In this document: piece after piece, positions 1-64,000 of the stretch | How the letters are laid out: each line of letters starts with the position of its first letter | How positions within the stretch are numbered: the stretch's first letter is position 1 | NCBI GenBank assembly: GCA_973895155.1 | Contig: OZ316897.1 | Location: 12,709,375 to 12,773,374, forward strand | Reading direction: 5' to 3' | DNA length: 64,000 nt | DNA from: Marsupella aquatica | Taxonomy: Eukaryota; Plantae; Marchantiophyta | Notes under the pieces: model-generated | Seen by the model: the letters and a program-made list of their open reading frames with translations, nothing else | Databases searched by the model: none | What the model was told of the DNA's origin: nothing | Position numbers and translations under genes: made by a program

Positions 1-328
1 TTGAGTGGGTGGGGAAACTTCCTTATTGAATGAATTGGATCTACTTATAGCCAAAAGGACCAGGTTCGAATGAAGCACTAAATCGTAACTTTTATGCTAC
101 AAGTTATAATTTCCATTGCAAGCCATGTGTTGATCCCCATAACTAGTAGAACCGTTAATATGGTACATGGTTTGTTTCGCACCAGAAGTCTACACTTGCT
201 TTCAATGAAATAGTCAAGGTTCCTCGACTTCTTCAAAAGCAGTCGTCAATTCAAGGCTAGGATGTTTCGACGTCTGTTAATTTCACTGTATGCTAGCTGT
301 CAGCTGATTTCAGGATATCTCTTTTCAG

Positions 329-697
329 GTGGTGGTCAATGTTTACGGAATCAACATGGATCCGAAGGTGTGGAGTAACCCGGAGAAGTGGGATCCAGAT
401 CGTCTCCTGAACGACAAGAGTATTGACTTGGGTTTGAAAGACTTCCGCATTATGCCTTTCGGTGCTGGTAAACGCATATGTGCGGGAATGTCACAATCCA
501 TGTTCATCATTTCTATGAACCTTGCTTCGTTTGTCCTCCACTTCGAATGGAGCTTGCCTCCCAACGATATCAATGCTCAAAAGGAAGCGGTTGAAGATAC
601 AGCATTCTTCACCACCCACCTACTCCATCCTCTACAAGCTGTAGCAAAGCCACGAGTCGGCTCGCGGATCAAGTATGAAGGAGAAGCAATAAATTAA
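329..697 (+). CDS. Cytochrome P450, terminal exon; CYP701/ent-kaurene oxidase-like (5' exons not identified in window)
   Basis: Acceptor cttttcag| at 328/329. Heme-binding motif PFGAGKRICAG, meander variant WDPDRL (PERF-like), and a C-terminus TTHLLHPLQAVAKPR resembling CYP701 TTHKLHP...KPR. Confidence 0.85.
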   Translation: MVVNVYGINMDPKVWSNPEKWDPDRLLNDKSIDLGLKDFRIMPFGAGKRICAGMSQSMFIISMNLASFVLHFEWSLPPNDINAQKEAVEDTAFFTTHLLHPLQAVAKPRVGSRIKYEGEAIN

Positions 698-1149
698 ATC
701 GCTAGATATGACCTGTATGAGTTATGCTTTGCATGAAAGGTACACTGAAGTACTCGTCCAATTGTGATTACCCAAGATAAAGAGCTTAATATGTTAGAGA
801 CTCTTCGTTGTGAACAAGAACAACGGTCACTGTATCTTTGTAGTGCGCAAGTACTCCTTCGAGTTTACTGTACTAAAAACGTTCATGCTGACCCTGGGCT
901 ATCGTCTCATGTGAGAAACTACGTTCGAGGGTGCGACTGTCACCGAGGAGTTTCCGAAATAGAGAGGTTGATAGGTTAAATTTGCAGATTTCTAAAGCCA
1001 GCTATAACAGACTCGTGGGTTAATGTGCATGTGTGTGTAAATCTAGCTACACATATGAGGTTTCGAAATATATCCTGAAAACAAAACAGTATTCTACGGC
1101 AAATATTCAGCAGTTACAGATCAAATTCGGCCATATGACGTAGATAATA

Positions 1150-1270
1150 TATTTTTTCGTATAGCTACATAGTAAATAAGAACATAGACTCAAACATTCT
1201 AAAGATACAAAAATGGTAATTAAATCATTGGCGCCACAGAGAAGCATCCGCAAAAGAGTAATAGTTAAGC
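1150..1270 (-). pseudogene. ndhB: Nuclear copy of a plastid ndhB fragment (NUPT)
   Basis: Minus-strand translation [31 protein letters not shown] matches the NdhB core ([26 protein letters not shown]). Locally AT-rich; flanks do not continue as ndhB. Confidence 0.85.
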
Positions 1271-1854
1271 AGTCCTCTAATCTTATGATTGTATAAAGCC
1301 GCCAGGATATCAGAGTGCGATAGTTCAAGCCCAGGGAATTCAGACCTTTAACTATCGGGAGCGACGGCACCGTATCCATCTTTTGGATTCTTATCTTACC
1401 GGGCTTAATAATGAGGTAGTTTAGACATGGATGTTCTGATTCGTCATGTTTTATCAAATTGTGAAGAAATGAAAAAGGGAGAATCATACCTGAAGAGAGG
1501 TTGAACCACAATGTTGTGCAAGGCACATCCTTCATATGAAACTTTCTGAGGTAACTACGGTAGCATTAATTGAGTGCGTGACGCCCAATTTACTGTGATG
1601 ATGTGAGGTGCATTTGTGTCTGCTGATGTCCTGCAACCAAGGTGGATTTGAGTTGGATTCGTCGTGGAATACGTCACGATCAATGACTCTATATTGCTGC
1701 TAGGGTCAGTTTACTGTGTTCTGGCCCCTTTCGTTCTTGGTTTTTAGGATACATATTTTAGTCAGCACTACGGCTGCAGTCTCTTCACATAGTGCACACC
1801 TTTGTCAAAGAAAAATAATATTTATTTATTGTTCTTGTCAAAATGCAATTGCCC

Positions 1855-1927
1855 TCCGTTGTAGTCTAGATGGTTAGGATACTCGGCTCTCACCCGAGCG
1901 ACCCGGGTTCGAGTCCCGGCAACGGAA
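1855..1927 (+). tRNA. tRNA-Glu (anticodon CTC)
   Basis: Acceptor stem TCCGTTG/CAACGGA, anticodon arm CTCGG-CTCTCAC-CCGAG, T arm with GGTTCGAGTCC B box, no encoded CCA, T-run at ~1951. Confidence 0.97.
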
Positions 1928-4900
1928 CGCTCCCGAGCAAAGACTACCACTTTTGGTGTCCTCAAGGTTGGGGCCATTACCTCTTTTGGTGTCTCCAATA
2001 TTGGAGCTATCGTGTCAAACATCAGAGACATGTTAACATTTCCAACCAGTCAAGTGGGACTGATCTCTCTATCAAGAAATTTTTTGCCTGGACACGTCTA
2101 TACAGGCTCTGAAAATTTCACCCATTTGGTTTTTGGTGACGAAGCAGAACCATCAGACCCGACCAAGTGACCTTTAACAAGACAGAAAAAGTCAGGTCCT
2201 AGATCGAGCTCCTGGCGAAGTGACCTTAACATGAGAGAATTTTTTGACGAATCAGGCCCAGAAATCTCCTCGATCTTGCCTACCGTAGTCTTGGCCACAT
2301 CTGTACTTGAGGTCAAACAAACAGCTGGATAATGTGTTTTTCTCTGAAATCGTTTGATGCAAAAAAGATGTACAAGTGGATGGATGCAAACTAAATACAG
2401 AGATCTTCTTTAGCATTTATTGTATCCCCTTCCCTGAAGCTAAACGAGCAATAGATTAAGTTTGTTGTGTAAAGAACGGGGTAAAGAATGCTGAAAAATT
2501 TTAAATGTAGACTTATAGCCATCATGACGATAGAGGTTGAGGATGAGTCTGTTGCTTGCTCACGAAATTTGCCATCGGTGACATGGACAGAGCTATATAT
2601 TAATCAATGCAGCAAGTGTCATTGCTACACCAAGCACGGACTCTGCCAGAGACAGTGTCTTCGTACTCATCGAAAAGTCAAATTCTTCGAACGTAGGACT
2701 CGTTAGCCATCAAGCAATTTGAAACTTTAGTTTAATAATAGCTGAACCTCTGGAAATTCAACCTGAGTAAATCAATGGATCTAAATCTTATTTGGTCATT
2801 CGTGACCTCCTACCAAGACAAGGTACCAACGCCTCTTTCTGGTGTTCAAAGCTGTAATTCTCTTGTTCTTATAGCCATCGTTAATCTATGCCTGCCCAGC
2901 CAAATCCAGGTTCTATCTTATCAGAAGTAGTAGATCAGCAAAACAGAATCTTGTTTCTGCCAACTATAGAACCCATTCCCCAGAAATTCCCCGAGAATAT
3001 TTGTAGATTTATGTATTCAGGGTTCATTAAACAAACCAAGTGAAGTCCATTGTGGTGAGATCTCACAACTAGAACTTGTATCCCTAAGTAGGTAGTCCAA
3101 CATACTGCGACCAGATTCTTGAGAATATCATACTAGCAAACATATGGAGTTGGGAAAGGGTGAAGGAGTTTTCCCTGTAGCCCAGAAGAAACGAGAAAAA
3201 GATCTGTTCAGTCTTCTTGTGACGAATCAGTTCTTTGGTCATGGTCAAACTTCAAGCACGCTGAAGACCTTTCACGAGAACAATGCCCTCCTGAGGGCAC
3301 TACACATCGTCAGGCTTCACTATACATCGTCACGATGAGTTCACCGATAATGGCAATACATTATTTCTGTCTTTCGTTTGCAGGGATCATAGTCATAGTC
3401 ACATAAAAAATTAATGATTTAACGCTGACAATGTTAAAATATAATTTGTTTCTTTGATCAAGTAGACCATCATAACTACGCTGAGCTTCATTAAGGTTCA
3501 CAACTGAAGATAGGAGCAGACTAGACTGCTGGCGTTTCCATCTCTCAATTGGAAATCATTATAAGTTTGTGGTACATATTGTCAGGTGCTTTGATCATTT
3601 CCACAGGCATTGCCTGTCACCGTATTCTCGTCAGTTCTCGCAAATAACTTTTGGATTCTTGGAGATAATTATACCGGTACGGAAGGTGATACGATCGTCC
3701 AACAGTCCGAGGAGTCAACCAGCCGGGGAACCGAACGTCAGCACACATCCATTTTTACTTATCCACTTGAGTTTCCACACATCGCCAGCAATTTGAGTTC
3801 CTCTTAATTTTCTCATGACCCTTGAGCCTCCTGGTCTTCAACTTCCTCTAGATTTCATTTTCCCTGGCGATCCGTCAGGCTCCACCCTTCTCACTTCGGT
3901 GTGTAACGTGATGTGCGAGCTCCTCCTCTCAATTGGGCAGAACATAAAAAAAATCGATTTCGTTTCAAACACAACCTGTAAACTGTTGATTTAAGCAGCT
4001 CGGAAACGTCTGGACAAACTGACATATTGGCGAGAATTGGAGCGCCGGCTTTTAGCTCAGGGATCGATCTCGCAATCTTTCGTTTGCTTTTGAAAGGTTT
4101 TTCGCCCACAGCATCGACGCTTGTCGTGTGCATCTGAGCCTCACATGCTACACCGCAACACTAATTAAATCATCAGCTTGAGAGTCTCTATCTTACCGTA
4201 CTGTTGGAACCTCTAGCAAGATTTGCCACAAATACGTTGAACCGTTGTCATAAAATGTCGAAAGAAGCTGATCATACACCGCCCGACCAGAAGGACCAGG
4301 GGGATGAGGATAGGAAGAAGGTGACTGCATTGACAGGAAATGCCCACCTGAGAAGGATGCGGGGCTCTCAGACGACATCCACAATTTTGGACGAACAGCG
4401 AAGGGAGTACTCATCAACATCCTAAAGCTAAATGTTCACTTGGAAAAACAGAGGTGCGGTGGAAGTTCTACTCCAGGTACCTCAGCCACACCAAAACTGC
4501 GAAGAGCAATCAACTCGCCTGATCCTCCGCTGGAAAGTGAAAAGCGGCTTTCAGATATCACATCGGAACGGGCATCGGAAGTATGGGATACTTAATTCGA
4601 TGTTTGGGATACATGGGCAGGGATTACAAGGGATACATCGGAGAGGCCGACACAGAAGAACTAAGAGCGGATATTATTGATCAGGCAGGTTGGGGGCAGC
4701 CCCGGAAACTTGAGCCACATCGAATCTTGACAATGAGATTTTGTGACCGATCACAAAGAGGGCAAGACCGGGCCAGTCTACGGGGGGCAGTCTTGACACA
4801 CCCCCGAGCAGCACCAGTCTTGAGAACCCCCGGACACCCCCCGCTGCTCAAGAAATTTGTGTAACGGTCGCCACCAAGAGGGTGAGGACTCCGCAGTCCA

Positions 4901-5778
4901 ATGTGCCATTCAACGGTCAATTTCAGAATTCCCAAAATCAATTATGAGAACCACTACACCGCGATCAAGCCAAGACCAATCGGGGCACATCAGTCACGCC
5001 AGAAGGAAACTGTAAATGTACAATTTTAAGCAGGCTACTTCATGAGACAAGTTTACGCAAAAATCAATCACCGACGTGTGAATAGATCATCTTGTAGCAA
5101 TTGAGTTTAGCTTTGTCTGCGACTTCTCGTTACTGTTTAATTGATACAGACTTTTCAAGCCTAGACGTATGAAACTCTTCCTCTTCGTCAAGTCAGTTGT
5201 GTATATATATGGTCCGTTTCGGATATGTTGGAGGACGACATTTCTCTCAGGCCAAAGCTTACGAAGGTGGTGGTTGACAGCGCTAGTCAGTTGGGTCGTC
5301 CTTATACAGAACTTTACGGGACCGTTTTCTTTTTCCAAACATGCATGTATACGTCAAACAAGCCGTCAGATTGTACGTTTAGAAAAGCCGACGAAACGTA
5401 CACTAAGCTTTACAAGTCCGTCTCCCATTTGCAATGTCTCATTCGTGTCGGGAGAACGTTTCCTAGCTTGGTGTGTCTATCTATTTTTGTCTCGAGGACC
5501 AGGTCCTTGCTCGCAGCGGTGGCAATTGAGATTGCAAACTATGTTAAGGATTGAGTCAAGAATTAATGGACGCGGACTAATTACTTCCTTATCGCCAAAT
5601 CGTGAGGAAAACGTATGTTTACGTCCCGCTTGAATTCATGTTCTGTCCTTCTAGTGAGCTAAATACCCAGAGTGCGATACATGTTAGCTGCGGGAATGAA
5701 GCTTGCAGACTGCTTCATTACCAGGAACACCTCTCCTGTTTGTGACCGCCTGTTTCGGAATGAAGTCGAGATGTAAAT

Positions 5779-8471
5779 TCACATGAAAGCAACACCAGGG
5801 TAGGAAGCTTCGAAACTGGGATCCTCAAATTTGAAAAAATTGAGACCACAGGCCGATACGAGGTTGATCGGGGGATCTACAAAACTCCCATTCAGAATTT
5901 TCTTGGCCACCCCTTTGTAGAAGGCTTCAGTAAAATGTATCCCGTCCCAGTTTAAATACTCCTTGGGGTTGGCGCAAGGGCGACCGAATACTGGACTGCC
6001 GTTCAGGAAACCACTGCTCCCGCATGACACTCTCGGGTCGAAATTATGCTGTCCTCCGACGCCGCAACATGCATTCAGCTTCACCGAGTCCAACATCCCT
6101 GGTTGATGATTCACAGCGCCCACGATGTTAAAATACTTCGCCCAAAGTCGGCAGAAATATCACAGCAGCATTGTTAGGAAGGAATCACTGTTGGCAAAGA
6201 AGTCGAATGACGAGATTTTCTTAGGTTTCATCGGTCTTGTTATTGGTAATGTCAGAAGGTACCAACTCTGCTCACGCTCACAAACCTAGCCCCGTCAAGC
6301 TTGACTCCTGGGTTCTTCATAAAAACTCAATGCTCATCCTGATTACGTTGAACATACAGTTCATGCGAATTCTTCTCCATTTTCCACCCTTGGCCTATTC
6401 TCCGAATTGTGAGGGTGCCAAAAACTCGACCTAGGCATTCATGTACACCGGCGAAGTACTCACCGTAAGCTCCACAGTTGGAGAGGATGTCCATGTTCGC
6501 GGCGTAATAATCCACATGGATGATTGTTGCATCGAAAAGCCGTATGCGCAAGGCGAGGATTGTGAGATACAACTGCTTATTCAGTTCTTGTACTGCATTG
6601 TTGTAGTCTAGTAAACATCCGAAGTCGTCTATCGCCACTCCTGGAGCCTCAAAGTCATTCAAAAACAGAGGGGAGCAGCCTTCGGCGGGCACATTAAATA
6701 TCATGAAACTCCTCGCCCCACTGTTATAAAGAGTCTGCGAGTTACAACAAACCCTTAGAGTACATCGACTACCAATTAGGATTGATCCACCAAAAGATGG
6801 ATGCAAGCGTGACGTGATGTACTCAATATAGGGTCTAACTTAATTGCCTATGTTGAGATGGCCTAAGAGAGTGGCTCTAAGTTGAGCTTGCATACCTAGT
6901 GCCCATCTTGATATGAATCTCGAAGATTATAATTCCCATCCACAATTGTCGAAATCGTTTTAAGGGTTCTCATCCTAGAATCCAGAACTATGGGCGGTAT
7001 TTTGATCATATAGACGAGCGTAAGGAAGCCTCTAGATTGATTGTAAGCTTTGTAATTGAGATACTATCCTCGATTAACTGTATGTTCAAGCTGAAGACTC
7101 CTGAGGGACTGGTCCCTGTCTTCAAATTGGGCTAATCACAACTCATAATTTTCCTTAAGGTATTCACATTCATGATGATTGACAACGACAGTACTCTCTT
7201 GATGTTATCATGTCGTTGTGGTCACCAAAGCACAAGGCGGAAACGGACATGATCCATGACTCTATTCCATCATAGTACGCGATTCGAAAGATCATACTCA
7301 CCAAAACAGACTGAAATATCGAAGCCACCGTCTCCGGAACAACATTTTGCATCACTTGCGAGATGGTGAGTGGCCTCAAATAAGCCGTGGTCAGGTCGTT
7401 TCCTCCGATGGAAACAATGTATAAACTGTCGCTGAATGTTTCTTCTTTCGGTAGATTTCCGGGACAATATGTACATCCTACATGACAATCAGGCAGAGGA
7501 GGCACCTCGTGATGTAGACATTCGAAGCCACAGTTAATTAAGGGACGTAGAAACATACTTGACCATACGAAGCCTGCTGAGTAAGACTAATCGACGTGAC
7601 CATAGAAATGGTGCTGCTCACAAGTTTCTTTACCCAAGCTAGCGTGACCGCCATTGCAGTGGCAAGACAAAGACTAATACAATTTTTCCGAACAAAAGCG
7701 AAATCTCCAATGGGCAAATGACACACCAGTTACAAATAAAGCAGAAATTCTCTGGTACTTCATCAAATTCTGGTCGTTATGAAAATTATGCTAACACAGC
7801 ATTTGTTGCCCTCGTTGCATGGAGTGATAAGCAAAACGTCAAACGCTGAGTCGCGCGGTGAGGCAAGTGATGTGGTCAAAGAACTACATCCTCAAGCTAG
7901 CCCATCGTGGAGTGAACTAGAGAAACCGCAGAAGGTAATCAAAGCAATTAGCCGGGAGCAATGCTAGTGATCAAATATACAACGTGGATGCTCACGCACC
8001 TGGTTGGAGTTGAGCGTTGAATGTTCTCTGCTTGAATCCAAGAAATTGATCCACCTGAGCGATCAGGGAGAAGGGCGAGAAAGATGTGTCATTCCCGGCC
8101 GTGGCTCCCGCATACGCAAAATTCGCTCCTCGTCTCAGATCCGGAGAGAAGCTTTGTAAGTAAGGTGGAAGTAGAGGGAAGGAGAACGCTTGCGCGATAA
8201 AATCAAGGAGCAGCCTACCGTCCGAGAACCGACCTGCGGGATGCGGGAAGTAACTCGCCCCGTAAGGAAATCCAATGGCTGCGTTAGAGGTGGAAGGAAA
8301 TGCGATAGCTGCGTTTCCTGTGTCGGACAGAGAGTCTCCAAAGTTGAAAATGGCCGACGGACATGAGAAGTACTGCAGCTCCCGTTGGCCATTTGTGCGC
8401 ACAGCAAAGCTCATCATGATCCAGGTGAGGAGGCCGAGCTCTACGAGAGATAGTAGTATTGTTGACGACAT
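5779..8471 (-). CDS. GDSL esterase/lipase, secreted; 4 exons (8471-8000, 7477-7302, 6734-6464, 6098-5779)
   Basis: Hydrophobic N-terminal signal, FNFGDSLSDTGN, GRFSDGRL, GANFA, SIGGND, ACCG and WDGIHFTEA motifs. GT-AG junctions join in consistent phase. Confidence 0.95.
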
Positions 8472-9815
8472 CTCTCCCGTCAAGGCGGAAGGAATCCCCT
8501 GGAGGCCCACGCAGATTGCAAACCGTTGTCTTCAAGGCCTAAACAACACGAGCGTTACGTGGAGTGTACACGGCACAAAGCTAGGGCTACGGACCACCGC
8601 TCTACTCCTGCAGCGCAACTTGCCATACGTTCAGCAGAGCTTCAGATGTTTGGACATACCTTAATATTGAGATTTGGGACCGACAGCCAATTTGAAGGCG
8701 TGAACTTCAAGAATCCGGTCTCGCGAACTGAGACAGACACAACGACCATTTGACACCGGTATAACTCAATTAATAAATCACGACATTGACGTCGACTCCC
8801 GGGGACCCTTGGCATGGTGGAGGGCCCTTCGAATCCGCGAAGGCCGTGGATTGTGATGCTCTTCACACTTCAGAACGGGAATTACGGGTATATCGTTCCT
8901 CAATTCGTATTTGCGAGGCGTGGCCATTAGTGGGAACGAACGGAACTCGTGCCGGATAGTAAATTGCAAGCTGCGTATCTAACTAGATCAAGCTCTGCAG
9001 CTGCTTCTTCGGGACGTGCATGCCTGCCATAAGGTACCGTATTCGGTACCACATACCGTAACTATAAAGGAAGCTATGAGTTGCGATCTGATCGAGGTGC
9101 CATGAGAATAACATACAGTAATGCTACAGTACAGTACTGGAGTCCATTCATCAGCTCTGAAGGCACTGACTATGGACGTACTGATACGTACTCTGTGACA
9201 TGATTATGTGGCGCAGAATGGACAGGACGAACTGGCTCCGATCGCGAGCTCATCAGATACTCGGATTCAATGCAGATTTGGTCGTCCACGTACAGTACCT
9301 CCACACTGTTTTGCATCTCACGTCGAACCGAGCCAGAACTGACGACCGAACGTTGCTAACTTGACATCGACAGACACATCTCTGGATGCAGTTCAGCTCG
9401 ACCACAGCACTGACGAGATTCTTCTGCGTAGCCTACCTGAAGAAAGCCTACACGATCGATCGGCGTCAGTCTGTGGGTTGGGTTGGCAATAAATTACTGA
9501 TCACGACGGGAGATCGATCGCTTGCTAATCACGATGCTAGTAGCTCGTCCATATCACGAAGCAGGTCAAAGGAATTCGGAGGACTCATCTCTCGCTGCAA
9601 GTGAGGAAATTGATCGATAGAAGAAGCGCTCGATGGAGGCAATTTATCGATGTACCAATGAATGCATCGAGCAGTTCTCGGAGCGTTAGATTGCACGAAG
9701 CGGGACAAAGAAGGAGATAATTATAGTGAGGCAGGGACAACAACCCAGGGCAACAAAGGGAAGGCTTTAATTAGCAAGTCGTCCCTGGGGGCAGGGGGGG
9801 GGGGGAGGCTCAGTA

Positions 9816-9860
9816 ATACAAACATGTTGACATCAGGAATACAAACATGTTGACATCAGG
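9816..9860. repeat. Short tandem duplication (AATACAAACATGTTGACATCAGG x2) next to a G-run
   Basis: Direct reading; G-rich run at ~9787-9808. Confidence 0.8.
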
Positions 9861-10164
9861 TGCCAGCGCATTTTATTCATTTAATTTTAGGGAAGTAATT
9901 AGAACTAGCGAGGCATAGTATAATGCGAGTAAAGAGTTGGCTAGCATAGTGTTGTTAGCGAGATAGTAATTATGGTTTCATTTATTTTTTTACTTTTTGC
10001 TGCCTTTTATATATTTTGTGTTTTTTAATGACTCCAGATGGCTGGCTAGGTCACTAGCAAAAAGAGCAGTCCCAAAAATGTTTGCAAGGCAGTTGGATAT
10101 AGAAAAATTAAGGGTCATGTGACGAACATTTTTTGCTGGTGTGAGTAAAATTTTACTGTTTTAC

Positions 10165-10230
10165 TGTCTCCTGGCGCGCTACAATGACCCAGAAGTATGT
10201 CTCCTGGTGCGCTACAATGACCCAGAAGTA
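10165..10230. repeat. ~32-bp tandem duplication (TGTCTCCTGGYGCGCTACAATGACCCAGAAGTA x2)
   Basis: Two adjacent copies with one mismatch. Confidence 0.85.
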
Positions 10231-10339
10231 GCAAGGAAATAAGTAAAGGGGTACCAATTTCAAAAAATGTCACTTGTCATCAAGTGAATCATTGTTTGCC
10301 ACATGGTTTTTTGAGCTTCCTATTCCTTTTAAAGAAAGT

Positions 10340-11505
10340 GGTTAAATAGGGGCTGTCACACAGGGTATATGACAATTTCATAAGGTGAATCCCCCTAGAG
10401 TAGTCCATCAATAATGGCCGGAACAGTAAAGTTATCCGCAATGTGAGTGATTAAGGGCTACTGGTCGTGACTTGTACCTAAATTAAAGGGTGAGTTAACT
10501 TAAATGGAAACTTCAAGTACTCAGGGGCGAGAAACAGGGTGAATCCCGTTTTTTGTCCTTCCAACAGTGTCGGGCCCTTCTCACCGCGAGTTAGTGTCAG
10601 CCGCGAGTTAGTGCCAGCCGTGAGTTAGTGCCAGGATGTTCTGCTCTTTCCTGCCCAGGCCCATCGTGCCTCCAATGTTGCATCGTGCCTTCCTGCTCAG
10701 GCCCGACATTGCTCAAGCCCTCCGTAGCTTCAAGCTGCTGATCGAGCACAGCCTAGCTTCCTTGCCTCCATTGCTCCACACTGCATCGTGCCCCTGATTG
10801 TGCCTCCATCGCTGCTGCTCAGGCCCGACATTGCCCAGCCCTCCATAGCTTCGAGCTGCTGAGCACTGCAGCCCAGCTTTGGTTCCTCCATCGCTCCATC
10901 CTTGCCTCCATCGGGTATCTTCTGACTCAAGTGGGAGGTTAACTCTCTTAACTCACCTGCTTATTTACTTAACTCAGTTCTTACAAGGGAACTTTAGGAG
11001 AGTTTAAGGAAACTCACTTAAAAGACCAAATAGGGACTCTGGCCTTGAGTTTGGCCCCTTTACATTAAGGATAACTTTAGTAGGGTGTCTCAATCTTCTT
11101 CCTTTTGCCTCCTGTCACTGTCAAGCGAGTTTTCCCGGAAAAAAATGGCGGACACAAAAATGCTTGTCTATACACTCATGATCGCAGACCGAAGGTTTAT
11201 TTCTGCGGACCTGGAGGTTTGAAACGCCCTATTGGATTGAGAATCTGTCATAGGGTAGCACGGACCACCTGCCATGATGGCATGGCCATCACAAGGACAT
11301 ACATATGTATGGGCCTATCTTGGGCCCTGGATCGTATTTGCCTTTGTGCCAAAACCTGCCAATGTAATAGGGGTTCTCAAACCTTAAATTTGATGGAAGT
11401 GAAGGTTAGGGACACAAAAGTTACAGAATATTGAATTCATATTTCATAAGTTTTGGCCTTAAAGATTCACATAACCCTGTGAAAAGCTATATATGCCTAT
11501 TTGTT
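10340..11505. mobile_element. Degenerate non-autonomous DNA transposon/MITE-like relic, possibly nested
   Basis: Imperfect inverted repeats: TAAAGTTATCC..AATG (~10426) vs CATT..GGATAACTTTA (~11063); AAATAGG..CACAGGGT (~10344) vs ACCCTGTG..CCTATTT (~11474-11502). Internal 17-bp repeats (CCGCGAGTTAGTGYCAG x3) and GC-rich repeats at 10650-10915. No transposase ORF. Confidence 0.35.
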
Positions 11506-13507
11506 TATGGCCAAAGGTCATCATCCTTAATCACATGCGGTTGCCTCCCTTGAAAAAAAAAAACATCCTTAATCACAATCTTTGAGATGCTCTCTTTTTG
11601 CCTCAAGAGAACTAATTGAATTTCATCCAAAAAGCAAGCATACAATAGGGGGGGCTCACTAAAATGAGCGTCACCCAGGCTCGGCCAATTGAATGTCGTC
11701 ATGCCCAAAAAAAACCGGAGAGGCCGGAACCAGGAGAGAATCATGAGCAAAAAGTAGGCGGCTAAATCTATGGTTTAACTACTGCAATGGGAAAGACACC
11801 CGTCATATGACTGGCCAGTGAGAAAGAACCGGTAGGGTTCCACAGAGTGGGTCTGTGACTATATTCACATTCAGTCAGTCAGGTCTGCGGTGCCACTTCT
11901 ACACCTGAAAGGGGGGGGGGACACATGGATTACCTGCCCAGATACTAGATTTACGGGCTTTGAGATGCTCTCACTGTAAGTGCATACCCCATAAGTGCAA
12001 AACCTTGGCTAACTGCAAGGCTTCCTGTTCTTCTCTTTTTGTCCTGTGGAGTTTGAACTTTTTGTAAGTGCAAATTAATTGCCAAGAAAATTTTCATCAT
12101 GTAATTATTTCTAGGTTTCATCAGCAAAGATAGGTGCATCACACCATTATTTCCAGGTTTCACAAGCACCATAAAATATTTTGTTAGACTAAGTCAGGTT
12201 CAACCTTCAGTTCAAATTCAAGGAATTCAGATTTCAGTTGCCCAGGGGTTATTCCAAGCTTATATTGGCCATTGTTAATTGGTTGTTTCATCTTTCATCC
12301 ACAACCAAGTACTAGAAAAATCATACGACATACCACAAAGGATGCAACTTAGTGTTGAGTTGTCTAGCAAATAATGTAAACTTGCATGGTCAAGTCAACC
12401 TGGTTTCAACCTTTTGTGGGCCACCCCTGTTGTATGCTGGCTTTTTGGATGGAACTCGCTGAATTTTTCAAGGCAAAAAAAAAGACCAAGACAACACAAG
12501 TGAATCTGATTGTGTTAAGCCAAGAGAACCGAGTGATGTCGGACAAGATCAACTGTGTTACGCCAATAGACCTCCTTCAGGGAATGTGCACCAACCAATG
12601 TAAAGCTTCATTACCAATGGGTACAAGGAAACAGATGCTATAACAAATGTGGTATCGTGTGGTTTATAGCATTATGCACTCCAAGCAGCTTGTTCAAGAA
12701 CTATCACCAAGGCCTGAAGTGACCAAAGTTACTGAATAGTTGGCGGCTACAAATAACTGGTGATATTTTTGTTTACATGAGGCGATTCTTTTGAATATAT
12801 CCCTGGATTAATCAGTATAGGAGGATGATTTTGGAAGGATCAAATTTCTGAATGAATTAGTTTCCTTTCTGAAAATCAATTATGTAAAAACAAATAGTTA
12901 CATTCTGGGTGTTTATCATGCCCAGTCTTTGTTATTCTTGTTGTGAATTTTTTTATGGTTAGTGGGGGTAATTACTTTTGCTGGTGTTGCCACAAACACA
13001 AGTGGACGTATTTTTGCCCCTCCTCTCGTGCTAAACTTTATTTTCTTCTCGTTTCTGGAAAACGTCCATCTTAATTTTGATTTTTCGGGCCCAACGCCAC
13101 TTTACTGCGCTGGGCGCCAAAACTATTTCATTAATTATGATGTGCGCGAAATTAGTTACTCTGGGCGCAGAGTAAGGCAGGCGGACCCAGAGCTCTAAGA
13201 GGGAAAAGTGGCCGTCAACCTGTAGGCAGAGCTCTGTGACACTGCCGGGAAGAAACCACTTTTCTTGTGGGTGGGATTGCTCACGACCTTGTGCGTTTCT
13301 CTGATTCTTTGTTCAAATTTGTTTTCGTGCTGATCGCTCGATTCCGTCAACTGATTTTGATGCTCGTTGTGACTGACCTTTTGCTCCATTCGATATTGCT
13401 TGGAGCCGAATCGATCAATTTTGCTAATCATTTTATCTCATTGTTACCTTCCGTGAGTAACATCCGTTGTTGCTGCAGTGAATAGACTATTGTATTGTAC
13501 ATTGATA

Positions 13508-14035
13508 TCTGCTGAAGATCTTAGACTTTCAAAAAGAATTCTGTCTTCTTCTGTTGTAGCGTAGAACTTGTATTATGTTGTTTGACATTGACCTATGCTT
13601 TTTGGGAACCAGCTCAAACCAGGTGGAAGTATACCAGAGAAAGGCAGGAAATTGTCTCTTCACATAAAGAACCGAAAGGAGCTCAGCCGTGATGTTATCA
13701 AGGTGAGACCTGTGACATTACAGTTGCTGAATTGTAGAATTTCAGTTTAAAAGTTGGTATGGAGATTTGGCATAAACTATGACAGGACCAGCACTTATTA
13801 TTTCTACTACGAGCCGCTGAAGTTTTTTGTTATCTCTGCACCTGTCTTTGAATTGCGTGTCTATGTGCCATATGACAGTTTAGGGTTTATGAATTGAATT
13901 TTGTGTCTATGTGCCATATGACAGTCAGATACAGCAACGGTCGAAATTCCTGAAGTCGAACTAGAACTTGCTGCAGGCACTCTTGGGGGACTTGTTACGA
14001 CTGTTGAAGGCTTGGTCTCTCAAGTTAGTGAAAGT
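13508..14035 (+). other. Duplicated ZPR1 segment (copy of ~22567-23119: intron end, exon 12, intron, exon 13) inserted in the leader intron of F-box/Kelch copy 1
   Basis: Colinear with ZPR1. Exon copy 13613-13702 has 5 substitutions versus 22685-22774; exon copy 13925-14035 is identical to 23009-23119. AG/GT sites retained. Confidence 0.95.
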
Positions 14036-14044
14036 TTAGGTGCA

Positions 14045-15277
14045 ATGGAGAAACGCTTTTGTACTACATTGAGCTCAGGAACGTTGCCGGCAATCTCACC
14101 TCCACACACACTGCAAGACGGCGAGAGATGTCTGCTACTGGAGGAGCTGCTTCCAGGGATTCAAAATCATATTACCTTGGATAAAATTGCCTCTAAGCTG
14201 TCTTGGAAAGATTTTCATGTCCTCTCATCAGTAAGTCGGTGCTGGCATCATGCAATTCAAAATCGTCACGTGTACGATGTGAGAGTCCGTTTGCAGTCAA
14301 GAGAGACCCTTGCTCTGATTTATGGGAATCGTGGTGGTTACTCCTCTGAACTCACTCTCTATTCCACTAGAGACCGTTCTTGTTATCGACTTCTTCCAAA
14401 CCTGTCAAACAGGAATGAGGGAATCCGGCTATTCAACCAGTGTGTTACAGTGGATGGGAAAATTTATGTCCTGGGAGGACGCAAACCTGATCGTATCAAC
14501 GTATACATGTTGGACCTTGCGGGGCAGAGGCAGTGGACACAGTGTGCGAGTATGAGGCATCCAATATCTTCCTTGAAATGCACTGTCATCAATGGGAAGA
14601 TTTTTGCATTTGGGAATAGAGGCAGGGGCCGCCAGTCTCGGGAAGGAGAGGTGTATGATCCCAAGGAAAATACTTGGTCTCCAATCAAGACCATGCCGAT
14701 TGAGACCATGAGCAAATTCTTCCGTCATCTGGTTCACACAGTTGAAGTGCTGGGACATGAGCTGTTTCATTGTGGGTACACTCTAGCTTGCCCAACAGAC
14801 CGGTCCTCGGACTCAGAGCAGAACGAGCGCCCAGAATGTGCACTTTATAATCCAGTCAAGGATGAGTGGAGAGATTTTAAACATTTCGATAGGGAGAATG
14901 AATTCCCATTTGTGGCACATGGACGCTTGCATTCAATGGGTAGAAGAGCTATATATGTCCACGATGTTGACAGTCATTCATGGAGTCAGCTGCATACCTT
15001 TCCGTTGGATGGAGTGGACGATAATCGTATGGACGATATTGATATGGACGGAAACATCTTGTTTCCAATTTCTGCTAGAGCTGTGGAAGACGAGCTGTTA
15101 GTCTTAATGAACTGGTATGAGGGTCTGTTTGGTGCTACCTCCGGGTTCTGTCTTCTTCAGAGCAAGGGCTTTGGTGGTGACAAAGAAGAAATTCAGTGGG
15201 AGAAAGTACCAGTTGATTTTACCGAAAATCATTATGATTCCAGTACTCTTTGTCCAGTATCTCTCCTTGAACTTTGA
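14045..15277 (+). CDS. F-box/Kelch-repeat protein, copy 1 (intronless core ORF; possibly N-terminally extended by ZPR1-derived exons)
   Basis: F-box-like LLPGIQNHITLDKIASKLSWKDFHVLSSVSRCW. Kelch repeats GKIYVLGG...W...ASM and GKIFAFG...EVYDPKENTW. Confidence 0.9.
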   Translation: MEKRFCTTLSSGTLPAISPPHTLQDGERCLLLEELLPGIQNHITLDKIASKLSWKDFHVLSSVSRCWHHAIQNRHVYDVRVRLQSRETLALIYGNRGGYSSELTLYSTRDRSCYRLLPNLSNRNEGIRLFNQCVTVDGKIYVLGGRKPDRINVYMLDLAGQRQWTQCASMRHPISSLKCTVINGKIFAFGNRGRGRQSREGEVYDPKENTWSPIKTMPIETMSKFFRHLVHTVEVLGHELFHCGYTLACPTDRSSDSEQNERPECALYNPVKDEWRDFKHFDRENEFPFVAHGRLHSMGRRAIYVHDVDSHSWSQLHTFPLDGVDDNRMDDIDMDGNILFPISARAVEDELLVLMNWYEGLFGATSGFCLLQSKGFGGDKEEIQWEKVPVDFTENHYDSSTLCPVSLLEL

Positions 15278-15650
15278 GATGACTTCTAAGGTCGATTCGC
15301 TCAGGTTTCCAGATTAGCAGGTCAGGTGGAGTCGTCAACTTGTGGCCACGCCTCGATCTGGCTAGCACATTCAGTAAATTACTCATGCTGGAGTGCAACA
15401 GATGTACCGCTACCCTGATGTCAAGAAATTGGCATGGTGACCGTCTTCTGCTGAATCCAACTCCGTTTCTCCTCTCTCTTTCATCAAATTTCACCTCAAC
15501 AAGAATCAGCAGCAAATAGACGAAGAAGCTTTCACTAATTTGGCAGGCAAACATTGCGTCAGTTTGATAATTATCATCAACCCAACGCTTTTGCTCGCAA
15601 TGACTGGCAGACATTTTTCTTGAAGAGGCTTACAGAAACGAGTTGAGCTG

Positions 15651-15830
15651 TCGGCTAATTGATTCATCTTCGGCTAATTGATTCATCTTCTGCTTCCCAC
15701 AGATTCTTGATGAGATCCTAATACGTATCGTCGTCTAGAACATCGGATGTCAAGCAATGTCGTGGTAAAAACGAAGGAAAAGTTTCCTCACTGCGCATTC
15801 TTCTCACTGTGCATTCTTCTCACTGTGCAT
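15651..15830. repeat. Short tandem repeats (19-bp TCGGCTAATTGATTCATCT x2; 16-bp CTCACTGYGCATTCTT x3)
   Basis: Direct reading. Confidence 0.8.
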
Positions 15831-18458
15831 TTTCTCCATCTATTAAAAGTTAAGAACAGAAAAATCACGGGAGGGAGGTTTATGACAAACCCCTTGACAA
15901 TGTGGTTTACAATATTTTGCACGAAAAGGGTGGGTACTGTTTGCAGCCCCCGCAGAACTAAAGTTCAACCAAAACTCAATTGCCAGTATAAAACCGGTTC
16001 TAAACTCTCACTCGCTTCCCATCAAACCCTAGTAAACTAGCAGCATTCTTTCCGTGATTTCTTCAAAAAATAAAACCATCTTGAGACGTGCTTTTCTTGG
16101 GGAGACGTGTAGATCTGGGTGATTGCCAAGTTTTGAGCTGGAAATCACCCCTTATGGTGCACTAATGAATGAGATGTAGATCTGAGTGAGAGTTAGCTTT
16201 TGAGAAGTAAAGTACCCCCAATGCTGAACTGGTGATATGACAGGGATACTCAAATTTGTGCTCCTTGGTATGCGCAATTGTCCTGAAAATCCCAGAAACA
16301 CTGTGATCCTTGGTGTGCACAACTGTTCAATATGTATCATGGTTATAATTACCAACCTTCGTGATTTTCTTCTTTGTCAATTTAGGGCATTTACGTAGAA
16401 AGTTTTACGTACCATTCTTGATGATAATTACCAACCTTCGTGAATTTTTTTCTTTGTAAATTTTAGGGCATTTATGGAGAATACTGCCCAGTGAAGATTT
16501 TTGTTCATTTAAAAATTTCTCTCTACTTTTACGAGAATTGGTAAAAAGAAATTTCTTGTGCCTGCAAGTGTACTAAAGACCTGTTACCATTATGGCACAA
16601 AATGCTCTGGATGGGAGTTTACTGTATCCATACAGTGGTTAGTTAGGTACTTTGTATGGGAACTAGTACATTAAGCCCTCCTAGATGACTTCATCATCAA
16701 GTTTTCTCCACAATTCCACACTAGGTAAAACATTTTTCTAAATTTTGGAAGACTTCATTTTGACAACTTCCTCCCAAGAGGCCTGTACCTTACATGAATT
16801 GCCCAAAGGCTCCAAACACAATCAAATGGAGTGGGAGTATGAAATTTCAAGACATGGTTAGACTTATTTGCTTGTATTGCATAATTAGGGTTTACTTAGG
16901 GTTAGGGTTGAAAAATGGACCATTCAAAAACAACATGAACATCATGTGAAATATGCAATGAACAAGTTAATAGTCAACACAAGAGATGTGGGGTTCACAC
17001 AACTAGGTCCTGCACCAGGTAATACGCCCATAGAAATACACAAGAGAGCTGCACTTGAACTCTAGGCCAGTTGATCATGCCTAGTCTTCATTACTAAGCT
17101 CCCTCATCTAGATGGCTCTATAACAATGAGCCTAAGTAAATGCCATTCACAAGCAAAATCTTGCTAGTGAATATACTAGTGGCATATTTAAAACTAAATT
17201 CTAGACCCAAGAGTAAATAATGCCTAACAATCCCTTGTCTTTTTGCTCTTAGTGCATTGACACCTATAAAGTTAAAGTACAATCTACACAATTTACATGG
17301 AAACAGAAGGATGAAGCTCCTTCCCTACACCTGTTCAGGTGTTGCAATTAGGATTTGTGGAGTTGGATCAGCCACGAAATGTAAGAGCACCCTCAAATTT
17401 ATAAGAACAAGAACACAAAAATTGAATCATATCAAGTGACTCACTCAACCTGAAGTTGATGATCAATGTACAAAAAATCTTTCAATCCTAAATGGACTCT
17501 ATTGGGTTCCCCCCTTGAGGTGGTGAAGAAAGAGACCTTTACTAGGGACATTCTAGTTTTGGCCAATATTTAAACCATCTCCTGAGGTGGTATTTTGAAA
17601 GGACCTGTCTCTTTCTTCTTATTTTATCTGTAAATGTACATGCATCTCGACACTCACCACTCTAGAGACTTTCAATCAAAACTGAGAAGGCTTATTGCAC
17701 TAGGAGATTGGTCGTAGCGGGCTGCTTCCTTCTGGATGCAAAGCATTGGCAGTCCAGCCTTGGCTGCAGAAAACTTCAGGCAACAACTTTGGTGAGCTCA
17801 GACCAAGGTACACTGGGGATTCCAAAACTGGGCTGATCCCACTATAGTCGCACCCGGCCAGGCCCAATAGCAGAGCAATTAATGGGAGGGCTTTGTTAAA
17901 GGGAGTCTCAAATATCCCCTGCAAATGAAAGCTTCCAAGAATGGGGCAAAATGTGAAAGTGCTGCAGCAAGCACACAAAGTGCCGCCCAAACCTTTTTTA
18001 AGTCTAAATTTTTCCTTGTACAGAAACACATGACAGCTTTTGTGTCAGGCATTTATTCTGAGATCTAGGGTTACAACTATAATCGTAGTGAACATAACCT
18101 TTGAGGAAGTGAACCATGTATCTCTCTATCTTGATTACTTGTGTATTGGATATTCAAGGGCTTGTTGTTGGGGATGTCATCTTTGCTCAACACTTTGCAT
18201 GTAGCCTCACACTCCTAGAGTCATCTTGCTTGCCCTACCTCACTCTCCAAGCTCTCGCCACGTGCGTAGGTCAAGTCCTGCGGCCCTACTGGGCAGACCA
18301 CCTAGTACTCGTCCTCCATATCCTCCCGCTCGTGTGCTACACAGGGTTAGGGAGAGGAAAGGGGGCAGGGGCCACACGCTTACATGGAACCTGATGTGGC
18401 CGAAACGGGGGCGAGGAAGCGCGAATGGTAGATTGTTCGAGTTCGAAGAGAACAGACC

Positions 18459-18490
18459 AGAAGAGAAGAGAAGAGAAGAGAAGAGAAGAA
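18459..18490 (+). repeat. (AGAAG)n pentanucleotide microsatellite in the ZPR1 leader region
   Basis: About 6 units, ~140 bp upstream of the ATG at 18631. Confidence 0.85.
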
Positions 18491-18630
18491 AGGTCGAGGA
18501 TTTTTAGAAAATTTGACTGAGTGCTTCGATGCTACAGAATTCGATCGCGGAAAGATCACTTTGCACAGCGTATCTGTTCATCGAGGAGGACTAGAAAACG
18601 AAGGGTTTGTTTGAAGAGATTTGGGAAAGG

Positions 18631-21600
18631 ATGAGTCTCGAGGACGGGGGCGTGTTGGATGTCGGAGCGGCGACGGACTCAGTGAGCTCCGGCGCCGACG
18701 ATGCGCCGTTGCACACTCTGGAGAGCCTGTGCATGCGCTGTGGAAACAATGTGAGTATTTCTCTTCTGATTGTTCGCACGGGAGATGATGTTATGTGATG
18801 TGATGAGATAAAAATCTTGCTAGGTGCATTGTTTGTGGAGCAAGGGTTTTAGAGGCTTTTGCTCGGTCTCCTGCAATTCTTCCGTTTTCGACTCCGCTTG
18901 TTCTTTGTGAATTTTTCATGGCTGGGGCCGACAGACGTTCTTCCTGTATTGCCTTGCCTTTACGATGTTCAAGCATCTTCGGGATTTTCCCCCTAGTATT
19001 TACGATTTTGCGCTGGCGCAATTCACAGGGCACTACACGCTTTTTGATTACCAAGGTTCCTCACTTTCGAGAGGTACGGTGCTTTATGCTGAAACAATTC
19101 GCAACCAGGGGCTCAATTTAGTTGTGAATTTGATCACTATCAATTTTTTCCATGGCTCAGAGCTTACTGGAAGTAGGAAAAAATTACGGATTAGTGGAAT
19201 TGTTCGTTGTCCGAAAAGGGAAACGGTTACATTTGCGAGGTGACGTCTCTCATTTCACTTTGTTATCCGTTTACGTGCAGGTCGTTCTTATGGCCTTCGA
19301 GTGCCCTCATTGTAATGAAAGGTGAAAGACCTACCGCTTGAGTGATTGCCACTTATGAGATTTTGTGTTATAGGAATGTCCCTCTGGCTTTAGCATTTCT
19401 TCACTAATTATATTTACTTTTGGATAACACTCCTGTGAGGTTTCCTGTTCAGAGAGCGCAGATTTCAGGGAAACGACACACCAGCTCAATTCTGTTTTTG
19501 CTTCTCCAGCGATCTCTTCCACTTTCAATTTATTTTTCGGCGTGATCTGACTCGCAGGAATAACGAGGTTCAATTCGCTGGACAAGTTCAGCCTCAGGGA
19601 TGTACTTACACGTTGAGTGTTCCAGCTGGTGATCCACAGGTATGCATTCTTTACTTGTAGTTAAAATGGTTGATGTGTGACCATATGATCTAAAGTTTAT
19701 TGAGTTATGATGCTGAAAACTAACGAACGTCAGCTCATGATTTTTCGAATCCAAAGAGTTTCAAAGTAGTAGGAATCTTGGGCGAGGGTTGCAACTTTGA
19801 TGCATTGTTATGTGTCGGTTCAATTCTGTGAGCAATTATTTTTCATCAGTGAAATCGTATTCTACTGTCTGAGCTTTTCTGCTGTACCATAAGGATCACT
19901 TGGCACTATAACCTCACTTTGTAAGTATAAAACAGGTGCTGAATCGGCAAGTGGTGAAGTCAGACTCTGGCACCATCAAGGTATGCTTAGAATAGTCGTT
20001 TTGAATTTCTCAGGTGATAGGATATTTGTGTAACTGGGTATTTTGCTTCTCTTATGGCTTTTTACCTGGTCTTATAATATGATTCAAAAGATATCCTAGG
20101 GCTTCATACGGACTGCGATGTACTGACCCATTCAGCATATAATCATCGCAAAAAGTAGCCGTTCTTACCATTTGCAATGTTGCAGATTTTAGAACTTGAC
20201 TTCGAAGTGCCTCCTGAAGCTCAACGCGGTACTCTTTCAACGGTTGGCCTTCTCGAAACAGTTGATTGAATTTCTTACATTGTATAGTTCTGATCTCAGT
20301 TTTTATTGATCTGGGTCTGTTTTACAGTCCTTTTGTTCTACGCTCTCTGTACATATTCTAACCGCAGTAGCTGTAAATATTCGCGTCTCTGCCAGCCTGA
20401 TTCCAAATTTCTAAGGACTACATGCATTATATCTGGTATTACTAGCGAGTAGTCGCTTGGTTTCGTTCCTGTCTGTCTTTATTTCCTGCATAGTGGATAG
20501 AAAACAGTACGTCCCAGGATAGAGAAGTAGATTCGCCAGAGCATAGGACGTTAACTAGGTTTTTGTTTCTGGCCAGATTGAAGGCGTTCTGTCAAGAGCT
20601 GCAGAAGAGTTGGAAGCTTTGCAATCAGAGCGCCGGGTATGCACAAGCTTCAATACGGCAGTTTTATCTTTTGCATAAATTCTTTTGACGATTGTTTAGT
20701 GGAAAAATGCACGAAATATATATCCGTGAAATAATTAACACGGTTTTGAGAAAGTACAATTGGCTGAGATTTATCAGCCAATGAAAACTTGCCCTCAGTA
20801 CAGTATGCTTAGAGTGCGACGTATTGCAAGAGAGCACGTATGTAGATAAGGTGTGAATCGGTCGCATATACGGTAGCATCGAGTTAAGGGACAACATGAG
20901 GTCGAATGCGTGGACGCTCAAGGGAAATGGGTTGGAAAGTGAAGTGCTTGTACTTCAAATCACGTGACCTAAATATCACAGACACTTCTTTTACATTGCA
21001 TTAGAAGGATCTGTTGTTTGTCACCTTTCCGCATCACGTGTTGTCAAGATTGAGTTACTAACTTAAAAAAGCATTGAATCTATCAGAAAGTAGACTTAAA
21101 AATGGCTGAGGCGATAGACGCGTTTCTCCTGAAGTTGAAGGCATGTGCTTCTGGTGAGCAAGCCTTCACATTTGTTATTGATGATCCATCAGGCAACAGC
21201 TTCATTGAGAACCCGTAGGTTGCGCCCCGTCATCTGTCCGAAATTTCCCTTTTCTCTAAAATTGCATGATGTTTTGCTGGTCGTACGGTTTGTGTTTTGT
21301 GTTTCGTTCTCAATTATGCTGCTTTTCCAGCGATCTGGACAATATTCTCTGGTGCCCTTAGTGGTCAGTGGCGTTTAGCTCGCCTATGACTAATAAGATA
21401 TTGAACTCTAAGTCGTTTTTTCCCTTCCTTAAAAGATCAAAGTGAAATAATTAACTGCTTGTGCATGTTTCTTGTAGGAATGCGCCAGCATCGGACCCAC
21501 TACTGGCAACCCATTACTATGACCGAACTGCTGATCAGCATGCTGCGTTAGGCTTCCTTGCTGAGACCCATGACCCGCCATCTGCAAATCAAACTGGGCA

Positions 21601-23770
21601 TAGTGTAGCCAGTGCTAGTGAGCAAAGGCATGGATATACACCTGCTGGGACGACAAGAGAGCCTCATGGTTCTGTAGGCGCCGAAGGAGCACATCGAGCA
21701 ATTGCCCATGGCAACACTGACACTGTTGCTGCAGCCCTTTTCAAATATTCTGCTCCTGAAGAGGTGGACTTTGTACCACTCCTTTGTCTTAGTTATGATA
21801 CGAGTCTTCCATTCAATCTGATCCGCATAATTCAATATTGCAGTTAAGACATTCTGTTCTGTGAGCTCGAAGGAAGATGCGATCTTGACGTGCTTGCTCT
21901 GCAGGTTATGACTTTTCCGTCAACTTGTGGGAGCTGTTCAGCTGCTTGTGAAACACGAATGTTTGTCACTAGTATCCTCTAATGCGACACGATCTCAAAA
22001 TTTTGATTTAATGGCAGTGATGGCTAATTCACATTGTACCATTAAAGTTTAGGGTGGGAACTGCTAAGTCGTATACATTCAATGTCTTTGTCTTTCACGC
22101 TGGCATTGAAATTTTTGCTTTTCACAATTTAAATTTTTTGATAGTGGATCCAGTATTTGGCAGAGTTTCAATCCTTTACTGCAGTTTCAATCAGATATTC
22201 CATATTTCAAGGAAGTAATTGTCATGGCCTCGACCTGTGACAATTGTGGTTACCGCAACTCTGAGGTAAGCACTTGGTCTCTCGCAGTTTTGTTTAAGTC
22301 CCACGAATTTCTCTTCTGCCCTGTCATACGTTGCTGCTATCAAATTCTCGTTTCAACTATCAACACTAAATGAAAATAGCAGAATGTAGAATGTGGAATT
22401 AGGGTAGGGTGAGGGGAACTCCCGAAAATCAGAAAGCGTTCTCTTGCAGGACCTTCAAAGTGTAAGCCCTTCGCGTCACTCAACAAAGTTTTCTTTATTT
22501 ACTGTCGCTCTAATTTCTACTTGGTGGCATCCTGGGAGAGTTCTACTCGTTTACTAGTTTCATTTCTCTGCTCAAGATATTAGACTTTCAAAAAGAGCTC
22601 TGTCTTCTTCCGCAATTGTCATAACTTGTAGCGTAGAACTTGTATTATATTGTTTGACATTGACCTTTGCTTTTGGGGAACCAGCTCAAACCAGGTGGAA
22701 GTATACCAGAAAAAGGCAGGAAATTGTCTCTTCGCATAAAGAACCAAAAGGACCTAAGCCGTGATGTTATCAAGGTGAGACCTGTGACTTTACAGACGTT
22801 CAATTGTAAAATTTATTATCCAATAAGTTTTTAAAAGTTGATATAAAGATTTGGCACAAACGACGACAGTACCGGCAATTATTATCTCTACTAGGAGCGG
22901 CTGAAGTTTTTCGTTATCTCCGCACTTGTCTTTGAATTGCGTGTCTGTGTGCCCTATGACAATTTACGGTTTATGAATTGAATTCTGTGTCTATGTGCCA
23001 TATGACAGTCAGATACAGCAACGGTCGAAATTCCTGAAGTCGAACTAGAACTTGCTGCAGGCACTCTTGGGGGACTTGTTACGACTGTTGAAGGCTTGGT
23101 CTCTCAAGTTAGTGAAAGTAAACTTCTCACTGTACCTCTTTTCAGTGCGACCAAATAATTCTTCCCAGTACTTATCGGTAGTCATAGCCATGCTATTACG
23201 TATTACGTTTTTGGTGCAGCCTTCATGTCGACCCTTAGTTTTTATAACCAGTGAAGACTTGTGCAGATCTAAAACGTGTTCACGGATTCAGTATTGGAGA
23301 CAGTGCTGATCCATGGCAGAAGAGTAAATGGCAAGACTTCGACAGGAATTTGAAGAAGGTGAGGCACATTGATACAACGATGACACGGAACTCTATCGAC
23401 TAGAAGCCATTTTATAAAACTACTAGTAGCAGTAGCTGGTTCCGGCAGTACTGAGAGTTACCAACATGCCATGCTGGTGCAGTTGCTGGATGTAGAGGAG
23501 GAATGGACATTAATCCTTGATGATGCTCTCGCCAACTCCTTCATTGCACCTGCGACTGATGACTACGAAGCTGACAGCCAGTTGACGGGTAAGTTTCTCA
23601 ATCTCAACGAGTAGCTTTATTAGTGTCTTGAAGCGAAGGCATGTGGCTAATCTGCTTTTCTATTTGCAGCTGTCGATTATGCTAGAACGTGGGAACAGGA
23701 TGAAGACCTTGGGCTCCATGACATGGATACATCATCTGCAGATGCGGCTTACGAGCCTGCAAGGGCTTAA
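18631..23770 (+). CDS. ZPR1: Zinc finger protein ZPR1, 16 exons (18631-18750, 19029-19073, 19281-19321, 19558-19639, 19936-19980, 20186-20242, 20577-20636, 21087-21214, 21478-21763, 21905-21971, 22195-22265, 22685-22774, 23009-23117, 23267-23358, 23483-23588, 23670-23770)
   Basis: Spliced protein has two ZPR1 modules: ESLCMRC..TRFLITKVPHFREVVLMAFECPHC..NNE..LNRQVVKS..DDPSGNSFIENP and [77 protein letters not shown]. All junctions are in phase. Confidence 0.96.
21972..22194 (+). other. U12-type (minor spliceosome) GT-AG intron in ZPR1
   Basis: 5' splice site GTATCCTCT; branch-like TCCTTTAC at 22172-22179, ~16 nt from the AG; splicing restores MFVTNIPYFKE. Confidence 0.8.
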
Positions 23771-24759
23771 GCTACGACAAGTTATCAATGAGTTCCACCT
23801 CGAGTAGTTCCTCTGGTATTCGGTAGTAGGTGGAGCGGTAAGGGTCATCAAGTAGGTGCTCGGTCTCATGATCTTCGAACTGGGAGAATGGTGCCCGACT
23901 AGTAGTACCAGTTATGCGCGTAAAATTTTTCCCATCTCCTGATATATTCCTTGGTGACATTGATCTGAAACATCGCTTATTACCACCTTCTTGGATGGCC
24001 GAAGTCTTCTCCACTGATCTGTTCTGCCCCATCGATGCACTTTCCACTTCGGGCTAGCGTGGTCTAAGTCTCGCTACTGAAGATTTTTCTGTACCAGGTG
24101 ACGTCTATTGTCCCTTTGTACGGGTCCTCCTGTTTCAGGTGATGTTGACTGACCATCCTGTATATTGTCAATTATTAAATGCTAAAGTGGAACCATTGTA
24201 ACGAAACGAACATGGTACAGCTACATCTATGCAGCAGCAGCATTGTCACTGTCGGTTGGACCTGGTGCGGGACATTTGAATGAATTGTGGAGAAAGTGTA
24301 CACCCCTTTTATCCCCAAACCAATCGTCCAAAATTGGAGACAATACGACGATCCTTTTAAGACCTACATTTTGTATCTGCTCTCTCTTCTGCGCTAGCAA
24401 ACTCACCGCCATCGATTCGATCGACGAAAGTTACATTATTATCGAGACATTCCCATAGCGAAGCATCCCCTACAATTATGAATCAATTGAATTGAGATTG
24501 GGATCGAATGGATCAACTCACTTCGAATTATGAGTTTGTAATAACTCTGTTAAGATTGATGGTGATGATCGTAGTGAGCTCATCCTGGAGGGATCGGACT
24601 ACTCGATTTGAATTTGGGTGACTATATTGATCAGAATCTTGTACTAAATATGGGAACTGATTCCCAACTCAATATGTTTGCGTTGGATCACCCTAGATTT
24701 AAGGAAAGCCATCAGATTGTGATTAATAGGCCCTATCTGTTGGTCGGGGAAATAAGGGA

Positions 24760-25022
24760 ATGGTTGCTATTAGGGGCCTCAAAACTTTATGTGTCTTAAC
24801 CAGTTCGTTACCTTAGGTTCCTAGCCCCGACTATTCTTTCTTTGAATGTGAATAGCTTCCTAACCTTAGGTTCCTAGCCCCGACTATTCTTTCTTTGAAC
24901 GTGAATAGCTTCCTAGCCCTGACTATTCATTCTTTGAACGTGAATAGCGTGGTTGCTATTAGGGGCCTCAAAACTTGATGTGCCTTAACCAGTAGTACTT
25001 GTTCTTTGAACAGTGAATAGCA
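24760..25022. repeat. Compound tandem repeat (TTCCTAGCCCYGACTATTC.TTCTTTGAAYGTGAATAGC x3, bracketed by GGTTGCTATTAGGGGCCTCAAAAC x2)
   Basis: Direct reading; followed by AT-rich duplicated blocks at ~25075-25400. Confidence 0.8.
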
Positions 25023-27854
25023 CAGAGGACAAAAAAAAATGAATTTAGAATTTAAGGTCATCAAAATATATTCTCTATTGAAGGTTAGTAAAATGATAAA
25101 AATAATATATCATTTTAATAATCATATATAATATATTATTTATGTGTACATTATTGTTTTGTATGCACATTCATATAATTTTTTCACATGCACATGATAA
25201 TCATATTCTTTGAAAGTTAATAAAATAATATAATATATCATTTTTTTTATTTGCATATTATTATTTTTTATGCACATCCATATGAGATTTTTATATACAC
25301 ATGATGACCATAAAGTTATGATCTAGAGTTTTCACTTTAAACTATATGAATTTTTCACATACACATGATTATCATAAAGTTACGATCTAGAGGTTTCATT
25401 CTTGACGCAGGCTCTTCACAATAGACTTCAGTTAACATTTTTATAGTAAGATTAACAGAAAAATTTAAGGTCAAGTTATGTACTGCCAATTAATTCAATT
25501 CATAATAAAGGACTTCTTGCAATAAGAAGGATCATAGGCTATATGACCCTCAGTCATTGTAGAGGCCAGGGGAAATAAAGATATGTTAACAACTTTAGCA
25601 CAGACCCTGAGAAATGGTACGGTCATTTCTTTCTTGGAAAAAAGCCATCACCTGTAACGGTAAAGCTTTGAGATGCCCTTGAGATGCCCTGATGAAACCC
25701 AAAACCTCTAGCAATTCTCGCTGTAAAATTTATCATTTTTCCATGTCTTTCGTTCTTACTCGAGCAATTCCAGACCATACTTTATTATAACAAGTGTATT
25801 TGTCTCTCCAATAGCAATAAGAATAATTGAATTGTTTTATCAAGGCTGTGATGAAGTACTGTAGTGTCAGGATGGGTTCGTGGATTGATGGGTTCCCGGA
25901 TTGATCATCTGCTGGCACACGGCGGTCTCCTGAATTCATCTGAACGTCGAGCCTAGATCTGATTATGCTCGTGATTTTGAATTCTATCACTCCTTCACTC
26001 GCATACTTGAAACCTTTGTGCAGAATTCAGATGCTCAATAAGATACCTATTGTTTTGGATATCGTACCCTTTCGACAATGAGGGTCGGAATTTGGTAGCT
26101 GTATCTTCTGCGCTACTGCTGAGTGAAGTGAATCTAGAGCCTATGCTGGTAGGTCTGCGAAACCCTTCAATTTAGCGTTGCACCGATTCTAGCGTAGTCG
26201 TTGCACTAAGACATGGGGGGTTCCAGACTGAGAGCTGCTCTGGATTTTTCCAGGGCCTTCATTGATCGTTCATATGCTACGGGCCACACGATACCATCCT
26301 CACAAGTTCTTACTTTTGCATGGCCGAAGAGTGTCAGACGACAAGCTTGAGATCCTCATGATGTTCACAATTTGTCTTTAAATCTATTAGAATAGTTCGT
26401 ACAGTACCCACTAACGACGTAAAAAATAGCAAATGTCTAGCTGCACTTCCACAACCTGCATCTCGGAAGTGACTTGAAAGGTTAATCATGAACAAGTCCA
26501 ACGCTACTTGAAACTTTTTTGTTGTAGTTGTTTTCTTTGCAAGCTATGATGAAATCTTAGCTTTGTAGGATTACATGACAAATGTGAACTTCAAAAACTG
26601 AAACGCACCACAGATTTGCCTCAGCATTGAATGTATGAAAAAAATTGATCCTGACAAAGAACCTAAGGCGCTCGTACCTTCACAGCAAAACTATAAATAA
26701 TACAAACGCTGAAGGTGAGGCCTGGCACCTTCCTACCTTATTGGACCTCTTGGAAAATAGAATAGCTGCAAGGATCCATCCGGATCACTAAATCTGGGAG
26801 TTGAGGTTGGAAAGGTACCTGAAGGACATGCTAGAAAGAACATGTACTGCACAAGGGGAAAGGATCTGCCGTCGGTGTAGTAGACAGTGTTACTTTTGTA
26901 TCACTTGGGGGATATGTTGAGAATGGATAACTAATACAAGTGCCACTTTGGTCAGCCTAGCTATGTTGAGAATGGATCTAGAATAGACTTCAAGCCGAAC
27001 CAGGTTACAGCTTTCCGAATTACTACGTTAAAACTCAATCTCAGCAGTAGTAATTTATCGAAAAATGACGAGTGTACTAACTTTTTTTATGAACAGCTGA
27101 GGACCCGGTCGAACTAGAATGCATGCACCCAGTAATCCCAAAGAGTGAAAGAGAGCACGTCATACGCAACAGACAACCTTCATTCAATGGAACTACTTTC
27201 GATCTTCTCACTGAAGATCACTAATTCACAGTAGTGCAATCGATATACGGCAGTGAATATTTGTCAGATATTGCATTTGTTCTGCTGTTCCGATGCTGTT
27301 AGTTGGAAATACAGCGATGGACTCATTACTTTTACAAATCTATGGACACGTGGAATGACTAGTTGGTCTTTTGAGCGAAATCTGCCACCAAACTCACAAA
27401 AACATTTGTCTTGCAACAGCGTACCAATCCTCGACAACTTTCTTGAATTGTACTTTGCACAGATAACAACAAACGTGATTCAAAACTTCTTTTCTGTTCC
27501 AGAATTTTACTTCTCATGAGATCCTCGGGATGCTCTGAACTAGACATGATGTCCCACTTTGATTGACAAGTTGATTAGAAGATCCCGTTACTCTCACCTT
27601 CTCGTAAATTTGGAGAGGAGAGCTGGCATCTGCTCCTACAGAAAATCCAACGCCCTTGCCAATTAAGATCGTCTTTGGAGTTCAAACTGCTCGTGATCGT
27701 TGTCGTTTAGTCTTCTACCTTCACAGGGTCCCCATCTCAGGTCCAGGAATCTACACCACAAATTCTTACTGAATTTTCTCGACTTCAGATTTGTGTCTTT
27801 CAGATTGGTTCGCTTGGTTCGCTGGTTCTAAACCCCAATCATTATTTCAGAAAG

Positions 27855-28022
27855 CGCAGAGCTGAAAATGGTATCAATGCCGAATCCTTACCACCTGACG
27901 AAGAAATTGCCAGAAGCATATGGAAGCATATCGTCCTCGCAGAGCTGAAAATGGTATCAATGCCGAATCCTTACCACCTGACGAAGAAATTGCCAGAAGC
28001 ATATGGAAGCATATCGTCCTCG
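27855..28022. repeat. Perfect 83-bp tandem duplication
   Basis: CGCAGAGCTGAAAATGG...GCATATCGTCCT repeated with period 83 and a CG overlap at the junction. Confidence 0.9.
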
Positions 28023-28837
28023 TCCAAAACCTTATCTGCACTTGCGATGTCTGCCTTTATCCTCTCACCAGGAGGTGAATCGCATCTCACCACAAATGAA
28101 TCTCAAGATGATGATACTTAATTCTTTGCCGTAGAAGTCACGACTGAATTCTTGTAGTGTATTCACTTCCACAGCCCGGCTATGGTGATTCTCCGTATGT
28201 GTCCTGGGAGCTGTGACAGGCTGCCGGAAGCTGTGATGGAGGACATTGATCCATATTCTCGAGCTTGAATATTATCAAGCTGATATCGCTAATATTATCC
28301 TCTACAGCGTTCATAGGTCAACTCCCACCAAACCCAGTTCACCTTCGACCCTTGCCCAGTCAAAATTTTCTCGAAAGAGTGCTCCTGTAGAACTTGCTTC
28401 TTTGTGTAGAGAACCCACGACAACAAATTCTTGCTTTATCAAGCTGTACTCCTGTAGAACCTGCTTCTCAGTGTAGAGAACCCACGCCAACAGATGCTGG
28501 AAGATCCGTGCTTTATCTAAGTGTCAAAGGGAAATGAGTTCTCACATTCCCTTGACTAAAAGAATCGCATCCGTTCTTTCATATTAGCTACATCTCGAGG
28601 AATTGATGGAATTGACGTACTGTATACTCGACCGGTGCTAACTTGAATTTTCCCGCACACCACAAGCAAGCGCAAGCGAGAGCCACAGCCACACATCGAC
28701 GACTCGATAGACTCCAACCACGAACTTTTATTAAGAAATTTACGATTGGTCCATCATTTGAAAGTGATCTACGTCAACTCATACAGGAAATCGCGGACTG
28801 TTCTGGAATCCTACGGGATTTGACTCTAGGAGCTCCC

Positions 28838-30016
28838 TCAAAGTTCAAGGAGAGATATTGAACAACGATTGGAACTATCTCGAGTCCGAGTAACATTAAT
28901 TGGTACTTTCTCCCACTGAATTTCTATTTTGTCACCACCAAAGCCCTTGGTGTGAATAAGAAAGGGCCCGGGGGAAGCGTAATCCCGCACTACTTCACAC
29001 CAGTCCATTAAGACCAATAGCTCGTCTTCCACAGCTTTAGCATAAATTGGAAACATGACGTTTTCGTCCATGTCAATATACTCCATTCCACCGGGCGGAA
29101 AGGTATGCAGCTGCCTCCGTGAATGACTTTCAACATCGTGGACATATATACCTGCTTTGCTCATGGAATGCAAGCGTCCTTGTGCCACAAACGGGAGTTC
29201 ATTCTCCCGTTCAAAATGCTTAAAATCTCCCCACTCATCTTTGACTGAATGGTAAACCGCAAATTCTGGCCGGCCTGAGTCGGTGTGGTCTTCCTGGCAA
29301 GTGTAGCCACAATGAAACAGCTCCTGTCCCAGCGCTTCAACTGTGTGAACCTGATGATTGAAAATTTTGCTCATGGTCTCAATCGGCATGGTCTTGATCG
29401 GAGACCAAGTATCTTCCTTGGGGTCATACACCTCTGCTCCCCAAGACTGGTTGCGGCCTGAGCCTCCTCTCCCAAATGCAAAAATCTTTCCATTGATGAC
29501 ACCGCATTTCAAGCTAGATCTTGGTTCCATCATACTCGCACACAATCTCCACTGCCTCTGCCCCGCAACGTCCAACACATGTAATTGGCGACAGTGAGAT
29601 TCGCGTCCTCCCAGGGCATAAACTTTCCCATCCACTGAAACACATTGGCTGAATGGCAAGTTTAGAGGAAGTCGGTAACAAGAACGGTCTCTAGCGGAAT
29701 AGAGAGAGATTTTAAAGGAGACACCATCACATTCCTCAAAAATCAGAGCGAGGGTCTCGGTTGTTTGCAAACGGACTCTCACGTCGTACACCTGACGATT
29801 ACGAATAGCACGATTCCAGCCGCGACTTACTGATGAGAGGACATGAAAATCTTTCCAGGACAGCTGAGAAGCAATGTTTTCCAAGGTAATATGATTCTGA
29901 ATCCCCGGAAGAAGCTCCTCCAGTGACAGAGATCTCTCGCAGTCTTGCAGCGTGTCTGAAGATGAGATTGCCGGCAACGTTCCTGAGCTCAATGGCGTAC
30001 AAAATCGTTTCTCCAT
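28838..30016 (-). CDS. F-box/Kelch-repeat protein, copy 2 (inverted paralog of 14045-15277; alternative in-frame ATG at 30037)
   Basis: Same architecture: MEKRFCT..LLPGIQNHITL..LSWKDFHVLSSVSR, Kelch repeats, C-terminal SLLEL. The upstream region is also homologous to ~13000-13505. Confidence 0.9.
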   Translation of the reverse strand: MEKRFCTPLSSGTLPAISSSDTLQDCERSLSLEELLPGIQNHITLENIASQLSWKDFHVLSSVSRGWNRAIRNRQVYDVRVRLQTTETLALIFEECDGVSFKISLYSARDRSCYRLPLNLPFSQCVSVDGKVYALGGRESHCRQLHVLDVAGQRQWRLCASMMEPRSSLKCGVINGKIFAFGRGGSGRNQSWGAEVYDPKEDTWSPIKTMPIETMSKIFNHQVHTVEALGQELFHCGYTCQEDHTDSGRPEFAVYHSVKDEWGDFKHFERENELPFVAQGRLHSMSKAGIYVHDVESHSRRQLHTFPPGGMEYIDMDENVMFPIYAKAVEDELLVLMDWCEVVRDYASPGPFLIHTKGFGGDKIEIQWEKVPINVTRTRDSSNRCSISLLEL

Positions 30017-31809
30017 TGCACCTGAATCACTGTTCATTACAACAGCTGAAATTACAAGTCAAAGTACAACTGCAACAAGACATTGAATGCAGCAACAACG
30101 GCTGTCAGTCATGGAAGGGAGGCAAAACTGATAGAGACACTCCAACGATATCGAATGCAGCAGCAAATGTCACTCACGGCGTACATCGAAATCAGTTGAC
30201 GAAGTTGAAATCAGCACAAACTCCAATTTAAACACAGACTCGCTGAAACGCAGAAAATCGTTAGAAATGGACCAGAAGAAAATCGTCAGAAATGGAACCA
30301 GAACTGTACGCACCGGACAAGGGTAGTGAGAAGCTCCACCCACAAGGAAAATGGTTCTTCCCGGCACAGTGAGTCACGGAGGTCTCTGCCTACGGGATTG
30401 ACGGCCTATGGAGTCAAACTGTATGCACGCTCTGGGTCTAATCTCGTACTCTTCGCTCCCGCGTTTTCCAAATGAATTTCGCACAAACCACAATGAATGA
30501 AAACTTTTCGGCGCCCAGCGCAGTAGAGCTGCGTTGGGCCCGAGGAAGTAGGTAGGACCCGTTTCGGGAACGGGGTAGAAATTATATTTTCAGACACGAG
30601 ACTACGAGAGGGGGAACCCTCAAAGCATTTCTCTGGAAAGAAGAGAAAACGTGTTTTTGTGCTGATAACACTAGTGCAGTTTTGAAAATACTGAAATAAG
30701 CCGCTTGCACATACTTTGGCTACCAACAAGTTTGGAAACATTTAAGTGGCCACTCGGGATAGTCTAAAAGCAATCCAAAATAGGTTTTGGCTAACTTTGA
30801 TGGTGAATTACACTACTATTGTATATAGCATGCTGGAACATGCTTTGCTTTTTGTCAGGTAGTGATGTGTAAGTGGATAACATTAGATAATAAACCTAGA
30901 ATACATATTAAATGTGAATGGGATAAAATAATATAAATACAGCACATGCAAATAAAAGCACATAGTGATCAATGAAAATACAACTAAATTTTATGACACA
31001 AAGATGCTACGAGTTGTGCACTTATTTCAATGTGCCTTATGACACCCATTTCAATAAAAACCATAAACTTAGAAAGAAAAAAAACCATGAGGGGAACTTA
31101 AGACATGATGTGTTGATGTTACTTAAAACCATTCCCCTCGCTCATGAGAATACTTAAAAGTGTTAGAAAATGAAGCTCATGGATTCTCTCTAGGACATAA
31201 CAAGTTTAAAAATTAAGAGGGCTATCAAAATAAATTCAAAGTACCATAGGATACCAAAACTTAAAGGGGTTCAAAAATTAATTAGAAGTATATATGATAA
31301 AAAGGATGCCCCTTGTTAAGTTACATTCAAATAAAAATTAACACAAAATTATGAATAAGACAAAACATGAAAGTTGGATTCACCATATAGGAAACATTGT
31401 GGTACTTCTATACTAGTGCACACGACACCATTCACTCATTCAGATTCAGAGCTAAGCTTTTTTCACTCTTTCCTATGTGAAGGTGCTTTAACCCCATCAC
31501 TTCTAGTCACCCTTATTTGTGAAGATTTGCAGCCATATAGACGTCAAGCATCATTTTGGCGATCAGTTTGCGATCAGTTTTTCTTTTCGTTTTCTGTGCA
31601 GCCTTGCCGTGTTGGAAAATGTCTACTCTGTTGAGCTCGATGAGTCACTTATTCAATTAACAGCCTTGCCATAAAATTTGTGGGGGGCAGCACCAGAGCA
31701 TAAAAAAAAACCCAAGTCCCTGAAGAACAAAGAGGCAGCTAAGACAGACTGGAGATTTTCAGACTAAGCGGGAAGTTTACATGCACGATACATTGTCGGC
31801 TGGAACTTT

Positions 31810-32260
31810 TGCCCGTCCAGTCTTTAGAAGTCTATCTCCAAGAGTATCAACCAAAATAGGCCGCGCAATTTCACTTGGCTCATGAATTGTGAGCTCAAAA
31901 GACGACAATACGTGTACCTTCAAACTATGGACTTGTCCAAGTGACATTGGAAATGGCGCATGGAAGGCACAAACCCGTCGAGCTCTGGGCGATGGGAAGG
32001 CTGGCTGTACTACCAACCACTTTTGGTGCCCAGTCTTTAGAAGTCCATCTCCGACAGTATTCCCAAAAGTAGACCCCAATTTGCAAACTGACGCCGAAGT
32101 TCACTTGGCTCATGAATTGTGAGGTTGAAGACAATAATAAATGTGCATTCACACCATGAACTTGTCCAAGGCACATCAGGAGTGCCGCGTGGAAGGCAGA
32201 AACCCATCGATCGCTTTGGGAGCTGGAAAGGTGGGCTGTACTACCAACCGCTTTCAGCAG
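31810..32260. repeat. Degenerate ~220-bp tandem duplication
   Basis: CCAGTCTTTAGAAGTC, TTCACTTGGCTCATGAATTGTGAG, CTTGTCCAAG, TGGAAGGCA and GCTGTACTACCAACC each recur with a ~220-230 bp period. Confidence 0.8.
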
Positions 32261-33543
32261 CAAATGTCGAGGTCGAGTGATTAACTTGCAATGCTCAGCC
32301 CCTAATCATTTGGCAACGCAGGACACTTACCCACCAAAATTGACCACTATTCGGAGGTACAACAGATACGGGGCAGAAAAACATCACCATTGGAGACACT
32401 GACTGCGTAAAAGACTCACAGAACTCCACAACGTCAGCCAGTGCTCCAGATGTGGAGGGGTTCCATTCAGTGCTTCCATAATGGCTACAGCAGCTGACAT
32501 AGACCTCCATCTAGCTTAGAATCCTGCAGCTCGTTATGGAAAAGTCCCACACTTTCCCAAGGCCCTACTCGGCCCTTTTGAAGTCCAATGATCCAGCTGG
32601 AGACAACAAAACATTCTCTTTTTGCGTGTATGATAATATCTTGCGAATGACCGGTTGAAATCTCTTCTTCAATAACAGGGACTGTCCGTCATGGCGAAAA
32701 AAAATTTAGTCTGGCTTTTGAATAGTTCTGAAACTCTTCTTGCCAAAACACTAGCTAAAGCATACAGAACAGATTGGTAGTGAGAAACGCAGAATTCGCC
32801 AATCACAATTCTTCTCCCAACGTGTCTTCCCTTAGGTTGATGGATCTATACATAGTGATTCAGACATTACAGGCCCAAGTTGAAGGGACTAAGCCAGTCT
32901 ACATTTCCCTTTCTAGACCCTGGGTGAAATCGTCGATGTAATGATTATGTAACAAGAGGTCTCGTTCATGGGCCACCGGCCCTTGAAGACAATTGCATAA
33001 TTGAAGGTTCCTCCGCTAGAGTCTCAAACCGTGAAAAGCTCGAAGATGGGAAGAAGATAGGGAAAGGAAAATGATCGAACTAGTTGGTCCCCAAACCACA
33101 TCAGTGTCACAAGAACTCCCAACTAGAACTCAAATGATCTCAACAAGAGTTTTAAGAACCATCTTAATTCGTGTTCCAAAATGAAGTAAACGAGGTCGCT
33201 TCCATTCATACATTCTGTCAAGCTTCTAACAATTATGGCCTTCGGCTCTTTCCAAAATGTTCAGTGGCATCATGCTGAATAATGAAGCAAAATTCCTTCT
33301 CTATGGGACTTACCAATTTCTACTCATATGTACAAGGTGTCGCGGCGAATGGTTTCTCTTGACTCAACTCATGATGTCATGAGTGTGTGAGCTGAAACCA
33401 AAAGACTTGGCGGTAAACGAATTTTGGGTGCCAGGAGGAAGGCAATCAGAAAATCTCCTATGAGCACAAATTGGGGGGCATTACAAAAATGCCACTATGT
33501 ACAAAATAGGGACAGGTTTTAGCTTTCGGCTTTGAGAGCGAGA

Positions 33544-36500
33544 TCAATCAAGGCGACGACGTTTCTTATTACGAGGGGGTTCTGGGGAGGTCAACTCATC
33601 TTCAACCTTCTCCCGCTTGCGCAGATTGTATCTTGATGTGATGATAACTGGTGACCGTCTGCCACAGAAATACCACCACAGTTTTCATTCCCACCTGCTA
33701 CGGAAGTAGTTGAGATTGAAGAAAACTCTCAGGGGCCAGCACGAAAGGACTCGGAAATCAGATGATCTTGTGTACAAGGGATGCAACATGGTTACATAAG
33801 CCCGATAATTGCTCGTCGAGGATCGACCTGCTAGTTTCGTCTTTGTTGTTGTTGGATAAAGGACGTAACGGTTGGCGACTCTGAGCAGCTGTCTGTGTGG
33901 CAGACGATGAAGACTTCTTCAACTTTTCACCGGCTTGTAATGCTGCAAAAGCAAATAGGTATTTCGAGATGATTAAGTTGCACTTAATGATCAATGACGA
34001 TAAGTGGCCAACCTTGCCAACGAGGAAAAGAGTGTCCTTAAAAACTTTCAAACTAGAAATCTCACCGTTGCGTGTACGGCTTTGTGGTCGTGCGACCTGT
34101 TGCGAATTGACGGGGCCAGCTGATAAAGATTCACTCAAAGCTCTGAAACTGGGGAGCTTGTTCTGATTTGAGTAGCTCGTCTTAGACTTGCCACCCGGGC
34201 GATCCTTGCTTAACGTAGCGATTCTCTTCCTCTGCTGTGACACAAACTTGGGTGCGAAGTCTTCCTTCGCCGCAGGAGCTATCCTGGCCATGCCCTGGGC
34301 AGCAGGCAGCAAGGACCTTGCATCAGGCTTAGCCGAAGTACTCATTGAGTTACTCCAGGTGAAGGGATTTATCTTCTTTGCCTGCAAAAATACGAACTCC
34401 AAGGTCAGTACATTTTGTACAATGAAGTCCTGCCAACTCTCAACCCAAGAAGAATGTGGGTGAAAGGAAAAGAATATGGTCTACCTGTTCCGTGAGGAGT
34501 GCCTGAAGGTGCAAGATCTCCTCCTTTTGGTCCTCAGATGTTTTCCGCTCTTGCTCGAGAGCCTCTTCTAGCTGTTTCACTTGAGCATCGAACCCCTCCA
34601 ACTTGATTGTCTCATGTCTTAGATGAATAAGTTCTGATTCGAGGCTGTTGAAATTTTCAACCCACGATCGAACCTTCCCTCGATGATCAAACACTTGCTC
34701 CTCAAGAGAGCCAAGCATAGTCGCAACCTTCGAATTCTCAGCGCACACTCTTCCTGACAGTTGCAAGGCTTCCGCCTGCACCAATTTCTTCTGGCTCTCC
34801 AGGTCAACCATGCGTGCTTCCGTATCTATCACATGCTTTTGAAATTCGTATTCAACCTCCCCTAAATTATACTGAACCTCGTCCCTCAGTTCTTGCAAAT
34901 CTGCAGCAATCTTCGTGTTCTGTTCACTCATCTCAGAAACTTGCGCTTCCGTATCATGTATCTGGGATTTGAGAGCTGAAAGTTCAACCTCGTGATCTGA
35001 AACAGTTTTTGTAAGTAGGACCTCAAGACCATATATCCTGGAGTTATAAGAGTCAATCGTCTGATTGAGCTCTAATTCATGCTTCTTTAAAACCGAGATT
35101 TTATCTTCGCTTGCAACAAATTTCCTTGTCAGCTCCTCTATTTCTTTGCTAATTTCCTCATTCTGTACTTCTTGCACATGCAACTCGTCAATTAGTTTAG
35201 TTTTCTCAGCTGTCAAAACTTCAAACCTCTGTTGCAGGTCATTCTTCAAGAGTTCAGACTCTTCGGCAGCTGCAAGCTGTCCCTCCAAATTATCCATATG
35301 ATCTCTTAAATCAGATTTCTCTGCAACAAGTGACTTAACGTGTGCCTCAAGCTCTAACCCTGTCTCTTCTAATTTGGCCACCCTACCTTGTTCCTTTGAC
35401 AACATCACTCGCACCTGAGCCAACTTGTCGGATATCACATCAATTTCATGCCTTTGGACTTCCACTTTGTTGCCCTTCTCAAGAGCATCAGTCACAGCCT
35501 CCTCCAAACGGCGCCTCGCCAAGTGGACCTCACCATCAAGATCTGTGAACCTTGAAACAGCGTTCACTAACTCGGACTCACTGGAAAAAAGCTTATTCTC
35601 TACCATTGACTTGGCAACTTGTACCTCCATTAGTTCTTCAAACAATTTCTGTCTCTCAGAATTCATTTCTTCAATACCTTTGAGAAAGTCAGCGCTCTCA
35701 GAGGTCTTGTTCTCCAGAGCTGCGGTAGTACTCTCGAGAAGAGTGCGCAAGCTTTCAAGCTCCTTCTCGAGTTCAGTATCATGTCCTCTGCAAATACCTA
35801 ACTCGGACTCCAGAGCGCAAATACTGCTTTGTTTTAGATCCAATTCTTCTCTAAGCTTACTGCACTCATCGGTTAGTACAGCCACCTGGGCTTCCAGATC
35901 TTTGGCTCTTAAAAAGGTAACCAATGACTGCTCCTCTGCCTGTACTTGGGATTTCAAAACAAGATCCAGCTTGATTTTATACCCAGCAACACAACTCTTC
36001 AGATCAATGAGATCTGCCAGGGCAGCCACAAGTCTCGCATCTGTTTCCTGTTGATCCCACCACGCTCTTTGTTACTCAACTTGCAATCTTGGCATGCTAA
36101 GCAGCAGTGTACAAAGTTTTGAATGGAGGATGTAACGCGCTCTGGCAAACGAAAGGTGAATGAGTACTGTGTTAGAAAGCAGGGGCATATCATACACAAA
36201 AGAACGGCACAAAAACACTGCTTTGAACGATTCTATGCTAATGAAAACCTACGCCAACCAGAGTTGATACTGTTCATCTAAGCACTATGACACGACAGCC
36301 GCAATCTGCCTTAAAGAGTCTCAAGATACCAAGAGTGGTCTAGCGAACACGCACACCAAAACCGTAAAGAGCTTTTCTGGCTTTTCTTTCAAATAGAACG
36401 ACTGTCGTCGTGTTTACCTGTTCATGTGGTCTCGGGTCTTCTTCTTTCTCATCAGAATACTTCTTGATCCCATCACCATTCATTGAGACTACGTGATTAC

Positions 36501-39500
36501 TGTGGTTAGTTCCAGGATCTCCAGAGACTTGAGTTTCCCCGTTAATCCCATGATTGGGCGTATCAACAACTTTAACTTGCTCTTCCGTGCTCCTGTCACT
36601 GTCGTCGAGCTGGGGACCCAAACATGCCTGCAGGGCAGCCTTTTCCTGTTTGATTGCTTCGATAGAGTCGACCATAGTTTTGAGTGCCGCCCCTTTGACA
36701 GCAATATCCTTGCGTAACAAAACTTTCTCATCCTCCAAGGACTTAGCAGCGATCACCAGTTGGTTGTGATCATTCTCCAGTGCTTGATGGACTTTTCTTG
36801 CTGCTTCCATCTGTTGCGTTTGGTCCGAGAGCTGGGCCTCGAGCTTGAGCAGGTCGTCTAGCTTAAGTTCGAGATTGGACTTCACGTCCTCCAAATGTGC
36901 AAAATTGACCTGCAGCGCCTCCTCCTTTGCATGTAGTAAGTCCCTCAGTTCAGTCTCCTTACACTTAGCACTTTGATGTTCCTGCTGGAGATCAGCCATG
37001 CTTGTCTGGAATGTATTCTTCTCCTGCTCTAGTCTTTGAATGATCCCCTGCATTGCTGTAGAGGCCACCTCCAGGTCAGCTATTTTGACTGAGAGGAGAC
37101 CCTTATCATCTTCCAGAGACTTCACTTTTGTTAAAAGCTGGCTATAATCTTCACGAGCAATTTTGCTAGTAGTCTCAGAAAGAATGACCTTGTTAAGCTG
37201 TTCAGCAGCACGTTGTTCCAAAATTTCTACCTCATTAGTCTTTTTCAACAGATCCGACTTCAAGTCATCTACCACGGCAAGATCAGCTTGTAACTTGTCA
37301 ATTGCCTCTTTGAGCTTTTGAACTTGACTTTCAGCAGTCGCACTTCTCAAAAGCTCGTCGGAGAGGCAAGCATCCAAAGTTGAGTTTTGGTGGGTTACAG
37401 CTTCGAGCTCATGAGCCTTCCTTGCTAGTTCGGCCTGTGTGGTTTGCTTCTCGACAAGAAGAGCTTCATGCTCTCCTTTCAGTGTCTCGAATCTTACATT
37501 CATCTCAAGCACGTTCTTTTCTGCATCTGATAGTGCAAACTGGAGTGACTCCTTTTCAGCACTAAGAGTCTGAAGGTTCATTTTTGCCTCCTCAAGGATG
37601 GAATTTGTCTCCAGCAATCCCCTGTCAGCCTCGTCGTTGTCACACTTTCCAGCGTCCAGTGAAACAGACATCTCCTCCAACTCAGCTAGCTTGGACTCCA
37701 GGGTTTCCTTGTCTTGCTGAAGCGAGGCAAGTTGGGCGAGAGAAGATTCCAATTTGGAAGACGTGTCCTGGAGATTGAGCTGAAGTTCTGACACATCAGC
37801 ATTCATACGTTCCACTTGTTGCCGTAGTTCGTTTGCCTGATCTTCTGCCGCTTTTCTCAAGTTCTCCTTCTCATTAAGGAGATTGATCTGTTGACTAGCA
37901 AGCCTCTCCATTTCCTCCAGCTGGATGAGCTTGCTCTGCAGTATAGAACTGATCTGCTGCACCTCATTATCCATTTCACTTCGTAACTTCTCCATGTTTT
38001 CAGCACTAAGTCGTCTCTCGACCTCCAAAGCTCGCTCTTTCTCGTCATTCTGCTCCAACATAGTTTTCAGAAGCTCTTCCTTGTGGAGTACAGCTGCGTC
38101 TCTTGATTGCTCTACGTCGCTCTTGATAAAGGACATGGCTGAAAGCTTTTCATCAAGTGACTTAGCATTTTGATCAGCCTCTTCCAATTTGCTCAGCAGG
38201 TCACCATGGGCGCCATCTTTCTCCTTCAGGGAACTAGAAAGTTGTTCGCAAGCTGTCATCTGCAATCGCAGAAACATACTTCAATCGTCATAACTTTCGA
38301 TAGACATTAAGCTAGCTTGATGAGTCACCTAGTCCAGACTTGACCCGTACTGGATGGAAGAACTTAATTGGCCTGCCACTTGACACGCAAATCTCGTATA
38401 GTCGAGTGAAATAGCAAGGTCCTTGACATTTTGCTGAGCTCTCGAGCAAACAAGCGAATTGTCATCGTGAAAATGCTCATCCTTTATATCACAAGAGAAA
38501 AGACAAAACTAGCATCTCCCTGCTGAAGAACCTTAGAGCTTGGAAGGCACACTTTCGCACTCGCTTCAATTGTCCAACAAACATACAGATGAGAGATAAA
38601 TTCAATTAAATGCTTACGGAGAGTTTGTATTTGAAATCTTACCATCTCCTCAAGAGACTGAGTAGCCTTCGCTCTCTCCTCCTCTGCTTGGCTCAACTGA
38701 GTATCAATTTGAGCTTTCACAGCGTTGGCTTCATCCAATTTGGATTGCAAGCTACCAGCAGTACATCTTGACTGCAAGAGAAGAAAAATTCAATTTATAC
38801 ATTCAAAAGGGACCGAATATAATTAGCGTATGACCATAAGATCAAATAGTATTACTCAAAGCATATCGTGGATGGTGAGAAAGGTACGTTTTCAAGCTCA
38901 TCAGTGGTCTTTTGTAACTCCAAGAAGATGTCCTCCTGCAAACACAGACGTACGTACGGGTGTGAGACCACTGCAAATCAACCGACAAGACAAGGCGGCA
39001 AGTAAGACAGTAACCTTTACATGGGAAGAGTACGACTTAGACGGCGAAGAAGTACTTCAGTCTATCCATAGACAGTAGATCAATATGCCTCTGAAAGTAG
39101 AGAAAGTTGAGCCCCTGCCCGAAAGGTACGCTAAGTATTGTCCAACAAAGCCAACTTGCCTGCAGCTTTGTCTGCTGATCAAATGCGAGCTTCATCTTCT
39201 CAGCTTGAGATCTTAGAGCAGTCAACTCCTGCGCATATTCAGTCGCCTGTGCTTCTGCAAGGTTCTCTTGTCTCATCGCCTGAGATTTCAAGTGAAACGT
39301 ACAGAGTTGTGAAAGTCTTATCAAATAGAAGAGCAACTCAGTCGATTGCGTTACCTAAGGCAATTCCTCTGACAGCAACTTAGTACAACGCCAAATCTAG
39401 ATAGGGTTAGATGAAGAGAAAATAATCCCGCGTCCCTCCATGTTATCGACTTTGCTTAAGAAAGCAAAACGGCACAGGTCCTTCTACTCAGTCGCCAGGA

Positions 39501-42500
39501 GACAGTCTGGAGGCCAAACTGTGACCAACTTAAAGAAACCTCGAGGCAAAAAACAATTGACACAACAATCACAATTTGGGGGATGTTTGTAAGAGTTGCA
39601 ATTTACATTATCCCGTTCCCTGGTGCTCTCGTGAAGTTTCTCTTCAGCTTTCTCCAGCTTCTGATTGGCTGCTGCGGCTTCCATCCTATATTTCTCCACT
39701 GTTTCTCGTAGGATGGCATTCTGAAAGCACAGTTATTCGGTATTTTAGAGTTCTCCACAATTATCTCCTTTCTCGAGCTTCAGAGAGATCCGGTTATAGC
39801 ACACGAAATACCCAACTTGAGGGGTCGCAGGTCATGGATGCAAACCTCCTCTCTAAAAAAACTAGTCAGCTGATTCATACCAGCGGGTCTGTTAGACATT
39901 ACCTCTTCCAACTCCTTAAACATTTTCGCCTTCTCCTCCACCATCTCTTGAAATTCAATCTTAAGTGTTTGATTTAGATTCTCTAGTTGAGCTATTTGTG
40001 CCAGTAACTCTTCATCTTTCCGCTCCTCCTCATATTCGTCAAGTTGACCTACAGGTACACGCAACCAAAAGTCAATGTAAAATGATGAGTTCGAATTGAG
40101 TGCTGGGTACGGGTACAATAATGCGGGAGAACAAACACAGACGATTCTATCATAAAGTATGCAATCATTGATGCGCAGAAAATACTCACCCCTGCAAAGA
40201 TCAAGCTCCATCTTGAACCTGACCACATCTGGGTGATGCTCAATTTGCTTACGAAGCTGCTCAATTTCTTCACGCAAGTCGAGCACAATCTCATCGGGCT
40301 GTAAACTTGGTCGCCCACTTTCAATCCTCTTAATGGCGTTTTCCCTGAGCCTGATAATCATTTTTTGAGACTGCCAACGAATGCCTATCGTCAAAGGGCG
40401 TTTACAGGGGAGTGTATACTGTTCGAGAGATGCGTGATCATGTTTAAGGAGTGAGAGCAGGACCTATCACTCTAATGCGTTGGAAGGCGTTGAGCGAAAC
40501 AAGGAGTCACAACTGCTTCCTCTTATCAGTCCAATAGGGACCCACAAGGAAGCAACCACAGCAATTTGAAAAGGGCGAATATTAAACAAGAGGCCAATGT
40601 CAGGAGAGTTATTCTACAAAAAGTTACCTGCAAGGTCTTCTCCAGACGCTCGCACATTGCGTGTTTTGCTTGAAGTTTTAATTCAAGAACGTGCATTTCC
40701 ATTTCGTTTCTCCGTTCAGCTTCTAGGGACCTCTTTACCGATTGTGATATGATGTGTTCCAACCGGCTTGTCCGAGCACTCTCTGAATGCGGACGGGACA
40801 CTCGTTTCAGTAAGGAGCCAGCCATGTTGCATGAATAAGCACATCGAGTCAAACAAATCTGATCCCCGGCTTCTACTAAACGTACCAGGTTGTGGCTCAT
40901 GGCCCGACATAGCATTTTGATCTCCACCAAGGCCACTTCCCACGTTGGCTGCCAATCAAACCACACATTCAGAAAATGAATAGCACAGCAATTCAAGCCT
41001 CCTTCTCAATGTTATTCTTGTTTAAGCCCATGGCAACGAAAATCAATCCATTCCAATCTGTGTCATCAAATTCTGAGGGCAAAAGACCTGAGATGATAAC
41101 TGGCTTAATTGAAATAAAATGAAACAGTACCTCTCAGAGCTGCGATTTCCAACCGTAGACGTCTGATTTCCTCTCCCATGACAGCAGGATTACCAAACAT
41201 ATCCTCGTTGACAATAGCAGTGTTGTGAATCAGCTTTGCACGTTGGGCAAACTTCAGAGTTGAGAGAGTCTCGTCGATGTTCTTCTCCGCAGGGCTCACG
41301 TTTGCGATAAGGGTGCACTTCGAATTACCACCAAGGGCATCCTGTAATGCGCAAGCATACAATTCATTGACGGATGCCATAATTGCAATATACCAAAACT
41401 TTCTTTCAAATCCAACAAGGAACACTGTAAAGGAATATTTGGGTAGAAACCTCGAAAACAATTGCCTGATTTTAGACAGGAGAGAAGTCAGTATAATACC
41501 TTAAGTAAGAAAGTGAGCTTAGAGTCCCTATAGGGAACATGTCGTATTTTTCCTTCTGATATGTCGACCAAAGCCTGCCATTTCTCGAATGTTAGAAACA
41601 AACCGACAGCATTGACGATACAGCCACACCACAGGAGACCTCAATGTCTGCTAGATTGTACTGGACAATACATCCGAATGGAAAGCAAGCACTGCTTCGT
41701 ACTGTAGAAGAGCCGAGAGCTTATCACCTATTCAAGAGCATGATCATTGCTACGGACCTTAATAACATTCCCAAGAGCTGACAATGACTTGTTGATGCTG
41801 CCGGCTTCCTTGAGACGTATACCCGCAGATTCACTATGCTTTTGCCTCTCTGAACCAGCCAGATCCACGAGATAGAACCTTGATGTCCTTCGGTTCATCA
41901 CTCCCCCATCGTTCCGGCGCTGGCATAAAACAAACAAATATTTCACAATTCTAAGAGGATCCGTATAACTTCATGTAACTAAATGCGATTCTGCTGTGCA
42001 TAGAATTACATTCAAATCCGAAGTTGGCCTAATAGAATGGGAGCACGACATAGTAGGACACTCCAACACAGGAGACTCCACGAAGGATATCTCGCCCGTG
42101 TGAGAAAGAGGTGCAACACACCTGAGATTCAACAACCACAGTGAAGACGCTGTGAGACCGACTGCTCTCCAAATTCATAGCCGTCATGCCCACATGGCGA
42201 TTTTCGGAACCTCGTCGGAACACTCCATATGTTGCCTCAGCCGTCGACACAACGACTTCTTGCAGTCCTTCGACATACATGCCATGTTTCGCATCCTCAT
42301 GAATAGCTGAAGAAGGAAACGTCAAGGAAGACCAAACTTACAAGGCTTCGGAACCCAATGCAGAATAAATATTTATTTGCGCAGATATTTCGAAGCATAA
42401 AGCCACATATTGTAAGAAGGATACTGAGATTGTAAGATCCTGGATCAAGAAGATCCGAGACTTGCTCGTTGTATATCTGTATCATTTCGAACAAGCTTCA

Positions 42501-44374
42501 CCATTAATGGAGGAACGACGTCAAGCATAGAGCAAACCATTCAATTCGAACATCTGGTTAATGATATGAGTGGCACATCAATGAAACCAAGAACTGCGAT
42601 CAGTCAACCTTTCCTGCGTTTCGATCCCTTCATACCTGAAGATAGGAACACTTCACGACAAACTCCACATCCTTGCAGTTCTGTTACAGGCAGAAAATTG
42701 TTAGTTGTTCTCACGTCCAACACCTTAAATGACTACTACTCAGCTCACGTCCGTAAACTTTAGGTTGGGCTTCAAGGAAAACGAAATGCTGGACATTTTT
42801 CAAGCAACGCAGACCTGTGTCTTTTCGGTAGCCATTCTCTGAAAAATGTAGTCCAGAATTCGAGGAATCAATCCACGTTTTTCCTGACGCTTCAGGCTTG
42901 CTTTCGCTTGAAATCCTGGAGAACCCCCCCCTGAAGACTCTGGGTCAGGACCTGCATATCAGGCGCACACTTTACCAGTTAGACAGAGCAACTTGCAAAT
43001 GACACTCCGCGACACGATATCGGGGGCGTTCGTCAGTCTCGACGAAAGCAGCGCACGTCGCCAGCCGTGGACCTCTCGAGAATTCTGCTAAAACTCAAGA
43101 ATAGGACGGTGACGAGCGAGAACCAGTTTCCCGACCAATGTGAAACATTTCAGTAACCAAATAATTTTAGTGCTACACACTAACCTTCCATGGTGAAGGT
43201 TTTCCCGGCTCCAGTTTGCCCTGAAAAATAATTGAAGCTGTTAGTCTCAATGACTTAGAAAGCAATCGATGACGGTTTTCAAAAATCTCCAACCCGACGG
43301 TAATCCAATCACCTTAGGAGACATGTTTGCTTTGGTACTGAGGCTTCGGCCATGGAGAGGTCTCAAAGAACGTTCAAGGCCTCCAAGTGGAATAGACGTC
43401 GATTACGTACCGTACGCAATAAGGCAGCAATGATATCCTTGGAGGCATGCATCTGTGATGGGCCTCCCTACAGCCGTAAAAATATCCTCCTGCAGATGCG
43501 AATTCAAGGTCGTAAGCTTAAATTTCAACTTTCAGCAGAAGGGATCAGTGTCAACAATTCTGGTCTCATCGGTTAGACATTGTTCTCCGGCTGAACACAA
43601 ATTTACGATCAGACATAATACGTAAAGACGCCTTTCCGAAAACAGAGCTACTCCAAGAATGCCGAAATGTAACGAAGAAGTAAGGAGCTTGTAAAGTTAG
43701 AGCTGCAAGGCCCCTTCGTAATCGACGTCGACAGGAAACAGAATTGGCTGTCCAAAGGAATGTAAACTATGCGAAGTCGAAAACGAGGTCAGAGACAGAT
43801 CCTTCTGTCGCCTCGCGACCGCGACGATTTCACTTCTTGGACCGCTGAGAGATCGATGCATTCATGGAAGATCGATACAATTCTTTCTTGTAGTTCAAAC
43901 TTCGCGAAGAATTGTAGACAGGTGATGCTTATCGAAGCTAGGCGGTAGTCCGTAATTTTTCGGAAGTGCTACATAATCGACATAAGAATGCGCAACGAAG
44001 TAGTACGCACTCTTGATACGACATAGCTAAAATGCTTGACATGCATATCACATGAGAACGTATTTTAGTGAAAGGACAGGACGCAAGAACTATACCTGAC
44101 CAACGGCTTCGTCGGCTACATAATCGAATGTGAATGTTCTGGGTTGAGGTCGAAAGTTCAAGCTCACTGAGTGGGCTCCTGAGTCCACTCCGACACATTT
44201 CATGTAACCTTGATCCCTCTCTCTGGAATTTGGTGGCCGAACTCTTACGACCACCTGAACATTTCCATTGGTGCCCGAAGCAACAGTGTTGTCCGAAGAC
44301 ACACTTTCTACGTCAGCTCTTGAAAGTTCTTGATCCAGATCCATAAGCCCCATTCCTCCCATCAATCTGTCCAT
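33544..44374 (-). CDS. Kinesin-12 (KIF15/POK/PAKRP-like) with N-terminal motor and very long coiled-coil stalk; >20 exons
   Basis: [10 protein letters not shown]-loop [77 protein letters not shown] and the kinesin-12-type [15 protein letters not shown] segment. Coiled-coil exons at 38259-36418 and 36047-34484. The last exon (33658-33544) is inferred. Confidence 0.9.
38936..39159 (-). other. GC-AG intron in the kinesin-12 gene
   Basis: Donor CAG|GCAAGT (consensus GC donor) after ..QTKLQ, joining in phase 0 to tttgcag|GAGGAC (EDIFLELQK). Confidence 0.7.
42307..42424 (-). other. U12-type GT-AG intron in the kinesin motor domain
   Basis: 5' splice site GTATCCTTC and branch point TTCCTTGAC (42329-42321) ~15 nt before the AG; splicing gives [22 protein letters not shown]. 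Confidence 0.92.
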
Positions 44375-45835
44375 TACTCCTGTTCCTCCTGTTCAAATCC
44401 AACCATAGACTACTGCAAATTACGCCGGCTGATTATATTCATCAAAGAATGGCCTTTCCGAGCGCACCAGCCGCGTGCATTGTTGGTCGATACGATCGCA
44501 AGCTAGTCGCAACGAATAGGAAGTTTCATACGAGACAATGCACTGCCCAACCGCAACCTTCTTCACGACGATCTTCAACGAGCACTCAAAATCAGGAGGC
44601 AAAGCTACGACGTAACGCTGAAACTAATGAATGCTCGGATCCCGCAAGCTGCAAGGGCAGTGAAGGCCAGTGAGCCACGATTCTCCCATGATTCACAATG
44701 CCGGGGTCGCATTCGCGCACCAACGATCCTCGTTGCATGCCAATCCGTCGCAGAGTTGAGACGCACAAGGAACTTTATCAGCAACCAGCATTACCAATGT
44801 GACCACAGACCAGCAGCGCAGAGACCCATGACGCCCATAACTCGGCGCCGAAACGTGCAAAAAGAAGCAAATGCGGCACCGATCCCAATGCCCAAGACTT
44901 GAAAAAGCCGACCGCACTATACACCTCGCCAGATCGTAACCGGCTTCACCACACAATGCTGACAGACGGGTAGAGATCTTAACATCGAAGATGCTCTAAA
45001 ATGGTGAGAGCAGTTCGCCGAAACCGTCGACTGGGTCCAAATCGCAAGAGCTGGCCCGAGTCAACCGCGGTGGGGCGCAGCCTGCACAATAAAAACACTA
45101 CGAGAACGAGCGCGAGCTATGTGCTACCCGGATCGGGCCACTCCCGCCTGAGCACCATGCTTTCCACGATCTCCGAGCACCGCACAAGAAGATCCATCCC
45201 ACCCTTCGACGGATCCGACACCAGAACTGAAAACAAGGGCCTCCTGCAATCGCGCCTCCGCCACCACTCCCCGATTCCGCAGCGCCACCGCAGGATTTTT
45301 CAAAACTCTCGACCCGAGTTTCACCACCATCCAAGAACAGAGTTTCAAAACGAGGGCCCCGCTCGCTGAATCCCACCCATTACCATTCCACAACCCTATT
45401 GTCGCTCCCACCGCTGCTGCTGCTGCGGGCGATGCAGCTTATGGATCGCACAAGCAGTCAGTGGAGGGCGAAGATGCGCGCATACATTACGCATACCACG
45501 ACTCAGGAAGCTTTCCATTCCGTCGTCTCATCGCTCTTCGTGTGCGCCTCTCGTCATTCGCTCGGGGGCATTCCGAACTCCTCCGCAGCCATCTATTGAA
45601 TGTGAACTCGTATGTTTGGCATCAATCAAGACCGCACCCGTCTGTGAGTCTGTCTGTCGCTCTGTCTCTCTGTCTCTGCGTACTCCCTCCGCATCTACTC
45701 TACTACTCTACTACTCTACTCACTACAGTGGCGACGGAACTGGACAGGGCCGAGACTCGAGACTTAGCGGATTTCTGTACCGTTGCTCCTCCCCTCGTAT
45801 TCGTTTTCGCATTGCTCCGCTTGAATTTACTCAAA

Positions 45836-46038
45836 CCTCACTGCTCCGATTGAACTCATCCACCGGGCCTCACTGATCCGATTGAAATGAATCCACCGGG
45901 CCTCATTGCTCCGATTGAACTGATCCGCCGGGCCTCACTGGTGCGATTGAAATGAATCCACCGGCACGAGTGATCCGATTGAAACGAATCCACCGGCACG
46001 AGTGATCCGACGGAAATGAATCCACCGGCACGAGTGAG
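45836..46038. repeat. Minisatellite, ~6 copies of a 32-33 bp unit (TGATCCGATTGAAATGAATCCACCGG..)
   Basis: Direct reading; lies in the CpG-rich region upstream of the kinesin gene. Confidence 0.9.
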
Positions 46039-46549
46039 GCTGCCGTGGATCCATAAACAGAGAGAGCGACGCGGAGAGGAAGGGAGAGAGTGTCGAGGGC
46101 AGGCCGTCGTTCGCCCCGCCCGGCCGGTTATTTTGGGGCCCGGCCCCGTGAATTCAGTCAGGAAGGAAATTTACTCGCACGTAAATCCCGTCGATAAGCC
46201 ATTGATCCATTATTAAAGATAAATATCTTGTAGAAGATCTCAAACCCATTTTTGAGGCCCTCGTTATTCCCGTAATCGGAAGTAACCTTTTTTTTCATAG
46301 AAATTACAAATTATAATACTTGTGTAACAAGATGTTGAAGTGGAAAAAATGTACATATGAGGAAAAGATGTTTGGGCAATTAGGTTCTAGTCTCAACCTT
46401 GCTCCAAGAAAGCCTAGGAACAGGAAAACCAAAAACATTTGAGTGTCCTTGACTAGATTATTTTCACTTTCTGGTCATAAGGGTACAAACTAGAAATCAC
46501 AAATCAGACCTACATTATCCTACATATTGTGAGGGGATCAGACTACTGA

Positions 46550-46940
46550 TTTTGTGTGTGGCAACACTGCAAATCTGACCGCCCCACTATCTATGAATTG
46601 TGTAAACTGGCCCAAAAAAACCCAAACTCCATTGTAAATGGGCAAAGCCGGCTATTTTAGGGAAAACCTAAACCCTCCCATGCCCATCCTTCACAGTCTA
46701 CAGCCCGGCTCGATTATTATTATTCTGTGGGGATGAGGCGACTGTTTTTGTGGGGGGGGGCACTGCAAATCTGACAGCCCTGCTATCTGTTAATTGTGGA
46801 GACCGGCCCAAAAATCCAAACTCCATTGTAAATGGGAGAAGCCCGCTATTTTGTTAACTGTGTAGACTAGCCTGGATACCCAAGCTCCATTGTAAATGTG
46901 AGAATTCCGTTATTTTGTTAATTGTGAAAACTAGCCCAAG
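46550..46940. repeat. Degenerate repeats (CACTGCAAATCTGAC..., AAACTCCATTGTAAATG x3)
   Basis: Recurrent blocks at ~46565/46761 and ~46625/46818/46883. Confidence 0.7.
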
Positions 46941-49900
46941 TACCTAAATCTACTCATGTTTGTCTACATATAAGCACAATTCACACATCAAAAAATTAAT
47001 TTTCTGTTGTTGGATAAATTATGACCTATGGTTTCACTCTAAACAGTAGATCATGCATGGTAAATTTTGATTAAAAAATTATAAAGTAGAAAGAGAAGAT
47101 GATATTTATTATGGTGCATATGGACAGGAATGCTCTTAAGTTTGCACCAAAACTCCCCATGCCCAGCCTTCCTCACAAGCATAGTCTAAAGTGTCACAAT
47201 TTTTTGTTACTAGAGAAAGCAAGAATATAGCTTCACTCTATGGTTCAGGACAAATAGTTCATGGACCCCCTGGCTAATAAAATCAGGGGGAAGAGTCGAT
47301 CTGAGCCGTCTCCATTTCTTATCTCCGGAACTCTCGTCCGTCCATGATAATGGCCAATCTATGGCTCGAAAGAAAGATCTCAAATAGATCTATGGATGGG
47401 TTCTGTCCATTTTGCAAATGGGTTAATATTTTTCAAATGAAAATTTAAACAAATCCAAGCCTTCCTAGCCGTCGATTTTGTTGATTTTACGATCTTTGCC
47501 GTCCATTTTGCAATGCCTCTAGAAATCTTATTCATGCATGTTAGAAGGCGATCTAGGGTGCAAAAGAAAGATCTCAATGAGATCTACGACTGGGTATTTT
47601 TTGTTTTGAGAATGAGTAAATAGTTTTGAGTATAAAATTCGATGAACTTTCAAGATTCCAGCCATTCCTCCTCCCCGATCCTGGGTTTCTATGTGCTCTT
47701 CCCAGCATTAATGGTCGTACAATACGAGAGGTCCTAACATACCGGGAGTTTGCGGTTTAACAAGGAAGTTATCAAGTTAGTTATTAGTCATTATTTATTA
47801 TATGAAAAATACTTTTTATAAATCTTTGAATTTAAATTTTAAAATTGGAAATGTAACTAAAACGGTTACATAGTGACAGTTTTAACCATCTTGCTCTTTG
47901 CATTTCCAATGTTTTTACTTTTCTTTTTACAGCATGGCGTCCCAAAATTTACACCCCAATTGACACAAACACGAATGAAAACTATAAGTTTGATTCACAA
48001 AAACCGACGAGTCTTGTTTGTTGCGGTTGTTGTTGATGTGGCACGCTGTGGTGCCAGGAATTTTGGAAGGGACCTCTAGTGGGGTACGTAACAAATCAGA
48101 GTTCAATTGGAAGTTAAAGTAGAGATATTTTTGAAGAGCTTATGGTCTATGGCTGCACACTGTGAACTAGATCATGAATGAAGAGTTTGATCATAAATTA
48201 TAGTGCAGACTAGCCCTCTGCCCATGCATTTGCATAATATTGTTGATAGTAAATAATGTTGAGTGGAAGCATTGTCAAGCATAAGTGAGGTGACCAGGCA
48301 ATTGGATGCTGCAACGAGTGAGCAAGTCTAGTTTATGGACACCTGGCTAGGTCAGCTTTGGGGAGGGGAAATGGAGGTTTGAACTGAGGGCAAGGTTTGC
48401 CACCTGATTTGCATCCATGTCATACCCTCCACCATTGGATGACCTGCTGTTATTTGGGGTGGTTAAGTACACCAGAGGCCAAAAAAAGGTGGCGTAATTT
48501 TATTAAACAAAAAACAATGGCAAGTTGTGAATTCTGAAGAAAAAAAGGTGGCAATCTAGCCAGTTTAAAACATTACTTTGAATTCAAACAGTATTTTTCC
48601 CTTTGTATAATAAATGTTCACATGTTTAGGCCTCAAAAGTTGCTAGGTTCATTTGAGTAGCTGCATGGCTACACGTGGTGATCCATCTGAGTATCATTTT
48701 ATCCGATGAGCACACTTCGTTTTCCCAAGATGCTCAGATCCATTGCCACATTTGATCTCAGGACTCGCATGTACCAAGCACTTTTGTGTCTATGATGAAC
48801 CAAGCACCCTTTTGACCCGAAAGAAAGAGCATTATGCAAAGGTTGGTAAACCAGGCACATTTCGACTTTTCAACAATAAGAAATAGCATTTATTGCAAAG
48901 AAAAGGTACCACAATAAGCAAAATAACTGTTTCAAAATGGAATTATCTCTATCCTGGTTAAGCAGTCCATCTGAGCATCTTGTCAAACATTTTGACATGT
49001 GGGAGTTTCACTTTTTTGTTTCTCTTTGGTCAAATAATATTAGCTTTATAAAAAGCAAAGATAGGTGAAAAACTTGCCTTTGACAACTTTGATGCAAACA
49101 TGTTGCTGGCTCCTTTGATTGGTTTTGAATGAAACAATTTTACCTTTAAGTTAGTTCAAATACTCAGGTGACACAATATCAAATTCAATTGTAAGAGCCT
49201 TCAACACATTCTATCATGGAACATTATTTAATGAAGAATTCAGCTCAACAGAATCTGGTGGACATCTATGGAGATGGGTTCTAAGGGCAGCTTCAACAGT
49301 GCTGCATATAAGTTTTTTAGGAAGCAGATAGGGAAGGGCCCAAAATGGAGCCCTGCCAGCCTTCCCCAAACCTAAGCCAAGATTTAGGTGATCCCAAAAG
49401 TCAAAACCCTTCCATGGAGAAGTCAGCTACAGTAGATTTATAAAACTCGCTATCCACGCATACCCCAGTTCCCTTCAATTGCCTCCGTTTGAGCACATCA
49501 TCCATTCTCAGGGCACCCAATGTGCATAGACTGGGCTTTTTACAACCAGAACTCGCCCCACCTTTTTTTGTGCACCTTGAGTGAACGGTTGAGAATCAAG
49601 CAATTTGCCACTTGAGCCACTCACGAGTTGCTGAATTGCTCGTAAATGTAACTGATGTAACCTGCTGTCAAGCAATTGGACCAATGATGTGCTCGAAATA
49701 TAACAACTCTCTGGACTGCAATACTCTGTGACAGTATACAGTTTTCTACTAATTTTAAAGACTTTCTCTGCTCCAGTGCACCGTCTAAATCAGACTGTCA
49801 GCCAGACTGCAAAATCGCCAGAGATGGAACACAATTGTGGTCCAGCAGACTGCAAGATTGTGGCCAAGGAAGCATTCTTTTCGTTTTCACCAGAATGTTT

Positions 49901-51262
49901 TTCTAATCCTTGGCCAGAATATATGATGACAAGAGTACAAAGAGTCTGAACAGGGAAGAAACATTTTTCTAAGCATTGAATTTACATATAGGTTTTAGAC
50001 TTTGTAGCCAGAGGTGCGGAATTAGCATAAATCAATTATTTCAAATGTTTGGTGGCGTCATGGCAGGCTGAATATTATTTTCACAAATGTCCAGGTTAAA
50101 CAGCAATTCAATAATGTCTTCTCCATATTCATAAATCGTACCTACAACCTATTATATACACTCAAAAGTCAGTGTGTACGTATAGATACTTCAGAAATTT
50201 CCTAGAAATTAGAATTGGACTTTTTTTAGCTTTCGCAAAAGCTCTAAGACTTTATCATTGAAAGCTACATTTTAAAAACTCAATTAATTATTGTGCAAAA
50301 CCTAAAATATTCTTTAATTATTGTGCAAAACCTGAAAGTGATGCTGCCATGGACCAAGGCCATGAATAATGCAACCCTCATGATACCTTGTACACTTTCA
50401 CTCCCTAACTACTGTACCTTCTTCTTTCCAAAAAGTTTTCAACAACAAAATTCAACCTTCAATATCTCCCTTTCTATCCTATAAAAAGGTTTGTCTGAAT
50501 CAACTTGGAAAGATCTTTTCAACCAGTTTAATGGCTCTAGTTTTCAGAAAAATTCATAAATTTGTGGTTTCTTTGATGTTTGATAATCTCCAACGATATG
50601 AGGCTGTGGAAAGCTCCTTTCAAGACGTTTCTAAGCTTTCTAAGCATACCAGAGGTTTCATGTACAGACAAGAGTCATTGGAAATGGGTTGAGGGCCATC
50701 TGGATTTGAACTTCCAAGTTTACTACTTTGTGAAATGTTGGAACGAAGGAAGAGAAGGAAATCAGTGAATGCGCTCTCATAGTGGAATGTTTGGGCTGGG
50801 TTCATAGTAAGACAGTGATTTGGAGACTGATAGTAGATAGATAATGAAGGGCAACATGGAATCCAAAATTGAAATTTATCCATGCAATTAGCTTCAATGA
50901 TCATGAAGGTACAAGCAATTAATTTGAAATTAGGGAAAGCAGATAAGCACTAGTATGGACATCCAAATGACTTCATTTTCCAGTTTCCTCAGTGAGCTCA
51001 TCTAATCAGCTTCATGTTCCAGGATGCTCCATGATCCCACTTGCTCTATTCACAAGATCAAGGTGGTCATGTCGAATTCAAACATTGGGGCACATAACTT
51101 TGATACAACACTTGAAGATACTTCTGATTACTTGTCTATGTTGGTTATAGAGTTTAAAAACCACCATAGGGAGATGGAAGATGGGGTACAAAAACTAATT
51201 CTTTTTACTTTAGGGTGAACAAGAACTCAAAACATCTAAAGTGATAGAGGCTCCATATGTAA

Positions 51263-52808
51263 TAATCTGAGGTTCATACCCTCAGCCAGTACCTTGCCTC
51301 AATCTCTCTCAATTGACCAACTCTTGCGTCTTCTTGACAAGTAGCTACAACTGTCCAAACAAGACAACTACGAGTTGAAGAGTCTTCTCGCAAATTGGCA
51401 GGTACAAACTCTTAACGACATGCATGATGCTCAGAATAGAGAATCTGGCCAATGGAAGACTTTGGCTGAAATGCAAGGTAACATCAGGACCACCAGGCCA
51501 CGGGGGGTACTAGCCTTGAATAGCCTGCTGAATATCCTTATTGGGAGCCAAGGAAAAGCTGATGTCCGCCTTGCTAACCTAACAGGATGGAACTGGGAAT
51601 GGGCTGATGGCGAACAACATGGCTGGAATCTCCCCACACACATTTGGGCCAGCATGAATAGGGATCGCAACATGCCAATCCTCAATCTCAATCGTAGATG
51701 GCACTTGCTGGACACCACCACAATGTGGCACCAGCGATGGAAACACTTGTGGAGAGGCTGGAGTGCACCTAAAGCCAGACTTGTTATTTGGAAAGTTTTA
51801 CATGCTGGCTTTTTTACTAATTCTCGCGCTCTTAAGTGGGGTCTCAACAATGGCCTGTGTCCCAATTGCAGCTGTACTACATTGGAGAATTCTGATCACA
51901 TGTTCAGAGATTGCCCGGCTATTACTCAAAGGTGGGATCTCCTTGAACACGTTGCACACGATACAGTTTTTGACAAAGCTGTTGGGTTCTCGCTTTTTGG
52001 CAAGATTGACACTGCCATCCGGACCCAGAAGAGAAATCCAGGGCAAATGCTTTTGCTGGCGGAAATGCTCAATACTCTTTGGCTTGAAAGATGCCCAAAA
52101 ATTTTCAACGCACCCTCTACTAGATTTCCTCTGCATCTCATCCTTAACAGCGCCATGCTGCATGCTAACATTCTTCTTCAACAAACGAAGACTCTCAGAA
52201 AGAAATCTGCTATCACTAAGGCCAGAGATGGACTTGTTACCATGGTCACTAGAGCCACTGACCGGCACAACAACACGGTTACCAGCAACCATGCAAGAAC
52301 AACCTAGAATTTGGGTTATTGGTAGGATTGGTATGGGCTGCCTCACCTCCCCTTGGTTGGGTGGTGGTTGGCAAGCCTGTAGTGGCAGCACCTCATACTC
52401 TGATCACAATAGTAAGCAACTTAAGAGAAGGTCTCTTTTCTTTAAGAATTGGTATACTAGGTGGGATTATTCTGAACCTAGAGCCTTTGCTTTCTCTCAT
52501 TGGAAGCCCATCAATTGGAACTGCCATTTTGTGCACTGGAGGTGGGACTGTAGGTGGATTCATTTTTTGGCCATTAGTAGGTGGTTGACTAGGACTCATT
52601 CCCGCCCTAAAGTCTTAACTTAGGGCCCTGGGGCTTTGTTTCTTGGGCGCCGGTGCTGCTGCGGCCTTCGCCGGGGTTCTTTTTCTTGCTGCTGGGGTTT
52701 GCCCCTTGCCCCCCCTCTGGTCCTCGCCGTGGGGTTTCTTGGGGTTTTTTTCCGTGAAATAAATTTATTTAAAAAAATAATTTAAAAAAAAGAAAAAAAA
52801 GAAAAAAA
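51263..52808 (+). mobile_element. 5'-truncated L1-like LINE retrotransposon
   Basis: Perfect 20-bp TSD GATAGAGGCTCCATATGTAA at 51243-51262 and 52809-52828; AATAAA followed by an A-rich tail; ORF remnant with a zf-RVT CCHC motif. Confidence 0.95.
51375..52307 (+). pseudogene. LINE ORF2 C-terminal fragment (zf-RVT)
   Basis: WKHLW...PKARLVIWKVLH...TNSR...CPNC...ENSDHMFRDCP...W...LWLERC.KIF. No ATG start; reverse transcriptase domain missing. Confidence 0.88.
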
Positions 52809-53204
52809 GATAGAGGCTCCATATGTAAGACACCCAAGAGAGAATGAAGAGAACTACAAATGTTCATAGATGACTGGAGAGATGACTGTCATGTTTTCTT
52901 GCCACATTTCACTACTTGCATAATCTATACTATATGAGCAGAAAGAGGGGTTTTGCTGCAATACATCTCGGTGGTTGCAAAAATCTATCCAAGCCTTTTG
53001 GCAAGCATGGAGGTCCATCTGGGCTTCAATTTTCTCAATCCATATTTTGATGTAATTTGGAAAACACTATGTCGTGTTGATTTAATATTTGTTTGGTCTA
53101 TCTTCATTTTTGCTGGTCCATTCAGGCTTCAAAATTGTTATTTGGCCTGTTCATATTCCATCAGAAACATGTCAGCATAATGTCGGATGGAATACACATC
53201 CCAG

Positions 53205-53789
53205 AACCTTTTGTCCTTTTTTTTGGTCTGAAATGGAGCACTTTACTTAATCGGAAAGTAAAACCCAATAAAACAGGGAATAAAACGGCCAGACCACAAA
53301 AAAGATCACAGGCCAACCATCACATGAAGACCAAACACATTTGGTCAAGCAGACAAGGGCCAGCCAGGAGAAAAAGAGCGGAAAGCGACCAGATCACTGC
53401 CCACAGAAAAACAAAAGACACCACCACAGAAATGAGGGTTGACTCAGTCCAAGGTGCAGAGATCCAAAAAAATTAAGATCTGACCAACTGCATCCAAGCA
53501 AAAAACCGTAATGAAGGGATGCCTATCCGCAGAAACAAAGAATCAAAATACTACACAAGCAACAAAAACCCAATGCAAAATCAAGGCAGATCAAACAACC
53601 AAACTGGGCTGAAGTCCACAATCAACTGACTATTCTCCAAGTGGCCACAACACCATCCCTACCTAAATCACGGCACATCCTACCAACAAAATCCTGACTA
53701 TGACCACCTAATCTACAACATGCAGACCCTTAAGGCAGGCAATCCTAAGATACAATTGGAAGTCCTTCCAAATACAAATCTTGATTTCT
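53205..53789 (-). mobile_element. Short reverse-oriented non-LTR retroelement 3' fragment
   Basis: 24-bp perfect direct repeat TGTCGGATGGAATACACATCCCAG at 53181-53204 and 53790-53813, with a T-run (poly-A on the minus strand) just inside the left copy. Confidence 0.7.
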
Positions 53790-56700
53790 TGTCGGATGGA
53801 ATACACATCCCAGGGCCTTTTATTCTCACAGGCTTCTTAAACTCTCACATAGGATTAATGTAAAATCTCATTAGAGTAAAATTTGTTTGATCTTCACACA
53901 AAGAACACTTTTAAATCCCATCCAACTACAGCTTGAACTAAAATGTTTGGATAACGATCCCATCGAAGTTCCGACTCTGGCTGTTTTGCTCAAACTTTAA
54001 AAATGACTATTTGCTAAAAACAAACTCTTAAACAAGTAGAACAAAACAAAACAAATAATTTATTTACGGACCCCACTAGAGGTCCCTTCCAAAATTCCTG
54101 GCACCACATTGTGCCACGTCAGCAACAACCGCAACAAACAAGACTCATCAGTTTTGTGAATCAAACTTATAATTTTCATTCGTGTTTGTGTCAATTTGAG
54201 TGTAAATTTTGGGATGCCATGCCGTAAAAAGAAAAGTAAAAAATTAGAAATGTAAATAGCAAGACGGTTAAAACTGTACCATTTCTAATTTCCAATTTTA
54301 AAAATTAAATTCAAAGATTTATAAAAAATGTTTTTCATATAATAAATAATGACTAATAAGTAACTTGATAACTTCCTTGTCAAAGGGTAATTGGCACCTG
54401 GAGTAAGATTTTCGGCTCTTTGCAATTAAGGTAAACTGCTAGCCATGGTCCAAACTTGAACACTCAATGAACTGAAACAATTCATTTGATCAGACATTCA
54501 TCTAATTGTAAATGTTACAAATTGAATTTTGATTCTAGTAGCTTGAGAATTTGGTAACATGTACCTAAAAGGCCTGATTTTGAAAACTATTTGTGATAAC
54601 TAGGCTATCAATTAGTCAAGGGGTCCACTAACTAATTCTAAATTTAAACCGGACTATGTGGGCATATGGCACACATTTTATATTCGAGTAAACTAAGACG
54701 AGTGAGATACTATATGCTACGTACCTAGTATAGAGGTACAGTGTCGTGAGGTGGAGCCGAGGCGAGCCGAAGCGAGCGGCATAATAACAGGAGGAGCGCA
54801 AAGCGAAAAACTGAAAAATGGGGGGAGTTGCATTGGACTCCGACGGAGCAGCCGGAGACGTCGGATGCACCACGGACGGGTGAGATTAACGCATTCAAAC
54901 GCGCGGATTGCCGTTGCGTGGGTTCGGGTGGGGCCACCACAGCACCGGTCATGCTCGGTCCCTCCCCGGTGGCTGGCCCCGACGGCGAGACGACGACGGT
55001 GGTCAGAGAACCGGTGATGTGTGGTTACTACTCCGGTGTAACCACTTTACGTCCCTGCTTTACGACCCGTGACTGTCACCCTCGCACTGACACCCCAGAG
55101 AGTCAGTGACGAGCGTACCGAGGACGGGTACGTGTTATTGTCTACCTTTCCTTTTCTTCGTCTTTTTCAAATCAAGGCGATGATAGTAGTGCCAAACGTG
55201 TTCCAAGAACCCCCACTTTTAACGCCCCTTGTTGTTTTCCTCTTTTCCTGTTTGTGATTTTCAGAGCATTTAGGAAGAAGAATGCAAAGTCAAGATTTGG
55301 ATCAGCTCATTGTAAATATTTTACTCTGATTTTTAGAAAAGTTGATAATAATAAGATAAGTTTCTTTAGACCCTTAAGAGCTATAGGTAACCTGTAGCTA
55401 CCATCAAAATTAACTTTTTCCTGAAATTGTGAAACAAACCCGCACACTGGTAGAGGAGAGCGAGTGGAATGTGGAAAAAGGGGGAGATCTTGGACACTTC
55501 CCACTTATATATGGCTCGTGGTGGTTTAAGTGTATTACGTTCCTGTTAACAGAAATATTGGTACCTGCACTTATGTTGGGCTTAACAAAAACCAAGCTAT
55601 TGAGGCTAGGAATTGTAAGTGTAGCATGGTAGTGGAACAACCACACCCAGCAACACATAGATAGTGATATAGATCATATTTTCCAACATACCACACACAA
55701 TAACACATCTCCTATAGCACACGTTTGCAGAGTATTCCCAATGGCTTTGTCCAGCCTAATCCAACACATACACCTCCACACAATTTATAAACCTTTTATA
55801 ATTTGCATACAATTTGCATCAATTTGCAAAGGTTGATAAAGCAGCCCTACATCTTAAAGAATACAAATATGGTATCCATCCACCTGCATGACTATGTGAG
55901 CATCAATCTATTGTTGCCTTATGCAGACAACATAGAAGGCTCTACTCTGTAGTTCTCTGGGCCATTTATGGATTACTAAAGGTAGGGATTGAATATCACT
56001 TAGAGTAAGGCAATTTCATATCAAAGTGTTGGGAATTTTTTTTCCTACCAATAAGTGTGGTAGTCCATGTTCCATGGCGAAGGCCCTTACAGTAAGTGGA
56101 ACACATACACATTGCACCAATGCTATAGTCAATAATAAATCATAATAACTTTTGGGTATTTCTAGTGCTAGTGTGCAATGGGGAAGTGCTTCAGTAGAAT
56201 GCAGGGAGTACATACAACTTCCATAGCATTATATTCAATTCCTATCAATGAGACCTCAAGCAGATACAAGCAAGTATGTCTTGAAAATGGGAGAAACATC
56301 AAGCAGCGCAATATCTTGTGGATTCACACAAAGATAAATTGTCAGAGAGCAAGAGAGAAATATGTGAAGAGAAGCTGTCTAAAAGTGGAATGCAAAGAAA
56401 CAACCCAACGGGCCAGAGAGAAGAATGACTGGACATTGCGGGAGGGACCGGCATGGTGATACTTCCTTGCGACGTTGTCAACACAAATTGGGACAACAAC
56501 ATATTGCAACGACATCCGTGTAGCACTTGAGAATTACTTCATGTTCATAACAAAACTATGGCCGCAATGACAACATGGTCGCAACGACACATATGATACC
56601 TCAACAACTTCGTCAAGAACTTCCTTGCCTCACTTGCATTTGTTTGACCTCAATTCAACCCCATGACTACAATGACCACATGGCTTTGATAATCTCATGG

Positions 56701-58999
56701 TCACAACAGTTGCATGACCATCATGACAAAATGGTCACAACAACACAGAACATGTCTTATCTCACCTGCATTTTCTTGTCTCTCCTCGACATCTTTGTCT
56801 CTCCTTGACATCTTTTGTGCAATGCACAGGCATAGGGCTACTAGTTAGTTTACCTAATCCTCTACATTTAGATGTACTAGATCAAAGTTAGAGGTTATTG
56901 AGCTAAATAGGATGAATTCAATGTGATTCTGAATTCATTGTCATCTAACAATCTCACACACCTGCCCAAAGAGGCATGGCTGTTTTGTATCTGAGTTGAC
57001 ACTCAGGTAGTGGGTTCAAATGTTCTGATTGACTGTTCCCTTTGGGGTTTTCACAGATTTCCTCTCCAAAAATCCAACCCCAAAAAACAATCTCAGTGAC
57101 CTATTTTTGTTTTTTTAACCACAACTCTTGGTATAATAGGCCTCTGGTATGTATACGACCATACCTTCGTGTATCGGCACCTATCGTTCAGGAGAGGAGG
57201 AGGAAAATTGGAATCTGTTTTGTTTTTATCATCATAAATCTTTATTCATATTTGAAATGGAACAACACAGCCAAAGGTCTCATTGTGATCTATCTTTCAA
57301 GCCATAGACTGTCTCATGACATGGATAGACAAGAGTTTAGAATGTGATAGAAAATGGGCAGCTAAGATTGCAATAGCAGAAAATCAATGGCCAGGTTTTG
57401 TCAATGGGTGTGCCAGCGTTGAAACTAAAAAAAAAAGCAATGTCCGCCCACTTTACTGAGAAAAACTAAGGAAGTTTTTGGCTCATCATTGACAGTTTGA
57501 ACAACTACAATTGCTGGCCATCATGTCGGGTTGCTCATGTCAATTCATTGGTACTTGGGGAGAGGTAGAATAAAGGTTTTAGGAAAAAGTAGTTTAGCCA
57601 CTCACTAGGCGATAGTGTAGGCATCGTCAAATTATGTCCCAGCTTGGGTTTTGGCCTTCTACAAGAGAAGCTGATTGCCAGAAAATTACATTGTTCATAT
57701 CTTGTTTCTTTTAGTTTTGTTGTTGTCATTCTGCCTCTAAAAGCAAGACAATTGGATTGAGGTAGGGAAGGTTGATTTTGTTGCGAGAGTAAAAATAACG
57801 CATTTGTTATAATTTACTTGCTTTCTACAATTCTTTATATCATTATTTTCCTCACACTTATTCTAAGTAATTAATTTGGGTTTTATCATTTCACGTATTT
57901 TTATTAAAACACATGAAATGAGGGCTTCTTTTGTTAGGAATTGACTCGAGTTCTTGACTTTAGTTAGTTTGGCCTTACTAGGGTTAATTAACCCTGGATT
58001 ACATTAGGACAGGATTCATTTTGTTTAAGCCCACACATCTCGCCCCCCTGGGGGTATAGGTTGGATTGAGAGCTTTTTCTCTCTCATTTTTCACATGTAC
58101 TTTCTTATGAGCTATGGATCCTTCAGAAGTTTCTCCATTGTGGTGTCTTGTTGGTGTAGTGTGATATTGAGTGCTTTCATGTTCCACATTGTTGACTAGT
58201 TTGGAGTTGACGGTTTCTTACATCTTCACCCATATTTTGATTTTATGGTTCCAAGTATTCTGACCAAAGCCCATAAAAAATGAGGCGCTTCTTCTCCACA
58301 ATAGTTCCTAACATTTTGTTTTAATTTTAAAAATATTCATCTATTTTTGAAACACGTCCAGCTTATGCATAGCTTTCTTTTGAGCCCAATGAGAGATCTG
58401 CTTTATTCTCCATATTAATTGTTCCCCAACATTTTGTATTCATTGTTGTCATTTGAAAAATATTCACCCATTTTCAATACTGGAAATACCCATCCCTCCA
58501 GCTCATTGATATCTTTCTTTCCAGCCCAATGAGAGATCTGACTTTTGGTGAAAGGTAGATATTAGGATGTCTCACAGCTTCAGAGTATTGGAGGATGGCT
58601 TTTGGCCATGACGTTTCCATAGGCTTATGTAAAAGTTTTTTTTTGTTAACACTGGCCACTACACTGACTTTTGGTCATGGCATGCAACATCAATCTTTAT
58701 GGCAAAAAGATATGGATCATGAATTTGGTAATCCATGACATTTTCCATCCCTAACCTTAACTGGTAAGTCCATCAAATTTGAGGTTTGAGACCCCCCTGT
58801 TGTGCTCAGTTCAACATATACAAGTCATAAGAGATCTATTCCCTCCTACCCCTTTGATAAGCAACTTGATGACACATACAAGTTACATCAAACAAAATCC
58901 CACCATGCCACTAAAGAGTAGGCCAGCACTAATAGGGTGAGGTAGGCTCACCAATTGAAAAATCCTCTCCCACCAGATCTCACCTACACCAGGACAGAT

Positions 59000-59210
59000 A
59001 TACTTGACGGACCCCTAGATTGAAACATGTTACTTGACGGACCCTTTGGGGTTTTGGGTAGGTTCATTGAAACATGTTACTTGACGGACCCTTTGGGGTT
59101 TTGGGTAGGTTCATTTAAGGTCCAACGATGAATCCTTTGGGGTTTTGGGTAGGTTCATTTAAGGTCCAACGATGAATCCTTTGGGGTTTTGGGTTGGTTC
59201 ATTTAAGGTC
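59000..59210. repeat. Tandem ~43-48 bp repeats (GGACCCTTTGGGGTTTTGGGTAGGTTCATT core, 4 copies)
   Basis: Direct reading; further duplicated blocks at 59255-59345 and 59485-59640. Confidence 0.85.
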
Positions 59211-62157
59211 TATCAATGGACTGCATCACTCATGAGATACATAGAAGTAACACTTCATTTTGGGGGGTCCATCAAGTATATTTCTCCCTACACCATTCCA
59301 AGCATAGGGGCATCAAGTACATCTCCCTACACCATTCAAAGCATGGAGGCACTGCTGAATTTCTTCCCACACCAATCAGAGCATCCAGGCTGAGCTGAAT
59401 TTCTCCCCCAGCTCACCACTTCTGGCAAGCACAAGCACCTTCAACATCAGCTCGCTAGTGCATATTGGCGACCCGGGTTTCTCTACTCTAGCTCGCATTA
59501 CTCTAGCTCGCATTGAGGTCCTGTCCTGCAATGACTTCAAGACTCTGGGGCCGGTGGAAAAATGTCAAGGTTGCTCTGCTCGAGAGAGCATTGAGATCCT
59601 GTCTTGTGAAGACTTCAAGACTCTGGGGCCGGAGGCAAAATCAGTGGGACACATTCCAAGGTGCGGCATGCTACCTGTGTGCAGGCACACTAGCTTAGAA
59701 CCACTGTCTGGTACAGGTCCACAAAATAGCTAGACTGGTAGTCGAGGTTTCCTTGCTCTGGCTCACAAAGAGGGAGCCCTGGAACCTCTTCGAGACCCAA
59801 ACCTCCCAAAACAGGTGTGACACATTTCAGCTGTGGCCTGTGAGGCATGCTAAGCGTTCTAAACCCTAAACCCTAAAAGTCCCTGTCCTGCGATGACTTC
59901 GAGCCAGGTGGGACACATTTCGGACTGCAAAACGGGTGATATTACGGATTTAGCAAGAATGGTGTTTAGGCTAGTATACAAACGTTGACTCTGGCACTAA
60001 TTTAGGAATGAGAACTCAGAATCCAAATCTGTGCATCACAAATTCCAACATTTAGCTCTTTTCAAGAAACAAAAAGGCCATGGTCTGGCTTTTTTCCGTT
60101 GTAGATGACTCTAAGAATTTCAAGAAAGGGAATCAGTTTTACATCTCAGTTTTCATAACTCAGGCACTATAATAACGCTTCACAGAAAAGCCTGGCCCAG
60201 AACCGCGTATCACTCAATATATTTCAGGGACCAGAATTTGCAACTTCCTGAGAAGTCAGTGCACTACCACACTTCATTACAATCGCTTGCTTACAAAAGA
60301 TAACACTTAGCAAAGACTGTAGACTCTCGCCATAATCTAATGCAAATCTAGACATAAAAAGTTGCAGCCTCACTTCCAATGGAGTACAGCAGATATTGGG
60401 CAATATTAGGTTAATTAAAGCATCCACTGCTTTCTATTACAATCTCTGTTAAAATGAACATAACTATCTCCTTACAGGGTCCTATCACCATATTTAAATA
60501 CAAAGATCTGGAAGTGGTACACACATAATTTGTATCCACAACTCAGATACATTTACTTTCTCTACAATGTCATGCTAAATCCCGAACTACATCGAGTCAG
60601 CCTTCCTACACTACATAGCTGGTGGACGGCATGGGCTCACCATCACTGACCCACCGCCACAATACTAAAGGTACAAATAGTAACCAAAGCTAGGCTGAGC
60701 ACACCACATTCAGAAGAAAACTAGAAGGTAACCGAACTTTTGATATGGAGCCAAAATAAACTGAAACTTGAGAAACTACAGATGGTTTTTAAACTATAAA
60801 AACTTGTGCCCGAACATAGCAATGAACTAAGTCCGGAATGTGCTTCAGAGATCTGCTCGTCTTTCTCCGCCATTTGAGAGCTCCATCTGGAAACACACGT
60901 ATCTAAAGAGATAAACTCCTCCTCACCCTCTTGTCAGTGATGCTATACGCATAAGCTCATGACATTGACTGAAGAGAACGACTCCAACCCATCATTGCTG
61001 ATTACAAAAAGGCTTGGGATCACGACTCAATTGGTCGAAATTAAAAAATGCATATGGCATGTCTTTCACGTTTTTCCACTCTCAGAAGTAGCCCACTTCT
61101 GACATTGACCATTCAAGAAGGCACTAGGTTGGGTGAGATGATTCAAAACCAACTTGCCCTCATCAGAACAATTATCTACTGTTGTGGATCTAACACTGAA
61201 CTACTCTTTGTTTTTTTATATGTTCCTTACAATTAGCTACCTGACCAAAACACACCAACCTCCCAAGGAAACATGCATTTACTGGTCACGAACTGAAAAC
61301 GTCTAAAGGATCTGCTTGATAAGCAATTCATGAACAAAGTAGTGTGTGAATAGCTTTCCAGATCTGTGTTGTTAGGCAAGTACCAGCCGACGCTGACAGG
61401 ATAAACTTCGAATATTGCGCCAATCCCTGAAGATGTTAATAGAGAAGTTCGAAACGTGTACCTGATCCAGCTGAACGTCTTTGGTAAAACGTACTGAAGA
61501 GAATTTCGTGAAGCTGAACACCTGCTTTGCCAATTAATGCCCGTAAACCTGAATCAAGACAGGTTGGCCAAAGGACAACAGCATTGATATTGACGTCTAC
61601 CCAGGACAAATGAACGAGGGAGCAGAGAAGAGATCGGACAACAATCGTTCCAAAACCCATACGTCACAGGACCACAACATCTGAGAAACGAAACATCAGA
61701 GACCTGCCATGCGCCAGAGCAGATAGACATCAGACGCAATTGCCACTAGTGCTACTGATAGGCTCTGCTTCAAACAAAGATTGTATACAGTGATTGTATT
61801 CGGATTCTCATCACTCAACAACACGTGGTATCAGGTGCTTCGTCAAATTCACAAAGAAGACTTGTAATGTAATCAGCTCCTAAAATTCAGTGGAGCTTGA
61901 AGGTAACCTCTTTTAATGTACTTGTAGAAAGTAAGAATGTACCTATCATCACACACACAAATTATCCACAATATATAATAAATTGGGTGACCTTTCAGGG
62001 CTAGACATACAACTAAAGTTCAAGTCAGATAAAGAGAGGGAATGCCCCAGAGACAGAAGGCTTTTTTCTATCGGTCCCCTTTCATCTCTTACAAAGAATT
62101 GTTGAAAGTGAATGGCCGTTACAGTTTCTATAACATTCACCCCTGCAAAAATTCAAT

Positions 62158-64000
62158 TTACAAAGTGGGGAAAGCCTCAATGACTGGACGAGTATCTTGG
62201 GGTGTCAGGATCATCTCGCCGTCCTCTCCCTTTGTCGCAATGGTGATGGTACTATCCTCCCCATAATTAGCATTTTGTGAAATTGTGAGTTGAGGAGGTG
62301 GTATCCATTGGTCAGGGACCATCAAAAAGTACGTGGACATAGCCTTGCGAAATCGCTTCTTATACTGCTTTGGTGAAATAACAGTCGGTGGTGCATTCTT
62401 TGGGCCTCCCAGAAAACCTGATGCTTTGACCCAAGTCTCCAGGTGCTTGTCCCATGTGTATTGCCTAATAAAATCGATAATTCCGACAACAAGCTCTTTC
62501 CGCTCTACGTCCACCCCAACCAGTAGAGAGTAATCCATGACGAAAACCAGCTGTTTTAAACATGCAAAACGAAAATTTAGGTAGTGCACGGCGGACATTG
62601 CAAATTCTCACAGGTAACAAGCAATAATAAACTCTAGATAGATAAGTTCTGATAAAAACCGCCTGAAAGACAAACTCCAATCCGAATTAAGAAAGTACAA
62701 AACAATGCTAGGTGCGTGTTCTCACCGAAAGAAAATGGGTATCGTTCCATATAGCTCGCTCCAAAAGCCTCTTTGCATTCTTTCCGACGTATATGGGATT
62801 GGTAGGCAATTCTTCCACAAGATTTTGATCTAATTTTACTTGACTTTTTCCAGTTTCGGAATCCGCGTCCGCGTTATAACGAGACCGCACAGACCCCTTA
62901 AGATCATATACCCGGGTAATGTGTCTGTCGTACAAGAGATTCTCCATAACTAGAACATCCATTTTGGTTTCCTTTCCACCCTTAATCGTTTTCACCTACA
63001 ATCCAAGATCGAAATTAGCCATACTTCGTTAATTTATGACAACCTTTCCATACGACATTGCTTCTAAGGAATTTGCAATCTCAACGGTCAGTACAACTTG
63101 TACGCGGTCACAGTATATTATCAACGGAAGAATTAGATTTGGTGCTGCACAGCTTTCTAGGTACTCACCTCATATACCCCAAAAATTTTCGCAAGACACG
63201 TTGGGTTCCCGTTTATCAAAGCTTCAAATAGATATTTGAAGTACGAGGAAGCAAAGTCCAGAAAAGACGTCAACTCCGTCTTTGTGACTTGTTTGACAAC
63301 AAATCGGTCATCTGCTGTTTTCGCAAAAAATACATTACTCTTTCCACCTTGGGCTCCCCACTTTTTACATCGGCTGAGAGAGCGGATATACTCGGTACTT
63401 CCCATGCAGCATTTCTTCCTCAATGCATCAAACTGCTTCGCAAAGTAGCAAGTCACTTGGAACTTCACCTTTCCTGATGGGGTGTCCTCACAGAAGCTTA
63501 TGGTTTTCTTTACCAACTGGGAAGCTTTCGTCGATATGAGTGGATTTTCAATTTCAGACCCTATTCTCGAATTCAACGCTGTATTGGAGCCAAAGTTCTC
63601 CCTCACTGCACCATCAACTTCTCCACTGGCATCAGGGATCTGTAGTGGATGAGATAAAGCTTGTTCTGAACTCAAGTCCCCTGAATCCCGATCTTGGTCC
63701 TTTTCTTTGGCCTTCTCCTTCTCAGCAAGAAGGTCTGTTACATGAACGTAATGTTCTTCTGTCGAGAGTGCATAGGCGATCATACTAGTTGGCTCTTCAT
63801 CGTACACAGCAACCACAACATCATCGTGCCCTTGAGGAAGAAGTACTCGTCGGGCATTTCCATCTGCATCTAGTTGCGCCGAAGCAGGAATCTTCGATGG
63901 AAGTCCAGGAGGTGGAACCTTTCCGTCAGAGCTGTTAGAAAGAATTGAAGAAGTACGGCTGTAACTCTTGAAAAAGCTCGCAAATGGATCTCCCATCCAT
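62158..64000 (-). CDS. FAB1: 1-phosphatidylinositol-3-phosphate 5-kinase FAB1/PIKfyve, 3' part (exons >64000-63169, 62995-62726, 62550-62158)
   Basis: [105 protein letters not shown]. Confidence 0.97.

Follow-up and report, generated by a model that had tools for sequence, protein, structure and literature searches.

Chimeric new genes formed by partial duplication or exon shuffling have been described on rice chromosome 3 (PMC3673630), and repeat-mediated chimeras have been described in Drosophila (PMC2211543). The locus presented here lies in a window of 64,000 nucleotides (the whole stretch of DNA that was analysed) from the liverwort Marsupella aquatica. It resembles these chimeras, as they are outlined in the two accounts, in that a piece of one gene, complete with an intron and splice sites, was copied as DNA into another, with a left junction that runs from intron to intron and an open reading frame (ORF) that is continuous over the join. 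It differs from the cases so outlined in that exon meets exon at the right junction, within the first codons of the recipient, and in that the predicted start is the recycled ATG of an upstream ORF (uORF). The published chimeras, by the same accounts, have transcript support, whereas the one described here is a chimera predicted from the DNA sequence, with putative expression and function. A young chimeric gene of this known kind is a plausible, albeit unproven, interpretation.

The recipient resembles the plant F-box/Kelch (FBK) receptors of SCF (Pfam Kelch_1, Kelch_FKB95, F-box) in having a helical F-box-like region at the N-terminus followed by a Kelch β-propeller, in its intronless coding sequence and in belonging to a family with a lineage-specific expansion, here in leafy liverworts. 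Unlike plant FBK proteins, its F-box match falls under the Pfam threshold and its best relatives are only 46% identical; a protein search with the product of the locus did not find the product itself in the collection, the best match being from Calypogeia fissa. A ZPR1 match is confined to this copy (copy 1) among the 28 family members. The donor, ZPR1, is an eEF1A chaperone built as a tandem of zinc ribbons and jelly-rolls, in which the zinc ribbon and the helical hairpin are reported to be the parts that hold eEF1A (PMC11790920); what was copied amounts to a fragment rather than a ZPR1 domain.

Filler or templated insertion at double-strand breaks is a known process in plants (PMC8871565). 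The present event shares with it a small deletion (∼32 nt), an insertion templated nearby on the same chromosome and the lack of transposon ends or of a target-site duplication, but 528 nt copied over a distance of 9 kb would be a long insert by the standards of polymerase-theta-type events. As judged from the junctions, a replication template switch would be an equally good mechanism.

The copied segment and its parent

The donor gene and the copied segment comprise the following features.

18637-23800, + strand: parent ZPR1 gene, with open exon pieces for the two zinc ribbons as well as the two jelly-roll halves (approximate exon model)
22567-23119, + strand: parent segment within ZPR1, consisting of the 3' part of an intron, exon A (22685-22774), an intron, exon B (23009-23117) and the GT at 23118-19
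13508-14035, + strand: copied ZPR1 segment of 528 nt (two exons and an intron), from parent 22567-23119 on the same strand
13902-14035, + strand: tract of 134 nt identical to the parent, a probable gene-conversion tract

Same-strand alignment bore out the duplication proposed in the earlier note, with the parent located ∼9 kb downstream of the copy. Exon B matches the Pfam jr-ZPR1 profile (E = 1.5e-11), Zn_ribbon_ZPR1 matches the parent exons immediately 5' of the copied part (21914-21979 and 22176-22253), and residues 263-326 of mouse ZPR1 (2qkd) align with the two captured exons; the identity of these exons to the nearby ZPR1 gene is 92-100%. The intron that separates them came along in the copy, so a retrocopy origin is ruled out and the capture took place at the DNA level; the local exon capture that had been postulated holds as the copying of two exons of the second ZPR1 module, in frame with the F-box/Kelch ORF. 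Transposon-mediated capture is unsupported: the junctions show neither terminal inverted repeats nor a target duplication, and no Rfam family matches at this place.

Divergence from the parent is distributed very unevenly along the copy. The first 394 nt (13508-13901) carry 39 mismatches and two deletions of 13 and 12 nt, while the tract 13902-14035 has none (P ∼ 9e-7 if the rate were uniform). This tract reaches 23 nt into the intron and ends where the homology ends. Its extension into the intron disfavours selection as the cause of the identity of exon B to its parent, which is best explained by gene conversion. Such conversion, which is clearly active at this locus, could make the insert appear younger than it is.

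What the insert replaced

The state before insertion can be read from an inverted paralog in the window (copy 2), together with relatives from Calypogeia.

28838-30543, - strand: copy 2, which has the 5' end in its ancestral form (upstream ATG 30186, donor GT 30177, acceptor AG 30047-46, start ATG 30037, second Met 30016), its coding part being 28838-30037
14045-15277, + strand: F-box/Kelch ORF of copy 1, 410 codons, intact
13085-13153, + strand: best-conserved upstream block common with copy 2 (30475-30543, - strand; 83% over 69 nt), containing GGGCCCAAC

Both junctions of the insert are clean and its flanks are homologous to copy 2. The earlier note took the counterpart in the paralog to be only ∼35 bp from the end of the leader intron; the part lost is in fact ∼32 nt and includes the leader-intron acceptor (tttcag), 8 nt of 5' UTR, the ancestral start codon and codons 1-4, such that ZPR1 exon B is joined in frame to codon 5 of the F-box/Kelch ORF. 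Copy 2 and 26 relatives begin with M-x-x-D-(P/S), seven codons 5' of the Met of MEKRF. Copy 1 is devoid of this start and has the in-frame exon B in its place, and retains the conserved N-terminal region of the family from residue 8 onwards. The TTTAG at 14035-14039 aligns with coding sequence of the paralog (GAT TCA G|GT) and so is not an ancestral acceptor. From its position, the block at 13085-13153 is presumed to be a promoter element. The two parent genes and a paralog without the insert lie within 17 kb of one another, so that, if the locus is transcribed as predicted, each step could be followed directly by comparison.

Splice sites and reading frames

The predicted 5' part of the chimeric transcription unit consists of the following elements.

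13360-13452, + strand: old uORF start and end of the leader exon, with ATG 13360 and the candidate donors GT 13369 (GTGACT) and GT 13453 (GTGAGT), both in phase 0
13453-13612, + strand: predicted hybrid intron, derived from the F-box leader intron up to ∼13507 and, over 13508-13612, from that of ZPR1, including the pyrimidine tract and the AG
13613-13702, + strand: captured exon A, 90 nt or 30 codons, phase 0-0, with five differences from the parent (at 13639, 13662, 13674, 13681 and 13684), three of them non-synonymous
13848-13925, + strand: tandem duplication (46 nt) of the acceptor of exon B, with a frame-breaking AG at 13877-78 and an in-frame AG at 13923-24
13925-14044, + strand: captured exon B (13925-14033) and join, with the former donor GT and four retained F-box codons; 120 nt, or 40 open codons, in frame with Met 14045

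Splice sites were judged by inspection against those of the parent. Exon A lies between AG 13611-12 and GT 13703-04, whose core positions are those of the parent, and the acceptor of exon B is AG 13923-24, with a stop codon immediately upstream of the exon at 13919-21. The predicted introns (160 and 222 nt) have a lower GC content than the exons. At the right edge, the donor context GAAA|GTAAAC of the parent has become GAAA|GTTTAG; this change had been recognized correctly, although the GT occupies 14034-35, which is 1 nt further right than the earlier text would suggest. The DNA of the two parent genes is joined without interruption into a single open frame (13925-15274). The AG acceptors, the internal GT donor, the 120-nt read-through to ATG 14045 and the phase-0 ATG at 13360 were all verified, and the predicted product is free of stops from ATG 13360 as had been claimed, with ORFs open in all four upstream splice combinations (483 or 511 codons with exon A, 453 or 481 without it). 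These lengths were computed on joined splice models, which served for this purpose only; profile searches were run with each exon singly.

Since the insert removed the native acceptor as well as the native start, the case is structurally stronger than had been appreciated, and it is at the ZPR1 acceptors that the leader intron would now naturally end. The leader of each paralog contains exactly one perfect GTGAGT. The T fraction in the 40 nt 5' of the captured acceptors is 0.46, versus 0.35 for AG 14039, and because only the ZPR1-derived acceptors retain an intron-like context, the mRNA predicted by default would carry the captured exons in frame with ATG 13360.

The explanation that we consider best, with a probability of about 0.45, is that a 528 bp repair copy left a surviving gene with captured exons in its mRNA and two possible proteins. 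A chromosome break or template switch would have struck one of the two inverted F-box/Kelch paralogs at its 5' end, and repair would have copied 528 bp, in exchange for ∼32 nt, out of the ZPR1 gene, which lies 9 kb downstream in the same orientation. The leader donor, most likely GTGAGT 13453, would now most plausibly pair with the ZPR1-derived acceptor 13612, and the donor of exon A with the exon B acceptor 13924, giving a mature mRNA with both captured exons 5' of the Kelch ORF and in frame with it. Two proteins could result: one of near-normal form, with 410 residues from Met 14045, reached by leaky scanning or reinitiation, and an N-terminally extended chimera of ∼483-511 residues from the old uORF ATG at 13360. 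The sequence itself shows the duplication, its two junctions, the reading frames, the lost native start and the intact ORF; we infer the transcription start, each splice and the choice of start codon.

A simpler reading, in which the ZPR1 piece is ballast outside the coding mRNA and the 410-residue protein is the sole product, seems to us rather unlikely, although it is the one that best survives among the alternatives. AG 14039, preceded by TTT and lying 5 nt ahead of ATG 14045, could act as an acceptor for the leader intron from 13453 and so remove the entire insert, or transcription could start within the insert or downstream of it. Met 14045, which is common to the paralog, stands in a strong context (gcaATGg, with G at -3 and G at +4) and is followed by the conserved N-terminal region already mentioned. 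However, AG 14039 is former coding sequence with exon-like sequence ahead of it, the native branch and pyrimidine region is now 530 nt upstream, and one would not by default expect two exons to be skipped when their sites are identical to those of a functional gene; moreover, a splice to 14040 would create a uORF of 13 or 41 codons that overlaps the main ATG.

Probable constraint on the F-box/Kelch gene

The ORF of copy 1 matches Kelch_1 with E = 5.5e-17 (61 bits against a cut-off of 20). In an AF2 model the Kelch propeller and the helices of the F-box region, four of them and short, are predicted with pLDDT ∼90, and a Foldseek search returned the Kelch domains of KLHL2, KLHL3 and Keap1 (E = 1e-16). 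The Pfam F-box profile is matched by copy 1 at E = 0.021 and by copy 2 at E = 0.0017, in both cases under the 20.5-bit cut-off, and 10 of the 28 family members have a match at this location, over profile positions 9-41 of 43.

F-box families turn over fast, and loss of the native start and acceptor may have silenced or crippled copy 1, leaving a young pseudogene whose ORF stayed open through shortness of time or conversion by copy 2. Ka/Ks between the paralogs is 0.79, and their coding identity is uneven (81-91%), which leaves room for such conversion. We nevertheless consider this unlikely. With neutral drift since the insertion of ∼0.06 substitutions per site per lineage, the chance of the ORF remaining open under neutrality is estimated at ∼0.01-0.02 (∼0.08 for substitutions multiplied by 0.08-0.29 for indels). 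All gaps between copies 1 and 2 are whole codons, and lineage-specific changes are equally frequent in the two (21 versus 22), with no excess of rate in copy 1. The Ka/Ks value implies that constraint on the family is weak, and the argument from ORF survival is based on small counts. From the intact 410-codon ORF and the lack of acceleration, copy 1 probably survived and is probably still under constraint.

The captured fragment as putative protein

The proposal that a ZPR1 module was placed on an E3 adaptor was overstated, since the 67 captured residues comprise a linker and 38 of the 125 jelly-roll positions (jr-ZPR1 positions 10-47, ∼30% of the jelly-roll), without the zinc ribbon (two CxxC pairs) that defines the family and with nearly all of the helical hairpin absent too, and since exon B is modelled as disordered. 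The remainder of the jelly-roll is encoded in the parent from 23267 on. In a model of exon B joined to the Kelch protein, residues 1-68, which include the 40 residues of exon B, have pLDDT ∼34. Since it is a ZPR1 fragment modelled as unfolded, the extension is more likely to be a side product that the gene tolerates than a ZPR1 function moved to a new protein.

Whether the extended protein might itself be the main, selected product, endowing an SCF adaptor with new binding (for example to eEF1A or to partners of ZPR1), bears on the same data. Irrespective of the donor used and of whether exon A is included, the path from ATG 13360 is open; the native start is deleted, an additional in-frame ATG, derived in the copy and absent from the earlier note, arose at 13595 and exon B does not differ from its parent. 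A phase-based estimate puts the chance of joins that are in frame on both sides at ∼1/9, or at ∼1/30 if donor 13453 is used and 28 codons must be open. We find this reading improbable. The paralog carries the counterpart of ATG 13360 as a five-codon uORF (the same ATG, two codons and GTGAGT, 30186-30172), so that this ATG and its phase-0 donor are older than the insertion, and its context (tttgATGc, with T at -3 and C at +4) is of the poorest class; set against the strong Met 14045, this is evidence against a meaningful fusion protein. The duplicate acceptor at 13878, which the copy has kept and which had escaped the earlier note, likewise counts against one: the two AGs share an identical 22-nt context, the parent has AA at the first, and use of the first would truncate the upstream ORF to 57 or 85 codons. 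Comparison with the parent gives no evidence that exons A and B have been under selection. The three non-synonymous and two synonymous changes in exon A (Ka 0.044 and Ks 0.107, from five changes only) correspond, by estimate, to about the neutral rate of the flanking intron, and in exon B, where identity shared with 23 nt of intron fits gene conversion better, conversion has erased any record of selection. The parts of ZPR1 reported to hold eEF1A (PMC11790920) are, furthermore, those that the fragment does not have.

A more specific version, to which we attach very little weight, would have the selected fusion, translated from the uORF ATG, present a ZPR1 β-strand fragment at the N-terminus of a putative SCF adaptor as a decoy or complementation tag that docks ZPR1 or its clients and links an E3 ligase to eEF1A folding, with repeated conversion from the essential parent keeping the match. 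That assembly or polishing pasted ZPR1 sequence into the wrong place would fit the final 134 nt, but is extremely improbable in view of the 39 differences and two indels in the other 394 nt, the clean junctions and the flanks that match the paralog.

Implications

Should the locus not be transcribed in the predicted manner, it would represent an ordinary small local duplication within a 5' leader. If it is transcribed as predicted, it would provide an unusually legible snapshot of the birth of a gene in a bryophyte, in which a single repair event removes a start codon, lends the acceptors that rescue the leader intron and lets a longer protein begin at what had been a uORF of five codons.

Captured segment and parent gene

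A ZPR1 gene, the parent of the captured segment, lies on the plus strand at roughly 18.6–23.8 kb, and its open exon pieces cover both zinc ribbons and both jelly-roll halves, with the following Pfam matches.

Pfam matches in the parent gene
21914–21979 and 22176–22253, +, Zn_ribbon_ZPR1
23009–23116 and 23474–23590, +, jr-ZPR1

Sequence comparison inside the window confirmed the ZPR1 duplication claimed in an earlier note: 13508–14035, at the 5' end of an F-box/Kelch gene (copy 1), is a same-strand direct copy of 22567–23119.

Composition of the captured segment, from alignment to the parent
5' part of the piece, +, 3' end of a ZPR1 intron (its last 105 nt)
13613–13702, +, exon A (30 codons, phase 0-0)
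13703–13924, +, ZPR1 intron between exons A and B, retained in the copied piece
13925–14033, +, exon B
14034–35, +, GT of the next ZPR1 intron, the right end of the piece

Exons A and B align with residues 263–291 and 292–326 of mouse ZPR1 (2qkd), in the second module, and the 67 acquired residues comprise a linker and 38 of the 125 jelly-roll positions. A base-by-base alignment with the parent revealed 39 mismatches (9.9%) and deletions of 13 and 12 nt in 13508–13901 and zero differences in 13902–14035 (P ~9e-7 under a uniform rate). The perfect identity of exon B reaches 23 nt into the intron and stops at the end of the homology, a signature of gene conversion and not of selection. Five exon A sites differ from the parent (three are replacements), which is about the neutral expectation for a copy whose parent is under constraint.

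The ZPR1 intron also carries a 46-nt tandem duplication with the exon B acceptor (22932–23023 in the parent, 13848–13939 in the copy). Both units of the captured copy are alike and close with the same 22 nt and AG (13877–78, 13923–24), whereas in the essential parent the first AG is gone (AA) and two nearby sites differ; the contrast reflects either selective clean-up of the parent or homogenisation of the copy.

Recipient gene and its paralog

The copy 1 ORF (14045–15277) encodes a 410-residue protein with clear Kelch motifs, for which the AlphaFold model is a confident β-propeller matching the Kelch domains of KLHL and Keap1. Its N-terminal helical region gave a Pfam F-box match below threshold, at the same location in 10 of the 28 family members. 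The closest relatives in a protein collection search, which did not contain the copy 1 product itself, are many proteins of the leafy liverwort Calypogeia fissa (at most 46% identity). An inverted paralog with 66% protein identity (copy 2; 28838–30037, −) lies on the far side of ZPR1, and the homology spans the entire gene unit, including ~450 nt upstream. The best-conserved noncoding block between the paralogs (13085–13153 and 30475–30543; 83%) holds GGGCCCAAC and GCGCTGGGCGCC; it is a possible promoter element of this Kelch family.

The inverted paralogs flanking ZPR1 (14045–15277 and 28841–30016) have a high overall Ka/Ks of 0.79, exceeding 1 in one 100-codon window, which points to fast or diversifying evolution of a family expanded in leafy liverworts. 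High Ka/Ks is common in expanded F-box families.

Ancestral 5' end

The copy 2 ORF begins seven codons ahead of the MEKRF methionine (14045 in copy 1, 30016 in copy 2), and the Calypogeia proteins match its N-terminus (M-x-x-D-P/S...) at their own start in the alignment, which makes ATG 30037 the start codon of the family.

5' end of copy 2
30186, −, upstream ATG, followed by two codons, GTGAGT (donor GT 30177) and the leader intron
30047–46, −, AG of the leader-intron acceptor tttcag, followed by 8 nt of UTR
30037, −, main ATG

If spliced to tttcag, copy 2 (30186–30035, −) would have a five-codon uORF whose TAA stop shares one base with the main ATG (TAATG), a layout suited to termination–reinitiation.

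Homology between the copies stops at ~13507 and restarts at 14036 (TTA GGT GCA ATG versus TCA GGT GCA ATG), and the ZPR1 piece therefore replaced the intervening stretch. Judged by copy 2, this is the 3' end of the leader intron with its acceptor, the 8-nt UTR, the start codon and codons 1–4; the earlier note had correctly placed the insert at the leader-intron end but missed the loss of UTR and coding sequence. The left junction is intron-to-intron and the right is exon (plus GT)-to-exon, with exon B in frame with codon 5.

Mechanism of origin and age

A retrocopy origin is excluded by the retained intron, and neither transposon ends nor a target duplication was found at the insert junctions. 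These combine a small deletion with copied nearby same-strand sequence and microhomology of at most 1 nt, and so fit either templated (filler) repair of breaks, a known background process (PMC8871565), or a replication template switch, as far as the junctions alone can tell.

The nonexonic part of the captured copy differs from the parent by K ~0.12, compared with a Ks of 0.237 for the Kelch paralogs, which would put the age of the insertion at about half that of the paralogs; gene conversion could make the insertion seem younger than it is. In simulations with ~0.06 substitutions per site along the branch leading to copy 1, a neutral 1233-nt ORF stayed open in 8% of runs, with indels, at the rate seen in the captured copy, contributing a further factor of 0.08–0.29. 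Gaps between the copies are of whole codons only, and private changes, counted with Calypogeia outgroups, are equal (21 versus 22). From these small counts copy 1 may be read as a living gene under weak constraint.

Predicted splicing and start codons

The leader contains an internal tandem unit of ~85 nt (13365–13480; 30180–30085, −) that opens with a donor-like hexamer: GTGACT and GTGAGT in copy 1, GTGAGT and ATGACT in copy 2. A perfect GTGAGT occurs exactly once in each paralog and occupies a different unit in each (13453 in copy 1, 30177 in copy 2), which is consistent with a real leader intron. The splice sites and frames on which the earlier note based an in-frame ZPR1–F-box/Kelch fusion were all correct on recheck, as was the 120-nt distance to ATG 14045. 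Its fallback acceptor, TTTAG at 14035–39, proved by comparison with copy 2 to be former coding sequence.

The ZPR1-derived acceptor 13612 has the same core as the working site of the parent, with an upstream T content of 0.46, and is the nearest acceptor in copy 1 with an intact intron-type context; the AG at 14039 follows exon-like sequence (T content 0.35). Donor 13453 would thus pair with 13612, and the default predicted mRNA, the most likely way of working, would be leader + exon A + exon B/Kelch. The predicted introns, of 160 nt (13453–13612) and 222 nt (13703–13924), have lower GC than the flanking exons.

Reading frames from ATG 13360 under the splicing models
Exon A included, ORF of 483 or 511 codons
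Exon A skipped, ORF of 453 or 481 codons
Leader joined to 14040, uORF (13 or 41 codons) that overlaps the main ATG

With splicing to the first AG of the 46-nt duplication (13877–78), the upstream ORF stops after 57 or 85 codons. The upstream ATG of copy 2 is conserved in copy 1 (13360), which means that it was not made for the fusion. It has T at −3 and C at +4, a start context of the poorest class, while Met14045 has G at both positions. Exon A contains an out-of-frame ATG (13692) opening a 16-codon uORF; ribosomes skipping ATG 13360 would meet it and could then reinitiate at 14045. Relative to the parent, a T-to-A difference at 13595 introduces an ATG in frame with exon A and 18 nt 5' of it, which would be relevant only with retention of the hybrid intron or a transcription start within the insert.

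Other features of the window

Remaining features
1855–1927, tRNA gene
7995–8510, −, GDSL-lipase exon
34443–38277, −, two long open frames (529 and 645 codons)
63160–63996, −, PIP5K exon

For the 529-codon frame the sole match was weak and of coiled-coil type; the 645-codon frame had no Pfam match. A perfect 83-nt tandem duplication (27855–28020; 100% identical) lies inside a 136-codon open stretch. Where the window is richest in GC, about six 32-nt units stand in a tandem array (45836–46028), followed by repeats of ~195 and 64 nt (46525–46915). An ORF matching zf-RVT (51375–52304) lies between inverted repeats of ~330 nt that are ~6 kb apart and 92–95% identical (47756–48091 and 54064–54384), probably a transposon-related structure.

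Functional implications

An expressed, functional ZPR1–E3 fusion is possible but unproven. Given fixed phases, frames would match at both ends by chance in about 1/9 of cases, or about 1/30 with donor 13453 and its additional requirement for 28 open codons; the match is notable, yet its weight as evidence is low given that oddities had been sought genome-wide. Zpr1 reportedly holds eEF1A via a zinc finger and a helical hairpin (PMC11790920). The captured fragment has no zinc finger and only the first residues of the hairpin, and in a model of the contiguous frame 13925–15274 residues 1–68 have a pLDDT of ~34. At the protein level this speaks against the transfer of a ZPR1 function. We regard copy 1 as a candidate chimeric gene of recent origin; the kind is well known, and the interest of this case is raised by the replacement of its start codon and the recycling of a uORF.
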